Positions 1 through 64,000 of a DNA stretch of 64,000 nt are shown here, piece after piece. Origin of the DNA: a virus (Duplodnaviria; Caudoviricetes). The stretch's first letter is position 1; every line of letters begins with the position of its first letter. The stretch covers positions 1,205 through 65,204 of the IMG/VR virus record IMGVR_UViG_3300021376_000051; one strand, given 5' to 3'. Under the pieces are notes generated by a model. The model saw only the letters and a program-made list of their open reading frames with translations. It was not told the origin of the DNA and made no database searches. The translations under genes were made by a program, and so were the position numbers.

Positions 1-150
1 CATGGCAAGAGGATGGGTCTTTCTCTTGTTAGTTCCAATACCAACGATACGATTATCAGCAACCACAATTGATACATGGTTGTAGTTTCTTAGTTGACTT
101 GAGTTCTGGTATTCTTCGTAAGCGATATCACGATACTTTGCGATGTCCAT
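1..150 (-). CDS. Partial (5' part) cytidine/dCMP deaminase-like protein
   Basis: ATG at 150; MDIAKYRDIAYEEY...NHVSIVVADNRIVGIGTNKRKTHP resembles the N-terminus of phage deaminase-fold proteins; runs off the window, so the HAE/CxxC motifs are not visible. Confidence 0.45.
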   Translation of the reverse strand, partial: MDIAKYRDIAYEEYQNSSQLRNYNHVSIVVADNRIVGIGTNKRKTHPLAM

Positions 151-529
151 CTTTGATAGTTTCTACGGCTACAGTAAAGTAACCTTCTGTATCTTTGGGT
201 GCCCATTCTTTTGAAATGAACAAAGCCCAGATTTGAGAATCATCTTCCCACAACTTCCCGTTCAATGAATCTAAAATAGCTTTGGAGTAGTTGTCTACAT
301 CAGCCCTTGGATATTCTAGTTTCGTTGTCTTAGGTCTTGTAATATAGCATCTAATATCTACAGCTAACTTACCGCTCAGTGGAGTAAAGTTCCGGCCTAG
401 GACTTGGTTTATAACCTGAGCCGCTAAATGCCGGAACTTCTTATAAGGCCCTGTAAAATACGCGCCAAACTTGCCAACTCTAGGTCGGCTGGCAGCTACT
501 GGGTTTACAGGAAACTTATACTCCATCAT
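128..529 (-). CDS. rusA: RusA-like Holliday junction resolvase
   Basis: PV..SRPR N-terminus; DVDNYSKAILDSLNG..WEDDSQI matches the RusA catalytic motif. Confidence 0.9.
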   Translation of the reverse strand: MMEYKFPVNPVAASRPRVGKFGAYFTGPYKKFRHLAAQVINQVLGRNFTPLSGKLAVDIRCYITRPKTTKLEYPRADVDNYSKAILDSLNGKLWEDDSQIWALFISKEWAPKDTEGYFTVAVETIKDGHRKVS

Positions 530-539
530 GAGTTAATCC

Positions 540-1016
540 TTAGAACGGAATGTCACTGGATACTTCTTCCTTTACCGCAGTAAATTCTGAAGAACCAGAG
601 ACATAGTTACGTTCAATTAGCTGGATTGATTCCATGTAGAATGAAACAGAATTGTCACGGGCAATCAGAGCAGGGGTTACCTTGACTCGGACTACATCTG
701 TACCAAACGGAATCATTTCTGATGGCTTGTTGTCAGGGCCAACGCATGGGAAAGTCTTGATACCTTCTTTGGCCTTGAGTACGTTCTTGAACTTGATGGT
801 CTTAACACCTTCGGCATCCTTGAGGCCGTTGATCTTCTTACCACCTAGCTCCTTGACAGATGCTTGAAGTTGCTTCTGCAACTCAGGAGTTAGCTCCACA
901 GTTACGGAATGGTTTGGGTTTCCGAACTTATCATCTGGTGTCATTAGGTGTGACCACTTGACGGTCACATGCCCAGTGACAAAGGGCTTAGCATACTTAT
1001 TCTTGGCTGTTGCCAT
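540..1016 (-). CDS. Single-stranded DNA-binding protein (T7 gp2.5-like)
   Basis: W.HL..PDDKF motif, IQLIE strand, acidic C-tail ending DIPF; position in the replication module. Confidence 0.8.
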   Translation of the reverse strand: MATAKNKYAKPFVTGHVTVKWSHLMTPDDKFGNPNHSVTVELTPELQKQLQASVKELGGKKINGLKDAEGVKTIKFKNVLKAKEGIKTFPCVGPDNKPSEMIPFGTDVVRVKVTPALIARDNSVSFYMESIQLIERNYVSGSSEFTAVKEEVSSDIPF

Positions 1017-1233
1017 TTGTGTTTTCTCCTTCAGTCTTGGGAGTAATGTTGTTGATGTTGGTGCGTAGATTAAACATGATGTTATCTAGCTGACGGTAAA
1101 CCTCAGATAGATAAGCAACTACAGCACCAGCAGGAATAGCTACAGTTGGTTCTTCCTGCTTGATTTCTTCTGTTACTTCGTTCATTAGCATATCTCCAAA
1201 TATGGTTGATTGCCATCTATTACAATACCACAA
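997..1233 (-). CDS. Hypothetical protein (true start probably MNEVTEE, ~1185)
   Basis: Fills the gap between the phosphoesterase and SSB with overlapping start/stop codons. Confidence 0.55.
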   Translation of the reverse strand: MWYCNRWQSTIFGDMLMNEVTEEIKQEEPTVAIPAGAVVAYLSEVYRQLDNIMFNLRTNINNITPKTEGENTNGNSQE

Positions 1234-1844
1234 CTGACGATGGCTTTCTTCAGATGTGATTTAGAATACTGGAATACAGGATTTGATTGATCAATTCCCG
1301 CGCCAACATTCATACCAAAATACATGGTATTAGGGCCTTTAATCCAGTTTATACTGGCAATGCTGTGGTGGTGGCCGCAGACTACAGACTGTAGCCTAGC
1401 TTTAGCAGCATTGAATGATGGATACATTCCGCCCCATCCATCACCATGTGTATACAGTACACCGTCTACGTCTGTTTCCATAACCCAGTTCCACTTGGGT
1501 GTGTTATAGATATCAGAGAAAGACTTGAGGTACATACTAGGTATGCCATGCTTGTTTGACTTACGATGAACTCTTGCATCGTGATTACCAATACAAACAG
1601 TAGCATTTGGGAATGCTTTGTACCACCAGTACACTTCCCTTAGTGCATCCTTGTACTCTTCAAGAGGACCCGGTAAATCCGGGTTCTTGTCATGCATTGA
1701 GATTGCTTCATGATCGATTATATCTCCAATGAATACAGTGTTATTAGTCTTATACTTTTTCTGCATTGCTTTGCAGAATTCAAGATAATTAGGATGCACT
1801 GCTGGGCAGTGTAAGTCACCGATTACTAGTGTTCGCATTTCCAA
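1185..1844 (-). CDS. Calcineurin-like metallophosphoesterase
   Basis: GDLH, GDIID, GNHD, THGD and GHHH motifs. Confidence 0.9.
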   Translation of the reverse strand: MEMRTLVIGDLHCPAVHPNYLEFCKAMQKKYKTNNTVFIGDIIDHEAISMHDKNPDLPGPLEEYKDALREVYWWYKAFPNATVCIGNHDARVHRKSNKHGIPSMYLKSFSDIYNTPKWNWVMETDVDGVLYTHGDGWGGMYPSFNAAKARLQSVVCGHHHSIASINWIKGPNTMYFGMNVGAGIDQSNPVFQYSKSHLKKAIVSCGIVIDGNQPYLEIC

Positions 1845-2049
1845 ATCTCCTTTTAGCGTCTTCCTTCCATTGAACTGCTAGAGGAGGAAGAGGCTCGCCC
1901 CCATCTTCTTGGGGAATAGGAGCATATACATCAATCTCTCCTCTGCGGTGCATTTCTTGCCACTTATTCAGTGTAATGCTTCCTCTGTCTCGCAGCTCGA
2001 CGGGCTTGTTCGCGACGCTTCTTTTCTTGTTTGGCTTTGTATTTGTCAT
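1816..2049 (-). CDS. Hypothetical protein
   Basis: Co-oriented ORF in the operon. Confidence 0.5.
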   Translation of the reverse strand: MTNTKPNKKRSVANKPVELRDRGSITLNKWQEMHRRGEIDVYAPIPQEDGGEPLPPLAVQWKEDAKRRFGNANTSNR

Positions 2050-2069
2050 AATTAAAGTCTTTAGTATCT

Positions 2070-2480
2070 TTACGTCTTATGTTCTTCTGTTCTGCCATCT
2101 TTCAAATCCGTAATCTCAACGATCATTCTCTTTGGGATTTTATTTACCTGAGCTGTTTCATCAGGACCAATAGTATTTGTTACTGCAAAATGATCTTCAT
2201 CTTCATGTAATACAAAACCAACAGTAACCATGATTGGTAGTGGAGACTTGCTAAATGATTGAGCCTTGCTCTTATCTAGCCACTCCTCACCACCTATAGT
2301 TACAGCATCAATCCAGAAGATCATAACCAAATCTGGACTTTCTTGTGGATAAATTACATTCTTAGGCAAAGAAGTATTCAGATCCGAGTACTTCTGAAAC
2401 ATCAAATTCTGCGTCTGGTTTTGGGCAGTCTGGAAGGAAGATTTGGTATCTTTCTTCTGTTTCTTTCTTGAGTTTTTCAA
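2070..2480 (-). CDS. Conserved-looking phage hypothetical protein (true start probably nearer 2370)
   Basis: W.DA...W / TVGFVLHED / IPK.MI pattern typical of small phage proteins; the annotated 5' part overlaps the RNAP gene. Confidence 0.6.
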   Translation of the reverse strand: MKNSRKKQKKDTKSSFQTAQNQTQNLMFQKYSDLNTSLPKNVIYPQESPDLVMIFWIDAVTIGGEEWLDKSKAQSFSKSPLPIMVTVGFVLHEDEDHFAVTNTIGPDETAQVNKIPKRMIVEITDLKDGRTEEHKT

Positions 2481-4797
2481 GTTGATTCTCCTTATGAATC
2501 TTTACAAACTCTTCTCTTAGAATCTTATGCATTACATCAATGTCTGTAGCATGTGTTCCATATGAATCATGGATCATAGAAAATGTATTAATACCTACAT
2601 TCATCATCCTACTGATAGACATAAACATATGTGCTGCATCTATCGCATGGATAAAGTTTGGAGAAACAGCGAGATACTGTGCTTTACCGTCGAGATCTTC
2701 CGTAACAGTTGAGAATACCAACTGCTGCCTGTTAAATAGTTCGGCATAAGAAACTCTTTCTAGTACTTCGTTGTATACATGGTGTACTTCAAACCCACTA
2801 GGAGTTGTCCATACCAATGGTTTGTTCATTCCATCTAGAACTTCAGCGACTGAACGCAACCATTCTTTACCCTTGTTTGGTGATTCCATAGTTTCACCTA
2901 GACCAGCTTGGATAGCGCGGCTAAGTTCTACTACAGCACCTCCTCTGGATTCTTTTGGAACCCAATCCACATGACCTTCTTGCTTTACATATTTCTGCAT
3001 TCCATAGAATGTAAGACCATATGCATCGCACATTGTAGGTCGTTTTGTTACAGCCCGTGGTAGTTTATTATTCCAGTTTAAAAGGAATACTTGATACCAA
3101 TTATTTTCAGGATGCTCTAGCATATACTGAGTACTAGAGTCTGCAACATACTGGTATAGATCTTCTGGTTTTTCACTGGGCAAGAGATTTGTAAGCTTTG
3201 CTAGCTTCTTGTTTCTCATAATAGCTGACCAATGTTGACCACCATTATTAGCACCATCCATTTGAATAGGAAGCTGAGTCATGCCATCCTTCCGGGCAAT
3301 TTCAAAGATTGCTGCAAGGCGTTGGAATGACTTGTTCTTTTTCTTTAGTGGATCAATCCATTCTTTATTTGAGTATGGATCTTCTGCAATACGCAGTAGC
3401 ATATCAATGTTTTCGTCTACCCACTTAACCCTATCTTCAAATGGCTTTTTGTCTTGGTCAAATAGATTTGCTAGGTGAACCTTAAGCCAGAACAAACCAC
3501 GTTCAGTTTGTTTCTTTGGCATTGCAAACTGTACAAGACCACGATCAAAATCTACTCCTTGTGGAGATAGTAACTCACACACAGAGTATGCACGACCCCT
3601 GAAGTCCAGGGTATATGGCATATAGAAGAAGTCCCAGTCTAGCATTTTCTTTGCTAGCTGTAGCCGTACAATCATTCGACTGCGGGCTTGTTCTTCTTTG
3701 TACCATTCTCCCCAAGCTTCATTGGATTCTTGCATCCATTTGGCTTGCTCTTCTTTTGCACCATCTGTAGGATATGGCCTAGTAAAAGCATAATCCTTGA
3801 ATGTAAATGCTGGTAGATTTGCAAGCTTATGATCGTTTTCAAACATAGTCTTCATAACAGAATAGACTTGTTTGTTTACTGACCATTCAGTTTCACTAAG
3901 GGCATTAAGCCCACGGAGAACAAGTTCACTTGGTTTTGAGTCCCAATCCTTGGGATCTGCACCTACTGGATGATATCTTTTAATCATCTTCTTCCGAACC
4001 CAAGGTGACAAGAAGCCACCATCTTCTTCGGTAGTGTGCTTTACAGGAGGACAGATCATTGGTCTGTAAACTAGGCAGGCAGTCTCAAGCATTTCGTGAC
4101 GCTTGCTTAGTTCTTTTAGAATCCAAGGGGCAAAACAAACCAACAATGATTTCTTGTTCTTACCATTCCAGTGTACCCGTGAGACAAGGATATCACTAGA
4201 AAGTGCAATGCGAAGCATGTTATGACCAAAGTCTTCCTTCTCTTTTGAGTTTAACTTAGGAAGCTTACCAACTTTAGTTGTAAATGCCTTGCACCGCTTT
4301 ACAGTCCAGTTTTTAATAAACTTAGACTGCCTACGCCAATCTTCTGAGAACTTCTTTTTTGCTTGTTGATAAGCAATAATTGAAATAACATCATCAGAGA
4401 TTAACTTTGATACTTGTTGGGCAACCGGAGCATTGCTTGGAATACCCATAGTATCGTCAAAGTTTTGAATTGTATTCCTGGTTAGGAATAAACGCATAAC
4501 ATTTCTGATTGTAATGTCTGCCATCTTAGCAGCACCAACACATAGAAGAGGTGCTAGCCAATCAGGCGACTTACGGTTATTACAACATTCATCAATCCAC
4601 TTCTGATAATAAGGAGTAAGATGTATGACTGCACTTTCAAGCAGAAGTTGCTCAGGCTTTCCTTCATCAACCGCACGATTGTACTCCTTCCAGTATTTTT
4701 CAATACCATTATCTAGTAGATCTTCTTCAAATAGCTTTTGATTTATAAGTCTATTGTCTCTTTGTTCTTTAGATAGTTGTAACCAAGCTGTGCTCAC
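2362..4797 (-). CDS. T7-like single-subunit DNA-directed RNA polymerase (canonical)
   Basis: LDFRGRAY; motif A DGANNGGQH; motif B RAVTKRPTMCDAYG; PNFIHAIDAAH; motif C IHDSYG; C-terminal YFFA. Confidence 0.97.
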   Translation of the reverse strand: MSTAWLQLSKEQRDNRLINQKLFEEDLLDNGIEKYWKEYNRAVDEGKPEQLLLESAVIHLTPYYQKWIDECCNNRKSPDWLAPLLCVGAAKMADITIRNVMRLFLTRNTIQNFDDTMGIPSNAPVAQQVSKLISDDVISIIAYQQAKKKFSEDWRRQSKFIKNWTVKRCKAFTTKVGKLPKLNSKEKEDFGHNMLRIALSSDILVSRVHWNGKNKKSLLVCFAPWILKELSKRHEMLETACLVYRPMICPPVKHTTEEDGGFLSPWVRKKMIKRYHPVGADPKDWDSKPSELVLRGLNALSETEWSVNKQVYSVMKTMFENDHKLANLPAFTFKDYAFTRPYPTDGAKEEQAKWMQESNEAWGEWYKEEQARSRMIVRLQLAKKMLDWDFFYMPYTLDFRGRAYSVCELLSPQGVDFDRGLVQFAMPKKQTERGLFWLKVHLANLFDQDKKPFEDRVKWVDENIDMLLRIAEDPYSNKEWIDPLKKKNKSFQRLAAIFEIARKDGMTQLPIQMDGANNGGQHWSAIMRNKKLAKLTNLLPSEKPEDLYQYVADSSTQYMLEHPENNWYQVFLLNWNNKLPRAVTKRPTMCDAYGLTFYGMQKYVKQEGHVDWVPKESRGGAVVELSRAIQAGLGETMESPNKGKEWLRSVAEVLDGMNKPLVWTTPSGFEVHHVYNEVLERVSYAELFNRQQLVFSTVTEDLDGKAQYLAVSPNFIHAIDAAHMFMSISRMMNVGINTFSMIHDSYGTHATDIDVMHKILREEFVKIHKENQLEKLKKETEERYQIFLPDCPKPDAEFDVSEVLGSEYFFA

Positions 4798-4958
4798 TCT
4801 TCATTATCTCCTTCTTCTGTTGCATGGTGTTCCCATTCAGTATCGTAAAGATCTCTTTCACAATGACCACAAATTTGACCCGCATAGTATGGCGCACCAT
4901 CTACATATCCACACATTGGGCAATCCATTCTTGGATTATTATCTTTATCAATATGCAT
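4794..4958 (-). CDS. 54-aa Zn-ribbon-like protein (not in ORF track)
   Basis: MHIDKDNNPRMDCPMCGYVDGAPYYAGQICGHCERDL...; two CxxC pairs; TGA overlaps the RNAP GTG start (GTGA). Confidence 0.6.
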   Translation of the reverse strand: MHIDKDNNPRMDCPMCGYVDGAPYYAGQICGHCERDLYDTEWEHHATEEGDNEE

Positions 4959-4990
4959 TGAGTTTATTTCCTTAGCTATATACTAGGTTA

Positions 4991-5695
4991 TCAAGCCGTA
5001 TCAACAATTGAATTGCCCCACACTAGGTGCTTCCAAGATACACTCATGCTATCTGGAATTAGATCATACATAGCTTGTGCATATTCTTGGATTTCCTTTT
5101 GTGCATGAGGATCAGTACGCTGTAGGTAAAACCTTGCACAACTAGATAGATTACCAGTCCAGTACCACTCGGTGTAAACACCCTGAGGTAGCACAAACCG
5201 TGCCTGCTCTGGACAAATACCAGCCTTAATTAAATAATTGTATGCAGCAAGTGCATGTTCACAGGCAAGGTTGTAAACCTCATGTGCATTGTTAGATGTG
5301 TAATTATTAAGTTGAGCACCACTACCCTGCTTGACAGATCCTTCAGGTTTGGAACGCCACATAGGTTGCATAATTTCAGGCTCAGTTGATACATATCTAC
5401 GGCTTATTTCATTCTCAACAAAGCCAACTTTGTGCTTGAAGAACTGAGTACGAATTGGCATAGGTGCCTTGATGTGCCAAGTCAAACTAGTATGAGCAAA
5501 TGGAGTCCAGTGCTTGTGCTCTGCAAGATACTTAATTAGTTTCTTATCTTGTGCACTAAGCTTACCATCTACTAGTTGAGAACGCTTGCCAAAGGATACA
5601 CGGGCAGCATTAACAACAGATAGATCTGAACCCATGTAATCTACTAGTGTAATAAACCCACCGTTACCAACCCTAGTTGTTTTGTTTAATTCCAT
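4991..5695 (-). CDS. thyX: FAD-dependent thymidylate synthase
   Basis: VVNAARVSF, H.TPF, KHKVGFVENEISRRY (ThyX motif variant), PEQARFVLP, AQKEI; start placed at MELNK. Confidence 0.93.
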   Translation of the reverse strand: MELNKTTRVGNGGFITLVDYMGSDLSVVNAARVSFGKRSQLVDGKLSAQDKKLIKYLAEHKHWTPFAHTSLTWHIKAPMPIRTQFFKHKVGFVENEISRRYVSTEPEIMQPMWRSKPEGSVKQGSGAQLNNYTSNNAHEVYNLACEHALAAYNYLIKAGICPEQARFVLPQGVYTEWYWTGNLSSCARFYLQRTDPHAQKEIQEYAQAMYDLIPDSMSVSWKHLVWGNSIVDTA

Positions 5696-6125
5696 GTTGT
5701 TTAATAGTATTGTAAAATCTTTCAGGTGTTCCACAGAATACAGGTAAATCATTGAATAGATAGTTTAGTATTCTACTAGAATTATATACACAATCATTTT
5801 TATGTGGTAGATAAAACAAAGTAAACATACCAGAAAGATAACGCATTGCATGATCTTTCTTTGACATATACTTTAATGTTTTTATAAAACCAATAAGATC
5901 TTCCATTTGTTTGTTGGATGTACCAACATACAGTATATTACTAAGTGAATCTAATCTATTATCTGCTTTAGCTGATATAGCTCTTGGATAATTGTATTGA
6001 TCACTGAAGTGAAGTACTGTATTCTCTATCTGAACTGAGCAATGATTGTCCCCGTAAATGCTGGATGCAATCTTGCAGTGTAGTCTGGAGTCCACTACAT
6101 TGTATGTTCTTAGGTAAACTTCCAA
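5673..6125 (-). CDS. Hypothetical protein, possibly permuted papain-like (His early, NDC late)
   Basis: HCSVQI...NDCV...TPE.F pattern; weak. Confidence 0.4.
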   Translation of the reverse strand: MEVYLRTYNVVDSRLHCKIASSIYGDNHCSVQIENTVLHFSDQYNYPRAISAKADNRLDSLSNILYVGTSNKQMEDLIGFIKTLKYMSKKDHAMRYLSGMFTLFYLPHKNDCVYNSSRILNYLFNDLPVFCGTPERFYNTIKQHGIKQNN

Positions 6126-6222
6126 GAGGAATAGCCTTTCTTACTTCTTCATATGGTAAAATCGGACTACCGTCCTCTGAGTAATTGATCCTACGAATAG
6201 TTATGTCTAGTACAGATATCAT

Positions 6223-6256
6223 AAAAAAGGGCCACACAGGTTTCCCCGTGTGGCCC
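6223..6256 (-). terminator. Rho-independent terminator
   Basis: Minus strand GGGCCACACGGG-GAAA-CCTGTGTGGCCC followed by TTTTTT, downstream of the DUF932 gene. Confidence 0.85.
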
Positions 6257-6278
6257 CTAAGGTTAATCAGCCAGATAA

Positions 6279-7211
6279 TCAAGCATGCTGTAGTGCGTAT
6301 TCCATTACGCGGATCTTTGCCTTAGCACGATCCCCGAACAGAATATCATCGAACTTGTTATCAGTCTTGTTGTTGCCACGATAAATCTGGTCGTGATCCA
6401 ACCAGTTAGTCACAGCATTTGCCGCAGTCCAGAGGTTTGCTCCGGTGGTACGGCTTTCTGAATCAAAGGTATTAGACCACTTGATCATGGTGCTAACAGC
6501 CTTTGAGTTGTCATCAGCTTGGTCAGCGTTGACTGGGTTTTCATGGATGCTACCGAACTGACTCATGTAAACATTAGTCCAGAAGGTTTGAACAAAGTCA
6601 GTAGTGACTTCCCGTTGTGCCATAAGGTTAGCTTGCTTAGCAAACTGCTCAGTACGAACACGGAAGAATTCAATACCATCAATCAGCGAGTCAATACGAG
6701 CCTGGATATTTCCAGTGTGCTTGATGGTTACTGACATCTTGCTGCTACGCAGCGCAGCATTAAGAGTGTTCTCACAGATGACACGCACGGTGGTAGGCAG
6801 AACATTTAGGGTATGCTTGCCGTTGTGAGCATTGGTAAGCAGAGTGTAAGGACGAACTTCATCGTCGCGGTTACCAACATTGAAGCTGTCGCCACGCATG
6901 AGGAACCAAATACGCTCACCCTGGTAGAGATTACCTACGGTTTCAACGCGAACATTCTTACCATTAATAGCCTCTGCCATAGCAGCGACTTCAGAGTTCT
7001 GAATAACTCGGTACCCAGAACCAACAATACCAAGCACACGACCAGTATCCTGGCGCACGTTGGCATAGTACTGTCCATCAGCCTTGATCTTAGCTTCATG
7101 CTGATAAAGCACAGGCTGAGTAGTAACAGTCCAATCAAGGTTAGCATGAGCAATGGCCTCGGTCATGCTCATACCATCTACATTACGACCGGCAGTTGTA
7201 AAGATTGACAA
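6279..7211 (-). CDS. DUF932-family phage/plasmid-like protein
   Basis: LDWTV, R.DT..VLGIVG..Y..IQN, ETVG.L..G..IW, PTTVRVICENTL, LW...NAVT..DH; probable TTG start after an AAGGA RBS. Confidence 0.88.
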   Translation of the reverse strand: MSIFTTAGRNVDGMSMTEAIAHANLDWTVTTQPVLYQHEAKIKADGQYYANVRQDTGRVLGIVGSGYRVIQNSEVAAMAEAINGKNVRVETVGNLYQGERIWFLMRGDSFNVGNRDDEVRPYTLLTNAHNGKHTLNVLPTTVRVICENTLNAALRSSKMSVTIKHTGNIQARIDSLIDGIEFFRVRTEQFAKQANLMAQREVTTDFVQTFWTNVYMSQFGSIHENPVNADQADDNSKAVSTMIKWSNTFDSESRTTGANLWTAANAVTNWLDHDQIYRGNNKTDNKFDDILFGDRAKAKIRVMEYALQHA

Positions 7212-7455
7212 TCTTATTCCTTTCAATAAATGTTGCGAGTGGGACCCACTCGCTTGAGGTGTCCAAGACCCACCCATCAAAGGTGTAGTCTAAGATAATT
7301 CCAGCATCAAGAAGCTTGCTTACCATTGATTCCGAAGAGGTACTCAGACCACTTGATGTTTGGGTCTGACTCAACTTCGTTTGGTTCGTCATATTCATAG
7401 TAAAACTCTTCAGTCGGATCCGGCTCTGCGAACGATGGGCGATCTTTGATTTCAC
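7183..7455 (-). CDS. Small hypothetical protein (likely start MVSKLL, ~7326)
   Basis: ORF track; overlaps its neighbours. Confidence 0.35.
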   Translation of the reverse strand: MKSKIAHRSQSRIRLKSFTMNMTNQTKLSQTQTSSGLSTSSESMVSKLLDAGIILDYTFDGWVLDTSSEWVPLATFIERNKIVNLYNCRS

Positions 7456-7492
7456 TCTGGGTCATTGTAATAAGGATCAGGAAGCATATCAA
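7307..7492 (-). CDS. Small acidic hypothetical protein
   Basis: Acidic ORF in the early-gene cluster. Confidence 0.45.
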   Translation of the reverse strand: MICFLILITMTQSEIKDRPSFAEPDPTEEFYYEYDEPNEVESDPNIKWSEYLFGINGKQAS

Positions 7493-7796
7493 GTTTATAA
7501 ACGTAGTTGATAAACTCCTTAAGCTTATTCAATTGATCTTGAGTAAGAACTAGGATTGGCCTATTTTCCATAAAGACAGGACCGAAAGCAATGTAAACAT
7601 TGCGTGGCGAGTAACTGATTTTATCAGTACTAGCTTCCTTTGAAAAGCCAAAGGTGACCTGATTAGTTTCTTCAAGACCCCTAATAATTAGGTGTGCTGA
7701 GTTAGTTGTACTAAACTTGTATTGCTTGTCGTTATTAAACATTTGATTCTTCTTCAAACTGACCAAACGAAACATACTCTTGCATGTCGGGACCAC
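7452..7796 (-). CDS. Hypothetical protein
   Basis: Co-oriented overlapping ORF. Confidence 0.55.
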   Translation of the reverse strand: MVPTCKSMFRLVSLKKNQMFNNDKQYKFSTTNSAHLIIRGLEETNQVTFGFSKEASTDKISYSPRNVYIAFGPVFMENRPILVLTQDQLNKLKEFINYVYKLDMLPDPYYNDPE

Positions 7797-8124
7797 CCCA
7801 ACATTCTGGAATCTCTTCAGAGATTACCTCGTTAAGTCTCTCTGCCATTTCTGAATCAGAAAGACCCTTGTAATCAATAATTCGTACACCAATTTCTACA
7901 AGACCATCAACCCAGTCGCGCCAGTTGGTTTCAGAAACGGTGGTAAGACCGAAACCAACTTCGGCCAGCATCTTAGCATTAGTAGTAAGCTTACCGTTTT
8001 GATCAAGCCAGACGCTTGTTTCAATAAACTTGTCCTTGTTGTCACCGATAAGGTGATTGATCTTGTCCAAGCGGTTCTGCCGCTTACGCTCAACCAGTTC
8101 TTTGTTAACCATTGTAGTTTGCAT
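7735..8124 (-). CDS. Hypothetical protein
   Basis: Co-oriented ORF with an upstream GGA RBS. Confidence 0.65.
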   Translation of the reverse strand: MQTTMVNKELVERKRQNRLDKINHLIGDNKDKFIETSVWLDQNGKLTTNAKMLAEVGFGLTTVSETNWRDWVDGLVEIGVRIIDYKGLSDSEMAERLNEVISEEIPECWGGPDMQEYVSFGQFEEESNV

Positions 8125-8253
8125 CCACTTCCATAATCTCTTCTGAGATCTTTTCTAGTTGTTCATAAATGTGGGTCATGTCACCCACGGTTTCATTACG
8201 CTTTTCAATGAGGATCATAAGATGATTAAATGTTTTGAAAATCTTTTCCATAG

Positions 8254-8703
8254 TTACCACCATCCAAGTATTACACCGTTGTTATTAGCAACGGCATTGA
8301 ACCAATCAGCAAGCATTTCTGCTTCGCTGAGATCTACACCATAGATAGATTCAGTTACCTCAAAGGCAAGGTGATCTGGGTTTTGCTTTATAAAATGGTC
8401 AACAAACTTAGTAAGCTTATCAGCCATCTTCTTAACAACTTCTTCAGGGATAACAGAAGCATACAGGGTTTGCCCTGTAACGTACTCCACATAGTCATTG
8501 TAGACTTTGCCCCTGAATGAGTTATTATTCATTGAGCAAATCCCAGAACACAACTTGTTGTTCTGAAATAGGCTGTTATCCATGACGGTGAATCCACCGT
8601 CTGAATCTCTTGTACATGCAAAGTTATCAAGTCCCATTGAAATATTCCTCACATTTGTTCTTAAAGAATTCTTCGTTGGATGAGAACAACATATGATATT
8701 CAT
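8254..8703 (-). CDS. Hypothetical phage protein (likely start MGLDN, ~8637)
   Basis: MGLD...SFRGKVY...GWW pattern common in phage early proteins. Confidence 0.65.
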   Translation of the reverse strand: MNIICCSHPTKNSLRTNVRNISMGLDNFACTRDSDGGFTVMDNSLFQNNKLCSGICSMNNNSFRGKVYNDYVEYVTGQTLYASVIPEEVVKKMADKLTKFVDHFIKQNPDHLAFEVTESIYGVDLSEAEMLADWFNAVANNNGVILGWW

Positions 8704-9010
8704 TTCGGAAGCATTCCTTAGACTTCCATTCCTGGGTCTTTAGTTCAATCCTAAAGCCTTCCTCGAATGGTCCCCAGATACTTGGGTCATTTTTGTTGTA
8801 TTCTTCTTCTTCATAGGATTGAAAGGCATCACAGAAAGCACAGCTTCCAAAGTGATACCAAACAATCCCAAACAAACCTTCAGAATTCTTCACAAGGTAC
8901 ATGGATGTACCTGAGAAGTCTCCTTCATGTTCAACCAAAACAACAGTGCAATTAACTTCCTTGCACATTCCATCAATCACTTGATATACACTTTTGTATT
9001 TAGTAGCCAT
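8627..9010 (-). CDS. Hypothetical protein with GSCxxCD motif
   Basis: GDFSG..Y...FGSCAFCDAF pattern. Confidence 0.65.
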   Translation of the reverse strand: MATKYKSVYQVIDGMCKEVNCTVVLVEHEGDFSGTSMYLVKNSEGLFGIVWYHFGSCAFCDAFQSYEEEEYNKNDPSIWGPFEEGFRIELKTQEWKSKECFRNEYHMLFSSNEEFFKNKCEEYFNGT

Positions 9011-9143
9011 ATAATCCTTAGGTTTACCTAGGTATTTATTATTACTATAGTATTAATATTACCTAGGTTTGAAGCCCTAGCTATATGCTAGGATATTGGG
9101 ATAAAAACAGGTTGCAAGGATTATTAGTCCTTGCAACCCTAGG

Positions 9144-9389
9144 TTAGAATGGTAGACTGGTTGCCAAAGGCTCAGGAGCCGGCGGCGGTTCGGACTTTGG
9201 CGAGGGTCGGCTAAGCTTACCCTTGAAGGCAGGAGCCTTCGGGTGAGCAGCCCCCGAGTTATCCCACATACTGATGGGATACTTAACGCCATTGATCGTA
9301 ACATAACCATTGAGTGCAGGGCTAGCCGGGTTTTCCGAATTAACCTTCCACACATCTATCCGAATATTAGGTGCGTTTGTTTCTTGCAT
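9144..9389 (-). CDS. Small putative ssDNA-binding protein (DUF736-like)
   Basis: NPASPALNGYVTINGVKYPISMW...KAPAFKG; Pro-rich linker; C-terminal LPF. Confidence 0.6.
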   Translation of the reverse strand: MQETNAPNIRIDVWKVNSENPASPALNGYVTINGVKYPISMWDNSGAAHPKAPAFKGKLSRPSPKSEPPPAPEPLATSLPF

Positions 9390-9476
9390 TTGTAAAACTA
9401 TTGTAAATATTATCTAGGACGTTTCCTAGGATTGATAAACCTAGACAAATTATCAACCCCGATACAAGGTAAAACA

Positions 9477-9545
9477 TTATTCCTCTGATTCGTAGGAAGA
9501 CATTAGATCTTCCCATTCAGCTACTAGCTTCCAGTCTTCTTCCAT
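9477..9545 (-). CDS. 22-aa acidic micro-ORF
   Basis: AGGGAG RBS followed by MEEDWKLVAEWEDLMSSYESEE*. Confidence 0.4.
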   Translation of the reverse strand: MEEDWKLVAEWEDLMSSYESEE

Positions 9546-9569
9546 GAAACTCCCTGGTTAGGATTACGT

Positions 9570-10200
9570 TAACTTCTTAAAAGACATTCCACACATCTCT
9601 GCGAAGAATGCCATATTGAGGATTCCTAGTTCGACCTCAATCTTTATCAGGGGATGCCTGATAACTTTTGGCTAACTAATATGCCAAGGCTAAGGAAAAG
9701 ACAACCTAAGGGTTAGCCTAGGTTGTCCCATGTAGGTCTTTACATTATCTCTTACCAGAGTAGATATAGACCTTAGACTATCTACTCTTGGTTATCCAAT
9801 AACCGATGAAACGGTACATATTAGGGGTGTTTCATGTCCCTAACTGACTTCCGGCTTGAATTGAGTCCCCCATGTAGATCCGTCAACCTACACGGGACGC
9901 ACTATGCTTATGCTTCTATTTAACCTCGCATAGTCGAGGTATCCCTAATGCCGTGTTACCACCCTAGGATAAACGGGTGACACTTGCCTGCCTAAAGGCC
10001 GGTATAATAACCACAATGGTAGGCTTACCCATTGCTACACCCTTGCGGGGCGTTTATTACCTAGGTTTGCGGCCTAGGTAATATCCTATTAGGTTCTTCC
10101 CGTTGCAACGGTTCACCTCCTTAAGTTTGAAAGATATCCCACAGGTTTCCCCGTGGGATACCAGCTAGACTTGTTTCTAGCACGGGTGGAATGTACCACC
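9570..10200 (-). ncRNA. Large structured RNA with hairpins and tandem H-type pseudoknots
   Basis: Near-continuous stem-loops; GAAA/GCAA tetraloops and G-U pairs point to the minus strand; four hairpin loops have exact downstream complements. Confidence 0.7.
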
Positions 10201-10204
10201 TATT

Positions 10205-10321
10205 TGGCGTGGCCTGGCAGGATTCCAGCGGGTACCTGCATCATCCGATTTACGTGACCTAGCTTGGCCCTACGGGTCCTTTGATCAGATCGGTGCTTTG
10301 AATCGTTAAGCTACAGGCCAC
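10205..10321 (-). ncRNA. Aberrant tRNA-like element (8-bp acceptor stem + GCCA, expanded anticodon and T loops)
   Basis: GTGGCCTG/CAGGCCAC acceptor; GCTT/AAGC D-stem; CCGAT/ATCGG anticodon stem; GCAGG/CCTGC T-stem; encoded CCA. Confidence 0.75.
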
Positions 10322-10329
10322 AAGTGGGG

Positions 10330-10358
10330 ATTTTAACCGTGTTTTAAGCCACAGTCAA
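10330..10358 (-). promoter_or_regulatory. Sigma70-type promoter
   Basis: TTGACT-17 bp-TAAAAT; the predicted start (~10323) lies at the 5' end of the tRNA-like element. Confidence 0.75.
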
Positions 10359-10452
10359 CCACTAGTTTGTTGTCCACAATTTATTAATCCCCTATGGACG
10401 TTTGCTTGGGATACCCTAGTTGGCTTAATCCAACTACCCGGGCAGGGTTGGC

Positions 10453-10539
10453 ACCTAGAATGCCATTAGAAGCCACGGAACTGGTGACCCCTACCATGTG
10501 GGGGTTGAGACAGTGCATGACCTCTAATGGAAGCCTAGG
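10453..10539 (-). ncRNA. Long rod-like RNA hairpin
   Basis: CCATTAGAGGTCATG pairs with CGTGGCTTCTAATGG over 15 bp including G-U pairs (minus strand only), closed by CCTAGG/TCTAGG. Confidence 0.5.
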
Positions 10540-10548
10540 GGCTTGGGA

Positions 10549-10590
10549 TAAAAGCAGGGGCACCCAAGCAAGATTGCCTGGATGCCCCTG
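10549..10590 (-). terminator. Probable intrinsic terminator
   Basis: CAGGGGCATCC...GGGTGCCCCTG followed by CTTTTAT, just after the 10609 stop codon. Confidence 0.55.
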
Positions 10591-10608
10591 TTTCGTCTGT
10601 TTCCAGCA

Positions 10609-10812
10609 TTAAAGCTGGGTTTCAATCAGTCCACGGGCTTCAGCCTCGGCCAAGATCCCCTGAATCTTCGATTCGGAGGTGACCTTACCGCGCTGGACCT
10701 GGATGACCAGATTCAGCAGCTCCTTGTCGCCCAGCCGGGTGTAATCCACGGTGAGCTGCGGACGGGGGAGGGCCACAAGGGCCTTCGACGTAAAGGTGAT
10801 GTTGATGGGCAT
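10609..10812 (-). CDS. Small hypothetical early protein
   Basis: AAAGGA RBS before MPINITF; GC-rich codon usage. Confidence 0.6.
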   Translation of the reverse strand: MPINITFTSKALVALPRPQLTVDYTRLGDKELLNLVIQVQRGKVTSESKIQGILAEAEARGLIETQL

Positions 10813-11073
10813 CACCAATCCTTTCTGGGAACCACTGATGATAGTGAACATTCCCTTTGGGTCCAACATCAGCAGCCACTCGCGCGAGTGATCTTACTGA
10901 TGTAAAATCGCAAGAGTGGCGCGGAGCGAAGCGGAGTCGCCACAACGGGAGGGCAACCAAAGGCAAGCCCTGCGCTGAACGGAGCGTGTGGCTCCGTGAA
11001 GTCCGCTCTAGGGGCACTTATCCCTAGGGGATAATATTATTAGTTAATTGAACCTATGAGTCAGGTTATTGGC

Positions 11074-12963
11074 TTAGCCCATGAAGTTGCGGGAAGCCGT
11101 GAAACGATGCTCGTTGATGGGCTTCCATCCCTCCTTCCAGATCTTGTGGTTGAGGTGGACCTGGTACTGAGCCAGGTTGTTTGCAAGGCGGGGTTCGGTC
11201 ATGTACATCTTCTTGTACAGAACCTTCCACGCCATCTTGACGAAGCGCACACCCGCACAGCAAGTGCCGTGCGAGTCATGGATGGGCGAGTAGGGCAACC
11301 CCTTGATTGCCATGAGCCGAGCGATGCCCGACACATGGGCAGCATCTTCCGAATGGATCACCAACGGCGGGGCTGCCGATGCCTGCTTGATCAACTTACG
11401 CTTCATCAGCGTAACCTTGATCTTGCGGTCCCCAACCGTGAACTCCACACGGTTAGGCTTCTCGTCCTTGTCCCAGTCATGCTGGAACACGAACGACTTG
11501 GCCCCGTCATGGTGATGCCAAGTGAAGATCTGTCCTTTATCGTGTGCCTTGCTGTAGGCATCACGGACAAGGCGGATGAACTCCCGAAGCTTCGGGAACA
11601 TCCGCAACAAGGACTCATGGTACGCCTTGGAAACTTCCAAGGCATCGTCCCATGCGGTATCCAGACGATCCACCCAAACATCAACCCAGTCTGGGTTGAA
11701 TGCCTCTGGGTCCTTGGTCAACAATGCCTTGGCCTTCTTCGGGCAATAGTTATTGCCCTCTGAGATGCGGTCCCAGTCATCCCCGTCCTTGAGGATGAGG
11801 CCCTTGGCCAAGCCGCCCGGTCCTGCGCCATAACCAAGGCGCATGACAAAGTACTTGGCCTCTTCAGGGTGGAAGAACTCCAACAAGGTTCCGCCATAGC
11901 CAGCCTGTGCTGACTTGGCAACCTCCTTGTACAATGACTTCTTCCTCTTGGTGCCACCAAGGTTGGTGTACCAAGCGAGAGTTGAGTCACCGCACAACCC
12001 GGCAATCCTCTGGTATCCGTCTGAAGTACAGTCCTGCTGGAAGATGTAAGAGGTTGCCCCCGTGTCTTCCAGCTCGGCCATTGCCACGGCCAACTCAAAC
12101 CGGGAAATGATTTTGGTTACCTTGCAGCCGAACCAGTCGGCTGCACTCTTGAGATGGGCAATAGCCCCATCTCGCGGGTGGAAAGGCTGTTCCTGGGTAG
12201 GAACAAACCCTTCCTTCTCTGCCTCCGCATGGGTCATCGCCATGCGGACGCGGAAGATCAGTTCACGGTAGTTACGGGGAGTAACCCCATCCTCCTTGGC
12301 AACCGCCCAGCAAGCTGCCAAGTTTGCCGCCTTGTCTTTACCAAGGCTGTAAGCCTTGGCGTAGCCCATCAGGCTACGGACGAGCACACCGCCCATGTGG
12401 GCAAGCGTGTCGGGGAAGTAGAACCTCCTCCGCTTGAAGCAGTAGAACCTAAACACATCGGTTCCCTGCTTTTCGGCCTGTGCCACGGCCTTGAGAGCCG
12501 TGGCAAACTTGAGGCCCCCGCCCTCGGCACCGGGCATCTTCTGCCCAATGCTGTACAGGCGAGAGCTACCGAACGCCTTCAGGAATCGGAGAGCTTCCGG
12601 CCTGAAGGCGTACTGAACTCCCTGAAGGAAGTTCAGGGTGTCCGCATCTGCTGCGGACAACCCGGGCATCTCCTCCCAAACAGGAGGTTCAGCCCGGACA
12701 AGGAGCGCAGTCTTGGGCACAACCCAGATGCGCTCCGACCGATGGCCGTCATCCGTGATCACTTGCTCACGGCTGATGGCGTACTCAGGCCGCAGCAGCA
12801 GCTGCTCCACGGCCTTCTTGGCGGCAGCACCCAGCTCTGCCTCGTCGCCAAGGAACGTGCATGCGTCCTTGGCGACGGCCCAGCACCGCTGGATGGTGAG
12901 CGGGTATGTTACCCGCTGAACCAGCGCGCTGAGCATTGCACTGACAATCTTCTTATTGGTCAT
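11074..12963 (-). CDS. Second, highly divergent T7-superfamily single-subunit RNA polymerase
   Basis: Motif A QQDCTSDGYQR; motif B AKYFVMRLGYG; FTW; PPLVIHSEDAAH; motif C SPIHDSHGT; all in the correct order; GAGG RBS. Confidence 0.85.
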   Translation of the reverse strand: MTNKKIVSAMLSALVQRVTYPLTIQRCWAVAKDACTFLGDEAELGAAAKKAVEQLLLRPEYAISREQVITDDGHRSERIWVVPKTALLVRAEPPVWEEMPGLSAADADTLNFLQGVQYAFRPEALRFLKAFGSSRLYSIGQKMPGAEGGGLKFATALKAVAQAEKQGTDVFRFYCFKRRRFYFPDTLAHMGGVLVRSLMGYAKAYSLGKDKAANLAACWAVAKEDGVTPRNYRELIFRVRMAMTHAEAEKEGFVPTQEQPFHPRDGAIAHLKSAADWFGCKVTKIISRFELAVAMAELEDTGATSYIFQQDCTSDGYQRIAGLCGDSTLAWYTNLGGTKRKKSLYKEVAKSAQAGYGGTLLEFFHPEEAKYFVMRLGYGAGPGGLAKGLILKDGDDWDRISEGNNYCPKKAKALLTKDPEAFNPDWVDVWVDRLDTAWDDALEVSKAYHESLLRMFPKLREFIRLVRDAYSKAHDKGQIFTWHHHDGAKSFVFQHDWDKDEKPNRVEFTVGDRKIKVTLMKRKLIKQASAAPPLVIHSEDAAHVSGIARLMAIKGLPYSPIHDSHGTCCAGVRFVKMAWKVLYKKMYMTEPRLANNLAQYQVHLNHKIWKEGWKPINEHRFTASRNFMG

Positions 12964-12983
12964 GGTTACCTCTAAGAAAACTT

Positions 12984-13067
12984 GTGGTCATTTAAACTGT
13001 TGACCACTTGCAGTTACCCCAAAGGGGAAGCCCAAGGTAAGACACTTAAGCCTTACCTTGGGGTAGT
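12984..13067. repeat. Structured direct repeat, copy 1 (three hairpins)
   Basis: 37-bp core CCCAAGGTAAGACACTTAAGCCTTACCTTGGGGTAGT at 13031-13067 is identical to 13489-13525. Confidence 0.9.
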
Positions 13068-13088
13068 CATCGAACGCAGGAGATCAGG

Positions 13089-13439
13089 TTATCGAACGCA
13101 TGAAATCAGGCGGTCGATATTAAATGACCGCTTCTGTGGAGGCTTTGCCTGTGTGATTTCAATCCCGATCACGCACTTCCCAACCACTTCGATGACAACA
13201 AACTCGTCAAACCTCCGAAGTGAACCGTCGATCTTCATGAATCGGACTAAGTACAGCCGGTCACCAGGTTGAAAGTTGTGCCCGATGAACCAAGGCGTTG
13301 GGTTACGATTGTATCCCGCTGCCTCCTTCTCCTCGTCCGAGGTTGTGAGGAGGATGGCAATAACGCCACCCAGGATGAGGAGGACAGCCGCAAAGCAGAT
13401 GTAGAACAAGATTTCCATCTGAGTCTCGCTTTCAATCAA
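13089..13439 (-). CDS. Membrane-anchored early protein with a small SH3/WYL-like beta domain
   Basis: N-terminal TM helix; F.PGD...RF.K.DG..R...RSFNIDRL. Confidence 0.6.
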   Translation of the reverse strand: MIESETQMEILFYICFAAVLLILGGVIAILLTTSDEEKEAAGYNRNPTPWFIGHNFQPGDRLYLVRFMKIDGSLRRFDEFVVIEVVGKCVIGIEITQAKPPQKRSFNIDRLISCVR

Positions 13440-13444
13440 GGCTA

Positions 13445-13525
13445 GGCCATTTGAACTGTGGCCCTTACAGTTACCCTAAACAGGGAATCCCAAGGTAAGA
13501 CACTTAAGCCTTACCTTGGGGTAGT
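13445..13525. repeat. Structured direct repeat, copy 2
   Basis: Same 37-bp core plus covarying flanking hairpins. Confidence 0.9.
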
Positions 13526-13539
13526 ACTGCGACTATCTA

Positions 13540-14013
13540 TCAACCACCAAACGAAGAATGCTTGTGCTGAGCCGAAACAACCTTTTGATGTGGAATCACC
13601 ATATAAGGTGCTTCCACAAAACCATAAAACTTGTTAACCCACGGCGCGGGAATGCTCATCTTGTCCCATGTAACATAGGCAAAGTACCAATCCCGCATGA
13701 CCCATGTGGATGTAACCACATCCAACAGAGTAACCGCCTCCCCGTTGAACTCGACATAATCCAAGTATGGACCTTCGTCCCACACCCACCCCTTGATGTA
13801 GGTGTTATCTCCGCGAACGATCCGGTGAAGGAGTGAACGAACACTCCAACATCGTCGAACAAGGCGCACCCAGCGAACCCGCTGGTTGCGTTCGCGGCAG
13901 TGCTGCGTTTCTGACGAAACAATGGAGAGAATCAAACGAACCCACAGCTGAATGGTAACAAAGAAGTGCTTCACGATCAAACTCGCTTTCTGGTACAAAT
14001 GTACCAAATTCAA
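13540..14013 (-). CDS. Hypothetical first early protein (start uncertain)
   Basis: Longest minus-strand ORF before the repeat; aromatic-rich C-terminal half. Confidence 0.45.
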   Translation of the reverse strand: MNLVHLYQKASLIVKHFFVTIQLWVRLILSIVSSETQHCRERNQRVRWVRLVRRCWSVRSLLHRIVRGDNTYIKGWVWDEGPYLDYVEFNGEAVTLLDVVTSTWVMRDWYFAYVTWDKMSIPAPWVNKFYGFVEAPYMVIPHQKVVSAQHKHSSFGG

Positions 14014-14097
14014 GCCAAAAACCCAGGGCTACGGGGGAAAATTACCAACGATGATAATCTATCCACCCCGACGAATTTTTTTGACCCCTAAGTCGAT

Positions 14098-17000
14098 TTA
14101 CAGTAAAGCTTCTGGTGCCTGTATTGGCTGGTTAGCCTTTTGTAAATCTACGGATGTGGAAGTTTGTTGTGGTTGTGGTTGCTGTGGTTGTGGCTGTGGC
14201 AACTGTGGTTGCTGTGGTTGTGGCAATTGTGGTTGCTTAGGTTGTGGCAATTGTGGTTGCTGTAGTCTTTCCGAACTACGCTTCAAGTATTCTTCTAGAT
14301 GTCTTTTTGGGATATTGTTATATTGTGTTTCTTTTTGCAATACTGTTGGATACTCTGGGAACATTTCTCTAATTAGTGCATTTGTTGTATCTTCTACTGG
14401 TGTAGACATAGAATCTATAATTGCTGATATGTCTCCCTTGGCTCCTCTATACGAGCCTCCTGAGGTTGGCGAGCTAGTTCCCCATGCTTGTGCTACGGCT
14501 ACTCTAATTGGTAGTGAGTAACCGTTGGCAATTAGCCAAGGCCCCAATGCTTTATAAGCAGCCCAGGTTTTGGCATCCCAAGTTTCTTGTGGTGATGCAA
14601 ATGCTTCAACCATTTTGTATATATCTCTAAATTGTTGCATTAATCCAGCTTCAGCAACAGAGCTAAGCATACCACCCTGTGATCTACCAGTTGCTGCTGC
14701 TAAACTAGCATTAGCAATTAACCCTAGTATGTTATTACTAAATGCTGGATTACGCATGATGTATCTACCAATTTCGCTGATATTATCTTTTCTATTAAGT
14801 TTTTCTAGAATATCTTCATAACTTAATGTGCCTCTAGCTAAAGCAAGGACAAGATTATAAGTAAAGTCTAGTAAACTTGAAGTTGCAAGCATCATACCCA
14901 TTTTTGGAAAACTAGCTGTACTACCCCTTCTAATTATTTGCTGAGCAACAAACAAAGAAGTATATGATTTATAGAATGTTAGCAGATCGGTAGCTAGGTT
15001 ATCACTTCGTGGGGCATCTAGTGCTTTACGGACAACCATACCTCTTGTTGTGTTAAATTCTTGGAATTTAGCCATAGCTGTTTTAGCTAGACTTAGTTCA
15101 GCTAGTAATTCATTCCTAGTTAAGAATGGTCTTGGTACTGGTCCGGTTGATCTTGGTGAGGTTGAGTCTTTTAGTTCTAGTTCGACATCCATCATATCTT
15201 GGAATAGAATAACACCTCTAAATGTATTCTTTTCTGTTCTAATATATCGCAATGCCTCTAGTCTCTTGCCCTCTAGTAAACCAGATTGAATTATATATAC
15301 AGCAACTTCTTGGTCAATGAAACCTAACTTGTTTTGCCGTAGTAATTCCTTAATTTGGCCAACTGTGGTTGGTTTAATTGCAGCAGCCCTATAGGCATCT
15401 CGGAATCTATTGAGATGTCCCATTCTTTCTAGTTTAACTATTAATCTATTACCAGCAGCATCCATAGCAACTCTTACAGATTTCATTGCACTGGAGTTGG
15501 AGCGGGATCTATTTAGTTTCCATCTATCCCAGAATCCTAATTTTTCAATTAGATCTGAAGATGGATCCATAGATAAGAGATTGCTTGGTAACATTGGTGA
15601 AGTAGTTTCTTCAACAAATGATAAAGTATTTTGAGCAAGTCTTCTAATCTTTCTTTGTCTGATTGGGAAGAATTGTCTTTTTGTTCTTCCACTTGCGTCT
15701 GTTACTTTTCCTGGGAAACCAGAAGTATCTACTATAGCATTTGCCGCATTAACTATACCATCTTCTACCATATCTCTTAGGAATCTAAAGGAAGATATAA
15801 CACCAACAAACGGGTTGCTTTCTTGGAACATTTGCGACATTGTACTCATTACACCCTCTACCATATAAGTAGCTGTGTTGATATTCATACCGAATCGCAT
15901 CAATACTAATGTTTTAGCTCGGTTGTTCCAATCTGCTAGGCTTTGGCCCATGTCTGTGGTATCTCGTACTAGATTACCCTTTGTTTCTAGTAGCGCAAGT
16001 CTAAGTCTATTGATACCTTGACGCATTAAAGCGTTGTTATCAATCTTTAGGTTTCTTTCTCCACGTTGATCAAATAGGGTAATGTTTCTGCTATTGGAAT
16101 TAACTGTTTGATCATTCTCAGCTTCAAACATATCTAAGATCTGAGATATATTGAAGTATGCATTTGGAATACCTGATAGCTGCTGAACCATTTTACGTTC
16201 AATAGCATCATATGCAATCTTACCAGTACCCTTAGCCAATGTTGATAGATTTGTTTCAAACAACTTAAGCATGTTTGGGTTAGTTGATAAGAATACATCT
16301 CTGCTGGTTAGGAATACAGAATCCTGTTTAAATAGCGCAGAAGACTTTGTAACTCTATTTAGAAACTCAATGGTTAGTACATCAGATGGACCCAAGATAC
16401 CAGTCATTTCTCCAGTTAAACCATGTGGCATGTTTCTATCAGAAATACTAAAGTGTTTTCTTACGTCATCTCTTTGGAACTTAGTATTCCATCTTTCGGC
16501 TGTTTTTTCATCTGTAGGAATTAAGAATGCTTTCTTAAAAGCTAGTACAACCATATCCATATTTTGGGTTGTCATCCCACCAAATGTTTTTTCTAAAGTA
16601 ACATCACCATCTCTAGTTTGCCATAGTATTTTATGAATTATTTCCTGCACATCTTTATGGATTCTAACTAAAGATTGTGTAGAAGCATAATCGGCTACTG
16701 TTGTAATACCTGTTCTACCGATTGATTTTTTTGCAGCTGTTCTTACAGCCCAATTTATAATTGCTTCTCTACCACCATTAGCAATAGTATCCTTACCGGA
16801 AATAATATCAGCCACAACCTTGCTTAAAGATGCTTCATCTGCTACTAGCATTTCTTCTGGATTTAGTGGAATTATTCCAGAAGTATATCCTAGTAATGGA
16901 GAGAATGTTGCATACTTTCCATTAGCATCTAACATTGCTATATTCTTACTAACTAGTTCCTTTTTAATTATATCAAACGCATCTCTAGCTAGGTTACGAT

Positions 17001-20000
17001 CCTGTAATAATGAAGTATCTCTTAGTCTAACTGGGAACACATCATTTTTACTGGTTTTTTCTAGCATGCCTACTTGGGTTTGTAGCTCTACGGTTTTATC
17101 TGTTAATAGTCTAAAAGCACCAGTAAGACTTTCAACATGCTTCTGTTCTTTTACTCCGGTTAGGATTGGTCTAATACCTAATAAATTCCTTACTACATCC
17201 TGAATAATAGCGTGTTGCATATTAAGGTTATTGGGATATTCTGAACTTAGGTCTGCCGACTTAATCATTACATTATAAACATAAGGATCAATCAGTAGTT
17301 TATCGTTTTGAATACCACTAACATCAGACTGTAAAGAACCTTTTGTTGTTACAGAAGCCTGGTCAATTAGTTCTGTTAGAATAGCTAATGGTGCAAATGG
17401 GCTATTATAGGTTAATGAAGTTGCATTCATAAACCCTTGTAATAGGTTGTTTTGCAGTATGGTTGAGATCATTAACTCGGAACCAACAAAGGGTATACTT
17501 CTAATAATACCAGCAGCTGTTCCTTCATCTGCTCTTTCTCCTCGTCTATCAATACCACGTTGAATAAGTCCAACTAAGAATGCTCTTCTAAATCCATTAT
17601 CAAGAAGATCTCGTTCTGTTAGTCTTGAACCCTTTGTTGTTGAGAAATCATCTAAATCAGCTAAAGTTCTTGCAACAAACCCAACACTAATATTCATAAA
17701 TGTATTAATGTCTTTTTCTCTAATCTTTTGTTTAAGATCATTTATCTTTGAGTCTATAGCTGCAAGTGTTGCCATATTTGGAATTGGCTTGCTACTTTCT
17801 ATCTTATAGTTTTGTTCTTCTACTCTTAGCTCTGAAATCAAGATATTAAGATCAGCCATTTCTGTTGGTGTTAATTGTCTATTGTTTTCCGTAGCAACGA
17901 CACGTTTAAATGCATTGAGTTGAGCATCAGGATTTCCAACATCAGCTCTAGTAGACATCCCTGTTCCAATAACAGCCATTACAACATCTTCAGCTTCTTT
18001 CATAAAGCTAGAGTATTCTGGGTTATCATTTAGTTTATTAAATGTAATAAGGACTCGTTGAGCCATTTTCTTAATAGCATAGAAAGCATTTTCCCAAAGT
18101 CTATAAGCCCTACCAACTGGTGCATACTTGTCTCTTAGTTTTGTAATAGCTTCCTTCGATCCTAGTACATTTCTTAGTAAGAAGAATGCACCCATATGGG
18201 CAAAGAACTCATCAGTATTGCTAAGTGCATACTCTACTTCTTGTTCTAAGTTTTCGTATGGTTTGCCATTATTCATGGCTAATAGCATTTCTCTAATTAC
18301 TGGTTTTGATCTTGTTGTATCAAATAGTCCAGTAACTTTACGCCACTCGGGTGAGTTTGTTTTTACATACTTTAGTCTAGCAATGTGAACTAATTCTTCT
18401 GCAAATCTAAATAGGATTTCATTTTCTGCTGTAACCTTCATTGCTGTTATGTTTTGACCTATTACATATCTACCATTTCTCTTAGCAGCAAACATAATAC
18501 CGTCTTTACCTTCTCCAGCAAATGATTCTATTGTTAGTTCTTCTACAATATCTGGGTTATGCTTTGCCAGGTTACCAATAAGCATAAGCTTCATATCCCG
18601 TGCTCTTGCTGATATTACACCACCAGAAACAAGACCATCAAGATAGTTTACAAACTTTTCTGCTGATTCTCGGTGTGCTGGGTTGCTAAATGACATTATA
18701 AAGTCATCTGGATCAGTATATACAGCCGGAGAAGATGCATCAGAGTAGATCTCGTCAGCAATTTCTGGTTCTAGTTGTGGTCTGGTAAAGTCTTCAACAG
18801 CCGCTCTGATATTAGACACAACTGCTGGTGTTAGTTCTTTACCGCTTGCTGTGGCCATAGCTCTAACAAACACAGCATCGCTTGTTAGGTTTCTTGGTTC
18901 AGCAACAACTCGTTCCATTGCTGCTCTAGTTACATAGTATTCTTTTGCATTATCATGTGGTTCGTTATCCATGACGTACATTAATGCAGATACAACATCA
19001 TCAATTTGTTGCTTTTGGCTGGTCTTTAAACCTTCTGCATTAAAGTATCTATATACAGATCGCTCTGCTGCATCGTTTCCTGCTACTTTATACATCATAG
19101 CAGCAATCTTAATTAAAGCATTTGGAGACTTTACAGACTTTGGTAACTGTGTTTTGTTGTTATTTGCCCATACAATAAAATCACCTATTTGAGATGCTTT
19201 ATCTTCAAATCCAAGTTGTTGAGCTTTTACAAGAACTTCAGTTAATACAGTTAAGAATGGAGCATCTGCAACAGAGATGTTAATCTTTTGCTGTTTAACT
19301 GTTTTAAAGGCTCTACCCGCTACTATAGTTGTATCACTATTTGGTATTGTTATTGTAATTGTAGCTGGATTATCTCCAGAAGACCGCAAGTAATACCCCA
19401 AATCAAGAACATCTTTGGACTTTCCATCAATGTTTACCCTTCTGTAATCTTTAAGCATAGCTGGTTTTACAGTACCTGGGTCTGTTTCATACAAGAATGC
19501 AATACTTTCAGATAATTCATCTTCCATATCACGCATTCTTTCAAACATTTGGGCTTCTTTTTCTTGAATTACTGAGTCAATCTCAGTTTTAAACCCATAG
19601 ATTTCTTTGTTTGTTTGAATAGCAAGTTCAATTTCTGAGAATAACTTATAGTTTTCTAGGTTGTTTAGCATCTGAATCAAACCCTGTGGGGTATTAAGCC
19701 ATAGTGTTGATGGGTTATCAACCTGTGATGTTATCTGGGCATACGGATCTGTTGGACCCTGTACGGTAAGCTTTTCTAGTTGCTCGTCTTCTCTAAATAC
19801 TTTATTGTTTTTATCTCTTAGTGTTACTCTATTTTCTGAGTTGACAGCAAAGTAGAAATTCTTTAGCAATTCTTCTGCAATACTTTGCTTTTCAAGTAAT
19901 GTAGCATTCCAGATTTTCTTATATAAAGCCGAGTCTGTTCTTGGATCAAGACTTTCAAGAATAACAAACCCGTTAGAATCATATTTTACATTTGGATCTG

Positions 20001-23000
20001 TTTCATATGGCGTTCCGACAATCATCTTAGTTGCTACTTGCTTAGCAGTTTCGGATGCACCTATTACTTGGTATAGTTGCATTACTTCTCTACCAAAGGC
20101 AACTACAGGAATCTGGGTTGTAGATGGGATTCCGGCTCTACCCTGTCTTCCACGGACAATTACTCCAGGATCTAGGGTAATTCCAAACTCCATGCTCATT
20201 AATCTTTCGATCTTACCCCTAGTACCTAGATATGTTAGTACTTGTAACCAACCAGGTTCTTCACCGAATGTTGCTTTGATATCGTTAATGGTGTCTAAAC
20301 TTAGTGTTCTTTCCTCTAATGTTGCCATTAGATCGAGTGGAGAGAATCGCTTTAATCCACTAAGAGTAGCAGAGCTAATTCCAGCTGTTCTTAAGAACCC
20401 ATCAATATATCTAATTCTAGCTTCTCTAACTAGTTCGTCTTTTTCTAGAACTTCATCAATTGATGTTTTAGACTGAGATGCCTTTTGTAGTGTGTCAATA
20501 GCTGGGTTTAGTGCTTTATTTCTTAGTTGCATAACTGCAAAGATTCTACCCCAATCCTTTGCTTCTAATGACTCATCTAAACCATGTAACTTAGCAAATT
20601 CTGTTAAGACATTCTGTAGTCTAATAGCATTTTGCTCTACTCTTTCTTTTTGGCCAAGAGCAATAGCTCCAATTACATCATCAGAACTTTGTGGAATCAT
20701 TGGCATATTTTGAGGTTCATAAGGTGACTTATATCCTCTCAATGACTCTGGAACAAATCCGTTTGGATTAGAACTTAAGGCACCCTCAACCTCTGCTAGT
20801 TGTTGCAAAGCTTGGTTTTGTTTAATTCTGGCTGCGTGTTGTGCTGCTGCTAGTGCATAAATACCACGTTGTGTAAAGTCAATATCTGCATATGCTGGTC
20901 TTAAAGCACCGTATCCATCGACAGTAGGATCTAGAATAATCTCTTCTCTGCTACTTACTGCATCAGAAGCAAGAGTTCTAAATCTAAGTCTAGCATATGC
21001 TGTTCCTGCTGCTTTTTTATTTCTATCATTTCTTTCTTTCGCGGTTATTTCAATTCCACCAACAGTATACTTACGAATCTTTGGTGCTTTTTCAAGGTAC
21101 TTTGATACTTCTGCTGCTTCTATTTCTTTTGCGGATCTTGCTTGTAGATCTAAGAAATACTTTGTTCTATTTTCATTTATTTCTGGTTTATATCCAGTAA
21201 CAATAGTTGGTCTATAGAACTTGGCTAGGTTTAATAGTATTTGTCTAGCAAAGATCTGTTCAAAGTCTGCTCTTGCTGCTTGTTTTTCTTCAATCTTCCA
21301 CATACCATAAGGATTGTAATCTCCACCTGGCTCCATAACCCTTGGTTGGGCATACTTTGAGCTTTCTGGACCAAGGCCATACCAACTAACCATGTGGTTT
21401 CTACCGCTTGCGGTTTCTACTCCATATCTAAAGTACACTTCTCTATTCAAGTATCTAGTATAGTCTTCTTTATCAATGTGTACACCCATTACAAATCTAT
21501 GAATGTCTGCTACATCTTCATCTAATACAAATGGAGTAGTAGCTCGTCTATTTAAAGCATAAATCATTAGATGATTTTGTGCTGCTTCTTCGCCGCCAGC
21601 AAGTGCTACATTCATTTCATAGATAAACGTGGCATATTCTTCTGGACTCATGCTATCAACTGCTTTGCCTTCCCAAATAGCAGCAGCTTTATCAAGTCTT
21701 GCTTTCCACTTTGTTAGCAATTCTGACTCAATTTCTTGTTCAATTTCTTCAAGTTTTCTATTACTTGGATTTACAATTCCACGAACTCTTGCTACAGACT
21801 TAGCCGTTTCTTTTGCAGAAACAGAAATAAACTCTTGCATACTACCCAATCGTTCCATTCTTGATCGCGCTTCACCAAGAGCTTTGGAGCCATTCAAAGT
21901 ACTGCTATAGGTGCTTGAGTTTAGTCTTTGTGCGTTGCTTAGTAATATATTTCGTAAGTCTTGGATATTTTCTCTACTAAACCCAATAACTTCATCAATT
22001 AATCTAGAACTTCCAATTAACTGCGATCTTACAGACATACGAGCTAGGAATTCAATTTCATCTTCAGTTAGGTCAAGATTTGTTTCTTTTACCTTTGTCT
22101 GTAAACCCTGTAGAATACCGGGATAGCCTGCTTGATAGAATGCCGGTGTTACAGCACCCTTTAGGAATTCTTTTAGTTGCGCTCTATTCTTTTCATCGCT
22201 TGGATCGCCCATCTTAGCTCTTAATGCTTTAGCTAACTCAGCATCCGCTGGTGTAATATTAAATTTAGATGGATTAGTAGCCATCTCATTTAGCATATTT
22301 GTACCAAAGTATGGGCTATTTTTATCACTGGTTCCAAGTAAGATGTCTATAAACATAAATCTTGGGTCACCTAAATCTTTACCAGCAACAACAACCTTTT
22401 TACCAGCAAATGTAGCTGGAGCACCTGTTTCATCTGTTGCTTTTAGAACCTGTAACAGATCATCCATAACTTTAAAATTGCCGTCATTAAAGGCAATCAA
22501 CATTGCTAGGATGTTATGCTTACCGTTATACTTGTAGTCTGATTTATTTGATGTATTCCAGGCAGCATCCCCATTGGTTCTAAGGATTTCCATACCACGA
22601 TCAAGTACATTTTCAAGCTCCTTAACACCATCTGGTGTCATTAAGCCATAACTAATCATATGTGCTAACTGGTCTACAGCACCACCCATAAGTGCAGCAG
22701 CGGTTGGTCCACCAGCACTTATAAAGTCTTGCATATAAAATACTGGTTGGGTATCTTTAAAGAATCTTGGTGGAGCTTTCATTCCCATGTAAGTACAGTC
22801 ATGGTTAAATGACATAAGTAATCTGGGAATCTCATATAAATGTTCTTCTACTAGCAACCTTCTTTCTGCTAGGTTTGGAATAGCAGCAAATGGACTACGA
22901 ACAGTAACATCAGGACTTATGTCTAGAACCTGTTGTCTAGCAAAGAAACTAATTGGATCTCCTGGTTTTTGAGTTAGTGGAGTCTCTAGCCAAGAGTATA

Positions 23001-26000
23001 CTGAACTTAGGACAGCAGGATCACTAAGGTCCATATCAAGAATAGCATTTACTCTTTGCTGGAGTCTCCATCCCTCATAGGCTAACTCTTCATTATCAAG
23101 AGAGTGTGGCTGTGCCATGTTGACTTTATCTTTACTTGGCATACCAAATATCTTTCTTCTACCCTTGCCACCCCTAGCTAGTAGTGTTCTGTCATCCATT
23201 TGCATAACAGACTCAACTTCATTTCCGCGCTGTAGCAGTACGTCTGTTACTGAAATGTCTGGTTTTTGATCCATCATTACTTGTGCAAAAGCAATACCAA
23301 CCTCGTCTGCTGGCTTCCAGTCTAAAGACCCATTACCAAAGTCTTGTAATGCACTTAGACCTGGGACAAATGGTTTAAAGTAATCAAGAATTACTCTTTC
23401 CCAGTATTGAGACTCTGATTCTGTTTCTTTTCTTGGCTCTGCTTTAACTCTATCAAGCATTGCTTTATTAAATCTATTCTTAACTTCTGACTTAGAAATA
23501 AACTTAATAAATGAATCAAGTACAGCGTTTTCATATCTTTCTGCACTTCTAACAGAGTTGCTGAACAGGCCATCTTGTTTAAACTTTCCGACCGGCATAG
23601 AGCCATCTAGATTGTCATTTATACTAACAACAGCTTCATTTCTATCGTTAATGTTGTAATTTAGTGATAAAACAAATCCATACTTGGTAAATAACTCATC
23701 TAGTAGTGGGTTTATTGCTCTTTGGTTTTCTAAGGCAATGCGTCTAAGAGATCTATCAAAGTTTGTTTCTTCTGCGGCTCTTCCCTCAAGACCATTAATA
23801 ACCGCATTAATCTTAGCTTCGTTAGTTGTTGGATCACCCATTAAACTTTTGAGATACCAGTTAATTAGTATATCATAAACAGCATTAGCATCATAACCAT
23901 AAGAACTTACCATATAGGTTTGTTCTACAATATCAGTTACTTTTGGTGTTATTTTAGTTATATCGCTTAGTGTATCAAGTGGAATTAACCCAGTAAACTC
24001 AATGCTGTTATTTAGCAGTAAATTACTCTTTGGTGGGGTAATTGAAATTGTAGTTACTTCATCTGAGTCAGAACCCTGTAGTGCTAGACTGCTTATACCA
24101 GGATCAGACATATGTAAGAATAAAGCTAGTGTTGTTTCTGTATCGTTTTCTGCATAAGCATCAAACTCAAAGAAGTCTCCAGTTTCTTGTCCTCTTCTCC
24201 AAAGTTCTGTAATACCGCCTTCACCAAGTTTGATTTCTTCACCCGTTACAAGATTAACAGGATAGCCTGTAGTAAATTGAATCCTTGGTTTACCTGTTGT
24301 TGGGTCTGGGTAACTAAGTACTGGTGTTCTTGTTGGTAGATTATTTTTTGCAAGTTCTTTAAGTTTTTTACCCTTAACTCTAGACTTTTCAAACATATTA
24401 ATGCCTGGAGCTTGGCTTGTAATATTAGCAAGCAAGTCAAAGCTTCTTAAAGATACTCTAGCAAGTAAATCTGAGTCACTAGTAAAGAATCGTAGTTGTG
24501 GTAAATCAAAGCCATTACCGTTGTGTGTAATTAGCTTATATCCCATATTCTGTAGTTCTTCGATTCTCTTTAATACGCTAGTAACTTGATCATTAGTTAG
24601 TACTTGTCTTTCTTTTGCTTCTGTTGTTTTAACATCTACAAGATCAGTGCCATTATTTACTAAGACTTCATTTGATCTAGTAAGTGCAGCTGGGTTAGAT
24701 GAATCATATGTAGCAATCTGAATGCTATAGATACCATCTACTTTTCTATCCGGGTCATTAACATCACCAAAGGTTTCAATATCAATTGTAATTAACTTTG
24801 AGTTATCTTTATCAAACCCATCTGCAAAGTCTGGCATTGTTTCAGGATCGCCACCATGAAGCTTTATTAAATTCCTAGACATACTTAATTTATCATCAAT
24901 ACCAACTTGAGATATTACTCTTCTTTGCATTGTTTTTAAGTATGCTTTTTGAAATGCTTCTGGATGGATATCCATAAGACGGTCACCTAAAACCTGTCTC
25001 AATAGCTTTTCATTTATTGTTCCGTTAAAGTACTTAAAGCCGAATACACTTCGGAGTCTTCTAACCGATCCCTCAATGACTCTAGCAGCCTCTCTGTGAG
25101 ACTTTACTCGGTTCTTTGCGGGAATAGTACCTCTATTATTATCTGGGTGTACAGCAACCTGGTCGGCTGTTAAAGACGGGGCAAATGTTGGATCGATTGC
25201 TTCTGGACTAGAAGCATCAACTACTCCACGGCCTACAGCAAATGACTTTAGGGTATTTAACGCTTCTTCTGTTAGTAAGGCTGGGTCTTCTGTAAAGAAT
25301 GATCCATCATAACTAGATAGTAACTGGTTTCTCCAGATTTGACTTGCTTCTTTAACTTCTGCTTCATTCATTGGAGACAAGTCTTCAGTTTTACCGTCTT
25401 CTAGTTTTTCTCTCTTACCAATTACGGTTTTAACCGCAAACTCACCAAACATTTCTTCAACCTGAGAAACAACAACAGCTCCGCTTCTTTCTATTTCATT
25501 ATTTAGATAAGACAATCTAAGATTCATACCCTCAGTAGCAATTGTCATTAACTTTCTTTGGTTAATAATCATTTGCTGGGATGTCATAGATACATCTCTA
25601 ACATCCCTAACTAAAGATGTTAACCCAAGTTCCATCATTCTAGCTTGAACTTTATTAAGTTCTTTTTCAAGGTTAAATTTAAACTTGGTTAGGCTTTCTG
25701 CTCTCTTGGTCATATCAATACCAGTAATATCTTTTAGACTGGCAATTGATAAACTGGTTAATGCTTTTTTAAGTTCGCTGTTTAGTTTTCCGAGTTGTTT
25801 TACAGCTTCTTTTCTATCCTTCTTTGCTTTATCTTTTTCATCCTTAAAGGACTTTTTCTTTGCTTTGTCTTTAGTTAAGATAATCTTAGATTCTAGTGCA
25901 GCAATCTTACCTTCTAACAATCTGATATCTAATTCTTTTGCTTTTATTTCTTGTTGCTTTGCTTCAACCTTAGAATCTGCATCTATTACTGTAGATGTTT

Positions 26001-26616
26001 TACCAGACTCTTCAATTAGTTGTGCAATGTAAATAAAGTTTTCAAGGATAAATTCCTTTTCTAGTAAACCTTGACTTTGGTTTAAAAGGCTTTCTACGTT
26101 TTCTTCTCTTTTCTTTAAACGCTCTTCTTCAATGATTATTTTTTCTTGTAGATCAGCAACTATATCTTCGTCACCAGCTGCTTCGTGAACCTTAACAAGT
26201 TTTTCTAAATATTCAATATGGTTTCTTCGGTTTATAGCAGCCGTAGCAAAACTCTTTTCGCCATCTAACTCAACACCACGTTTCTTAAGTAGATCAAAAA
26301 ACTTAATTGCTTTTTCGTCACCTAAAGCATTTCTAATTACTCTACCAATACTACCCTTTACATTATCAGATGTCAAGAAAGCTTCATCGATAATGTCTGT
26401 TAGCTCGTAGAATATTGTTACTAACTCTTTCTTTTCGTCTTCTGTTAGTGGATTCTTATCTACTTTTGTTAGGAACCCCAGTTTATCTAGTGTTTCAGAA
26501 TCTGATTTAATTGTTGCTTCTGTCTTAACAAACTCCATTGCCTTGGATACGGACATACCTTTGGCTATAAGCTCTATCAACTTTCTCTGTAAACTGGGTA
26601 AATCGCAAAGTGGCAT
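14098..26616 (-). CDS. Giant 4172-aa polyvalent internal virion protein (DEDD exonuclease + polymerase-like motifs + zincin-like segment)
   Basis: Uninterrupted ORF closing the internal virion protein cluster; DIET / HNGNGFD / YAEND; DYKYNG; KGAVTPAFYQAG; EELVH...EFFA. Confidence 0.85.
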   Translation of the reverse strand: MPLCDLPSLQRKLIELIAKGMSVSKAMEFVKTEATIKSDSETLDKLGFLTKVDKNPLTEDEKKELVTIFYELTDIIDEAFLTSDNVKGSIGRVIRNALGDEKAIKFFDLLKKRGVELDGEKSFATAAINRRNHIEYLEKLVKVHEAAGDEDIVADLQEKIIIEEERLKKREENVESLLNQSQGLLEKEFILENFIYIAQLIEESGKTSTVIDADSKVEAKQQEIKAKELDIRLLEGKIAALESKIILTKDKAKKKSFKDEKDKAKKDRKEAVKQLGKLNSELKKALTSLSIASLKDITGIDMTKRAESLTKFKFNLEKELNKVQARMMELGLTSLVRDVRDVSMTSQQMIINQRKLMTIATEGMNLRLSYLNNEIERSGAVVVSQVEEMFGEFAVKTVIGKREKLEDGKTEDLSPMNEAEVKEASQIWRNQLLSSYDGSFFTEDPALLTEEALNTLKSFAVGRGVVDASSPEAIDPTFAPSLTADQVAVHPDNNRGTIPAKNRVKSHREAARVIEGSVRRLRSVFGFKYFNGTINEKLLRQVLGDRLMDIHPEAFQKAYLKTMQRRVISQVGIDDKLSMSRNLIKLHGGDPETMPDFADGFDKDNSKLITIDIETFGDVNDPDRKVDGIYSIQIATYDSSNPAALTRSNEVLVNNGTDLVDVKTTEAKERQVLTNDQVTSVLKRIEELQNMGYKLITHNGNGFDLPQLRFFTSDSDLLARVSLRSFDLLANITSQAPGINMFEKSRVKGKKLKELAKNNLPTRTPVLSYPDPTTGKPRIQFTTGYPVNLVTGEEIKLGEGGITELWRRGQETGDFFEFDAYAENDTETTLALFLHMSDPGISSLALQGSDSDEVTTISITPPKSNLLLNNSIEFTGLIPLDTLSDITKITPKVTDIVEQTYMVSSYGYDANAVYDILINWYLKSLMGDPTTNEAKINAVINGLEGRAAEETNFDRSLRRIALENQRAINPLLDELFTKYGFVLSLNYNINDRNEAVVSINDNLDGSMPVGKFKQDGLFSNSVRSAERYENAVLDSFIKFISKSEVKNRFNKAMLDRVKAEPRKETESESQYWERVILDYFKPFVPGLSALQDFGNGSLDWKPADEVGIAFAQVMMDQKPDISVTDVLLQRGNEVESVMQMDDRTLLARGGKGRRKIFGMPSKDKVNMAQPHSLDNEELAYEGWRLQQRVNAILDMDLSDPAVLSSVYSWLETPLTQKPGDPISFFARQQVLDISPDVTVRSPFAAIPNLAERRLLVEEHLYEIPRLLMSFNHDCTYMGMKAPPRFFKDTQPVFYMQDFISAGGPTAAALMGGAVDQLAHMISYGLMTPDGVKELENVLDRGMEILRTNGDAAWNTSNKSDYKYNGKHNILAMLIAFNDGNFKVMDDLLQVLKATDETGAPATFAGKKVVVAGKDLGDPRFMFIDILLGTSDKNSPYFGTNMLNEMATNPSKFNITPADAELAKALRAKMGDPSDEKNRAQLKEFLKGAVTPAFYQAGYPGILQGLQTKVKETNLDLTEDEIEFLARMSVRSQLIGSSRLIDEVIGFSRENIQDLRNILLSNAQRLNSSTYSSTLNGSKALGEARSRMERLGSMQEFISVSAKETAKSVARVRGIVNPSNRKLEEIEQEIESELLTKWKARLDKAAAIWEGKAVDSMSPEEYATFIYEMNVALAGGEEAAQNHLMIYALNRRATTPFVLDEDVADIHRFVMGVHIDKEDYTRYLNREVYFRYGVETASGRNHMVSWYGLGPESSKYAQPRVMEPGGDYNPYGMWKIEEKQAARADFEQIFARQILLNLAKFYRPTIVTGYKPEINENRTKYFLDLQARSAKEIEAAEVSKYLEKAPKIRKYTVGGIEITAKERNDRNKKAAGTAYARLRFRTLASDAVSSREEIILDPTVDGYGALRPAYADIDFTQRGIYALAAAQHAARIKQNQALQQLAEVEGALSSNPNGFVPESLRGYKSPYEPQNMPMIPQSSDDVIGAIALGQKERVEQNAIRLQNVLTEFAKLHGLDESLEAKDWGRIFAVMQLRNKALNPAIDTLQKASQSKTSIDEVLEKDELVREARIRYIDGFLRTAGISSATLSGLKRFSPLDLMATLEERTLSLDTINDIKATFGEEPGWLQVLTYLGTRGKIERLMSMEFGITLDPGVIVRGRQGRAGIPSTTQIPVVAFGREVMQLYQVIGASETAKQVATKMIVGTPYETDPNVKYDSNGFVILESLDPRTDSALYKKIWNATLLEKQSIAEELLKNFYFAVNSENRVTLRDKNNKVFREDEQLEKLTVQGPTDPYAQITSQVDNPSTLWLNTPQGLIQMLNNLENYKLFSEIELAIQTNKEIYGFKTEIDSVIQEKEAQMFERMRDMEDELSESIAFLYETDPGTVKPAMLKDYRRVNIDGKSKDVLDLGYYLRSSGDNPATITITIPNSDTTIVAGRAFKTVKQQKINISVADAPFLTVLTEVLVKAQQLGFEDKASQIGDFIVWANNNKTQLPKSVKSPNALIKIAAMMYKVAGNDAAERSVYRYFNAEGLKTSQKQQIDDVVSALMYVMDNEPHDNAKEYYVTRAAMERVVAEPRNLTSDAVFVRAMATASGKELTPAVVSNIRAAVEDFTRPQLEPEIADEIYSDASSPAVYTDPDDFIMSFSNPAHRESAEKFVNYLDGLVSGGVISARARDMKLMLIGNLAKHNPDIVEELTIESFAGEGKDGIMFAAKRNGRYVIGQNITAMKVTAENEILFRFAEELVHIARLKYVKTNSPEWRKVTGLFDTTRSKPVIREMLLAMNNGKPYENLEQEVEYALSNTDEFFAHMGAFFLLRNVLGSKEAITKLRDKYAPVGRAYRLWENAFYAIKKMAQRVLITFNKLNDNPEYSSFMKEAEDVVMAVIGTGMSTRADVGNPDAQLNAFKRVVATENNRQLTPTEMADLNILISELRVEEQNYKIESSKPIPNMATLAAIDSKINDLKQKIREKDINTFMNISVGFVARTLADLDDFSTTKGSRLTERDLLDNGFRRAFLVGLIQRGIDRRGERADEGTAAGIIRSIPFVGSELMISTILQNNLLQGFMNATSLTYNSPFAPLAILTELIDQASVTTKGSLQSDVSGIQNDKLLIDPYVYNVMIKSADLSSEYPNNLNMQHAIIQDVVRNLLGIRPILTGVKEQKHVESLTGAFRLLTDKTVELQTQVGMLEKTSKNDVFPVRLRDTSLLQDRNLARDAFDIIKKELVSKNIAMLDANGKYATFSPLLGYTSGIIPLNPEEMLVADEASLSKVVADIISGKDTIANGGREAIINWAVRTAAKKSIGRTGITTVADYASTQSLVRIHKDVQEIIHKILWQTRDGDVTLEKTFGGMTTQNMDMVVLAFKKAFLIPTDEKTAERWNTKFQRDDVRKHFSISDRNMPHGLTGEMTGILGPSDVLTIEFLNRVTKSSALFKQDSVFLTSRDVFLSTNPNMLKLFETNLSTLAKGTGKIAYDAIERKMVQQLSGIPNAYFNISQILDMFEAENDQTVNSNSRNITLFDQRGERNLKIDNNALMRQGINRLRLALLETKGNLVRDTTDMGQSLADWNNRAKTLVLMRFGMNINTATYMVEGVMSTMSQMFQESNPFVGVISSFRFLRDMVEDGIVNAANAIVDTSGFPGKVTDASGRTKRQFFPIRQRKIRRLAQNTLSFVEETTSPMLPSNLLSMDPSSDLIEKLGFWDRWKLNRSRSNSSAMKSVRVAMDAAGNRLIVKLERMGHLNRFRDAYRAAAIKPTTVGQIKELLRQNKLGFIDQEVAVYIIQSGLLEGKRLEALRYIRTEKNTFRGVILFQDMMDVELELKDSTSPRSTGPVPRPFLTRNELLAELSLAKTAMAKFQEFNTTRGMVVRKALDAPRSDNLATDLLTFYKSYTSLFVAQQIIRRGSTASFPKMGMMLATSSLLDFTYNLVLALARGTLSYEDILEKLNRKDNISEIGRYIMRNPAFSNNILGLIANASLAAATGRSQGGMLSSVAEAGLMQQFRDIYKMVEAFASPQETWDAKTWAAYKALGPWLIANGYSLPIRVAVAQAWGTSSPTSGGSYRGAKGDISAIIDSMSTPVEDTTNALIREMFPEYPTVLQKETQYNNIPKRHLEEYLKRSSERLQQPQLPQPKQPQLPQPQQPQLPQPQPQQPQPQQTSTSVDLQKANQPIQAPEALL
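14160..14262 (-). repeat. Pro/Gln coding tandem repeats (QPQLPQPQ)
   Basis: Repeated tgtggttg(c) units. Confidence 0.85.
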
Positions 26617-26631
26617 TAAATAATCCTTTCG

Positions 26632-29600
26632 TTAGCATGGTTTTGTTAATGAGTTTAACAATTCTTTTTTGTCGTTTATATCATCTATATCTTCAATAAG
26701 TGATAAGACATAGGTTAAGCTTAGGTTATTAGCTTCTAATAGTTGTTTAAATCTACCTACCTCATCCTTAGTATAACCTAAGTTCTCAAGTTCAGCAGCG
26801 GCTGCTGCATCTTCTTTGCTATATACTTGGCTTTCGGTTACTGGATCTGGGGATGTAATTGGAGTAGATGGAGTAGTAACAACTGGTTCTGCGGGAGCCG
26901 TAGAGGCTATTACAGGCGTTACAGTCGGCTCTGCTGCTGGCGGTGGGGTAACTACTTCGGGAACCGCAGGAGCGACTGTAGGAGCTGGGGTAACTGCTTC
27001 AGGAGCCGCAGGAGCAACTGTAGGAGCTGGAGTAACTGCTTCAGTAGTGGTAGGAGCAACTGTGAGTGTTGGGGTAGCCGGTTGGCCTACAGTTGGTGCT
27101 AAACTCATGTCTATAAACCTTTGCTGAGCTTGTTCTAGCTCTTCTTTTCCTGTTTGTAGACCTCTTGCAGATTCTTCAGCCATCGTTTGTGCATTAGCCG
27201 CCATTCTATCTAAGTCTTGTCTACGTCTTTCAGCAATCCTAGCTTGTCTGGCTTCTTCTCTTTTTCTAGCTGGTGCATCTAAGATATCTTGTAACTGCAT
27301 AAAGAAGTTACCAAATCTGGAAGATAAACGTGCATTTGATGTTTCAATAGAATCCTGTGTATCCTGATTAAGAACTGTTTCTATTCCTTCTTTTACAAAT
27401 GTTTGTTCAAGTAAAGAAGTTATTAGCTTCATTCGTTTATCTGTATTACCAGAAATAGAATCAACAATCTTTTTATCGTTTTCGTCAGTAGAATTTAGGA
27501 AATCACTGAGGGCTTTGTTTAAATCTGATTCGGCTTGAGCTAAATCTGCGGCTTTACCAGATTGCTGTGCATCTTTTAGTTTTTTAGCTAGTTCACTATT
27601 TACTTTTAGGATATGTTCTTTTATTGCTTTATTAGTTGATTCTCTTGCCATTATGGTTAAAGCGTTTGTTCTAGTATCTGCGCGCATACCAGCACCAACC
27701 AGGGTTAATAAAGCAATGGCACCATCCTCAGTAAACTTAACGCCATTACCAGTATCTTTACTTACAATACCGGCTTCCATTAAATCTTTTAATGAAGTTG
27801 GATCTGCATTATAGTTTGTTTGTAATCCTTCAGCAACCTTACTAACCAAAACACCAGCTTCCATAAGGTTTCCAGTTGATATAGCACCTTCTGTACTTCG
27901 TAGTTGTCCAGCAATTTGAGAAAGAACTGGTATAGCTGTTTCAGCTCTACTTAGTCTACCTTCGCTTACTGAACCAAGGGTGTCTTCTAAAACAATCCCA
28001 CGAACAACCTGTTCTAGTCTAATTTGTTGTTGAATTGGACTTAGGTTTTCATATCTTCCATTTAGTGTATCCATGTAGAGACTTAGTTCTTGCATTCTGC
28101 TTTTGCTAAGATTGAATATACTAGCAACACGGTTGACAACGCCTTTACTTACGGCTCTACCAGAAAGGTGTACTGGAATAGATGCGCCACCAATTATACC
28201 ACCAAGCACTGGTTCCATTAACGCACCCTCAACAGAAGAGTGGTATAACTGTTCCCAGTCAAAGCTTTCTCTTAAGCCAAGTGCTATTTCGTAGTTTTGA
28301 TTAACAATGTCAGTAAATCCTTCTTCTAAAAAACCTTCAGCACTTTGAGATAGAGTCCATATACCCCCGCGTGCTGGTAATCTTGTATACCACTTCATGT
28401 TTTGTATATAGTTAGAAGCACTAGGTAATTTACTTAGTGTTTTTTCTAGTAGGGTTGTTGGAATATTGGCTGGTAACCACCGCACAACATTACTAGTTGC
28501 CCTATTTACTTCAGATGCAACTCTAGTACTACCACCAATGGCTGTTCTTAATGCTGCTGTTCTTGTTGATCCTGTTGCTGCTGTTCTAGCAGAAGCCATA
28601 GCAGTAGCACGCAAACCACCAGCTACTAGTAAATTAGTACCACCAGAAGCTACTGTGATCCCTAGTTGTCCAACAAAGTCTCCAGAAACTAATGTACTCT
28701 GAAGCATATCAGAACCTTTATAAAACTTATCCCACCACCAACCGTCTGTTTTTTCTATAGTAGAAAGGGATCTAGCAATTGAGTTATTAATAAATACTCT
28801 ATTTACATAACCACGGAACTCACCAGCAGTTTGCATTGATCTTAGAGTATTTGGATCTGCACCAGCTTTTACCATTTCTACATACAACTCTGGATCTCTT
28901 TCTATAATTAAATCAACTAAAAGATTAGCATTAATTTTAGGAGATAATTCTCTAGCTACTTCATCTGGATTTGTTGTAGTACCGCTGATTGTACTAAATA
29001 AAAAATCAACGATTGGGACATTATTCGGATCGACAAAACCAAGAACTGATGGATCAGCTGCTCCATAGTCTCCTGCTCTTTCATATCTAGTCCAGTTATT
29101 ATTAGCATCTAAGTTATAGTTATAAAAAGACTCTTCAAATTCATTTCTTCTAAGATATGTTTCTAATCCAAGTTTAGTAACTGTAGCAAGAATAGGCATT
29201 GCATCTTTTGCTAATACTGGATTACCATTTTCATAGCCTATAATTGAGTTTGGTCCTACGGGTTCATCTGGATCATTACCAACTAAAGAAGAACCAAGAC
29301 TACCAAAGGTAACTGGATTACCTGATCTATCAACATAGAAAACATCACCTTGCTCATTTGTTTTTGCGTTCCATCCTGGTATTTGTTCTACTTTAGGTTT
29401 CCATGCTGGACTTGTCTCAAATAATGAAGTTGAGTTGTATAGTCTATTAGATGATGCTATAACACCTTGGTTTGATGTAAGAAGCTCTAATCTACTACCA
29501 GCATAAGAGCCAGCCGCAGAACTTTCATAAAATCCCATAGTGCCTAATCTAAAATTACCGGATTTATCCATTGATAGGATACCAACATCTCCAAAATCTT

Positions 29601-30048
29601 TCTGAGCTTGTTCTTCAATGTCAGATCTTCCACCAAATTTTCTTAAAAACCTTTGAAAAAAGGGTAATTTTTCTTCATCTGTTTTTGGTGCAATGGATGT
29701 TCTTATTGTGAATGATTCTGATGGTGGTGCAAAACTAGTTGCAAGTGCAGCTTCCCTCATTATTGCTAGATTAGTAAAAAACTCTGGTGGTAGTTGTTTT
29801 TCTTTTTTTTCTGCAAATGGACTAGATGATAGAGGAATTGGAGTATCAATAATACTTAAGCCACCAACTCTAAGTTGACTAACCATATTTCTATAGTATG
29901 GCTCAATCTCTGATTGAGTTGCCGTATCAATAGCAAATACTTTTGCTAAATTTAGTATTCTTTCTTTTTCAACTTCACTTAGTTCTCTTGGTTGAAATGG
30001 TTGTATTGGGTTTTGTTCTCGAAATCGTCCAACACTATATTGATCCAT
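26632..30048 (-). CDS. Putative internal virion protein with a Pro/Thr/Ala-rich linker
   Basis: EGFLEEG..D segment and Gly/Ala-rich hydrophobic stretches typical of ejected proteins; cluster position. Confidence 0.65.
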   Translation of the reverse strand: MDQYSVGRFREQNPIQPFQPRELSEVEKERILNLAKVFAIDTATQSEIEPYYRNMVSQLRVGGLSIIDTPIPLSSSPFAEKKEKQLPPEFFTNLAIMREAALATSFAPPSESFTIRTSIAPKTDEEKLPFFQRFLRKFGGRSDIEEQAQKDFGDVGILSMDKSGNFRLGTMGFYESSAAGSYAGSRLELLTSNQGVIASSNRLYNSTSLFETSPAWKPKVEQIPGWNAKTNEQGDVFYVDRSGNPVTFGSLGSSLVGNDPDEPVGPNSIIGYENGNPVLAKDAMPILATVTKLGLETYLRRNEFEESFYNYNLDANNNWTRYERAGDYGAADPSVLGFVDPNNVPIVDFLFSTISGTTTNPDEVARELSPKINANLLVDLIIERDPELYVEMVKAGADPNTLRSMQTAGEFRGYVNRVFINNSIARSLSTIEKTDGWWWDKFYKGSDMLQSTLVSGDFVGQLGITVASGGTNLLVAGGLRATAMASARTAATGSTRTAALRTAIGGSTRVASEVNRATSNVVRWLPANIPTTLLEKTLSKLPSASNYIQNMKWYTRLPARGGIWTLSQSAEGFLEEGFTDIVNQNYEIALGLRESFDWEQLYHSSVEGALMEPVLGGIIGGASIPVHLSGRAVSKGVVNRVASIFNLSKSRMQELSLYMDTLNGRYENLSPIQQQIRLEQVVRGIVLEDTLGSVSEGRLSRAETAIPVLSQIAGQLRSTEGAISTGNLMEAGVLVSKVAEGLQTNYNADPTSLKDLMEAGIVSKDTGNGVKFTEDGAIALLTLVGAGMRADTRTNALTIMARESTNKAIKEHILKVNSELAKKLKDAQQSGKAADLAQAESDLNKALSDFLNSTDENDKKIVDSISGNTDKRMKLITSLLEQTFVKEGIETVLNQDTQDSIETSNARLSSRFGNFFMQLQDILDAPARKREEARQARIAERRRQDLDRMAANAQTMAEESARGLQTGKEELEQAQQRFIDMSLAPTVGQPATPTLTVAPTTTEAVTPAPTVAPAAPEAVTPAPTVAPAVPEVVTPPPAAEPTVTPVIASTAPAEPVVTTPSTPITSPDPVTESQVYSKEDAAAAAELENLGYTKDEVGRFKQLLEANNLSLTYVLSLIEDIDDINDKKELLNSLTKPC
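26950..27065 (-). repeat. 33-bp coding tandem repeats (EAVTPAPTVAP/APAAP)
   Basis: aggagc(g/a)actgtaggagctgg(g/a)gtaactgcttc occurs twice, plus partial copies. Confidence 0.8.
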
Positions 30049-33000
30049 TATCTAACTCCTTGAACAGAAAACATTTTCTTACCGAGCTGTAAATCCCTTA
30101 TTATCTTAAATGTTCTAGTAAATCTAACATTTCTGGATATTTCATTATTGGCTGGTGCATTAGTATCTACATTTGGGAATGCTCCAGGTATCCCATACGG
30201 AACAAGATTATTACCGCGTTTAATTAGTAGTACTGGTTTTTTTGTATCAAATGCTACATCAAACTTAACTTTATTTTGTGATCCAGCACCGATGTTAGCA
30301 TCTTTTAGTATTTTTAAAAGCTCTACACCCTGGCCCGTAGATAAAAGATGCTCAAGTACCGAAGTTGAATCAAGTCTTAAGTTAGGATTTGTAGTTAGGT
30401 TTAGTCCAAACATATCTGAAACATACTTTATATTACTTTCGGTAGCGGGTAAGGACATTAAACCAACAATTACCTGATCTGTTGGATCTAATCCTACTTC
30501 TATACCCCTGCGTTCACTGGGGTCTTTATCTACAATTTCTCTTAGTAATTCTGCATCTGCTTCAATCACATCAGCTATATCTGGTCTATCAACTGGTGAG
30601 TCTGTGCCTATCCAACTATCAAATTTATCTTCTAACTCATCAAAGTTTGGTATTTGTGCGCCACCAGACATTGCTTCTACAGCTTTTTGACGCATTGTTT
30701 CTGGTTGTAATTCACTAGGTAATCTAGGAATATTTGGTAATCTTGTCTGGTAGCTTATTTGAGTATTTGATCCTGGATTTCCAGTAATAAAACTAGAACT
30801 AACCCTACCATTAGTAAATGTAAATGTAGGTGAAAACTTTGGAATACTAGCTCCAGATACCTCGCTATATTTAATACCAGATCTAAATAACTCTTTAACA
30901 CCACTAAATCTCTCTTCTGGTGTACCTATTAATTCCGCTCTGTCCATTACTCCATTTAATATTATAGGAAGTTTCATTAAAGATTTAACAGTTTCTGGAT
31001 TTCCCTTTAATGCTTCATTAAAATAATACTGTAGTTTTTGGTCTGGCGTTAGTTTGTTCCAAGGTAATAGAGTTTCTGTTGATACCATTCTAGTCCCACC
31101 ACCCACACTTTTTTCTTGTGTACTTGATACAGTAGTAACAACTGTTTTATTTTCTGTATCACCGGGTAATGGAATTCCATTTGGTAATAGTGGTTCTAAT
31201 AAACCATGTATTTGCTCTAAAGATGATTGAGCAACTACTTTTGGTGAACCAACAATAGAAGCAGCCGGAACTCCAATTTCCTTTGCCATTGCAATCGTTA
31301 CATATGTTCCAAATTCTTCATCAGAGCCGAGTGGACTTGTGTTACCAGCTTGTAGTGCTCTTGTATATGTATTAACTCTTTCTCCAGCAGTAGTTCCCAC
31401 TGAATATCTAACATCTACTGAGCCAGATCCAGTAACAGCAGCTAAAGATACGTCAAGAGCTGTAGCATATATTGTACTATACTTACTAATATTAGCAGTT
31501 GGTGGTATTTCTTGTGATGCCACAAATTCCATAAAGTTTTGCATTACTGGTTGATCATTAAACACACCAATAGTTTGTTTTGAGTTTTTAAAACCTCTAG
31601 TCATTTCTAGCACGGCAAAGAAATTACTTGGCGTTAGATCATCAATACTCTCAGCCGATAAAGCTTCTAATCTTCTTTTGTAATCAGCTAAATATTCATT
31701 TCTACCAGCATAACCTAAATCACTTGCGATTATTTCTGCTTGTATTCTAAGTTTTAAACCTATTCTTCTACCATCCGGGGTAATAATTCCTGCATTATCT
31801 ACCCAGTTTGTTTGGTCGATTAAAGCAGCATCAACTGGTTCTAGTGGATCAAAGTACTTTAATTCGTCTTTTGATTTTCCATAAAGTGTTTTATAAGCAT
31901 CATCAACTTTAGTTAAAACTTGATTAGCCTCAATTAACCTTATTTGTTCTGTTGTTGCTCTACCCGAACTTAATGCACTGTACGCATCTATTTCTTCGGT
32001 TGAAAGTAATCTCTTACTTTGAGCTGTAAGCAGTAATGCTTGTTCAGTTGCTAATTCAAATGAAGTTTCAAATCTAGTAGCAACGTCATATATTATACCG
32101 GCTTCTCTTCTTGCTTCTGGTGTGGCAAATGGATCATTAAACACATCTAAAGCTTTTTGAACTATACTTGGATCTTTAATTATTGCTTGTTTTGCTGCTG
32201 TTTCACCTGGTATATTTACACCAAGTTTTGATGATCCTGTTCCAGTAGCTCCCCTAGAAGATCTAATACCAGATTCAGATAAGGTTTTAACAAAATCATC
32301 CTGTATTTTTATTAGATTTTCTGGAGTAAGTCCTACGCTATCTAATAGTTTTTTATCCTCGGGGCTTAGATTTCTAATAATATCAGCTGGCATTTCTGTT
32401 CTAAGTGCTACAAATCCATCTTTATCTTTTGTAACAAATAACTGCTCTACTGTTGAGATTGGTAATCCAGTCTGTAAACTAAACTGTGATACAAATTTTG
32501 AAGTTGTATCTTCAAGACTTGGTGGTTGATTACCCATAGCAGTATTGATTTGAATGCTTCTTCTAATAGACTCAGATACTCTAGTTGATGCATCCATTAC
32601 AGCAGAAGAAATACTTTGACCTTCTTTTGTTGTTCTAACAAAATTAATTACATCAGCTGTTTTTAATTTCTTTAAAGATCCTTTTAGGGGTAATGACCTA
32701 AAACCATTATTTAGTCCTCCTTCAAGTATTCGTATTTGTTCTTCTATTGGTAGTTGACTTAATTTACCTGTTTCTAAATCATTTAGTATATCAGTAGCAT
32801 TCCTAGTCTTAAAAACCTTATCTAGTTCTTCTTCAAGTATTCGTATTTTTTCTGCTGGTGGTAGTTGACTAAAGTTTAAGTCACCATTTAATCTACCGGT
32901 TTCTAAACCATATAGTATATCAGTAGCATACTTAGTAATTGTATTTAGCTGTTGTGTTTCGTTTTGATCAGCTAATACTTGTTTTAATGAGGTTGTTGTA

Positions 33001-34028
33001 GACTCTAGATTTTCTGGTGTTGGGTTGGCTCTAAAATTTAAAGATGCTATATCATAAGCAGAAGATGCTCTTCTTAATCTATCTTCTGTTTTCATTCTTC
33101 TAGAAAGATCCCAAATATCCTTTGCAGAGGCATCTCTAATACCCGTGGACTTTACAATAAAATCACCTTGAGCTTTTTCATCTTCAATTTTAAGACCAAT
33201 AAAGGTTAGGTCTTTACCCCATTTTTTGTCAAATGCTTCTTTAAACTCAGCAAAACTTTTAGCACCAGTAGCCATGTTTAATGTTTCAGCATAAATAGGG
33301 TCTGTTTCTTTTAGATTATCTGCCCCAATCTCTCCATCAACAAGTGCTTTTTGTTTATCTGGTGTTAGGGTATAATCAGCAGCCTGACTTATCACAGCTT
33401 GATTTAAAGCTCTCTGGGATTCCATTTCAACAAAGGTTGCTTGAGCTTGTGTAAAGATACCCTCAACCCAAGGAACTCCGGCCAGTGCTGGATTTTCTTT
33501 GATAAACTCATCCATAGCTTCCTGGATAAGTTGTGGACCCATGATATCACTATACTTATCACTTTTGCTCATTACCCACTTATTAAAACTATTTTGAGCT
33601 ACTTCATTTGAGAAATCCGCACCCCAAGATTTTACTACTCTTCTTGTAAACTGCGATTTCCACTCGTTGCCTGAGAATGGTGTTTCTGTTTTATTTAGGA
33701 TCTTATTAAACTCAGAGATTTTTTCATCTGGTGACAAGGTATCATTAGCATCAATCTCTTCCCACTGGGATTCAACTTTTGAAATTGTTCGTCTATCTAG
33801 GGTTTGAGCAATGCTTGAGAAGTTATTTAAACCTTGCTGAACACCACCAGCAATCTCAGCTAGTGCCATATATTGTAGTTCTTCATTACCCCTACCAACA
33901 TAAGTTGGAGCCTTAGCAACGTCTGTCTGTCCACCATAAAACTCAGCACTTGTAAATTCTACTGGATTAGCAGAAACAGATGTTGGAGCTACTTGATCAA
34001 TTCTTAATAGATTTCGTATATCTGCCAT
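30048..34028 (-). CDS. Putative internal virion protein (gp15-like position)
   Basis: Large helical protein following the gp14-like gene; LAEIAGG..Q.L..F N-terminal segment. Confidence 0.6.
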   Translation of the reverse strand: MADIRNLLRIDQVAPTSVSANPVEFTSAEFYGGQTDVAKAPTYVGRGNEELQYMALAEIAGGVQQGLNNFSSIAQTLDRRTISKVESQWEEIDANDTLSPDEKISEFNKILNKTETPFSGNEWKSQFTRRVVKSWGADFSNEVAQNSFNKWVMSKSDKYSDIMGPQLIQEAMDEFIKENPALAGVPWVEGIFTQAQATFVEMESQRALNQAVISQAADYTLTPDKQKALVDGEIGADNLKETDPIYAETLNMATGAKSFAEFKEAFDKKWGKDLTFIGLKIEDEKAQGDFIVKSTGIRDASAKDIWDLSRRMKTEDRLRRASSAYDIASLNFRANPTPENLESTTTSLKQVLADQNETQQLNTITKYATDILYGLETGRLNGDLNFSQLPPAEKIRILEEELDKVFKTRNATDILNDLETGKLSQLPIEEQIRILEGGLNNGFRSLPLKGSLKKLKTADVINFVRTTKEGQSISSAVMDASTRVSESIRRSIQINTAMGNQPPSLEDTTSKFVSQFSLQTGLPISTVEQLFVTKDKDGFVALRTEMPADIIRNLSPEDKKLLDSVGLTPENLIKIQDDFVKTLSESGIRSSRGATGTGSSKLGVNIPGETAAKQAIIKDPSIVQKALDVFNDPFATPEARREAGIIYDVATRFETSFELATEQALLLTAQSKRLLSTEEIDAYSALSSGRATTEQIRLIEANQVLTKVDDAYKTLYGKSKDELKYFDPLEPVDAALIDQTNWVDNAGIITPDGRRIGLKLRIQAEIIASDLGYAGRNEYLADYKRRLEALSAESIDDLTPSNFFAVLEMTRGFKNSKQTIGVFNDQPVMQNFMEFVASQEIPPTANISKYSTIYATALDVSLAAVTGSGSVDVRYSVGTTAGERVNTYTRALQAGNTSPLGSDEEFGTYVTIAMAKEIGVPAASIVGSPKVVAQSSLEQIHGLLEPLLPNGIPLPGDTENKTVVTTVSSTQEKSVGGGTRMVSTETLLPWNKLTPDQKLQYYFNEALKGNPETVKSLMKLPIILNGVMDRAELIGTPEERFSGVKELFRSGIKYSEVSGASIPKFSPTFTFTNGRVSSSFITGNPGSNTQISYQTRLPNIPRLPSELQPETMRQKAVEAMSGGAQIPNFDELEDKFDSWIGTDSPVDRPDIADVIEADAELLREIVDKDPSERRGIEVGLDPTDQVIVGLMSLPATESNIKYVSDMFGLNLTTNPNLRLDSTSVLEHLLSTGQGVELLKILKDANIGAGSQNKVKFDVAFDTKKPVLLIKRGNNLVPYGIPGAFPNVDTNAPANNEISRNVRFTRTFKIIRDLQLGKKMFSVQGVR

Positions 34029-34046
34029 TTTTAATTCTCCTTAAAA

Positions 34047-34697
34047 TTAACCAAAAGCTCCACCAATTGCTGCGCCACCAATACCACCCGCAATTTGAGC
34101 AGCACCAGCAATATAACCAGCTGTTGCATAAGCTGATGAGTTTTCATATATTGGACGTTCTCCAGCAATTCTTAAATTCGGTAAGAAAATGTTTTCTGTT
34201 CGTTGAGACATAGTAGATCTAAATTCTCTATCAAGATTTTGTAGTTCTGTTAGGTAGTTTTTCTTTAGCTGGGTTGCATTATTAATTACATCAATATTTT
34301 GTGCCAAAGATAAAGCCGCATATAAACCACTGTTTGCAGAAATGCCTTTATTTGTTACTGCATTTAGCAAAGAAGCACCGGCTTGTGTAGCCTGTCTTGA
34401 TAACTGTGTGTTTTGGAATGTGTTTATTTCTGCTGCGTTTTGGCCTTTTTCTGTTCTTGTTCTATATGCAGAAGAAGATATAGCCATATTTCTTTTTGTT
34501 TGTTGCGTAAAGTTATATGCTGACATAAACTGTTCTCTAGCATTAAAATTTGCAACTTCTCTTAAGTTTTGCAACCATTGTTGATATGCTGCTTGATTTC
34601 TTTGTTCTGAAGCTGCTTGATTTGCTCTTCCTTGAGCCATTGTACTTATACCACCCGCGATAGCAGTACCAATTAGTGCACCAGCTATAATAGCCAT
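34047..34697 (-). CDS. Internal virion protein (gp14-like)
   Basis: Gly/Ala-rich hydrophobic ends, Gln-rich middle, GISANS; size ~200 aa. Confidence 0.7.
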   Translation of the reverse strand: MAIIAGALIGTAIAGGISTMAQGRANQAASEQRNQAAYQQWLQNLREVANFNAREQFMSAYNFTQQTKRNMAISSSAYRTRTEKGQNAAEINTFQNTQLSRQATQAGASLLNAVTNKGISANSGLYAALSLAQNIDVINNATQLKKNYLTELQNLDREFRSTMSQRTENIFLPNLRIAGERPIYENSSAYATAGYIAGAAQIAGGIGGAAIGGAFG

Positions 34698-35206
34698 TAC
34701 AGACCTCTTTCTAAATAGTTTAGAATTTCTTTAGTTCTATTAGTTAAATCTTCAGTATATACATGTAACACAGAGTTAAATTTATATTTATTAAGTGCTT
34801 CTAAATGATTGTTATAAATAGTTTCTACAGATAAATCCGAAAATAAACTACCAACTTTTGTTTTAATTTCATCCTTCCACACTTTATACATACTGTTTAA
34901 CTGCGCTTGTTTATCTTTTCTTTCAATTATTACGGCAGCACCAATACTATTTGGATCTAGTAGTTTAAGACCTTGGGACCACATCTTTATAATGTATCCA
35001 TCAAGTGCATTGGTTGCGGCTAGTTGTGGTATTATATAGGGATCTAATTCCCAGTATCCACTTGGATTATGTTTTTTTATTGTAAGACCCTTTAAATGTT
35101 TTTTACCCATAATAGGTAATCCAGCTTTACGGGCTTCATTCATTATGTACGAAGTACCAACCCTGGGTCCTACCCCAGTTACAATAGATATCATCTCCAA
35201 CCCCAT
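34697..35206 (-). CDS. Sulfotransferase-like P-loop protein
   Basis: IVTGVGPRVGTSYIM (PAPS-binding loop like G.PRSGTS..M); NPSGYWE; IIER....QL.S. Confidence 0.65.
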   Translation of the reverse strand: MGLEMISIVTGVGPRVGTSYIMNEARKAGLPIMGKKHLKGLTIKKHNPSGYWELDPYIIPQLAATNALDGYIIKMWSQGLKLLDPNSIGAAVIIERKDKQAQLNSMYKVWKDEIKTKVGSLFSDLSVETIYNNHLEALNKYKFNSVLHVYTEDLTNRTKEILNYLERGL

Positions 35207-36852
35207 TGATTTTTCTTAGGTGGTTTATGATTAGTTGATATTAGTTTTAAAGCACCGCTGCTTGGAATATAATCACCAGCCCTAAAGTTTTCAGCCCAGT
35301 TTTTTACTCGCTTTTCCCAAGCTTTCTTCTGATTATCTTCTGAAGCCTTAGAAACATCTAACTTCATATGTTCTTTATAGTATTCTACAGCTGATGCCAA
35401 TACGTCAATCCTATCGTCATGCTTTAGTGCCCCACGTCCACGATGGATTCTAGTCAACTGAACTTGGTTTTCTTGGTCTTTAATTACCTTACGATCAATA
35501 ACCAATCTATGCATAGCCATAACAGGCTCTAGAGTTTCTATAATACGGATTTCTTTTTGTCCTTTTACCTTGTATTCTTCTACACCTACCCTGCCGCATT
35601 CATTCATTAGAAATGGTACTAATACTTTGGTAAACAAACCATCACCAAAGTTAGACTCCGTTCTAACTAGTTTTATTTCATATTCATTGACAAGTTTAGC
35701 AATTTTACCTAGGGTAATGTCATCATATCCGCCATCAATACCCATTAGTTCATGTACAAAGATCATTCCATTTAGTACAGAAACAACGGCAACCCCGGTT
35801 TGGTCTGTTCCTCTACCCGATGGGTCAATACAAAGATGTGTATGTTGATATGGCATAAAGTTATCAGACATGTGCATTGGTTCTGGAATTATGTCTCCAG
35901 TTATACCAAACATTGGCATACCTGATAATGCATTTTGACCCTGCCAAACTATTAGATCTGGAGCTACTGTAGGATTAATATCCATAACAATAAGATCCCG
36001 TAACTTTAGTGGGTATCTATCGGCATCGGCTAAAGAGGTTATAAGACGATATTGTAGAGCATACGCGCTAGGCCCCATTTTAGCCTGTCTGGCGGCTAGC
36101 TCTACTCGGTCGAACCGTTCGGGCTGGGTTGCATCCCCTGGCTCTATATCAAGCTCTAGGACCCAAGGAGCCACGTCCTCAGTCTCATGGGGAGTTAGAG
36201 CATTAGGCATTTCAGCCGGATACTTAATCATAGGATATGATACTTTAAGGACATTATAAATAGAGTCCTGATAATGGGGTGTACCTAGGAATATAACTCT
36301 AGACGGTTTGTTCCTAATAGACTCAAGTTCATTGAGTTTCTTAAGTAAGTTTTCCTTACCTATTGGTGTTTCATTCTTACCAGCAATCTCAATGTCATCT
36401 AGGATAATACGATCTGCGTGAAGACCAGTAATTTGCCCAGTAATACCACGGGCTGCACAACTTAGATCCTGTGTAAACTTAGTCCTAACAGATATGTTAA
36501 AACCAAGTGCGTTATCCTTATCTGCTTCACCTGGAATAAGGTGTTGGCAGTATGGAACAACAGATAAAATCTTTCTAGCTTGGGAAACAAAGTCAATAGC
36601 TTTTCCCTGAGTATTAGACAATACAAGAAAGGTACAGTTAGGATTTCTTAACCACTCCCAACTTGCCATACAAGCTGTAATGGTTGATTTACCAGTACCG
36701 CGTCCTGCGGCTATAATTTGATCTTCTGGACCCTCCTGGATTTGTCTAGCTAGTTCATATTGGATTCGGGTAGGTTCCCCAAGGCCGAGATGCTTAAAAC
36801 AAAAGTAAAGGTGGTTTCTAAAATCATCTACAACTTCTTGGGGAACCCGCAT
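35191..36852 (-). CDS. terL: Terminase large subunit (T7 gp19-like)
   Basis: RGTGKSTIT Walker A; IILDDIE; LGTP; IDPSGRG.D; ESNFGDG; HDDRIDVLA. Confidence 0.96.
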   Translation of the reverse strand: MRVPQEVVDDFRNHLYFCFKHLGLGEPTRIQYELARQIQEGPEDQIIAAGRGTGKSTITACMASWEWLRNPNCTFLVLSNTQGKAIDFVSQARKILSVVPYCQHLIPGEADKDNALGFNISVRTKFTQDLSCAARGITGQITGLHADRIILDDIEIAGKNETPIGKENLLKKLNELESIRNKPSRVIFLGTPHYQDSIYNVLKVSYPMIKYPAEMPNALTPHETEDVAPWVLELDIEPGDATQPERFDRVELAARQAKMGPSAYALQYRLITSLADADRYPLKLRDLIVMDINPTVAPDLIVWQGQNALSGMPMFGITGDIIPEPMHMSDNFMPYQHTHLCIDPSGRGTDQTGVAVVSVLNGMIFVHELMGIDGGYDDITLGKIAKLVNEYEIKLVRTESNFGDGLFTKVLVPFLMNECGRVGVEEYKVKGQKEIRIIETLEPVMAMHRLVIDRKVIKDQENQVQLTRIHRGRGALKHDDRIDVLASAVEYYKEHMKLDVSKASEDNQKKAWEKRVKNWAENFRAGDYIPSSGALKLISTNHKPPKKNQWGWR

Positions 36853-36864
36853 CCGAATCTCCTA

Positions 36865-37086
36865 TTAATAAGTGGCCTGTTTCATCTTGAATGGAGCAGC
36901 ATTTTTCATGGCTTGCTCAACAGCTTCAATAGACTCACTTGGAATCTTGTTAACCTGGTCCTTGTGGTCACTAAGGATACCACGGACTACAGTGTAAAAA
37001 CCAGGAGTACACTTAGCTTCATCACCAAAGTCGGCAATAAGACGAGCAATCAATAACTCCTGTAACTTATTTAAATGCTCCTTCAT
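36865..37086 (-). CDS. Terminase small subunit (gp18-like)
   Basis: Short helical protein directly upstream of terL; L..L..LL...L...TP. Confidence 0.65.
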   Translation of the reverse strand: MKEHLNKLQELLIARLIADFGDEAKCTPGFYTVVRGILSDHKDQVNKIPSESIEAVEQAMKNAAPFKMKQATY

Positions 37087-37087
37087 A

Positions 37088-37189
37088 TCACTTCTTGCCT
37101 AGCTTAGTGATTGGGAAGACATGACCAGCAACATAACCAACTACAAATAACATACCAGCAAACCAAAGACTGCCTAAAAATGATTCCAT
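37088..37189 (-). CDS. 33-aa single-TM peptide (not in ORF track)
   Basis: GGAG RBS; MESFLGSLWFAGMLFVVGYVAGHVFPITKLGKK. Confidence 0.6.
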   Translation of the reverse strand: MESFLGSLWFAGMLFVVGYVAGHVFPITKLGKK

Positions 37190-37190
37190 A

Positions 37191-37736
37191 TTAATTCTCC
37201 TTTTTACTTAACTTACTGTAAGCCGCATCAAAAGCGGGGTCTGATGCCCGTAATGCAGCAACCATTTCCCGGGGGGTAACTGGATCAGACTCGTCTAGCG
37301 TTTTCTTAGCTAACTCAGCCTGCTCTAGTTTAGCCTTAGGAATAAATAAACCTAAAGAATAGAATATACCCTTAAGTAATGTACCTAGTCCGGTATACCA
37401 AAGTATAAAGCAAATAGCAATTATACTAAGAGTAATCATTATATAAGATAATAAACTAGCCCACCAAGGAACCTTGTCTTCTACTTTGGTTAACGCAACC
37501 AATGTAGACTTAGTTAGATTAACTATAGTATCTTGTTCTTTCGTTCCAGCAGATGCTTCTGCTTGGATCGACGCAACATCTATAACCTCGGTTTTTGTGG
37601 CTTCATCAATTCTAATAAACCTTTCCTTAGAAGATTGAGCCAAAGTAGATACTTGATTAGCATCTTTTGCGATTTGTGCTGTTGGTGATTTACAACCAAC
37701 TAGAACTAAACATAGTAGTAATATATACTTATACAT
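37191..37736 (-). CDS. Lipoprotein with a second TM helix (u-spanin-like architecture)
   Basis: Lipobox LVLVG-C; helical region; TM WWASLLSYIMITLSIIAICFILW. Confidence 0.55.
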   Translation of the reverse strand: MYKYILLLCLVLVGCKSPTAQIAKDANQVSTLAQSSKERFIRIDEATKTEVIDVASIQAEASAGTKEQDTIVNLTKSTLVALTKVEDKVPWWASLLSYIMITLSIIAICFILWYTGLGTLLKGIFYSLGLFIPKAKLEQAELAKKTLDESDPVTPREMVAALRASDPAFDAAYSKLSKKEN

Positions 37737-38002
37737 TACTTTCTTCTTTCTAGTTCAACAACTCTGGCTTTAAGATCGTCTAACATTGCTTTGTGTGTGG
37801 CATCATTAGATGATATTTGAATTTGTGCTTTAACCAAGTCTTGAACAATTGTTTTTAGTTCTGATAAGTCTTGATTTGTTTTATCTAGCATTTGGGATCT
37901 TTTGCCAATATCAACAAAAAAAGCACCAACACCAATAGCTAAAACAACCAATTGGAACCATTGAACTAATATAGCGGATGTTTCTTTTTCTTTTGGTGGC
38001 AT
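37736..38002 (-). CDS. Single-TM coiled-coil protein (possible holin)
   Basis: N-terminal TM helix followed by a heptad-rich tail; position after the tail fibre. Confidence 0.45.
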   Translation of the reverse strand: MPPKEKETSAILVQWFQLVVLAIGVGAFFVDIGKRSQMLDKTNQDLSELKTIVQDLVKAQIQISSNDATHKAMLDDLKARVVELERRK

Positions 38003-38011
38003 AAGATCTCC

Positions 38012-41000
38012 TTAAATTTCTGAAATTGTAGTTGTATTTAGACCTTGGTTAGCTGCTACTGTACCTTCAATTAAATCTAAAGTTGCATCAGTATTAAGAA
38101 TACTAAGTCTAATCCATAAATCACTTGGAATACCAACATTTACAAACTTTACAGCGCATTCATTTCTACCTGAAATTGATACATTATTTGCTGAAGTCCA
38201 GGCATTATCTTTATTAGCTGGACTTGCTGCTTTATAGTTGTGCCTTGAAAATACAGTTTTAGTTGATATATTTCCAGTTGCTATTCTATTAGTCCAGTTA
38301 TAAGCTGTATTAAAAGATCCATTATGATATCCTTGATATTGCGAGTTCCACTGTGCCGTATAGTCATCAAAGTTATACCAGTCTACTGCCGAGTTTAAAC
38401 CTGCACCAGCATCAAACGATTCAATACCTGAAGTATAATAATCACTAGAAGCTGTCCCATAGTCTGTGTTGTAAACTTCTAGATCCCAGTTCCAGGGTCC
38501 ATAATCTTTTTCAGTATCTACTGTTACACCATCTCTAATTCTAGCTTGAGATCCTAATGGTGTAAGCTTTCTAAAAATTCTACTGTAACCAATTGATTTA
38601 ACTCTTGGGACAATAATACCTATAGTAACAACCAATCTTGAATCTGAACCTATTTGTTCAATTGCTTCATTTTTTACATAAACTTTAATCTTAGAATGAT
38701 CAACTCTTGTTTTTAAATAGTTACTAGTAGCTGTTTTAATATTATTCCCAAAAACTTGATTCAATGAGGTTAATATAGTATTATCTGAAAATCTGCTATT
38801 AGATGCAAATCCATGCTCTAGTAAAATAGATGTTCTTAGTTTATTACTACTATCTCCAGCATTTCTAAATGTGTTAGTAAGGTTTTTCTTACAAACTAAT
38901 CTAAATACATACTCATCAACAGGATCTGGAACAAATCTGGATGCTTCTGAGAATAATTTATTTGCATCTATATTTAATAGATGTGTTCCAATTAATCCAT
39001 CTGGCCAACTAGAAGCAATACTTGCTACTCTTATATCGTTTGGTCTATAGTGCCAAGGCCACCAATCACCACCGTAAATGCCAACTGGAGATAAAGGATC
39101 TCCATTAGTTGAAATTGCCGATCCTAAGAGAGGATTACCAGCAGCATTGCTTATCCCAGATCTAACTATTGGTGGCGCATACTCTGGTTTTCCTAAACTA
39201 AAAAATTTCATGGTATCGGTTACTTGTATAGTACCAACTTCTTGGGCCATCCAATCAATATCAGCTAATCCAAATACTTCTGGATTTATGCCACCCAGTA
39301 AGTAATACTGACTACTCCACTGGTAATTCCAAGCACTCCAAACACCATCTGCTTTAAATACAGTACCATCATTAAGTTCTGTTGTGGTGCTTTGGGCATA
39401 TGTTAGTTGTGTTGGCTTTGACCAACCTTCCCACCTTAGTTCTTTTTTTAAAGTATTAAAGTTTTGTTCTACTTCAGCAAAGGCTTCTGTTCCAGCTACT
39501 GGTGTTGGTGTTCCTTGGCTTAAACCACGACCGTCAGCAGTTAATACTGGTTGAGTTCCACTAGCAGATAAAGCAAGTGCTTGTCTGTTGTAATAAATGA
39601 TTTGTTTTGGAATTTTCCACAACACAGCAGCTACCGTTTCGTTTCCCTCTAGTCTTTTAAAGTTAACATCAGTAAAGGAATTGTATTCAGCATTTATAAA
39701 AGAAGATTTTCTTCTTCTTACAAATCTTTCCTTTATTATAGCATTATTATCAGCAGCTGTAGAAGGATGGGTATCTGTACTATATTCAAGATTAAATAAT
39801 GGAGTATCCCCAGATACGGCATTTGTTGTTCTATCATTCATAGAAGCAAAGGCAAAATCTCTTAAAGCCGCTAAATAAAAATCATGGTATTTTACAGTTA
39901 CTAATGAATTTTTATCAATTGTATTTGGGTTGGTATTAACTCTAAGTTGTTGTGTTAAACCAGGTAAGGTAGATGTAGATACAAAACTACCACCTATTAT
40001 TACAGGAATGCTTGATAAATTAGAAGTAGCGCATTCAGGTACAGAAAGATAGAAATGTCTTACACCATAGCAACTAATTTTAGATTTAAGGGTTGTTGCA
40101 GCTCCAATTGTTGTTCTTGTAAAAAATGGTGAAGTTTGATATACGTTTCCACCAGATAAAATACCATGATACTTTAATAATGTACCAGCACCAACATAAT
40201 ATCCATCAGCGGTGGTGCCACCAGTAGAAATAGCACTACCATATAATTCTAGTGGTTTATTCCAATACATAGATTGATAACCATCTAACATATTTCCAGT
40301 TGCTGAATCAAGAATATTTTGCCGGTCTTCGTTTAAATTCCATAAGAATTTTACTTTTACTGGATTTGCAATATTACTAGCTACGTTTTGGAACCTAGTT
40401 TCTATTGATGTTAGGTATTGTCTAAGATCTGTAATTACTGGATTATTTGTTTGAACAGCCGGAACACAAGACTGTATAATACTGTAAACAGTTGGTGGAT
40501 CTGGTAAGACCCAGTTATTATTTGCATTTCTAAACTGATCTAGATTAGAGCCAACGTCTACAGCAACTCCACCATTTGTATAGGAAAGGTTTGTTGCTAG
40601 GTTTTGAAAGGCTCTACCTGGTGTAACAACTGGAGTACTAAACAAATTAAAAGAAGCTTGAGTATTTATCCACCTAGATGTTGTAGAATCATACTTAAGA
40701 ATATCATTATTTTCTGGTGGGTTCTCTAATGTTACATCGGTTAAACTAGTTAAGTCTGTAGATACGCCATTACTGGCAACAAACTTAGTTCCATCCCAAC
40801 TAAGGGTAGAGTTTGGATCAAGGTTTCCAAAATCAAATATTACAGGATTTGGGCCACCAATACTAACAAAATTAAACGAAGATGCTGTTACAAGTGTCCA
40901 TTTTGCTGGATGGGTTGTTGGACTTTCTTCAGCTGTTGTTAGCTGTAGACATCGATAAACCGATCCGTTAAATGTAACTACAGAACCAATCTGATAAACA

Positions 41001-41443
41001 GACCCATTACTCCATGCAGGAATACTGTTTAAATCTGTAAATACATTATTATATGTAGATCCACTTAGTTCTTTTTCTTGCGTTAAAAAGAGTAACTGAT
41101 GGAATGCTGAGTTAAGTTCATTAGCCGATAGTTTTGCACCATCACTAAATACAGTAAGCATTCTTTGGTCATTAGTTATTCTTCTAATAACAACCTGACC
41201 AGATGGAGCGGAGTTAAATACAATATTAGTACCTTGGATTGTATATTCAGTATTCTCTACCCGTAGTGTTTCTACGCCGTTTACTGATGGTCTTGTGTAT
41301 ACATAAATCTGATTAGAAATAGGTATTTCACAAATGTAATATAAAGAATCGTATGAGAATGTAGTGCCACCAGCTGCATTAAAAACCGCTTCTACATTGC
41401 TAGCTAAAATAGGTAGATTTGCTGAATAACTATAACAAGGCAT
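38012..41443 (-). CDS. Tail fibre/spike with T7 gp17-like N-terminus and a CBM5/12-like module
   Basis: IRR.T.....VFSDGAKLSANELN....QLLFLTQE; AW....Y..G..V..NG..Y.C...P..W. Confidence 0.85.
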   Translation of the reverse strand: MPCYSYSANLPILASNVEAVFNAAGGTTFSYDSLYYICEIPISNQIYVYTRPSVNGVETLRVENTEYTIQGTNIVFNSAPSGQVVIRRITNDQRMLTVFSDGAKLSANELNSAFHQLLFLTQEKELSGSTYNNVFTDLNSIPAWSNGSVYQIGSVVTFNGSVYRCLQLTTAEESPTTHPAKWTLVTASSFNFVSIGGPNPVIFDFGNLDPNSTLSWDGTKFVASNGVSTDLTSLTDVTLENPPENNDILKYDSTTSRWINTQASFNLFSTPVVTPGRAFQNLATNLSYTNGGVAVDVGSNLDQFRNANNNWVLPDPPTVYSIIQSCVPAVQTNNPVITDLRQYLTSIETRFQNVASNIANPVKVKFLWNLNEDRQNILDSATGNMLDGYQSMYWNKPLELYGSAISTGGTTADGYYVGAGTLLKYHGILSGGNVYQTSPFFTRTTIGAATTLKSKISCYGVRHFYLSVPECATSNLSSIPVIIGGSFVSTSTLPGLTQQLRVNTNPNTIDKNSLVTVKYHDFYLAALRDFAFASMNDRTTNAVSGDTPLFNLEYSTDTHPSTAADNNAIIKERFVRRRKSSFINAEYNSFTDVNFKRLEGNETVAAVLWKIPKQIIYYNRQALALSASGTQPVLTADGRGLSQGTPTPVAGTEAFAEVEQNFNTLKKELRWEGWSKPTQLTYAQSTTTELNDGTVFKADGVWSAWNYQWSSQYYLLGGINPEVFGLADIDWMAQEVGTIQVTDTMKFFSLGKPEYAPPIVRSGISNAAGNPLLGSAISTNGDPLSPVGIYGGDWWPWHYRPNDIRVASIASSWPDGLIGTHLLNIDANKLFSEASRFVPDPVDEYVFRLVCKKNLTNTFRNAGDSSNKLRTSILLEHGFASNSRFSDNTILTSLNQVFGNNIKTATSNYLKTRVDHSKIKVYVKNEAIEQIGSDSRLVVTIGIIVPRVKSIGYSRIFRKLTPLGSQARIRDGVTVDTEKDYGPWNWDLEVYNTDYGTASSDYYTSGIESFDAGAGLNSAVDWYNFDDYTAQWNSQYQGYHNGSFNTAYNWTNRIATGNISTKTVFSRHNYKAASPANKDNAWTSANNVSISGRNECAVKFVNVGIPSDLWIRLSILNTDATLDLIEGTVAANQGLNTTTISEI

Positions 41444-41455
41444 TGTAAATTCTCC

Positions 41456-44164
41456 TTATTCTATACTTGTATTTAACGATCTCCAGTTACCAATGATGTC
41501 TATATTAGTAATGTTACAAGGAGTCGGATAGTCTGATTTAATGAATATTTTGCATGATTCTGAGTAAGATAAGATTTTAGCAAAGTGTTCACCTACGGCA
41601 TCAATCTTAATATTACCTTGAATTGATTGTAAACTGTTAATATCAAAGGGGTAGAATGAAACATTTGTTGATGGTCTACCACGTCTTTGAATTTCAATAT
41701 CGTAAACACCAGAATTAAGGTGTCTGGTTGTAATTCTCTTAAGGTTTAATACACCCTCTACAACCTGTCCTGAACCCTGGCCACCGCCACGGATTACCTG
41801 TTGAGATAGTTCTATAGACATCTCATAAGATCTACCAACCCAAACAGAGTTAGCTGTAATATTACCAGAAACAGTAAGTTTGGTATATCCAGTAACATTA
41901 TCAACAAAGGTATTTACGATATTTATATCTGTATAAGCGTCATTACCCCATGCCGAAGATTTTATAACCGAATCTATTCTTGGGTCATAAAATGGTAATG
42001 TAATTATTGTATTTGTACCATTAAATGTCATAAATGGTGTAGTTATAAGTGTTAACCAATCAATCATTGGTGTAGTAAATGGCACTGTTTCTAAGGATGT
42101 AAAGTAAACTGTTAGTGCTTTATTTGTTGAATTAGAAGTAGCTGGTCTTTTTGATACAATATAAAAGTCTTTTTCGTAGGTTTTAAGTGCTACTATGTCA
42201 TCCTCTGGAGCTAGTATCCATCTATGAAAAGCATTTTGAGCAATCTGTTCGCCATTAGTTCTAAATACAAAGTTAAATAGTTGATTTCTATTATTATCAT
42301 CTACCATGTGAATACTATCTGTAGATGAGCTTGTAGTTAAAACTCTAATATTTTCTGGTAAATAATCTTTACAGTGCTGACTAACATCAATAGCTGTGGA
42401 GTATTCACTAGTAGCATTACCACTACCTAAATACATATACATTTTACTGGCATTAGCAAAGAATATATTGTTACCGAGTTTTTGTGGTTCTGTAATTTTA
42501 GAGGTGCTATAGAAAGATGTAGGTCTAAACTCTACGTTAAACGGAGAAATACCTACATCAGCGGAACCCCCACGAACCTCAAACTGTAAAGACCCAGCAG
42601 TAGCTACAAACAATGTACTCTGGAATGGTACAATGTAAGTAAGTTTATTATAAACACCCACAGTAGCCTGAATATCAATAGGATCTGTTTCTGTTACATT
42701 CTCAATATCGTTAATCCAGAAATCAAAATAATCATTTAGTCTACTAGAAAATATTGTATTTTCGGTAGCAATCCAAAGTCTACTTTTCCATAAAGTAATA
42801 CTTTGAATTTTTTCTTTTCTAGTAAATGCTGTTGGTCCGGGATTACTAATATCTGTACCAGAAATTCGTGGCTGTACCGGCAATGGCCTTACTTTCCAAT
42901 TACCACTACCAGTAACATCTTTATAGATTATAATTGGTAATCTTCTATGATCAAGCACCGAGTTTGGAGATTCTGATCTTACACGCTCATAGTATGGATT
43001 TCTTGAAAATCTAGTTGCTCTATAGTAACTAACTGGAAATGTACTATATGAGTTTCTTGTAAAAAATACCTTACCAAAACCAGGTATAGCACTGTCTCTA
43101 ACCAGTGGTGTTAGTGGAGATGTCAGATAGTATTGGTCTGTATTAAAATCAATATTTGTTCCAGCAGTTCTTGGTATAATTCTTGGATTATCAATTAAAT
43201 GGTATAATGTTCTTGTTGCTTTAAATCCACAAGTTGTATTTGTGTTAGTTTGTACATCGGTTACAGGATATTGTGGAACACCTTCAAAGTTTTCTTTGCT
43301 TTGTCCATCATCTACTTCAACACCATCAACAAGAGTAATATCAATATCATCTCTTACGTTTTTTATATATCCAGGATCTCCGATAATATCTTCTGTTGTT
43401 GGTATTGTTCCTGGTGGAAATGTAGATATCTTATAGTTAATTGTATCACCGGAATGTATAAATTGATTTGTTTCAAATGTACTAGCCCACCCTAAAGCAA
43501 CATTTGAAGGATCTAATGCTGCATTGTCAGGTAAATAATCAATTTCAACTAACTTGTTCCATAAAATTATACCAACATCAAAATCTGTAGAACCAAAAGT
43601 ATCTTTAATATTTGTTGCCGATACTGATCCTTTAACAGAACGAGCTATTCTATAATTAGAAGTACTATTTTTGTTACCATATGTCAAGTACTCAAATATA
43701 GCTCTGTTAAATCCAGATGTATTACTTACTGTTGTACCTACAGATGAGTCAACGGTTTCTTTTACCCATTCAGTAGGTTCAATCCTATAAACAGTAATAA
43801 AATTAGATAGGTTTATTTCTTCATTTGTATTTGGATTAACATAACTATTAGATGGTTCAAAGTCATATCCAGATCTGTTAATTATAATACAATAACGATT
43901 AAATCCATCAATATCTAAGAAATGAAAATATAAATTATCAGCATTAAAGTTAAGGTTAAGGGGAGGATTTAGATTTGGGATATCTAAATATGCGCTCCCC
44001 CCACCCATATTAATACTACTTAGTGGTGGTCGTTTTTCGGCAGACCTCTCCAGCGTAACCAAGCAGTTGTCAATATTTTCTGCTTCGGTTGTCAATCGTT
44101 TAGTAGGAGCCTGTCGCCCTACACCACCACTAAGGCTGTTAATTGGAAGTCTTATAAATGCCAT
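41456..44164 (-). CDS. Tail tubular protein B (gp12-like nozzle)
   Basis: I.SL.GGVGRQ...R; KRPP; RLW; DPID; QNAFHRW; SDYPTP. Confidence 0.92.
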   Translation of the reverse strand: MAFIRLPINSLSGGVGRQAPTKRLTTEAENIDNCLVTLERSAEKRPPLSSINMGGGSAYLDIPNLNPPLNLNFNADNLYFHFLDIDGFNRYCIIINRSGYDFEPSNSYVNPNTNEEINLSNFITVYRIEPTEWVKETVDSSVGTTVSNTSGFNRAIFEYLTYGNKNSTSNYRIARSVKGSVSATNIKDTFGSTDFDVGIILWNKLVEIDYLPDNAALDPSNVALGWASTFETNQFIHSGDTINYKISTFPPGTIPTTEDIIGDPGYIKNVRDDIDITLVDGVEVDDGQSKENFEGVPQYPVTDVQTNTNTTCGFKATRTLYHLIDNPRIIPRTAGTNIDFNTDQYYLTSPLTPLVRDSAIPGFGKVFFTRNSYSTFPVSYYRATRFSRNPYYERVRSESPNSVLDHRRLPIIIYKDVTGSGNWKVRPLPVQPRISGTDISNPGPTAFTRKEKIQSITLWKSRLWIATENTIFSSRLNDYFDFWINDIENVTETDPIDIQATVGVYNKLTYIVPFQSTLFVATAGSLQFEVRGGSADVGISPFNVEFRPTSFYSTSKITEPQKLGNNIFFANASKMYMYLGSGNATSEYSTAIDVSQHCKDYLPENIRVLTTSSSTDSIHMVDDNNRNQLFNFVFRTNGEQIAQNAFHRWILAPEDDIVALKTYEKDFYIVSKRPATSNSTNKALTVYFTSLETVPFTTPMIDWLTLITTPFMTFNGTNTIITLPFYDPRIDSVIKSSAWGNDAYTDINIVNTFVDNVTGYTKLTVSGNITANSVWVGRSYEMSIELSQQVIRGGGQGSGQVVEGVLNLKRITTRHLNSGVYDIEIQRRGRPSTNVSFYPFDINSLQSIQGNIKIDAVGEHFAKILSYSESCKIFIKSDYPTPCNITNIDIIGNWRSLNTSIE

Positions 44165-44826
44165 TAGAACCTCGTTCTTGTAAAGTATGGATCATTACTT
44201 AGGATACCACGGCGATTAACTGCTGCTCTTGTACCGGGATCACCCAAGAATATAGATCTGTTCTTTTTAAATATATCAGATGCCCTGCCTCTAGATACAA
44301 AGACTTGTTCTTGCATAGCAAGCCTTTTATCTATATTAATATCACCTTGAGTAATCATTTGATACTCTCTAGCGGCAGTTTCCATAATTGCTCTTTGTAA
44401 GGGAGAATCAATATCATCCCAACCATATTTACTTTCGTCGTTACCTAGTAAAACAATAACTTCGACATCCAAAGACTGAGTAAAAACATCTGTTTGCTTG
44501 GTGATGTTGAATAGCCTAGCAGTAGGATTGGACTTTAATGTAGTCTGGATCACCTCCCCCGTCGTAGGATCGAACAGAGGCTCAACAACCTGGGCATAAC
44601 AAGCAAGAGATGGTAAGTTAATTTTACCATTAACGTCAGGAGCAATTGTCGTTACATATCTATTATTAGCTAACCCCCTTAATTGATAGGTTTTTATGGT
44701 TTGCTTAAGAATAAACTCTGCAACACTTATATCAACCCCAGCTTCTGCACTAAGGTCATTAATAAGATGTTCACCTGAAACAAGCAACATGTGGTTCACA
44801 GCTTCGGTATAGCTATAGGAACCCAT
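44164..44826 (-). CDS. Tail tubular protein A (gp11-like adaptor)
   Basis: EAVN.ML..SGE..I..L; W..I....Q..I...AAR. Confidence 0.9.
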   Translation of the reverse strand: MGSYSYTEAVNHMLLVSGEHLINDLSAEAGVDISVAEFILKQTIKTYQLRGLANNRYVTTIAPDVNGKINLPSLACYAQVVEPLFDPTTGEVIQTTLKSNPTARLFNITKQTDVFTQSLDVEVIVLLGNDESKYGWDDIDSPLQRAIMETAAREYQMITQGDINIDKRLAMQEQVFVSRGRASDIFKKNRSIFLGDPGTRAAVNRRGILSNDPYFTRTRF

Positions 44827-44993
44827 TACTTAGCTCCCTTCTTTCCATAAGGAACAAGCCTGTTTAATGCTTCTTGGCGTTTCTGACAACCACAGCCTTC
44901 TGTTTGCTTAAAGCCAAGCTTCTTAGCAACATTAGCTACGGTATCACCAAGTCCACGGGACGATTGTTGTACTGGATTGTATGGTTTTAACAT
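44826..44993 (-). CDS. Small phage protein (GLGDTVA...CGC..RQE.LN)
   Basis: GGAGG RBS before MLKPYN; motif recurrent in aquatic phages. Confidence 0.7.
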   Translation of the reverse strand: MLKPYNPVQQSSRGLGDTVANVAKKLGFKQTEGCGCQKRQEALNRLVPYGKKGAK

Positions 44994-45008
44994 ATAATCC
45001 TCCCTTCT

Positions 45009-45046
45009 AAAAAAAATACCTAGGGGATCTTTCGACCCCCTAGGTA
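45009..45046 (-). terminator. T-phi-like terminator after the capsid gene
   Basis: TACCTAGGGGGTC-GAAA-GATCCCCTAGGTA followed by a T run. Confidence 0.88.
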
Positions 45047-45063
45047 CTAATAATTTAAATGTA

Positions 45064-46386
45064 TCAGACTGTGTAGCTGCCCTGAATAGCACCGCAAAGC
45101 TCAGGACGGAGTACGCCAGCACCACCCATGATGCTAGCTACAGTGAAGAATGTACCTCTACGGACATCCTTAACTGTCTCAACCTTCATGCCCTGTAGTC
45201 TAAGTGAGCATACAGCACTGCGCTGCCAAATCAAAGCCTTAACTGGGGTAACAAAATCGCTGGTGTTAATTACACCGTTATTACCAACTACGGCATCGTC
45301 ATTACGAGTACCATCAAACCAGTTAAAGTTATACTTGGCATCACCAAGGTCACCAATAACACCAACATTGCCAGCATTAGCAAGTTTACCAACTGAGCTA
45401 AATGCTGTTCTAACGGTGTTTGCTTGACCCTGCTCAACCTTAGCGTGGTCAAGTTCACCAAGGTGGTTGCTCTTGATGATCTTAACACCCATGTACTCTA
45501 GTGATTCGGTAATACCGAACATGCCATTGCTTAGGCCAGTACCTAAGCCGCCTGCTTCAGCAACGCCGCCGAAGAATGGACGACCAGCACCACCCTGTAG
45601 GCCTGTAGAATCACGGGCAATACCAAGAGCACGAATGTCATGGAAAGCCTGTGGAGTAACAGCGCAATAGACTTCACCCATAGTAGCGTCAATTTCAGCA
45701 AGACGTACCATGTACCGCTCTAGATACTCAAGAAGCTTTAGAGCAGCATCGGTACGCTCAGTAGCGCCTGCACCACGAAGACCGAGTACGTTAAAAGCTG
45801 CGTCTGGTGGAAGAACAGCAGCGGCACCACCAACATTCATACCAGCGTATGATGCTGTGAATGGAGCACGGGCGGCTGTAAATGCACCCTGAGCAATCAT
45901 GCAAGCGATCTGCTTATCACGGATGTAGCTAAGCTTTAGACCAGCCTGACGAGCAAGTTCTGATCTATAGTCCCACTGAGTAAGCATAAGATGAATGTCA
46001 TCAAGTTCAAAGAATGAAGCCATTGGTCTTTGATCAAGTGAGATATCAAACCAACCTGGGTTGTCAATATCCTTTGAACCAATAAGCTCTTCACCAGCAT
46101 TCCATACACCGATGTGACCAACGGTGCCGGTAATTGGGAAACGCTTAGTAGTACCTGATTCAATGGTTTCGGTCATTACCATTGGTTCAAATACATTGTA
46201 TTGATCATAAGCATTTAGAACTTCACCACTCCAGATTGGTAACCAGTAATCTGGATTAGCAGAAACTGCTGGAGTACCGGAAGAAGTCGAAGCTGCAGTA
46301 CCACCCTGTGGCCAATTGCCAACGTTTACACCTACTGGGAAAATGGGATTAGTATCACCATTATTAACAACTGAATAATCTGCCAT
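45064..46386 (-). CDS. Major capsid protein (T7 gp10-like)
   Basis: L.IWSGEVL.AY; TIESG...FP..G; DYRSE...Q.G..L; G.GVLRPE. Confidence 0.95.
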   Translation of the reverse strand: MADYSVVNNGDTNPIFPVGVNVGNWPQGGTAASTSSGTPAVSANPDYWLPIWSGEVLNAYDQYNVFEPMVMTETIESGTTKRFPITGTVGHIGVWNAGEELIGSKDIDNPGWFDISLDQRPMASFFELDDIHLMLTQWDYRSELARQAGLKLSYIRDKQIACMIAQGAFTAARAPFTASYAGMNVGGAAAVLPPDAAFNVLGLRGAGATERTDAALKLLEYLERYMVRLAEIDATMGEVYCAVTPQAFHDIRALGIARDSTGLQGGAGRPFFGGVAEAGGLGTGLSNGMFGITESLEYMGVKIIKSNHLGELDHAKVEQGQANTVRTAFSSVGKLANAGNVGVIGDLGDAKYNFNWFDGTRNDDAVVGNNGVINTSDFVTPVKALIWQRSAVCSLRLQGMKVETVKDVRRGTFFTVASIMGGAGVLRPELCGAIQGSYTV

Positions 46387-46508
46387 GTTTGTTTCTCCTT
46401 AAATTAGAAACTCTCTTTAATCTAAAATAATAACTTAGGAGAAACCATTAGTTGTTCCGTGTCTTTGTAAGAAAAACATATATAAATTTCTTACACGATT
46501 CTACGGAG

Positions 46509-47441
46509 TTAACGATTTCTGTAACCAAATCTACTGGTATTTACTAACATTTGTTCGACAGCTCTTCTAAAATTAGGATCTGTTCTATAGCGGGGGTCTG
46601 ATAAAGCAGCCTTCTGTTCCGCCATGTTTTTAAATACCTGTACTTGTTGAGGAACCTGTGATTGATTCACTCTATTTTGCAAAGCCTGGGGTTCCTGAGC
46701 CTTTGGCTTTTGCTGTGGTTGATTAGATTCTACCCGAGCCTTAAGACCTAACAGCACATTCTTATATGCAGTTGTCTGTAATGCTCTATTAGTGGCATCA
46801 ATTTCTTCTTTAGTAAGATTCTCTTGTGCCCACTTAAACATTCGCTTGAGGTTATCACTCCCTCCGACAACCCCAGCCGCTTCGTCCCATGATTGCTTAG
46901 CTAAAGCTTTACGACCACGGATCATTTGCTCAATAATAACATCATCAGCCCCCATCTTATCCTTAATTTCCTTACGGGTAGCTGCACTTACGGAACCACT
47001 TGAGTCAATTTCTTTGCCCCACTTGGTCCAATCTTCTGCACTAACCTTAGTATTATTAATGGTTGGAGCCTGAGATGGTGTATTGATTTTAAGATCTTCA
47101 GGAATACCAGATAAGTCTTCTGGTTTTTCTGGAGTAGTAGATTCAACCTGACGGGTTTCAACAAAGTTTGGATTTGTTACCCCGGCTTCGGCATACTGCT
47201 TCTTCAGAGCAGCAACTTCCTGTCTGGCCTGAGTAAACCCTTTACGGGCTTCTACAAGACTGTTAAACCAAGCATCTGCATCCTTGAAGTTGGATGGAAT
47301 CTTCTGACCCTGATCTTGAACATACTTGTTAAACATAGCACGTTCATGTGTAATAACAGGATCTTCTGATGGTGTTGGATCAACTATATTTGGCTGAGTC
47401 TCGACAGGTTGAGATTGTTCAGCATTTGTATTATCTATCAT
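46509..47441 (-). CDS. Capsid scaffolding protein (gp9-like)
   Basis: VGG......FKWA.ENL; F....E...A.SDPRY..DP.FR..VE. Confidence 0.88.
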   Translation of the reverse strand: MIDNTNAEQSQPVETQPNIVDPTPSEDPVITHERAMFNKYVQDQGQKIPSNFKDADAWFNSLVEARKGFTQARQEVAALKKQYAEAGVTNPNFVETRQVESTTPEKPEDLSGIPEDLKINTPSQAPTINNTKVSAEDWTKWGKEIDSSGSVSAATRKEIKDKMGADDVIIEQMIRGRKALAKQSWDEAAGVVGGSDNLKRMFKWAQENLTKEEIDATNRALQTTAYKNVLLGLKARVESNQPQQKPKAQEPQALQNRVNQSQVPQQVQVFKNMAEQKAALSDPRYRTDPNFRRAVEQMLVNTSRFGYRNR

Positions 47442-47570
47442 TTAAAACTCTCCTTGCTAAGATTGTTGGTTATTTACGACCAGTCTTAGCTTTTTTGTTT
47501 AACTTGGGTTTATTAGTATCTGGCTTTGGGCCAGTCCGATTCTTAATATAATCTAAGTTAACCTTAGGCT

Positions 47571-47798
47571 TCATCGCTTAAGGCCCTTAGTTTTTTGTTT
47601 TTTCTTTGAGGCCATTTCTTTGGCACCCTGTTCATTCATAGACATGCCACCCATCATACCAGCACCGGGCATTCTTTGGAAAGCTCCGGTTGATTCGGAA
47701 GCCATAGGTCCATCTAATAACATCGTACCATTACCAAGCATTCCTTCCATACCCATACCTTGTATTGGAGATTTCTTTTTATTTTGTTTACTTTTCAT
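47571..47798 (-). CDS. Small Lys/Met/Gly-rich protein
   Basis: Basic termini with a Met/Gly-rich core. Confidence 0.5.
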   Translation of the reverse strand: MKSKQNKKKSPIQGMGMEGMLGNGTMLLDGPMASESTGAFQRMPGAGMMGGMSMNEQGAKEMASKKKQKTKGLKR

Positions 47799-47804
47799 GT
47801 TTAC

Positions 47805-49184
47805 TCACTTTTTTAGTTTGCTAACTATTTTAACACCTGTGTTATGGTAATTTTTTTCAGTCTGGGTTAAAAATCCAGATCCATTTATATCACCACCGTA
47901 CTTATACGAAAGTACAGGAACAACGGTACCACCAGCAGAACCAATACTAAATATAAACGAACTACTTAATCCAGCTAAAAAAGTAGCATTTGGAATCTCA
48001 GAAACATTAATTGTATTATCAAGTGGTGCTGCTTGTGATAGTTTAAGCAACCAAGCACTACCCTTAGAATAGTTATTATTTTTTGGTTTTATGGTTAAAG
48101 TACCACACTGATTTCCAGCAGTTCCTCCACCTGTTACTTCGTCAATAAGTGTAGTATTATTTGCTAAAGAAATCCAAGATGAGATTGTATTTGTATTAGG
48201 TATATATCTACCAGTTGATGCTAAAACCTGTGCTCTATATAAATTAAGTGGAATATTAATTCTAAAGACATTTATACCATTAACTGATTGGTCTAAAAAA
48301 CTAATAGATGCACCACTAGTTTCGGTAAAATCAGTTTCTGTATAGGGTTCAAAATAATCTTCATTAGTTGGTAGTTCTTGAGCCTCAGTTGTATTTTGAA
48401 CACATATATAATATAATTCTAGATATTTTACTAATTCACCAACTATATATAAATTAGAACCAGACCAAGTACTAAGACCTGAAACAGGATAGCTTGCTGT
48501 GGTTTTTAAAATAAACTCCTGTGCTCCTGTATTAAAACCAGACCCAGTACCAGTAGCATTTGATATTGATATTTTTAACCCACTACCAGCTGGATTACTT
48601 CCAAATGTAGAGCTTGAAAAGAATATACTATCGTCATCATATAATCTTTGTATTTCTATTTGGATTGTTCCAGCACCTGTTTTAGCTAACTTAGCTATGT
48701 TATGTGGCCCCTCAACCGAAGTTACTGATATATTTGAAGAAGCTGGTAGAACATCTGGAGATACGGTTTCACCATAAGATGATATATATACAGTATCAGT
48801 ATCAAGTGGTAGTGCTCCAGATAAAGAGTCTGTATCCCAAATAAGTAAACATTTTGAAGAACTGTATACTCTATGAGAACCGCCGTCTTCTTGGTTAGGA
48901 CTTAAAGCTACTTGTTCATTAACAACTTCATTAACAACTTCATTAACTTCAGTACTTGAAGTTGCAGCAGTAAAGGATAAAATACCTGGATTAAATGGAC
49001 TATCAAATATTTCTGCTGGAATTGTTACTAAATCAATAGGAGTATTTGAAAGTAAACCGGATAGTCTATTTTTATTTGTTGGAAGTCCGATAGACCCAGC
49101 TATAGAAAACGATTTATTGCCGCTTGGTGACATATAAGCCCCAAAAGCTAAAGCATATGCTTGTTGATAAGAAATACCTGGCAT
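47805..49184 (-). CDS. Putative virion-surface protein with a CBM5/12-like module
   Basis: Ser/Gly/Thr-rich beta composition; W.....Y.VGELV.Y...YY.C. Confidence 0.55.
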   Translation of the reverse strand: MPGISYQQAYALAFGAYMSPSGNKSFSIAGSIGLPTNKNRLSGLLSNTPIDLVTIPAEIFDSPFNPGILSFTAATSSTEVNEVVNEVVNEQVALSPNQEDGGSHRVYSSSKCLLIWDTDSLSGALPLDTDTVYISSYGETVSPDVLPASSNISVTSVEGPHNIAKLAKTGAGTIQIEIQRLYDDDSIFFSSSTFGSNPAGSGLKISISNATGTGSGFNTGAQEFILKTTASYPVSGLSTWSGSNLYIVGELVKYLELYYICVQNTTEAQELPTNEDYFEPYTETDFTETSGASISFLDQSVNGINVFRINIPLNLYRAQVLASTGRYIPNTNTISSWISLANNTTLIDEVTGGGTAGNQCGTLTIKPKNNNYSKGSAWLLKLSQAAPLDNTINVSEIPNATFLAGLSSSFIFSIGSAGGTVVPVLSYKYGGDINGSGFLTQTEKNYHNTGVKIVSKLKK

Positions 49185-49196
49185 GTTATTATTACC

Positions 49197-51215
49197 TCAC
49201 TTTAGTTTCTTTTTGATAAGTTTAGCCCCGGATCTGTGGAATTCCATATCTACCGGAGTAAGGACATTGTTTTGTAATAGGCTTCCGCCGTTTTTAAATA
49301 CCGATACATTAGTATTTGGATTTGATTCTAGTGCTATTACGTCACTAGATGTTGCTTTCCTAAAAACAATATAGGGAAGTTTTATATCTTTAGTATCAGC
49401 TGGTGGTGGCAGTTGTGGCAAAGAATGAAGCTGATGTACACCATCTGGGTCATCTGTAAGTGGATTATAGCCCTTAAAATTAAACCTATAATTCAGACCA
49501 GTTAATGTAATTTGATTAAAACTTTCAAAGGAAGTACCCCAGTTAAATATATTTTTAGTAGTAAATCTATCCTCTGGTTTAAATCTTTTAAAGGATGGAT
49601 CAGTTGTTTCTAGGTTTATTCCACTTCTTAATGAGAATATTTGTTCATTTGTAATAGGTGGCAAAGACTCATTAGGATCAGAAACATCGTACCAATTAAC
49701 CATAGTATCAACGATATCTGACTCATAAATATTTTTTTCAGGGTTTGCTGAAATAAAATCAGGATGCGTTATTTGCCAGCTTTTATCTTTAAGAATAAAC
49801 TCAATAACTTTTTTTTGGTTTTCCGTAAGAATACCTGGTGCTCCTGTACTACCAAAAACAGCATAAACATGTTGATCTATTGTTTGAGTAACTTCTGTTC
49901 CGTTTAGTCCAATAAAAGTAGCTGGTAAATTTAAAGTTCCGGCTGTGTTTAATTGATTAGAAACACCACCAGAGAACAATCCAGTTAGTGGTAGTAAAAT
50001 TTCTGGGGTTATTGTGCCATTTCTATCAAAGCACCAAAATACTAATGATGAAGAATCGCCCTCTTGCATAGATGAATTTTCATCTGTATTGTTAAACCAT
50101 GCTGGTTTATTTATATAGTTAAACAAATCACCATAAAAGCTAGCTACGGAAAAGACTTCCTTTAGAATACCAAAATTGCTAGAGCTTAATCCTAAATAAC
50201 CCCTATGAAAAGAACTTTGAACTAACAAACATGCGGATGCTTTTAAATTCCTTGTTATAGAGTTGAAATTATGATAGTTAGCAGAAAGCTTTGTTGTCTT
50301 TTTAAATGGAACTTTTGGTTTAATTATATTTACTGGAGTTTTAATAGCTTGTATTGTAAGGTCTGAAAAGGATTGAAATACTTCAAGTGGTACATCTAAT
50401 ACATCTGTAATATCTAATCCAGGATTTTTTAAAGCAAACCAAAGTGGATAAAAACCAATGTCTAGTGCGCCATTTTTAAATGCTGAAGAATAAGGATACA
50501 AACCATTAGGATTGCCGCCAACTTCTTGTGGTGTTCGTTTTGTTATTGTTTGTCTATTACCACTAGCATCAACAGTATAAGCTATATCATTTCGTAATGG
50601 ATAATGTCCATTAAGTATTATGTGTTGAGATGTTAACATGTGTGCTATTCTACAGGATTTACCATTCCATCCAGTATTGGGAGCATTATTTACTCTACCA
50701 CCAGTTACAATACCACTAAAGTGATATGTATTAAATGGGGTTCCTAGCATGAAAGATGTATTCTTACAAGCTGTAGCAGTTGGAATAGCAGTATTAAACA
50801 CATCGTAATTAAATAGTTCGTGTCTTGCTGGATTATAGTTTTCTTCTATAATGCCACGACCTTGGACTGTATTATTTTGGTTATCAACATATGTACTAAA
50901 TGGACCAGATATTGTAGAAGAAACCAATCCAGTTATTGTTCTAAGCTCATATCCTTCTTGGATAATTAAGTTAGAAAAAACAATACCGTTTGTACCCCCG
51001 CCACAAACTTGCATAAAAATTGTACCAGCACTTGAGTTAGGTACTGGTATTATTTCATAAATTCTACTTGTTTGTGTAATCTGGCCGCTGTTTACTGGAT
51101 TGAATACAGCAACAACATCACCAACAAAAAAAGATGTTATGTCGTCTACAGGTATTCCCCATATAGCTCCAGTAGATCCGCCGTTAATTCCTGTAACTCT
51201 TCTACAATGATACAT
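49197..51215 (-). CDS. Putative virion protein with trypsin-like serine protease motifs
   Basis: AHMLTSQHIILNGHY ... SDLTI ... QEGDSSSLVF in His-Asp-Ser order. Confidence 0.5.
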   Translation of the reverse strand: MYHCRRVTGINGGSTGAIWGIPVDDITSFFVGDVVAVFNPVNSGQITQTSRIYEIIPVPNSSAGTIFMQVCGGGTNGIVFSNLIIQEGYELRTITGLVSSTISGPFSTYVDNQNNTVQGRGIIEENYNPARHELFNYDVFNTAIPTATACKNTSFMLGTPFNTYHFSGIVTGGRVNNAPNTGWNGKSCRIAHMLTSQHIILNGHYPLRNDIAYTVDASGNRQTITKRTPQEVGGNPNGLYPYSSAFKNGALDIGFYPLWFALKNPGLDITDVLDVPLEVFQSFSDLTIQAIKTPVNIIKPKVPFKKTTKLSANYHNFNSITRNLKASACLLVQSSFHRGYLGLSSSNFGILKEVFSVASFYGDLFNYINKPAWFNNTDENSSMQEGDSSSLVFWCFDRNGTITPEILLPLTGLFSGGVSNQLNTAGTLNLPATFIGLNGTEVTQTIDQHVYAVFGSTGAPGILTENQKKVIEFILKDKSWQITHPDFISANPEKNIYESDIVDTMVNWYDVSDPNESLPPITNEQIFSLRSGINLETTDPSFKRFKPEDRFTTKNIFNWGTSFESFNQITLTGLNYRFNFKGYNPLTDDPDGVHQLHSLPQLPPPADTKDIKLPYIVFRKATSSDVIALESNPNTNVSVFKNGGSLLQNNVLTPVDMEFHRSGAKLIKKKLK

Positions 51216-51274
51216 AAATTACCTTGGGCTAAGTTTTAAAAAGGTAGCATGAGTCCACTCACCACTAACTGGTG

Positions 51275-51343
51275 TCATTTCTTACCCCCACAACCACAAG
51301 ACATCTTCTTTGTGGACTTTTTCTTTTTCATTTTCTTTGCCAT
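51275..51343 (-). CDS. 22-aa Lys-rich micro-ORF
   Basis: MAKKMKKKKSTKKMSCGCGGKK*; TAATG coupling to the upstream gene. Confidence 0.5.
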   Translation of the reverse strand: MAKKMKKKKSTKKMSCGCGGKK

Positions 51344-51579
51344 TATTTCTTTCCTTTCTTAGATTTCTCCCATCTAACTGGCTTAGAACTCTTCTTAGCC
51401 TTAACACCCTTGGCGGTGCATTGGGCTTTGGTTGGTCGGCAAGCGGGATAAGAGCCTCCTGAAGAGGCAGATTTGCGACCACATGGCCCACCAGTCTTAC
51501 AGTTTACCCAGCCCTTACCATTGTTCCGCTTGAACCAACCATGTAATCCGTACTTCCTTTCCTGAGAAAAGTCAGCCAT
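51343..51579 (-). CDS. Small basic Cys-containing protein
   Basis: L..WF......WV....G.PCGR.......YP.CRP family seen in aquatic phages. Confidence 0.75.
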   Translation of the reverse strand: MADFSQERKYGLHGWFKRNNGKGWVNCKTGGPCGRKSASSGGSYPACRPTKAQCTAKGVKAKKSSKPVRWEKSKKGKK

Positions 51580-51692
51580 TACTTGTAACCCTTCTTAGTC
51601 ATCATCTTCTTCCCTGTCTTCTTAGCTGCTGCCTTAGCATCAGCCTTACCCTTAGCGGTATATGGGAAGGTCTTCTTACCTACCTTTGGCAT
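51579..51692 (-). CDS. 37-aa basic peptide (MPKVGKKTFPYTAKG...)
   Basis: GGAGG RBS; TAATG coupling; well-known small phage peptide pattern. Confidence 0.7.
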   Translation of the reverse strand: MPKVGKKTFPYTAKGKADAKAAAKKTGKKMMTKKGYK

Positions 51693-51693
51693 A

Positions 51694-51834
51694 TTACTTT
51701 CCTCCCTTCTTGGCCTTATTGCCCCAGTTTTTGGCACCTACCTTACGGCATTTGACCATTGCGCCTGAGGCATATGCGCTGTGTTTACCTTTATACCTAG
51801 TCATTACTTTGTGATAACAGGCATCTTTTGGCAT
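51694..51834 (-). CDS. 46-aa basic protein (DACYHKV...SAYASGA..KCRK)
   Basis: AAGGTGA RBS; motif familiar from cyanophage and freshwater phage proteins. Confidence 0.75.
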   Translation of the reverse strand: MPKDACYHKVMTRYKGKHSAYASGAMVKCRKVGAKNWGNKAKKGGK

Positions 51835-51879
51835 AATAATCACCTTTCTATGATTCTAACTGCTTGGTTATTTGAATTT

Positions 51880-53259
51880 TTAGCTCCAAGGACCAATGGA
51901 TAAAACACCATTAGTTCCTACTGGAGTAAATGTTATATAGGTTCCTATCTTTACTACATTAGTACCACCAGGATTTGCACTGAATGCAATCTTTGGTGTA
52001 ATGGTTACTGAGTCTGCTGTTTTAATAATGCCAGTAATAAAGGCATTATAGCTGTTAGTTGAGAATGTAGCATTAGTTATATTGCCACCAAAAGTAGTAT
52101 TATAAAAAGCAGAATCTTGAGTTCTTAATGCTGCACCGCCATTACTTGGTGTACCAATAGTAGCAAAGTGTATTGTTGGTGGATTGACTGTAACACTTTC
52201 AATAAACCTTAATGCTAGGTGTCTTGCTGTAGTTGTACCCATAGTTAAATATAAATAACCCCTAATTTGGTATGTAGTATTGGCAGCAAGTGTTATTGTA
52301 TCTTGAGGTACATCAAATATATTTTGATTACCAGTGGCAGCTAAGATTGTTCTATCAGATGTTAGTATAGATGTTTGTTCACATGGTATAAGACCACGGC
52401 CAGATGAGTTATTACCATAGATAATATTACCATCGTGCTCAATCACACCAGTCACTGAGGTATTTAATACGACTGATGATAGTGAAACCTTAGGAGTTTT
52501 AACTTCTGTGGCTGCCTCTATCTCACCAAATGTTTGTTTGGCTGTGAATGTTTGTGCTACTCCTAGTTTAACTGGAGTCACAGGAATCCAATTAGAGCCG
52601 TTCCAAGCAGGAACCTGATCTGTAGCCGCAGAGCTTTGTGTAAGGTCACTGAGGGGATGTGTATGGGCTGTGGGTGTTCTTGAATTAGTAAGCCTAGGAT
52701 CATTACCCTCACAGATTGTATTGGCAGTTGACCCATATCTATCGCTAATTAACTCTGACCCTACTGATATATCCCAACCAGTATAAGTACCGGGTGTTCC
52801 ATAGGATCTTGTAATACCAAATGTTAAATCACCTACAGTTGGATCATAGTCTTTAACTTGTGCATAAAAATACTCAGTAGGGGAGTGGTTAAATACAAGA
52901 GTTTGGTTTACTCTATATGTATAATTTAATCCAACCCATACTGAGTTTGGTGTTATTGTTGTATCGATTACAAAGTCATTAGATGCAGCTTTAGTCTGAT
53001 CTTTTTTAACTATTTCACTCTTTAGTGAATTAGGATAAGCTTCGTCTTTTTCACTGTTTAAGGCTGTTTGAACTTGATAAGTTAGCTGATCGGATGTGTC
53101 TATTCTTTGGTTTAAGTAGGATGTTGTGTTGTTAAGTTGTAGAGATAGCTGATTTAGCTGTGAGTTTATTAAGGTTGTGTTCTCAAGTAAGCTTGATTGA
53201 ACAGGAGCCAATAATAAACGCATTGCATTTAGTGTTTTTCTATCTCTATCTGCATTCAT
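51880..53259 (-). CDS. Fibre-like structural protein
   Basis: Coiled-coil N-terminus; EGNDPRL...PTAHTH fibre motif; QTFTAKQTF. Confidence 0.65.
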   Translation of the reverse strand: MNADRDRKTLNAMRLLLAPVQSSLLENTTLINSQLNQLSLQLNNTTSYLNQRIDTSDQLTYQVQTALNSEKDEAYPNSLKSEIVKKDQTKAASNDFVIDTTITPNSVWVGLNYTYRVNQTLVFNHSPTEYFYAQVKDYDPTVGDLTFGITRSYGTPGTYTGWDISVGSELISDRYGSTANTICEGNDPRLTNSRTPTAHTHPLSDLTQSSAATDQVPAWNGSNWIPVTPVKLGVAQTFTAKQTFGEIEAATEVKTPKVSLSSVVLNTSVTGVIEHDGNIIYGNNSSGRGLIPCEQTSILTSDRTILAATGNQNIFDVPQDTITLAANTTYQIRGYLYLTMGTTTARHLALRFIESVTVNPPTIHFATIGTPSNGGAALRTQDSAFYNTTFGGNITNATFSTNSYNAFITGIIKTADSVTITPKIAFSANPGGTNVVKIGTYITFTPVGTNGVLSIGPWS

Positions 53260-53555
53260 CCCTTACATTTCCTACCCTTTGGGCAGCTTTGCTTAGAGCC
53301 ACCTGGGCCAGCCCATAGATTTTTGCAGGCCCAATATTTGGCTGTTAGCTTGTTGTTTGCTTGATTACAGTTATGTCTAGCCTTAAAGCTCTTTCTGGCT
53401 TCTGGAGAGTAGTTATGACCATACCCTTTGGCACCAAAGTGAATGATTTTTTCTTGACCATTGGCGCAAGCCTTGACCATTCTTTTCTTACCGGGTGAGG
53501 TAGATGGTCTTGGTTTATTACAGGGCATACTTGATTTGTTTGCTTTCTTAGCCAT
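53256..53555 (-). CDS. Small basic protein (HFGA.GY...RKSFKARH.C...A.YW)
   Basis: Recurrent aquatic-phage motif. Confidence 0.75.
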   Translation of the reverse strand: MAKKANKSSMPCNKPRPSTSPGKKRMVKACANGQEKIIHFGAKGYGHNYSPEARKSFKARHNCNQANNKLTAKYWACKNLWAGPGGSKQSCPKGRKCKG

Positions 53556-55152
53556 TCATACCTCCAAATAGTTTCATTGCTTGTTGTTGTACTTCTGGTG
53601 GAATGTTTGCACCACCAGTATTCTTTAGATCTTCTTGCATAGCAGAGCCAGCAGCATTTGCTGTTTGCTGAGCAACAATCTTTTGTAGTTCCATCTGCTG
53701 CTGCATCTGAGCTTGCTTGTTTTTTTCTTCTTGTATTTCTTCTTGTGATTTAACCCAGTTATCTGGATCAAACCCAAGTGAAGTAATAAGTGCTCTAGCA
53801 AAGGCATCCCACTTAAAGGATGACGCAGCTTGCTCAGGTAGGTTTCTTACCATTTCACCCATTTGGAGTAACTTGGTAATATCTGACTCTCTTGACAATG
53901 ATTGTAAACCAGTCAGGATTTCAATGTTAAGAATACCATTCTTCTCATCAAACTGGTCCTTGATTCTTTCATCTATTTCGTTGTTATCCAACATTAGATA
54001 TACTGTTCTTCTAATAATAGGGATCATAAAGTCTCTAGCAATAGCAGAGAAAGTACCACCAAGGATATTCTCTAACTCATTACCGACAGCTCTAATAGCG
54101 GTAGCTGTTACGCGATCACCTGTAGGCATTGCTGCTGTCTGTAGCAGGAAGCCCTGACCAACCTCTTTGCGCATTGTTTCTACTGCTGAAGCACTTACCT
54201 GAAGTTGTGCATTCATAGTATCTGATGGTGAGATTGTAAATACTTCGTTCTTCTTTGCCGCTACCCATTGACCATTAACGGCCCCGGATAGGTCATCAAT
54301 TTCCGTTACACCGGCTGGGTCTACACCCATAAAAAAAGTAGAACCAGCAGCCATGCCTTGAATTAAGGCTCTGCTGTATGATTCCAAAGTCTTGATATCG
54401 GAGTAGATATCTTCTACATGGGATCTACCATAATCTTCACCAGCAATGGTAGCCCAACGTAGTATTACATACGGAAGAACATCATAGTAACCTACATCTA
54501 TAATCTCTTTTTCTAGTTCTTTTTCTACTTTCCAGCGACCAGTATCTTCTTCTTGGCAAACCCGGATATAAACTGTTTTATACCCGGATTGTTCTTCTTC
54601 ACCAGAAATAAAATCATAATAGTTAGCTGGTTCTACATTGGATGGAGAAACGAATTCTAGGTAGATAAACTCTTTAATAGACCCATTTACATCCCTTCGG
54701 ACTACAAACTGGTCAAGACGGACTACCCTAAATGAATAATCATTTTCCATCACAATAAGAACATCGCCAACAACTATGAGGTGTTGCATGGCTAAATAGG
54801 AAACTTCTCTAAGGTTATTAGATATTAGTTTCTTATATACTTGGAAAGAAAGCTTATCTAGAAATTCTGCTACTTCTCTAGATGGTTCACGACCATTCTT
54901 AAGACCAAATGAAAAGAATGGTGTATCGTTTAGTGGAATTAATACACTGAGAATCTTACTAGCAAGTGATGTTACACCTCTAGATTGAACAGAAGAGAAT
55001 GTCTGAAGTAGGTTATCTTCTCCAGTCATTGACTCATATGGCAACAAAGTAGGAACAGTTATAGCAGAACATGCTCTTGCTTTGTTTAGTTTAGTATCAC
55101 GTTTGGCATTTAAAACTTGCCATCGTTCTTTGATTGTTTTCTCAGTATTCAT
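53548..55152 (-). CDS. Portal / head-tail connector (gp8-like)
   Basis: SRGV.SLASK; PFF; VV.RD..G; GEDYGRS; RVTAT.IR....ELE..LGG. Confidence 0.95.
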   Translation of the reverse strand: MNTEKTIKERWQVLNAKRDTKLNKARACSAITVPTLLPYESMTGEDNLLQTFSSVQSRGVTSLASKILSVLIPLNDTPFFSFGLKNGREPSREVAEFLDKLSFQVYKKLISNNLREVSYLAMQHLIVVGDVLIVMENDYSFRVVRLDQFVVRRDVNGSIKEFIYLEFVSPSNVEPANYYDFISGEEEQSGYKTVYIRVCQEEDTGRWKVEKELEKEIIDVGYYDVLPYVILRWATIAGEDYGRSHVEDIYSDIKTLESYSRALIQGMAAGSTFFMGVDPAGVTEIDDLSGAVNGQWVAAKKNEVFTISPSDTMNAQLQVSASAVETMRKEVGQGFLLQTAAMPTGDRVTATAIRAVGNELENILGGTFSAIARDFMIPIIRRTVYLMLDNNEIDERIKDQFDEKNGILNIEILTGLQSLSRESDITKLLQMGEMVRNLPEQAASSFKWDAFARALITSLGFDPDNWVKSQEEIQEEKNKQAQMQQQMELQKIVAQQTANAAGSAMQEDLKNTGGANIPPEVQQQAMKLFGGMNG

Positions 55153-55161
55153 TTACTCTCC

Positions 55162-55533
55162 TCAGAGTGGTCTTATCTCTTGTTCGTATGCTGGTCTTTC
55201 AATAACCGGCATGTCTAGGTTTAAACCAGCTTCGCCTAGGGTTATCTCACCCTTATCAACCCTAGCTTGAGCGGTCTGCTCTAGGAAGGTTGCTGTTTCT
55301 CTACGACGTTCTTCAGCAATTACACCAGCTCTTCTGGCTGCTGCTTCCTGCTGTAGTCTTTCGTTTTCAATTCGCTCTAGTCGTGCGTTTTCACGCATTC
55401 TAGCTTCTTGTTCTTTTTGTAGCTTAGCTTGCATTGCCATTTGCTCACGCATAAGGCTCATAGCATATGCATCTGGATCTGTGATTTGTCCACTTGGACC
55501 ACGATTACCACCACCACCTCCACCAAAACTCAT
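55162..55533 (-). CDS. Small virion-associated protein upstream of the portal
   Basis: MSFGGGGG start, coiled coil; position like T7 gp6.7/7.3. Confidence 0.55.
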   Translation of the reverse strand: MSFGGGGGGNRGPSGQITDPDAYAMSLMREQMAMQAKLQKEQEARMRENARLERIENERLQQEAAARRAGVIAEERRRETATFLEQTAQARVDKGEITLGEAGLNLDMPVIERPAYEQEIRPL

Positions 55534-55555
55534 AGGTTACCTCCTTTCCTGAAGG

Positions 55556-55828
55556 TCAAACATTGCCCGTATTTTCTGAACTAGTTCTATCTGACCCGCT
55601 TTGAAGCCACGCTCGTAATCCTTTAGCTTTAGATCGTTTGGGTTCAGGGTTATTATTTTTTCCAGCTTCTCTATCAATTCTTTGCTTATTCTCAAGTTGT
55701 TCTCGTTCATTGTTTAATCTTGTTATTTCTTCTTTATAATCTCTAATAAGCTTTAAACATAGCTGAAGATCTGGATCCATTTGTGCATTATGTTTTAATC
55801 TTAATAGTAAATACTCAACTCTGTTCAT
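55556..55828 (-). CDS. Hypothetical protein
   Basis: Co-oriented ORF. Confidence 0.5.
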   Translation of the reverse strand: MNRVEYLLLRLKHNAQMDPDLQLCLKLIRDYKEEITRLNNEREQLENKQRIDREAGKNNNPEPKRSKAKGLRAWLQSGSDRTSSENTGNV

Positions 55829-56042
55829 TTTTAGATACCATAATATTTAGCATAAAGTTTTTTGTACCGGGATCTATTTTATTTTCAGTTAATGCCGTGT
55901 GGAAGTTACTTAAGAATATGTGTGCCATATTCATGTTGTGAAAGCCAACATCTAATTGAGAATCTTTTAGTTTAACGAGCTTAATTGCTTCGTTTATAAC
56001 AAGATCCAAATCATACTCACTTTCAACAAACATTGTAGACAT
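55815..56042 (-). CDS. Hypothetical protein
   Basis: AGGAG RBS, co-oriented. Confidence 0.6.
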   Translation of the reverse strand: MSTMFVESEYDLDLVINEAIKLVKLKDSQLDVGFHNMNMAHIFLSNFHTALTENKIDPGTKNFMLNIMVSKNEQS

Positions 56043-56052
56043 AATATACTCC

Positions 56053-57969
56053 TTAAGTTATTTCACAGGCACCAGCAGAACAAGCTAGTTCGTGTGATGC
56101 CTTGGTTGTATCTTCTTTTTCATATTCTGAAAGTAGATTCCAATTTACATGAGTAGGCATTAACGCCTCAAGTTTACCATACTCTTCTTCAGTAATAGAC
56201 TCAAAGGGTGCTTGCTGGTAGATGTGTTCTACAGTTGGTAGAAATGATACACCAGATACCATGTGCCAGTGTTGCCATAACCAACCACCTACATATAGGA
56301 AGTCATTATCTGTATAGTTTACAGTAACGCTTGGCTTGTGATCGCAGTAGAATAGTTGATAAGCCAACCATAATTGTAGGTGACCTAGTGCATTAATCTC
56401 ATGTCGAGTAACACCAAAGTTTGCCTTAATTGGGAATGAGAATACTGTTGTATTTTCTGGCTTCATAACACAAGGCTCATGTGGAATACCAGCATTAGCC
56501 ATAAACTTGGACATTGGTGAGTTCTTTTCCATTCTGATTCTACGGATATAGAACTTATCAAATCTTGGATGAAGACCGCTAGCTGAACCAGCAACACAGG
56601 ATGTTGTTCCCTCTGGCTTTACACAGGTAATTGACTTTGATGGATTAATACCAAGATATTCAGCAAACTGTTCATTTGTTTTGTGAGCAACAAACTTAAG
56701 TGCTTCAAGAATCTTTTGTAGTTCTTCAATACCATGACCACCATTTGTAAGGTTGTTATCAAAGATACCAGTCATAGATACACCAAGCAATCTTTCTTCT
56801 TCACAGTTTTCCTTGAAAGATGTTTGACCATTCTTTTCAAAGTAAGTAAAGTTAGTAAGAGCACTCTGGAGGGTACCTAGGATTGTAGCTAGTCTGATCT
56901 TCTCAATTAGCTGTGGGCCTTGGTCTTGTGGTTTAACTACAATAGTACTTAGGTTGCAGAACTGATCTGGTCTGAGGATAATCTCACTACAGGGATTAGT
57001 ACCAAACTTGTAATTAGGATTTCTACCAGCCTTTTCTGCAATCTTTTGCATTACTTCTCTATTACAAATACCACGCTCACCTGACCGTGAATTGTAAAGA
57101 GAAGCCCATTCATTCATAAATGTACCGAGACTGGGCTTGCCATTAAATACAGCAGAGTTATTAGCTAATGATCTATGACCATTAGTTTCCCACCAGGGAC
57201 CACTTTTGGCATGGGCCATATCGTAATCATTTAGATCTGATAGGCTGATCAGGGCTGAGCGTCTTACGCCACCACTGATAATGCTATCTGCAATCTGACA
57301 TACAAGATCGTGAACTTCAATTGGCTTTAGTTTACGACCCTTGGCACCATAGAAGATGTTAGATGTAAACTTAATAAGACGTACAAATGGTTCTGGACCA
57401 CTGGCTCTCCCACCAAAAGTCTTAAGTCTTGTACCGGCTGCTCTTATTTTACTTACGTCAACTGTAAAATGCTTACCATTGAACAGTTCTATAATAAAAC
57501 ACTTATAGGCATTAGCCCAACCCTCTCTTGAGTCCTCGACTACAATAGAGTCTGATAACTTTGTAATTGTTTCTGGGATCTGGGGTAGGTTATTAATCTC
57601 TTCAGACTCAACTGAAAAGCCAACTCCAGTGCCACAGGCTAGGGCGTACAGGATATTTGAGAATGATTCTACTGAATTAACAGCAACATAGCAGCAGTTA
57701 TAGGCTGCAACATCATCCTTATCAAGAGCTGGGCCAGCCGTCATAAGAGCGCGCATAGAACCGAATATTTCACGATTCTTCATTGCTTCTCTGGCCTTAT
57801 TAAACTCTTCATATTGCAGTTTAGGTAGCTTAGTGTTTAGATTTAGTCGGCTATCTAGGTAATTAAAGTATCTATCTACAGCCTCATCCCAGGTTTCTCT
57901 ACGGTTTAGGTCATCTACCCAACGACAATACTTATCAATTGCTACTAATTCTTCAAAAATCTTACTCAT
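56053..57969 (-). CDS. nrdJ: Class II (B12-dependent) ribonucleotide reductase
   Basis: RRETWDE; SMRALMTAG; YNC; GGVRRSA; TNPCSEI; VKPEGT; C-terminal CSAGACEI; no NrdB nearby. Confidence 0.92.
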   Translation of the reverse strand: MSKIFEELVAIDKYCRWVDDLNRRETWDEAVDRYFNYLDSRLNLNTKLPKLQYEEFNKAREAMKNREIFGSMRALMTAGPALDKDDVAAYNCCYVAVNSVESFSNILYALACGTGVGFSVESEEINNLPQIPETITKLSDSIVVEDSREGWANAYKCFIIELFNGKHFTVDVSKIRAAGTRLKTFGGRASGPEPFVRLIKFTSNIFYGAKGRKLKPIEVHDLVCQIADSIISGGVRRSALISLSDLNDYDMAHAKSGPWWETNGHRSLANNSAVFNGKPSLGTFMNEWASLYNSRSGERGICNREVMQKIAEKAGRNPNYKFGTNPCSEIILRPDQFCNLSTIVVKPQDQGPQLIEKIRLATILGTLQSALTNFTYFEKNGQTSFKENCEEERLLGVSMTGIFDNNLTNGGHGIEELQKILEALKFVAHKTNEQFAEYLGINPSKSITCVKPEGTTSCVAGSASGLHPRFDKFYIRRIRMEKNSPMSKFMANAGIPHEPCVMKPENTTVFSFPIKANFGVTRHEINALGHLQLWLAYQLFYCDHKPSVTVNYTDNDFLYVGGWLWQHWHMVSGVSFLPTVEHIYQQAPFESITEEEYGKLEALMPTHVNWNLLSEYEKEDTTKASHELACSAGACEIT

Positions 57970-57970
57970 A

Positions 57971-58756
57971 TTACTCCTTGTTTAAATCCAAAATGTTTCT
58001 ATCTCCAAGGTTATTTGGACACCAAAGGGTGATTTCCCTGGTTTCCTTGTTAAAATCACCATTTCTTAGGATTCTAACACACCTAGCCTGAGAAAGAGCA
58101 AAGTCACTAGGTGCCATATCAGGCACCTTACCCTCTGGTCTTTTTGCCCAGTCTTCTGTTAGGTACATATCCATGATAACCTTATCCCATTCTTCTCTGG
58201 GATACTTGTCCAAAATCTTATTAGCTTTTACAGCCCCAACCTTCCATAGACCCCAGATGTTATCTGTAGAATCTCCAGTTAGCCATTGCTGGTAAAAGTA
58301 TCTATCTGCGGCATCTTGTTCAACACAAACAGGTTCTTCTTCCTTATCAGGATTCCAGTGCCAACCAGGAATCTGTCGTAGATCCTTGTCTACTGTTACC
58401 CCAATAGCTTGACCAGAAGAAACCAGCATACCAATCAAGTCATCTGCTTCTAGTCTATCTACACACCGTGATGTAATACCGGTATCATAAATACACTCTA
58501 GAGCATAACTTATTGAGTCGGGTGCCTTAAAGTCATCTCTGTGTTCCTTGTAGGGCTTCCAGAAGACCCTACGGTAGTTCTTGTTTCTTGGGCATGACAT
58601 AGCAATATAAACTTTGTCCACACCCTTGGGAGTCCAATCGCTAATGTCTTTATTGATCCTTTCCGGCAGTGCATCAATACCTTCTTGGTCGGCCCAAAAC
58701 GCCGCACGATAAGCGATAATATCTCCATCTAAAATAGCCTCTGTTGGTTTATTCAT
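57971..58756 (-). CDS. 5'-3' exonuclease (T7 gp6-like)
   Basis: LDGDI.AY; YK..R; LEADD; DKDLRQIPG; GDSTDNI.G...VG. Confidence 0.93.
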   Translation of the reverse strand: MNKPTEAILDGDIIAYRAAFWADQEGIDALPERINKDISDWTPKGVDKVYIAMSCPRNKNYRRVFWKPYKEHRDDFKAPDSISYALECIYDTGITSRCVDRLEADDLIGMLVSSGQAIGVTVDKDLRQIPGWHWNPDKEEEPVCVEQDAADRYFYQQWLTGDSTDNIWGLWKVGAVKANKILDKYPREEWDKVIMDMYLTEDWAKRPEGKVPDMAPSDFALSQARCVRILRNGDFNKETREITLWCPNNLGDRNILDLNKE

Positions 58757-59402
58757 TTTCGTTTTCTTTTGTCCAAGGTAGTTCTTCGATTTCTAGTTTA
58801 CCAGTATCAAGAATCTCATCAATAGCTTCGTTTATGTCTTCCTTTAGTTCCATAAGTGTTTCATTATTGACAATAATAAGGTCAAATAATTCTTCATACT
58901 CACTGTTGGGAAGACCAAAACTATCTTCTACATCATTAGCTAGCTTTTCACTTTCGTGTTTACGCCACTCAGCGTTTTCTTCACTAAGTGTACGACCACC
59001 AGAATCAATAAATATCTGTGTGGCTGCTAGTTCTCTGCCAAGTGCTATCTCATTCATGTACCTAACATCGTCTTGAATAATGACATATTCCCAGTACTTT
59101 TTATTTTCGGACTTGTTATCTACTTCTTTAAGCATATACTCTTGAATGGTTTCAAAGGTTTTTTCAATCCAGTATTCTGGATTTTCTTTACGCTTTGAAG
59201 CACCAAGTTCTTGGCAAAACTTACGATACTCGTCTGGTTTTGTTTCCTTTGAGTATCCAAGATCTGCCGCTGCTTTCTTTAGTGAGTCAGCAAATGGTAC
59301 AATAACTGGAATATAACCCCTATGGTAAGCTAAGGCTTCTATAATCTTAGCTACCGATGTCTTTCCAACCCGGCCCTTGCCGCTGATCTGAATAATTCTC
59401 AT
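58749..59402 (-). CDS. Deoxynucleoside monophosphate kinase-like protein
   Basis: ISGKGRVGKT P-loop; FADSLK; R...Q.LG; DDVRYMNE; HESE. Confidence 0.8.
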   Translation of the reverse strand: MRIIQISGKGRVGKTSVAKIIEALAYHRGYIPVIVPFADSLKKAAADLGYSKETKPDEYRKFCQELGASKRKENPEYWIEKTFETIQEYMLKEVDNKSENKKYWEYVIIQDDVRYMNEIALGRELAATQIFIDSGGRTLSEENAEWRKHESEKLANDVEDSFGLPNSEYEELFDLIIVNNETLMELKEDINEAIDEILDTGKLEIEELPWTKENENE

Positions 59403-59538
59403 TATGTATTTCCTTCCAGTTACGAATAATATAACCTAAACCAATATTACCTTTTTGGTAATCAATAACAATTGGATGTTCTGGGTTGCTAGCTATAAAC
59501 TCGTTTACTTGTCTCATAAAAGTAACAGAGTCATTCAT
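59347..59538 (-). CDS. Hypothetical protein
   Basis: ATGA overlap with the HNH gene. Confidence 0.5.
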   Translation of the reverse strand: MNDSVTFMRQVNEFIASNPEHPIVIDYQKGNIGLGYIIRNWKEIHNENYSDQRQGPGWKDIGS

Positions 59539-59756
59539 CTCTTTGCTCTATTGTAAGACTTGGAAACAACTCTTAGATTCTTAGATGAGTTGTTTCTTGG
59601 GTTACCATCTCTATGATCAATGTCTTTACCATCACCCCTGCGAACAGTTCCCTTACGGAGTCCTGCTCGTCGTGCTTTATTTCGGTGTGCTCGGTCTTTC
59701 TTTGACTTAGTAGATGATTGAAATTTCTTGTACTCGTCTTTGTAATCTCTTGGCAT
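59535..59756 (-). CDS. Small HNH endonuclease
   Basis: RDYK.EY; GDGKDIDH.DGNPRNN...NL......NR. Confidence 0.88.
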   Translation of the reverse strand: MPRDYKDEYKKFQSSTKSKKDRAHRNKARRAGLRKGTVRRGDGKDIDHRDGNPRNNSSKNLRVVSKSYNRAKR

Positions 59757-59763
59757 TTTATTC

Positions 59764-59991
59764 CTATTCTAGAAACCAAACTTTACCTTGACTTTTGAGT
59801 AGTTCTGCTACTCGGAATCTAAGTACTTTGTTTTCTTCACTTAGTTTGTCGATTTCATTTTTAATAATAGTTGGGATTACAACATCCACAACACTCCATT
59901 GGTGCTTTACTAGACTTGAATGTAAAGTATTGTAAAGCTCTTGTTCATCAGCGTTATCAGAAACTTTAACCTCTAGATATACAGTTTTCAT
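59764..59991 (-). CDS. Hypothetical protein
   Basis: TAATG coupling to the DNA polymerase gene. Confidence 0.6.
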   Translation of the reverse strand: MKTVYLEVKVSDNADEQELYNTLHSSLVKHQWSVVDVVIPTIIKNEIDKLSEENKVLRFRVAELLKSQGKVWFLE

Positions 59992-61712
59992 TAGTGTGTC
60001 TCCGACCAGTTGTTACCGATCTTGTATTCAGCTTCGATTAGACAATTACACTTCATTAGATCACCAGCAGTGGTTGCTGATTCACAGATTATATTACCAA
60101 TCTTGTGAGCATACTCTGGATCACACTCTAGCTGAAGCTCGTCATGGACTGAGGCTACCCAAGCAAACTTGGATGGTCCTACTTCTAGTTGCAATCTATG
60201 ATTAGCAACACAAGCCCAAGCCTTGGCAATGTGAGCACCCGATGACTGGAGCAAGGTATTGAGAGCAGCATGTTCCTTACGAACAGGGATAGGTCGCCAT
60301 CCAAATGGCTTGACAACACCATCACTGAGGGTAGAGAAACGACACTGATCAATAAGCTTCTTGAGTCCGGGAATGTTTGACAACAACTTATTCTTTACTT
60401 GCTTTGCCTTGTAGGTAGAGCAACCAATAGTCTTGCCAAACTTCTCATCGCCACCACCATACAAGAAACAATAGATTGCAGTCTTGGCTGTGGATCTAGA
60501 CTCTAGTTCCATAGCCTTTTGGTTGTGTGTATGGACATCACCTTCGCATACTTCCTTGGCATAGGTTCCCCCGTCGTATGGATGTAGGTAATGTGCCAGC
60601 ATCCGTAGCTCAAGACCCTTGAGGTCAGAGCCTACCAGTACCCACCCATCCCGTGGCTTGAATAGAGCACGGGCACGGGGATCTGAGTGAACCTGTTGCA
60701 TGTTAGGTTCCTTAGCAGACATTCTGCCAGTAACAGTACCCAGGATATTTACATAGCCGTGGATACGATTGTCTCGACTTGTCTTGGCTCGGCTAACCCA
60801 ATCAGATACTTGACCCATCAACTTGATAAGGTCGAAATACTTGCACAGAGTCTTTGCTTCTGGATATTCTAGTTGAGATAGAACATCATGGTCAACCTTT
60901 GGGTTTCCCTTGTCTGTTTCTGGTGGTTCCCAACCATACTTTTCCTGTAGTCTTTCAGCAATTTGCTGACGAGAACCAGGATTAAACACCTCAATTTTAT
61001 CCTTGAGTTGTTTACCAGTTTTCTCAGAGACTCGCTTGATAATCTTGTCCGGGAAGATGCGTCGCATTTCATCTTCAATCTGTGACTTTTCAATCAACAG
61101 TTCCATCTCAAGATTCTCTGCCCTGTCTAGATCAAAACTAAAACCATTCTCTACCTGACCAGAGATCATGTCAGCAACAACATGCTCCATCTTGATTGCT
61201 CTTGAGTATGTTTCCCAATACTTAGAGCTAGTCAAGTGGTTGTAAAGCTTAGCAGTTACAACAGAATCCTGCAAGCAATAGTCACCCATCTCCTTAGAGT
61301 ATGCATCCCAACCACCTTGGTAGTCAGACTTACATTCCTTTAGGTATTCACCCCAGGATCTAAGTGAGTTACTTTGGTCAGCTGTTGGCGGTGTTTCTGG
61401 ATACATCATTCTGGCTAGAATAAGAGTATCAATTACACCAGTAAATGGTTCCTTGTTTAGTGGACCATACAATCTTTCAATCAGTGGGATATCAAACCCA
61501 TAGATGTTATGACCAACAATTGTATCTGCTTGTCTTAGTAGTTCAATACCAACTTCAAGGTTGTCTTGTTCAAACAGGAATGAATCTCCTGATAGAATAT
61601 CAACAATAGATAAGCACCAGATCTTGCTGCCTTCCTTGATATAAGTCTTCTTTTTACCAGCAATTACTTCATTGAGTCCATCTGCTTCGATGTCAAATGC
61701 TAATATTTTCAT
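59991..61712 (-). CDS. Family A DNA polymerase (T7 gp5-like)
   Basis: Exo DIE, HN...FD, YC.QD; TGR; motif A DLKGLELR; motif B RSTAKTAIYCFLYG; motif C VHDE. Confidence 0.97.
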   Translation of the reverse strand: MKILAFDIEADGLNEVIAGKKKTYIKEGSKIWCLSIVDILSGDSFLFEQDNLEVGIELLRQADTIVGHNIYGFDIPLIERLYGPLNKEPFTGVIDTLILARMMYPETPPTADQSNSLRSWGEYLKECKSDYQGGWDAYSKEMGDYCLQDSVVTAKLYNHLTSSKYWETYSRAIKMEHVVADMISGQVENGFSFDLDRAENLEMELLIEKSQIEDEMRRIFPDKIIKRVSEKTGKQLKDKIEVFNPGSRQQIAERLQEKYGWEPPETDKGNPKVDHDVLSQLEYPEAKTLCKYFDLIKLMGQVSDWVSRAKTSRDNRIHGYVNILGTVTGRMSAKEPNMQQVHSDPRARALFKPRDGWVLVGSDLKGLELRMLAHYLHPYDGGTYAKEVCEGDVHTHNQKAMELESRSTAKTAIYCFLYGGGDEKFGKTIGCSTYKAKQVKNKLLSNIPGLKKLIDQCRFSTLSDGVVKPFGWRPIPVRKEHAALNTLLQSSGAHIAKAWACVANHRLQLEVGPSKFAWVASVHDELQLECDPEYAHKIGNIICESATTAGDLMKCNCLIEAEYKIGNNWSETH

Positions 61713-63414
61713 GGCGATAAATTACTTCTCCTTCCGGTGTTACAACGAACGGTACATCCATAAGCTTGGCTGTTTGGTCGTTGTAATACAAAGCGGTAGA
61801 GATACCACGACGGCCACCCTTACGGTTCTTTAGTACACGAATGTTAGTTGTGTTAGAGATAAGAGGATCAGGATGCTGAGCATTACGCTCTAGTGCAAAC
61901 ACATTGTCAGAGATCTGTGCAAGAGAACCAGAGCCACGAAGGTCATTGAGATTGATACGATCACCCTCGTCTACATTTTTGTCTGTCTTCTTGATATGAG
62001 CAATGACATGGATAGTAACACCAGTACGCTCAACCAGCTCTCGTAGCTTTTTCATTACTGAATCTAGAACAAGTCTTTCGTCGTTTCCGTAATCAGTCCC
62101 AGCAGATAGGAGCATATTGCCCAGAAGGGTAATATGATCAAGGATGATAATACGACAATCAAGACCAACAGCCATGTACTCAAGACGATTAATAATGTTA
62201 GTAATATTAGAATTACCAATGTGGTCATAGAGATAAAGAGATTTCCCAGCGATCTCAGCCTTAGCGATTTTGTATTCTTCATCTGTTAGGTTGTCCTCTA
62301 CCATATCAACGGTAGCTTTGTTGTTCTTCTTTCTTAGTTCATTAAGCTGACGCTGAGACATGATCTTGCGTACAGGCTTACCAATCTTAGATGAGATTAG
62401 GTCATCTACAGTTTGCTCTGGAGATTCTTCAAGGAACACAGCACCAACATTTCTGTTGTGGTTTAGATGATCCATGATAAGCTCACGAATGATTGTTGAC
62501 TTACCATGACCAGTTGCTGAGGTCCATAGGTTTAGTCTACCAGAGTCTTGACCAATCATAAATGTAGTTAGAGAATCCCAAGGATACTCGTAGACATCAT
62601 TGTTATGCTTGGTTGATTCAGATACTACCTGACTAACATGAAGGATTGAGTCTGGTGAATATGATTGTGCATTCCAGTATGCTTGTAGCAACTGAGCAGT
62701 CTCAGCATTAACCAGCATCTCATTTGGATCCTTGCGAGGCAGAGCCATGATCTTTACCTTGCCGGGTGGAAGAATCTCTGCAACCTCACGCGCAGCCTTC
62801 TGGCCAGGTTCATCCATATCAAAGCAGAGTACAATTGTTTCAAACGAAACAATAAACTCATAGTTATCCTTAACGGCCTTGACCGCAGAGTTAACACCAT
62901 TAGGTACTGAGACTACAGGATACTTGTTGTCAAATACCTGAGCCATAGTCAAGCAATCAATTGCACCTTCTGTGATGGTAATACGCTTACCGCCAGTAGA
63001 GAATAGATGCTGACCATAGAATGTTAGGTTGCTAGTGTCACCAAGCCAAGCAAACTTCTTGCCATCATAACGAATGTGCTGAGCTTGTACTTGGCCTTGT
63101 GCATTGTAGAATGTTTCGATCTCGCTGCCATTGATACCAGTCAGATAGCCATACTGCTTTGTAGTCTTCTCTGAAATACGCCGATGTGGTAGGGGCATAG
63201 CCTCACCTGATCGAAATGTTTCATTAGTATAAACCGGTGCCTCAATAACTTCTGTTGTCATACTTGTCTTTGTTCCTTTAACATAAAACTTACAGGCATA
63301 GCAATAGCTATGGCCATCATCATATACTACTAGGTTGTTACCAGATGTATCTCTACCTTTTGCTGCACATGCTGGGCAACGCTTACGATTAACTACTTTA
63401 GATTCTGTATCCAT
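61693..63414 (-). CDS. DNA primase/helicase (T7 gp4-like)
   Basis: CPAC..CYAC Zn finger; TOPRIM EG..D and DMD; ATGHGKST; LDH; LRGSG; KNR; GGAGG RBS before MDTESK. Confidence 0.96.
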   Translation of the reverse strand: MDTESKVVNRKRCPACAAKGRDTSGNNLVVYDDGHSYCYACKFYVKGTKTSMTTEVIEAPVYTNETFRSGEAMPLPHRRISEKTTKQYGYLTGINGSEIETFYNAQGQVQAQHIRYDGKKFAWLGDTSNLTFYGQHLFSTGGKRITITEGAIDCLTMAQVFDNKYPVVSVPNGVNSAVKAVKDNYEFIVSFETIVLCFDMDEPGQKAAREVAEILPPGKVKIMALPRKDPNEMLVNAETAQLLQAYWNAQSYSPDSILHVSQVVSESTKHNNDVYEYPWDSLTTFMIGQDSGRLNLWTSATGHGKSTIIRELIMDHLNHNRNVGAVFLEESPEQTVDDLISSKIGKPVRKIMSQRQLNELRKKNNKATVDMVEDNLTDEEYKIAKAEIAGKSLYLYDHIGNSNITNIINRLEYMAVGLDCRIIILDHITLLGNMLLSAGTDYGNDERLVLDSVMKKLRELVERTGVTIHVIAHIKKTDKNVDEGDRINLNDLRGSGSLAQISDNVFALERNAQHPDPLISNTTNIRVLKNRKGGRRGISTALYYNDQTAKLMDVPFVVTPEGEVIYRHENISI

Positions 63415-63439
63415 AAAGACCTCCATAAATATCAATAAA

Positions 63440-63512
63440 TGCCCCCAGTAGGGATCGAACCTACGACCTATTGATTAAAAGTCAACTGCTCTACCAGCTG
63501 AGCTATAGGGGC
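63440..63512 (-). tRNA. tRNA-Lys(TTT)
   Basis: GCCCCTA acceptor; TAGCTCAG; loop CT-TTT-AA; GGTTCGATCC; CCA not encoded. Confidence 0.92.
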
Positions 63513-63515
63513 GTA

Positions 63516-63599
63516 TGACTCCGGGGGGAATTGAACCCCCACGCCGTTTAAGGCGGCAGATTTTAAGTCTGCTGCGTCTGCCTGTTCCGCCACGAAGCC
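63516..63599 (-). tRNA. tRNA-Leu(TAA)
   Basis: GCAGA CT-TAA-AA TCTGC anticodon arm; long variable arm; GGTTCAATTCC. Confidence 0.9.
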
Positions 63600-63606
63600 C
63601 TGTATA

Positions 63607-63720
63607 TTACTTCTTTAAACGCTTTATTTGTTTGTATGTAACATAAATGTAACTAATAACAGCAACATTTGCTAGTAACAAAATAACTATAGAGGTTTGA
63701 AGAAAAGTTACTTCATCCAT
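63607..63720 (-). CDS. 37-aa single-TM peptide between tRNAs
   Basis: AAGGA RBS; MDEVTFLQTSIVILLLANVAVISYIYVTYKQIKRLKK. Confidence 0.45.
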   Translation of the reverse strand: MDEVTFLQTSIVILLLANVAVISYIYVTYKQIKRLKK

Positions 63721-63747
63721 TAGTTTTTTCCTTTCCTTTTGGTTAAA

Positions 63748-63821
63748 CATCCCCAGCTGGACTTGAACCAGCAACCTACAGCTTAGAAGGCTGTTGCTCT
63801 ATCCAGTTGAGCTATGGAGAT
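63748..63821 (-). tRNA. tRNA-Arg(TCT)
   Basis: ACAGC CT-TCT-AA GCTGT anticodon arm; GGTTCAAGTCC. Confidence 0.92.
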
Positions 63822-63844
63822 TGGTGTTTAATATTTTACCAAAT

Positions 63845-63876
63845 AAAAAACCCCCGCGCCTTACGGCAACGGGGGG
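63845..63876 (-). terminator. Intrinsic terminator
   Basis: CCCCCG..GCC-GTAA-GGC.CGGGGG followed by TTTTTT. Confidence 0.75.
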
Positions 63877-63897
63877 AGAACCATTGTTTGGTTTGGT

Positions 63898-64000
63898 TCA
63901 GAGATACCAGCGAGGCAGACCATTCAACTGAATATCTGATCGTTGAGGAGTGCATTCGCCAGCATCGATCTGGCCGTTGCAGAGATCATTGTAGTCCTCT
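63898..64000 (-). CDS. 3' end of an unidentified gene
   Basis: Open frame ...EDYNDLCNGQIDAGECTPQRSDIQLNGLPRWYL* ending before the terminator. Confidence 0.45.
   Translation of the reverse strand, partial: EDYNDLCNGQIDAGECTPQRSDIQLNGLPRWYL

What the first reader, a model, noticed from the sequence alone, without database searches (positions are those of the whole stretch)
11074..12963. Second, minimal and highly divergent T7-superfamily RNA polymerase
It keeps equivalents of T7 D537, K631, Y639, H784, H811 and D812. It is only 629 aa, lacks most of the N-terminal promoter-binding region, replaces DxRGRxY with FKRRRFY, and lacks the motif B Arg (R627). It is clearly not a recent duplicate of the 811-aa enzyme. 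It may use ssDNA, hairpin or RNA templates, act as a primase, or drive genome entry. It sits just upstream of the ncRNA locus.
Basis: partly seen in the sequence, partly recalled or inferred. Interest (0 to 1): 0.85.

Follow-up and report, generated by a model that had tools for sequence, protein, structure and literature searches.

The report
Compact second RNA polymerase in phage
An uncultured lake-water T7-like phage carries, besides its normal RNA polymerase, a stripped-down and fast-evolving second one in a GC-rich block of probable first-expressed genes, a layout shared by its uncultured relatives and apparently not yet studied.

Summary
ORF 11074-12963 (-) encodes a 629-aa T7-family single-subunit RNA polymerase (Pfam PF00940). 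It has a confident polymerase fold, and both catalytic Asp, the motif B Lys/Tyr and both His are kept across 24 homologues. T7's N-terminal promoter-binding domain has no counterpart, the thumb is shortened, and the Arg627 equivalent is lost in this subclade.

It belongs to a metagenome-only family (45 representative clusters). No member was found in 50,697 GenBank phage records or in 185,579 prokaryote genomes. Every related phage record tested (5 of 5) also has a canonical ~810-aa polymerase 5-9 kb downstream.

- The gene is under purifying selection (dN/dS 0.115), yet diverges far faster than the canonical enzyme (29% against 80% identity).
- It sits in a conserved GC-rich block (14 of 17 loci) that avoids the codons read by the phage's own tRNAs.
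- In one subclade this block ends at a pistol ribozyme.

My best reading is that it is the phage's first, helper-dependent transcriptase, which hands over to the canonical enzyme. This is inferred, not shown.

Earlier notes of this scan (e1-6171873, e1-6245485) describe the same kind of gene on other DNA. Five literature searches found no description of it.

The parts
11074..12963 (-). Gene for the 629-aa compact single-subunit RNA polymerase (P0001)
   Evidence: ORF and translation. PF00940 E 2.5e-12 and PHROG 414 E 6.7e-20. AF2 model pLDDT 87.6, pTM 0.87. Foldseek to mitochondrial and T7 RNAP, E 1.6e-17 to 1e-13. dN/dS 0.115 against L003.
12676..12963 (-). Residues 1-96: small N-terminal domain (three helices plus a beta-hairpin) that stands where T7 has its ~300-aa promoter-binding domain
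   Evidence: DSSP of the model shows H3-17, H24-34, H41-57, E61-69, E75-83. The hhalign match to T7 starts only at residue 97. No PF14700 hit. The Atlas structural neighbours are winged-helix families at TM 0.5-0.62, which is a lead only.
12415..12444 (-). Residues 174-183, YCFKRRRFYF: variant of the T7 DxRGRxY (DX2GR) motif; R180 and Y182 are kept, the Asp is lost
   Evidence: Alignments. R180 is invariant in 24 of 24.
12007..12051 (-). Motif A (residues 305-319, SYIFQQDCTSDGYQR) with catalytic D311
   Evidence: D311 and G316 are invariant in 24 of 24. Aligned to T7 D537.
11821..11868 (-). Motif B (residues 366-381) with K370 and Y378; P366 stands in place of T7 R627
   Evidence: K370 and Y378 are invariant. 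Aligned to T7 K631 and Y639.
11263..11376 (-). Residues 530-567: AAPPLVIHSEDAAH (H537, D540) and motif C IHDSHGT (H562, D563)
   Evidence: D540, D563 and G566 are invariant; H537 and H562 are at least 90% conserved. Aligned to T7 H784 and H811/D812. This is also the best Pfam stretch.
12986..13067 (-). Hairpin cassette, copy 2, directly upstream of the polymerase gene (13-bp perfect stem, then two smaller hairpins)
   Evidence: 43-nt repeat, 98% identical to copy 1, and the only two copies in the window. RNA fold -43.5 kcal/mol, z -4.7.
13445..13526 (-). Hairpin cassette, copy 1, upstream of the 116-aa ORF
   Evidence: RNA fold -39.3 kcal/mol, z -4.1.
13089..13439 (-). 116-aa ORF with a hydrophobic N-terminal helix; part of the GC-rich block
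   Evidence: GC3 0.62. dN/dS 0.19 against L003. No family hit.
13540..14013 (-). 157-aa ORF (the start codon is uncertain); first ORF of the GC-rich block
   Evidence: GC3 0.56. dN/dS 0.19. No family hit.
10609..10869 (-). 86-aa ORF after the polymerase gene; coding status is doubtful
   Evidence: GC3 0.74, but dN/dS is 0.8 on very few changes (dS 0.033). No family hit.
10555..10590 (-). Terminator-like hairpin (16 pairs, then a T-rich tail)
9940..10554 (-). ORF-poor, ~50% GC structured stretch between the terminator-like hairpin and the ribozyme; partly replaced in the close relative L003
   Evidence: Sequence. No ORF of at least 70 aa. Window 9939-10326 is not collinear with L003 7558-8159.
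9862..9939 (-). Pistol self-cleaving ribozyme on the coding strand, at the 3' edge of the GC-rich block
   Evidence: RF02679, 43.8 bits against a gathering score of 34.5. Found in the same position in L003, L009, L010 and L011. GC drops by about 6-13 points after it.
9862..14097 (-). GC-rich block (54% GC against 39-41% on both sides) that holds all of the above
   Evidence: Codon usage.
2362..4797 (-). Canonical 811-aa T7-like RNA polymerase of the same phage, 6.3 kb downstream
   Evidence: PF00940 E 5.5e-85. PF14700 E 1.6e-6 at 28.2 bits, which is below its 30.1 cut-off. PHROG 414 E 1.7e-162. 29% identical to Autographiviridae RNAPs.
63440..63821 (-). Phage tRNAs Lys(UUU), Leu(UAA) and Arg(UCU), whose codons the GC-rich block avoids

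Best explanation
The gene encodes a real, selected and most likely catalytically active DNA-dependent RNA polymerase of the T7 family. It has been stripped to about 70 kDa: it keeps palm, fingers, a shortened thumb and a short specificity-loop-like hairpin. T7's ~300-residue N-terminal promoter-binding and melting domain is replaced by a ~96-residue winged-helix-like domain.

It is the hallmark of an uncultured clade of ~60-70 kb T7-like aquatic phages that always also encode a canonical ~810-aa polymerase. It lies in a 4-5 kb GC-rich block directly after the giant virion-protein gene, at the head of the early region. The codons of this block do not depend on the phage's own tRNAs.

I infer that this block is the first part of the genome to be expressed, presumably by the host polymerase. 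I further infer that the compact enzyme is the phage's first transcriptase, working like N4 RNAPII or mitochondrial RNAP. That is, it would be unable to recognise and melt a duplex promoter alone and would depend on a helper protein or a pre-structured promoter. It would transcribe the following early/middle genes (tRNAs, nucleotide metabolism, the canonical polymerase), and the canonical enzyme would then take over replication and late genes. In this subclade the pistol ribozyme cuts the block's transcript free at its 3' end.

Shown: homology, fold, conserved catalytic residues, purifying selection, family distribution, synteny, GC and codon pattern, ribozyme position.

Inferred: activity, timing, helper dependence, target genes.
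For: Polymerase identity:
- PF00940 and PHROG 414 match.
- AF2 model pLDDT 87.6, pTM 0.87.
- Foldseek to mitochondrial and T7 RNAP, E 1.6e-17 to 1e-13, TMq 0.5-0.57, and to phage RNAPs in BFVD, E 5.5e-18.
- hhalign to T7 RNAP, Prob 99.7, E 1.3e-26.

Active-site conservation: D311, K370, Y378, D540, D563 and R180 are invariant in 24 of 24 homologues that are only 18-30% identical to P0001. The Tyr that selects rNTPs in T7 (Y639; recalled) is kept.

Selection: dN/dS is 0.115 against L003, similar to neighbouring genes at 0.09-0.19.

Missing promoter domain: no PF14700 hit, and the T7 alignment starts at T7 residue 308.

Clade-wide pairing of the two enzymes:
- 5 of 5 related virus records have both a 809-823-aa and a ~595-629-aa polymerase frame on one strand.
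- In 10 of the 15 loci examined the long gene lies 5.3-8.8 kb downstream. The other 5 loci end too early to tell.

Position: in the 8 of the 15 loci (plus the window) whose flank holds a homologue of the giant virion-protein gene, that gene lies directly upstream of the block.

Early, phage-tRNA-independent expression:
- GC3 is 0.73 (0.56-0.74 for the block's ORFs) against 0.18-0.46 elsewhere, apart from the 81-aa ORF at 0.50.
- AAA, TTA and AGA make up 7%, 1% and 0% of Lys, Leu and Arg codons in the block, against 52%, 29% and 61% in 14 other genes.
- The same avoidance is seen in 11 of 12 relatives. In most of the seven relatives that have a giant-gene value the use of these codons rises from the short gene to the long and giant genes.
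- The phage tRNAs read exactly these codons.

Conserved GC block: 14 of 17 loci.

The precedent that truncated T7-like enzymes need helpers (N4 RNAPII with gp1/gp2, mitochondrial RNAPs) comes from passages of PMC4496689.
Against: - No expression data exist. All 24 sequencing runs found are DNA.
- I found no repeated promoter-like motif in the window that the enzyme could use. I also found no conserved neighbouring small protein across the family that could be a helper.
- The Arg627 equivalent, which contacts the incoming NTP in T7 (recalled), is Pro here, and the Asp of DxRGRxY is lost. Activity could therefore be altered.
- The codon pattern cannot be separated from the GC3 shift itself, which might have a mutational or recombinational cause.
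- No sigma-70-like promoter was found at the head of the block, but the host is unknown.
- The much faster divergence is unusual for a core transcription enzyme.
Confidence: 0.45

Rival explanations
1. Self-contained expression cassette. The compact polymerase transcribes mainly its own GC-rich block from the lineage-specific hairpin cassettes. It would produce the block's RNAs or small proteins in quantity, and the pistol ribozyme would act as a built-in 3'-end maker. The fast divergence would reflect co-evolution of the polymerase with its private promoters.
For: - Repeated, structured cassettes lie in front of the block's ORFs. Their sequences are lineage-specific: 2 copies in the window, 4 in L005, 2 each in L010, L011 and L012.
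- The window's cassette occurs nowhere else in the 64 kb.
- The pistol marks the block's 3' edge in 5 of 5 loci that have one.
- The short enzyme is 29% identical where the long one is 80% identical.
Against: - A polymerase that only transcribes itself needs another polymerase to start the process.
- The cassettes could equally be RNase III-type processing sites or mRNA-stabilising hairpins, as between T7 early genes (recalled).
- What lies between the polymerase gene and the ribozyme is not conserved: coding ORFs in L009-L011, an ORF-poor stretch in the window.
- The pistol is present in only 5 of 19 sources.
Confidence: 0.15
2. N4-style three-polymerase cascade. The 4172-aa virion protein carries an injected RNA polymerase that starts at hairpin promoters in the block. 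The compact enzyme would be the counterpart of N4 RNAPII, and the canonical enzyme would replace the host polymerase for late genes.
For: - Same overall logic as N4 (passages of PMC4496689).
- The giant gene lies directly upstream, and hairpin cassettes lie before the first genes.
- The giant-protein family has an invariant K-x7-Y-x2-G segment.
- Protein-language-model neighbours of giant residues 1151-2300 are PF00940 clusters (score 0.87, 176 and 166 shared features) and N4 vRNAP clusters (0.85). This is a lead only.
- An earlier scan note (e1-6193284) reports such a module in another phage's giant protein. I did not check that note.
Against: - No Pfam, PHROG or PDB sequence hit of the giant protein to any RNAP or N4 vRNAP family.
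- hhalign of giant-family profiles against N4 mini-vRNAP gives Prob 0.3-0.4, and against the short-RNAP family Prob 0.2-0.5.
- The cassette stem (13 bp, 6-nt loop) is unlike N4 early promoters (5-7 bp stem, 3-nt loop; recalled).
- The short family is closer to T7 RNAP (Prob 99.7) than to N4 gp16 or gp15 (Prob 96.4 and 92.5).
Confidence: 0.12
3. Non-transcriptional or auxiliary use of RNA synthesis. The enzyme would prime DNA replication at an origin, or act as the motor that pulls the long genome into the cell, rather than express a gene class.
For: - T7 RNAP does both jobs in T7 (recalled).
- The gene lies at the presumed leading end of the genome, after the last virion gene.
- A 65-kb genome is long for a T7-like phage.
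Against: - The phage has its own primase-helicase.
- Genome pulling still needs promoters, and none was found.
- There is no direct evidence for which end enters first, because the record has no terminal repeats.
Confidence: 0.1
4. Crippled or repurposed polymerase. Loss of the R627 equivalent and of the DxRGRxY Asp would leave a protein that binds nucleic acid or the canonical polymerase, but no longer synthesises RNA efficiently.
For: P366 stands in place of R627, and F176 in place of D421. The protein also diverges very fast.
Against: - All metal-binding and NTP-contacting residues other than R627 are invariant in a family that is otherwise about 20-30% identical. This would not be expected of a dead enzyme.
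- dN/dS is 0.115.
- Sister members have Lys or Arg at the R627 position.
Confidence: 0.07
5. Recently acquired foreign gene or mobile cassette from a GC-rich donor, which would explain the composition.
For: - There is a 15-point GC jump with sharp edges.
- dS varies along the block between the window and L003, from 0.03 to 0.66.
- L012, L014 and L016 share short genes that are more alike than their long genes.
- A 27-nt direct repeat flanks the block in L009.
Against: - The GC-rich block is present at the same place in 14 of 17 loci, whose short polymerases are only about 25-35% identical.
- The short- and long-polymerase trees agree on the major groupings.
- No family member was found in 185,579 prokaryote genomes.
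- The window has no flanking repeats.
Confidence: 0.05

Closest known systems
T7 RNA polymerase and other Autographiviridae single-subunit RNAPs (Pfam PF00940; PDB 1s76, 3e2e, 8dh4)
   Same: Same palm/fingers fold and the same catalytic residues (D537, K631, Y639, H784, H811, D812 equivalents). A single polypeptide encoded by a T7-like phage.
   Different: - 629 aa against 883 aa.
- T7 residues 1-307 have no counterpart. These hold the AT-rich recognition loop and the intercalating hairpin (roles recalled).
- The thumb and a fingers insertion are shortened.
- The R627 and D421 equivalents are lost.
- It coexists with a canonical enzyme, to which it shows only two local BLASTP matches.
- It separates from all 15 long enzymes on a branch with SH-aLRT 100.
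Coliphage N4 RNAPII (gp15 + gp16)
   Same: A minimal T7-like enzyme with a truncated N-terminal part. It is encoded among early genes, and in N4 it depends on helpers (gp1, gp2) and prefers single-stranded DNA (passages of PMC4496689). This is the best functional analogy.
   Different: - N4 RNAPII is a heterodimer of 269 + 404 aa; this is one chain.
- Profile similarity is weaker than to T7: Prob 96.4 and 92.5 against 99.7.
- No N4-type virion RNAP was detected here.
- N4 uses the host polymerase late, whereas this phage has a canonical T7-type enzyme.
Mitochondrial RNA polymerases (POLRMT, Rpo41)
   Same: They are the best Foldseek matches (6erp, E 1.6e-17) and the best PDB sequence matches (E 0.036). 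They are factor-dependent for initiation (Table 1 of PMC4496689).
   Different: They are about 1000-1260 aa, with large N-terminal extensions, and they are cellular. Identity is only 13-17%.
Other short phage RNAPs listed in BFVD (Escherichia phage phiEcoM-GJ1, 648 aa; vB_EcoP_KAW1A4500, 599 aa; uncultured phage MedDCM-OCT-S08-C159 'fragment', 584 aa)
   Same: Similar length and the same fold: TMq 0.53-0.59, E 5.7e-16 to 9.7e-14. A size of ~600 aa is therefore not unprecedented.
   Different: They are only 15% identical. I know them from the Foldseek listing alone and did not examine whether they sit beside a second polymerase. tblastn of four family members found no close relative in 50,697 phage records.
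Pistol self-cleaving ribozyme (Rfam RF02679)
   Same: The element at 9862-9939 scores 43.8 bits against a gathering score of 34.5. Pistol RNAs are known to be phage-associated (passages of PMC4604425).
   Different: Here it sits at a fixed place, the 3' edge of the polymerase block, in five loci. Its biological role is unknown in general.

Membership tests
T7-like single-subunit RNA polymerase (PF00940) | Profile match above the curated cut-off | tested here: met
   46.8 bits against a cut-off of 22, E 2.5e-12. hhalign to T7 RNAP: Prob 99.7.
T7-like single-subunit RNA polymerase (PF00940) | Right-hand palm/fingers/thumb fold | tested here: met
   AF2 pLDDT 87.6. Foldseek to T7 and mitochondrial RNAP, E 1e-13 to 1.6e-17. 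The thumb is shortened.
T7-like single-subunit RNA polymerase (PF00940) | Two catalytic Asp (motif A D537, motif C D812) | tested here: met
   D311 and D563 are invariant in 24 of 24 and aligned to T7. Their distance in the model could not be measured.
T7-like single-subunit RNA polymerase (PF00940) | Motif B Lys and Tyr (K631, Y639) and His784/His811 | tested here: met
   K370 and Y378 are invariant. H537 and H562 are at least 90% conserved.
T7-like single-subunit RNA polymerase (PF00940) | Motif B Arg (R627) | tested here: not met
   Pro366 in P0001 and P0002, Leu in P0003, Lys in P0004 and P0005, and Arg in many of the more distant members, e.g. P0006-P0012.
T7-like single-subunit RNA polymerase (PF00940) | DxRGRxY (DX2GR) motif | tested here: inconclusive
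   FKRRRFY: R180 (=R425) and Y182 (=Y427) are kept, the Asp is lost. The motif is canonical in P0017-P0019.
T7-like single-subunit RNA polymerase (PF00940) | N-terminal promoter-binding domain (PF14700; AT-rich loop, intercalating hairpin) | tested here: not met
   P0001 has no PF14700 hit, whereas the 811-aa paralogue has one (below its cut-off). The alignment to T7 starts at T7 residue 308.
T7-like single-subunit RNA polymerase (PF00940) | Templated RNA synthesis | not testable with these tools
   This needs a biochemical assay.
N4 RNAPII | Heterodimer of two gene products split after the DX2GR region | tested here: not met
   A single 629-aa ORF. It aligns across gp15 162-268 and gp16 6-151.
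N4 RNAPII | Closer to N4 gp15/gp16 than to other ssRNAPs | tested here: not met
   Prob 96.4 and 92.5 against 99.7 for T7. PHROG 2051 matches only at 9.2e-6, against 3.9e-33 for the long paralogue.
N4 RNAPII | Co-occurrence with a virion-encapsidated RNAP | tested here: inconclusive
   Sequence and profile tests of the giant protein are negative. The AF2 model of residues 1101-2300 is too poor to judge, pLDDT 52. There is a language-model lead at 0.87.
Pistol ribozyme (RF02679) | Covariance-model score above the gathering threshold, full-length match | tested here: met
   43.8 bits against 34.5, model positions 1-68 of 68.
Pistol ribozyme (RF02679) | Self-cleavage | not testable with these tools
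   This needs an in vitro cleavage assay.

The most novel reading that the evidence does not exclude
These aquatic T7-like phages run a polymerase relay. A ~70-kDa minimal RNA polymerase is encoded in a host-codon-adapted, ribozyme-terminated immediate-early cassette. It recognises lineage-specific structured (hairpin) promoters through its small winged-helix-like N-terminal domain, and so launches a transcription programme largely independent of the host polymerase. Its much faster divergence would reflect polymerase-promoter co-evolution or an arms race with host defences. If true, the family would be a natural library of compact, mutually orthogonal RNA polymerases.
Probability: 0.2. Interest if true: 0.85.

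Novelty: new variant of a known kind. Interest (0 to 1): 0.66.

Why it matters
T7-like phages are the textbook case of one phage, one self-sufficient RNA polymerase. A widespread aquatic clade that pairs the canonical enzyme with a second, minimal and rapidly diverging one would add a new transcription strategy, lying between the T7 and N4 paradigms.

It would also give a natural experiment on how little of the T7 polymerase is needed for function: no N-terminal domain, a short thumb, and no Arg627. The ~45 sequence clusters are a pool of compact polymerases of possible use as orthogonal expression tools.

The conserved GC-rich block that avoids phage-tRNA codons is a rare, directly testable case of codon usage tracking the timing of phage gene expression.

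The fixed pistol ribozyme at the block's edge offers a concrete setting in which to test what this ribozyme class does in nature.

Tried and rejected
Promoter search. Approximate 18-mers shared by at least 3 intergenic segments and repeated exact 9-12-mers gave no convincing phage promoter family. A 17-nt element after the giant gene's stop, shared with L009, occurs only once in the window.

Flanking repeats of the block in the window: none above chance.

Conserved helper gene. BLASTP clustering of ORFs around the polymerase in 15 loci plus the window found no small neighbour shared across the family.

Expression. 'No RNA holder listed': all 24 runs are lake or freshwater DNA metagenomes.

Giant protein as a hidden polymerase:
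- Pfam, PHROG and PDB sequence searches found nothing.
- hhalign to N4 mini-vRNAP and to the short family gave Prob 0.5 or less.
- The AF2 model of residues 1101-2300, built from 15 sequences, was poor (pLDDT 52, pTM 0.33). Its Foldseek search gave no match at E <= 0.001. Because the model is poor, this is no evidence either way.

Other points:
- Known RNA families in 8500-14500 at E <= 1: only the pistol and one chance-level snoRNA match.
- No hammerhead or other ribozyme reached the gathering score in the window or in the 18 related loci.
- The viral-contig scans with P0001 and with A1 found no relative. The two genome-contig scans found none.
- Five literature searches and one for the MedDCM record name found no description of a second compact polymerase in T7-like phages. 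PMC3821669 (passages read) concerns N4-like phages and is not relevant.
- Supplementary files were not requested.


Full report
**What is there**

The window is bases 1205-65204 of a 65,204-bp IMG/VR virus record, estimated 96% complete. All long ORFs are on the minus strand. PHROG and Pfam hits give a T7-like module order, read from high to low coordinates:
- tRNAs, primase-helicase, DNA polymerase, exonuclease, ribonucleotide reductase
- portal, capsid, tail proteins, fibre, terminase
- three very large proteins without family hits (1326, 1138 and 4172 aa)
- a GC-rich block, then small ORFs, thymidylate synthase, and a canonical 811-aa RNA polymerase

The reported ORF, 11074-12963 (-), is real and encodes 629 aa.

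**It is a T7-family polymerase**

- It passes Pfam RNA_pol (46.8 bits, cut-off 22) and PHROG 414 (6.7e-20).
- An AlphaFold2 model built on 24 homologues is confident: pLDDT 87.6, pTM 0.87.
- Foldseek places the model with mitochondrial and T7 RNA polymerases (E 1.6e-17 to 1e-13, TMq 0.5-0.57). It also places it with phage RNAPs in BFVD (best E 5.5e-18).
- hhalign of the family against T7 RNAP gives Prob 99.7, E 1.3e-26, with P0001 97-587 on T7 308-836.

From that alignment, D311, K370, Y378, H537, H562/D563 and R180/Y182 correspond to T7 D537, K631, Y639, H784, H811/D812 and R425/Y427. So are the FKRRRFY variant and the absence of the R627 equivalent (Pro366).

What is missing is T7's N-terminal domain. 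There is no PF14700 hit, and nothing aligns to T7 residues 1-307. In its place are about 96 residues predicted as three helices plus a beta-hairpin. Their Atlas structural neighbours are winged-helix families at TM 0.5-0.62, which is a lead only. The thumb and one fingers insertion are shortened.

**It is functional and belongs to a family**

An exhaustive HMMER search of 1.84 billion representative proteins found 45 proteins at E <= 1e-3 (19 at <= 1e-10). Nearly all are 570-660 aa. The word-indexed search found only two close relatives, at 94% and 52% identity.

In an alignment of 24 members that are 18-30% identical to P0001 (two closer), the following columns are invariant: R180, D311, G316, K370, Y378, D540, D563 and G566. 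H537 and H562 are at least 90% conserved.

The R627 position is Pro or Leu only in the P0001-P0003 group. It is Lys in P0004 and P0005, and Arg in many of the more distant members, several of which also have a canonical DxRGRxY.

Between the window and a 93.7%-identical metagenome contig (L003), dN/dS of the gene is 0.115 at dS 0.27. This is like the neighbouring genes, at 0.09-0.19.

**Where the family lives**

- Cluster members come only from metagenomes: JGI, ENA, Logan and Tara. Their contigs reach 58-72 kb. The only names given are 'hypothetical protein' and generic RNA polymerase labels.
- tblastn of four members against 50,697 GenBank phage records gave nothing for P0001. For P0006, P0010 and P0018 the best listed places (21-26.5% identity) lie on annotated RNAP genes.
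- Pattern scans of 185,579 prokaryote genomes found none.
- The window's stretch is held by lake and freshwater DNA metagenomes from 15 studies.
- BFVD lists a few other short phage RNAPs (phiEcoM-GJ1 at 648 aa, and a 584-aa 'fragment' from an uncultured Mediterranean phage). The length alone is therefore not unprecedented.

**Always paired with a canonical enzyme**

In 5 of 5 related IMG/VR records tested, PF00940 finds both a 809-823-aa frame (262-280 bits) and a ~595-629-aa frame, on the same strand. In 10 of 15 loci the long gene (809-834 aa) starts 5.3-8.8 kb downstream of the short one; the other five loci end too early. The order is the same as in the window: giant virion-protein gene, short polymerase, small genes, a conserved 333-aa protein, then the long polymerase.

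The two paralogues in the window share only two local BLASTP matches, at motifs A and C. In a maximum-likelihood tree of 49 rows (34 short, 11 long from the same phages, 4 cultured including T7; none left out), short and long separate on a branch with SH-aLRT 100. The major sub-groups are the same in both halves of the tree. This is consistent with long co-inheritance.

**Rapid divergence**

Across 55 genome pairs, the short enzyme is typically 25-35% identical where the long one is 32-91% identical. For example, window against L009 gives 29% against 80%, and window against L005 gives 27% against 65%.

A few pairs show the opposite. L014 against L016 gives 90% for the short and 78% for the long. 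dS along the block between the window and L003 varies from 0.03 to 0.66. Recombination therefore also shuffles this region.

**The GC-rich block**

- From the giant gene's stop (14098) to 9862 the DNA is 54% GC, against 39-41% on both sides.
- The shift is mainly at third codon positions. GC3 is 0.73 for the polymerase and 0.56-0.74 for the block's other ORFs. It is 0.18-0.46 for other genes, apart from the 81-aa ORF at 0.50.
- The short gene is at least 5 GC points above its flanks in 14 of 17 related loci. The exceptions are L017 and L019 (lower) and L021 (+2). Those polymerases are barely 30% identical, so this is a maintained property and not a recent import.

The codons read by the phage's own tRNAs are almost absent from the block. 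The tRNAs are Lys-UUU, Leu-UAA and Arg-UCU. In the block's four ORFs AAA is 7% of Lys, TTA 1% of Leu and AGA 0 of 62 Arg codons. In 14 other genes the figures are 52%, 29% and 61%.

The same avoidance holds in 11 of 12 relatives (not L019). In most of the seven relatives that have a giant-gene value, use of these codons rises from the short gene to the long and giant genes. The relatives carry the same kinds of tRNA, plus Ile-UAU.

I read this as genes built to be translated by the naive host, before phage tRNAs are available, which would make them immediate-early. The caveat is that this cannot be separated from the GC3 shift itself.

**RNA elements**

- A ~80-nt three-hairpin cassette occurs twice, before the 116-aa ORF and before the polymerase gene. 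Its core is 98% identical over 43 nt. It occurs nowhere else in the window. It folds far better than shuffles, z -4.7 and -4.1.
- Relatives have their own repeated cassettes, unrelated in sequence, in the same place: four copies in L005, and two each in L010, L011 and L012.
- After the polymerase gene come a doubtful 86-aa ORF (dN/dS 0.8) and a terminator-like hairpin. An ORF-poor structured stretch follows. It is partly replaced in L003.
- A pistol ribozyme lies at 9939-9862, scoring 43.8 bits against a gathering score of 34.5.
- A pistol sits 1.15-1.3 kb downstream of the short polymerase, on the same strand, in L003, L009, L010 and L011 as well. That makes 5 of 19 sources. In all five it coincides with the 3' edge of the GC-rich block. 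In L009-L011 the interval is mostly coding.

**Mechanism**

Known truncated T7-like enzymes do not initiate alone. Passages of PMC4496689 report that:
- N4 RNAPII (269 + 404 aa) binds only single-stranded DNA and needs gp1 and gp2.
- Mitochondrial enzymes need their own factors.

With no T7-type N-terminal domain, the same is likely here.

Together with the position and the codon evidence, my best reading (0.45) is as follows:
- The enzyme is made first.
- It initiates only with a helper or at structured promoters.
- It transcribes the next gene class.
- It then hands over to the canonical polymerase.

Rivals are set out in the Rival explanations section.

I tested the N4-style version, in which the giant protein carries an injected polymerase, fairly hard. 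All sequence and profile comparisons were negative. The structural attempt failed for lack of model confidence. Only a protein-language-model lead (0.87) and a conserved K-x7-Y-x2-G segment speak for it.

**Comparison and novelty**

By membership the protein is a T7-family ssRNAP that fails two of that family's usual features: the N-terminal domain and R627. It works most like N4 RNAPII but is not a member of that group. It is a single chain, it is closer to T7 by profile, and no vRNAP was detected.

I found no paper describing a second compact polymerase in T7-like phages. Earlier notes of this scan report the same kind of gene on other DNA:
- e1-6171873: compact, fast-evolving, in a GC-rich block.
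- e1-6245485: flanked by ribozymes.

My independent tests agree with the first of these. They agree with the second only in part: I found a pistol after the gene but no hammerhead before it.

I class the finding as a new variant of a known kind.

Noticed in passing
window 9862-9939 (-): Pistol self-cleaving ribozyme (RF02679, 43.8 bits). It lies exactly where GC content falls from about 50-56% to about 40%. L003, L009, L010 and L011 have the same arrangement.
   Followed up: yes
window 9939-10326 versus L003 7558-8159: In a phage that is 93% identical on both sides, this part of the ORF-poor stretch is replaced by about 600 nt of different sequence. Only a 75-nt and a 35-nt piece are shared. 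The non-coding region is therefore hypervariable.
   Followed up: partly
window 14098-26616 (-): A 4172-aa virion-module protein with a DnaQ-like exonuclease signature near residue 680 (Pfam RNase_H_2, E 0.051, below cut-off) and a Gln/Pro-rich repeat at its C-terminus. Its family keeps an invariant K-x7-Y-x2-G at residues 1486-1497 that resembles polymerase motif B. No profile or structure test supported a polymerase module.
   Followed up: partly
window 9862-14097 versus L003: Synonymous divergence between the two close phages is very uneven along the block: 0.09 in the giant gene's end, 0.66 and 0.56 in the 157- and 116-aa ORFs, 0.27 in the polymerase, and 0.03 in the 86-aa ORF. This suggests recent recombination patches.
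   Followed up: partly
window 10609-10869 (-): The 86-aa ORF after the polymerase has GC3 0.74 but dN/dS 0.8 on very few changes. It may not be a protein gene.
   Followed up: partly
window 9144-9389 (-): An 81-aa ORF with a weak match to a phage single-strand DNA-binding protein family (phrog_18154, E 0.005). It is conserved downstream of the block in L003, L009 and L010, and is a candidate helper for a polymerase that needs melted DNA.
   Followed up: no
L009 8526-8552 and 13028-13054: A 27-nt direct repeat (85% identical) lies just after the giant gene's stop and again just after the pistol ribozyme, so it brackets the GC-rich block in that phage. No equivalent was found in the window.
   Followed up: partly
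window 14082-14098 (-) and L009 8443-8460: About 17 nt around the stop codon of the giant gene are nearly identical in the window and L009, although the downstream sequences differ. The element occurs once in the window.
   Followed up: partly
window 10330-10358 (-): The best sigma-70-like promoter match of the region (TTGACT-17-TAAAAT, 10 of 12) lies inside the ORF-poor stretch.
   Followed up: no
L005 13869-14323; L007 13198-14544: In two relatives without a pistol, a cluster of tRNA genes (Ile-UAU, Arg-UCU, Lys-UUU, Leu-UAA) follows the GC-rich block. It starts about 1.4 kb (L007) to 2.1 kb (L005) downstream of the short polymerase.
   Followed up: partly
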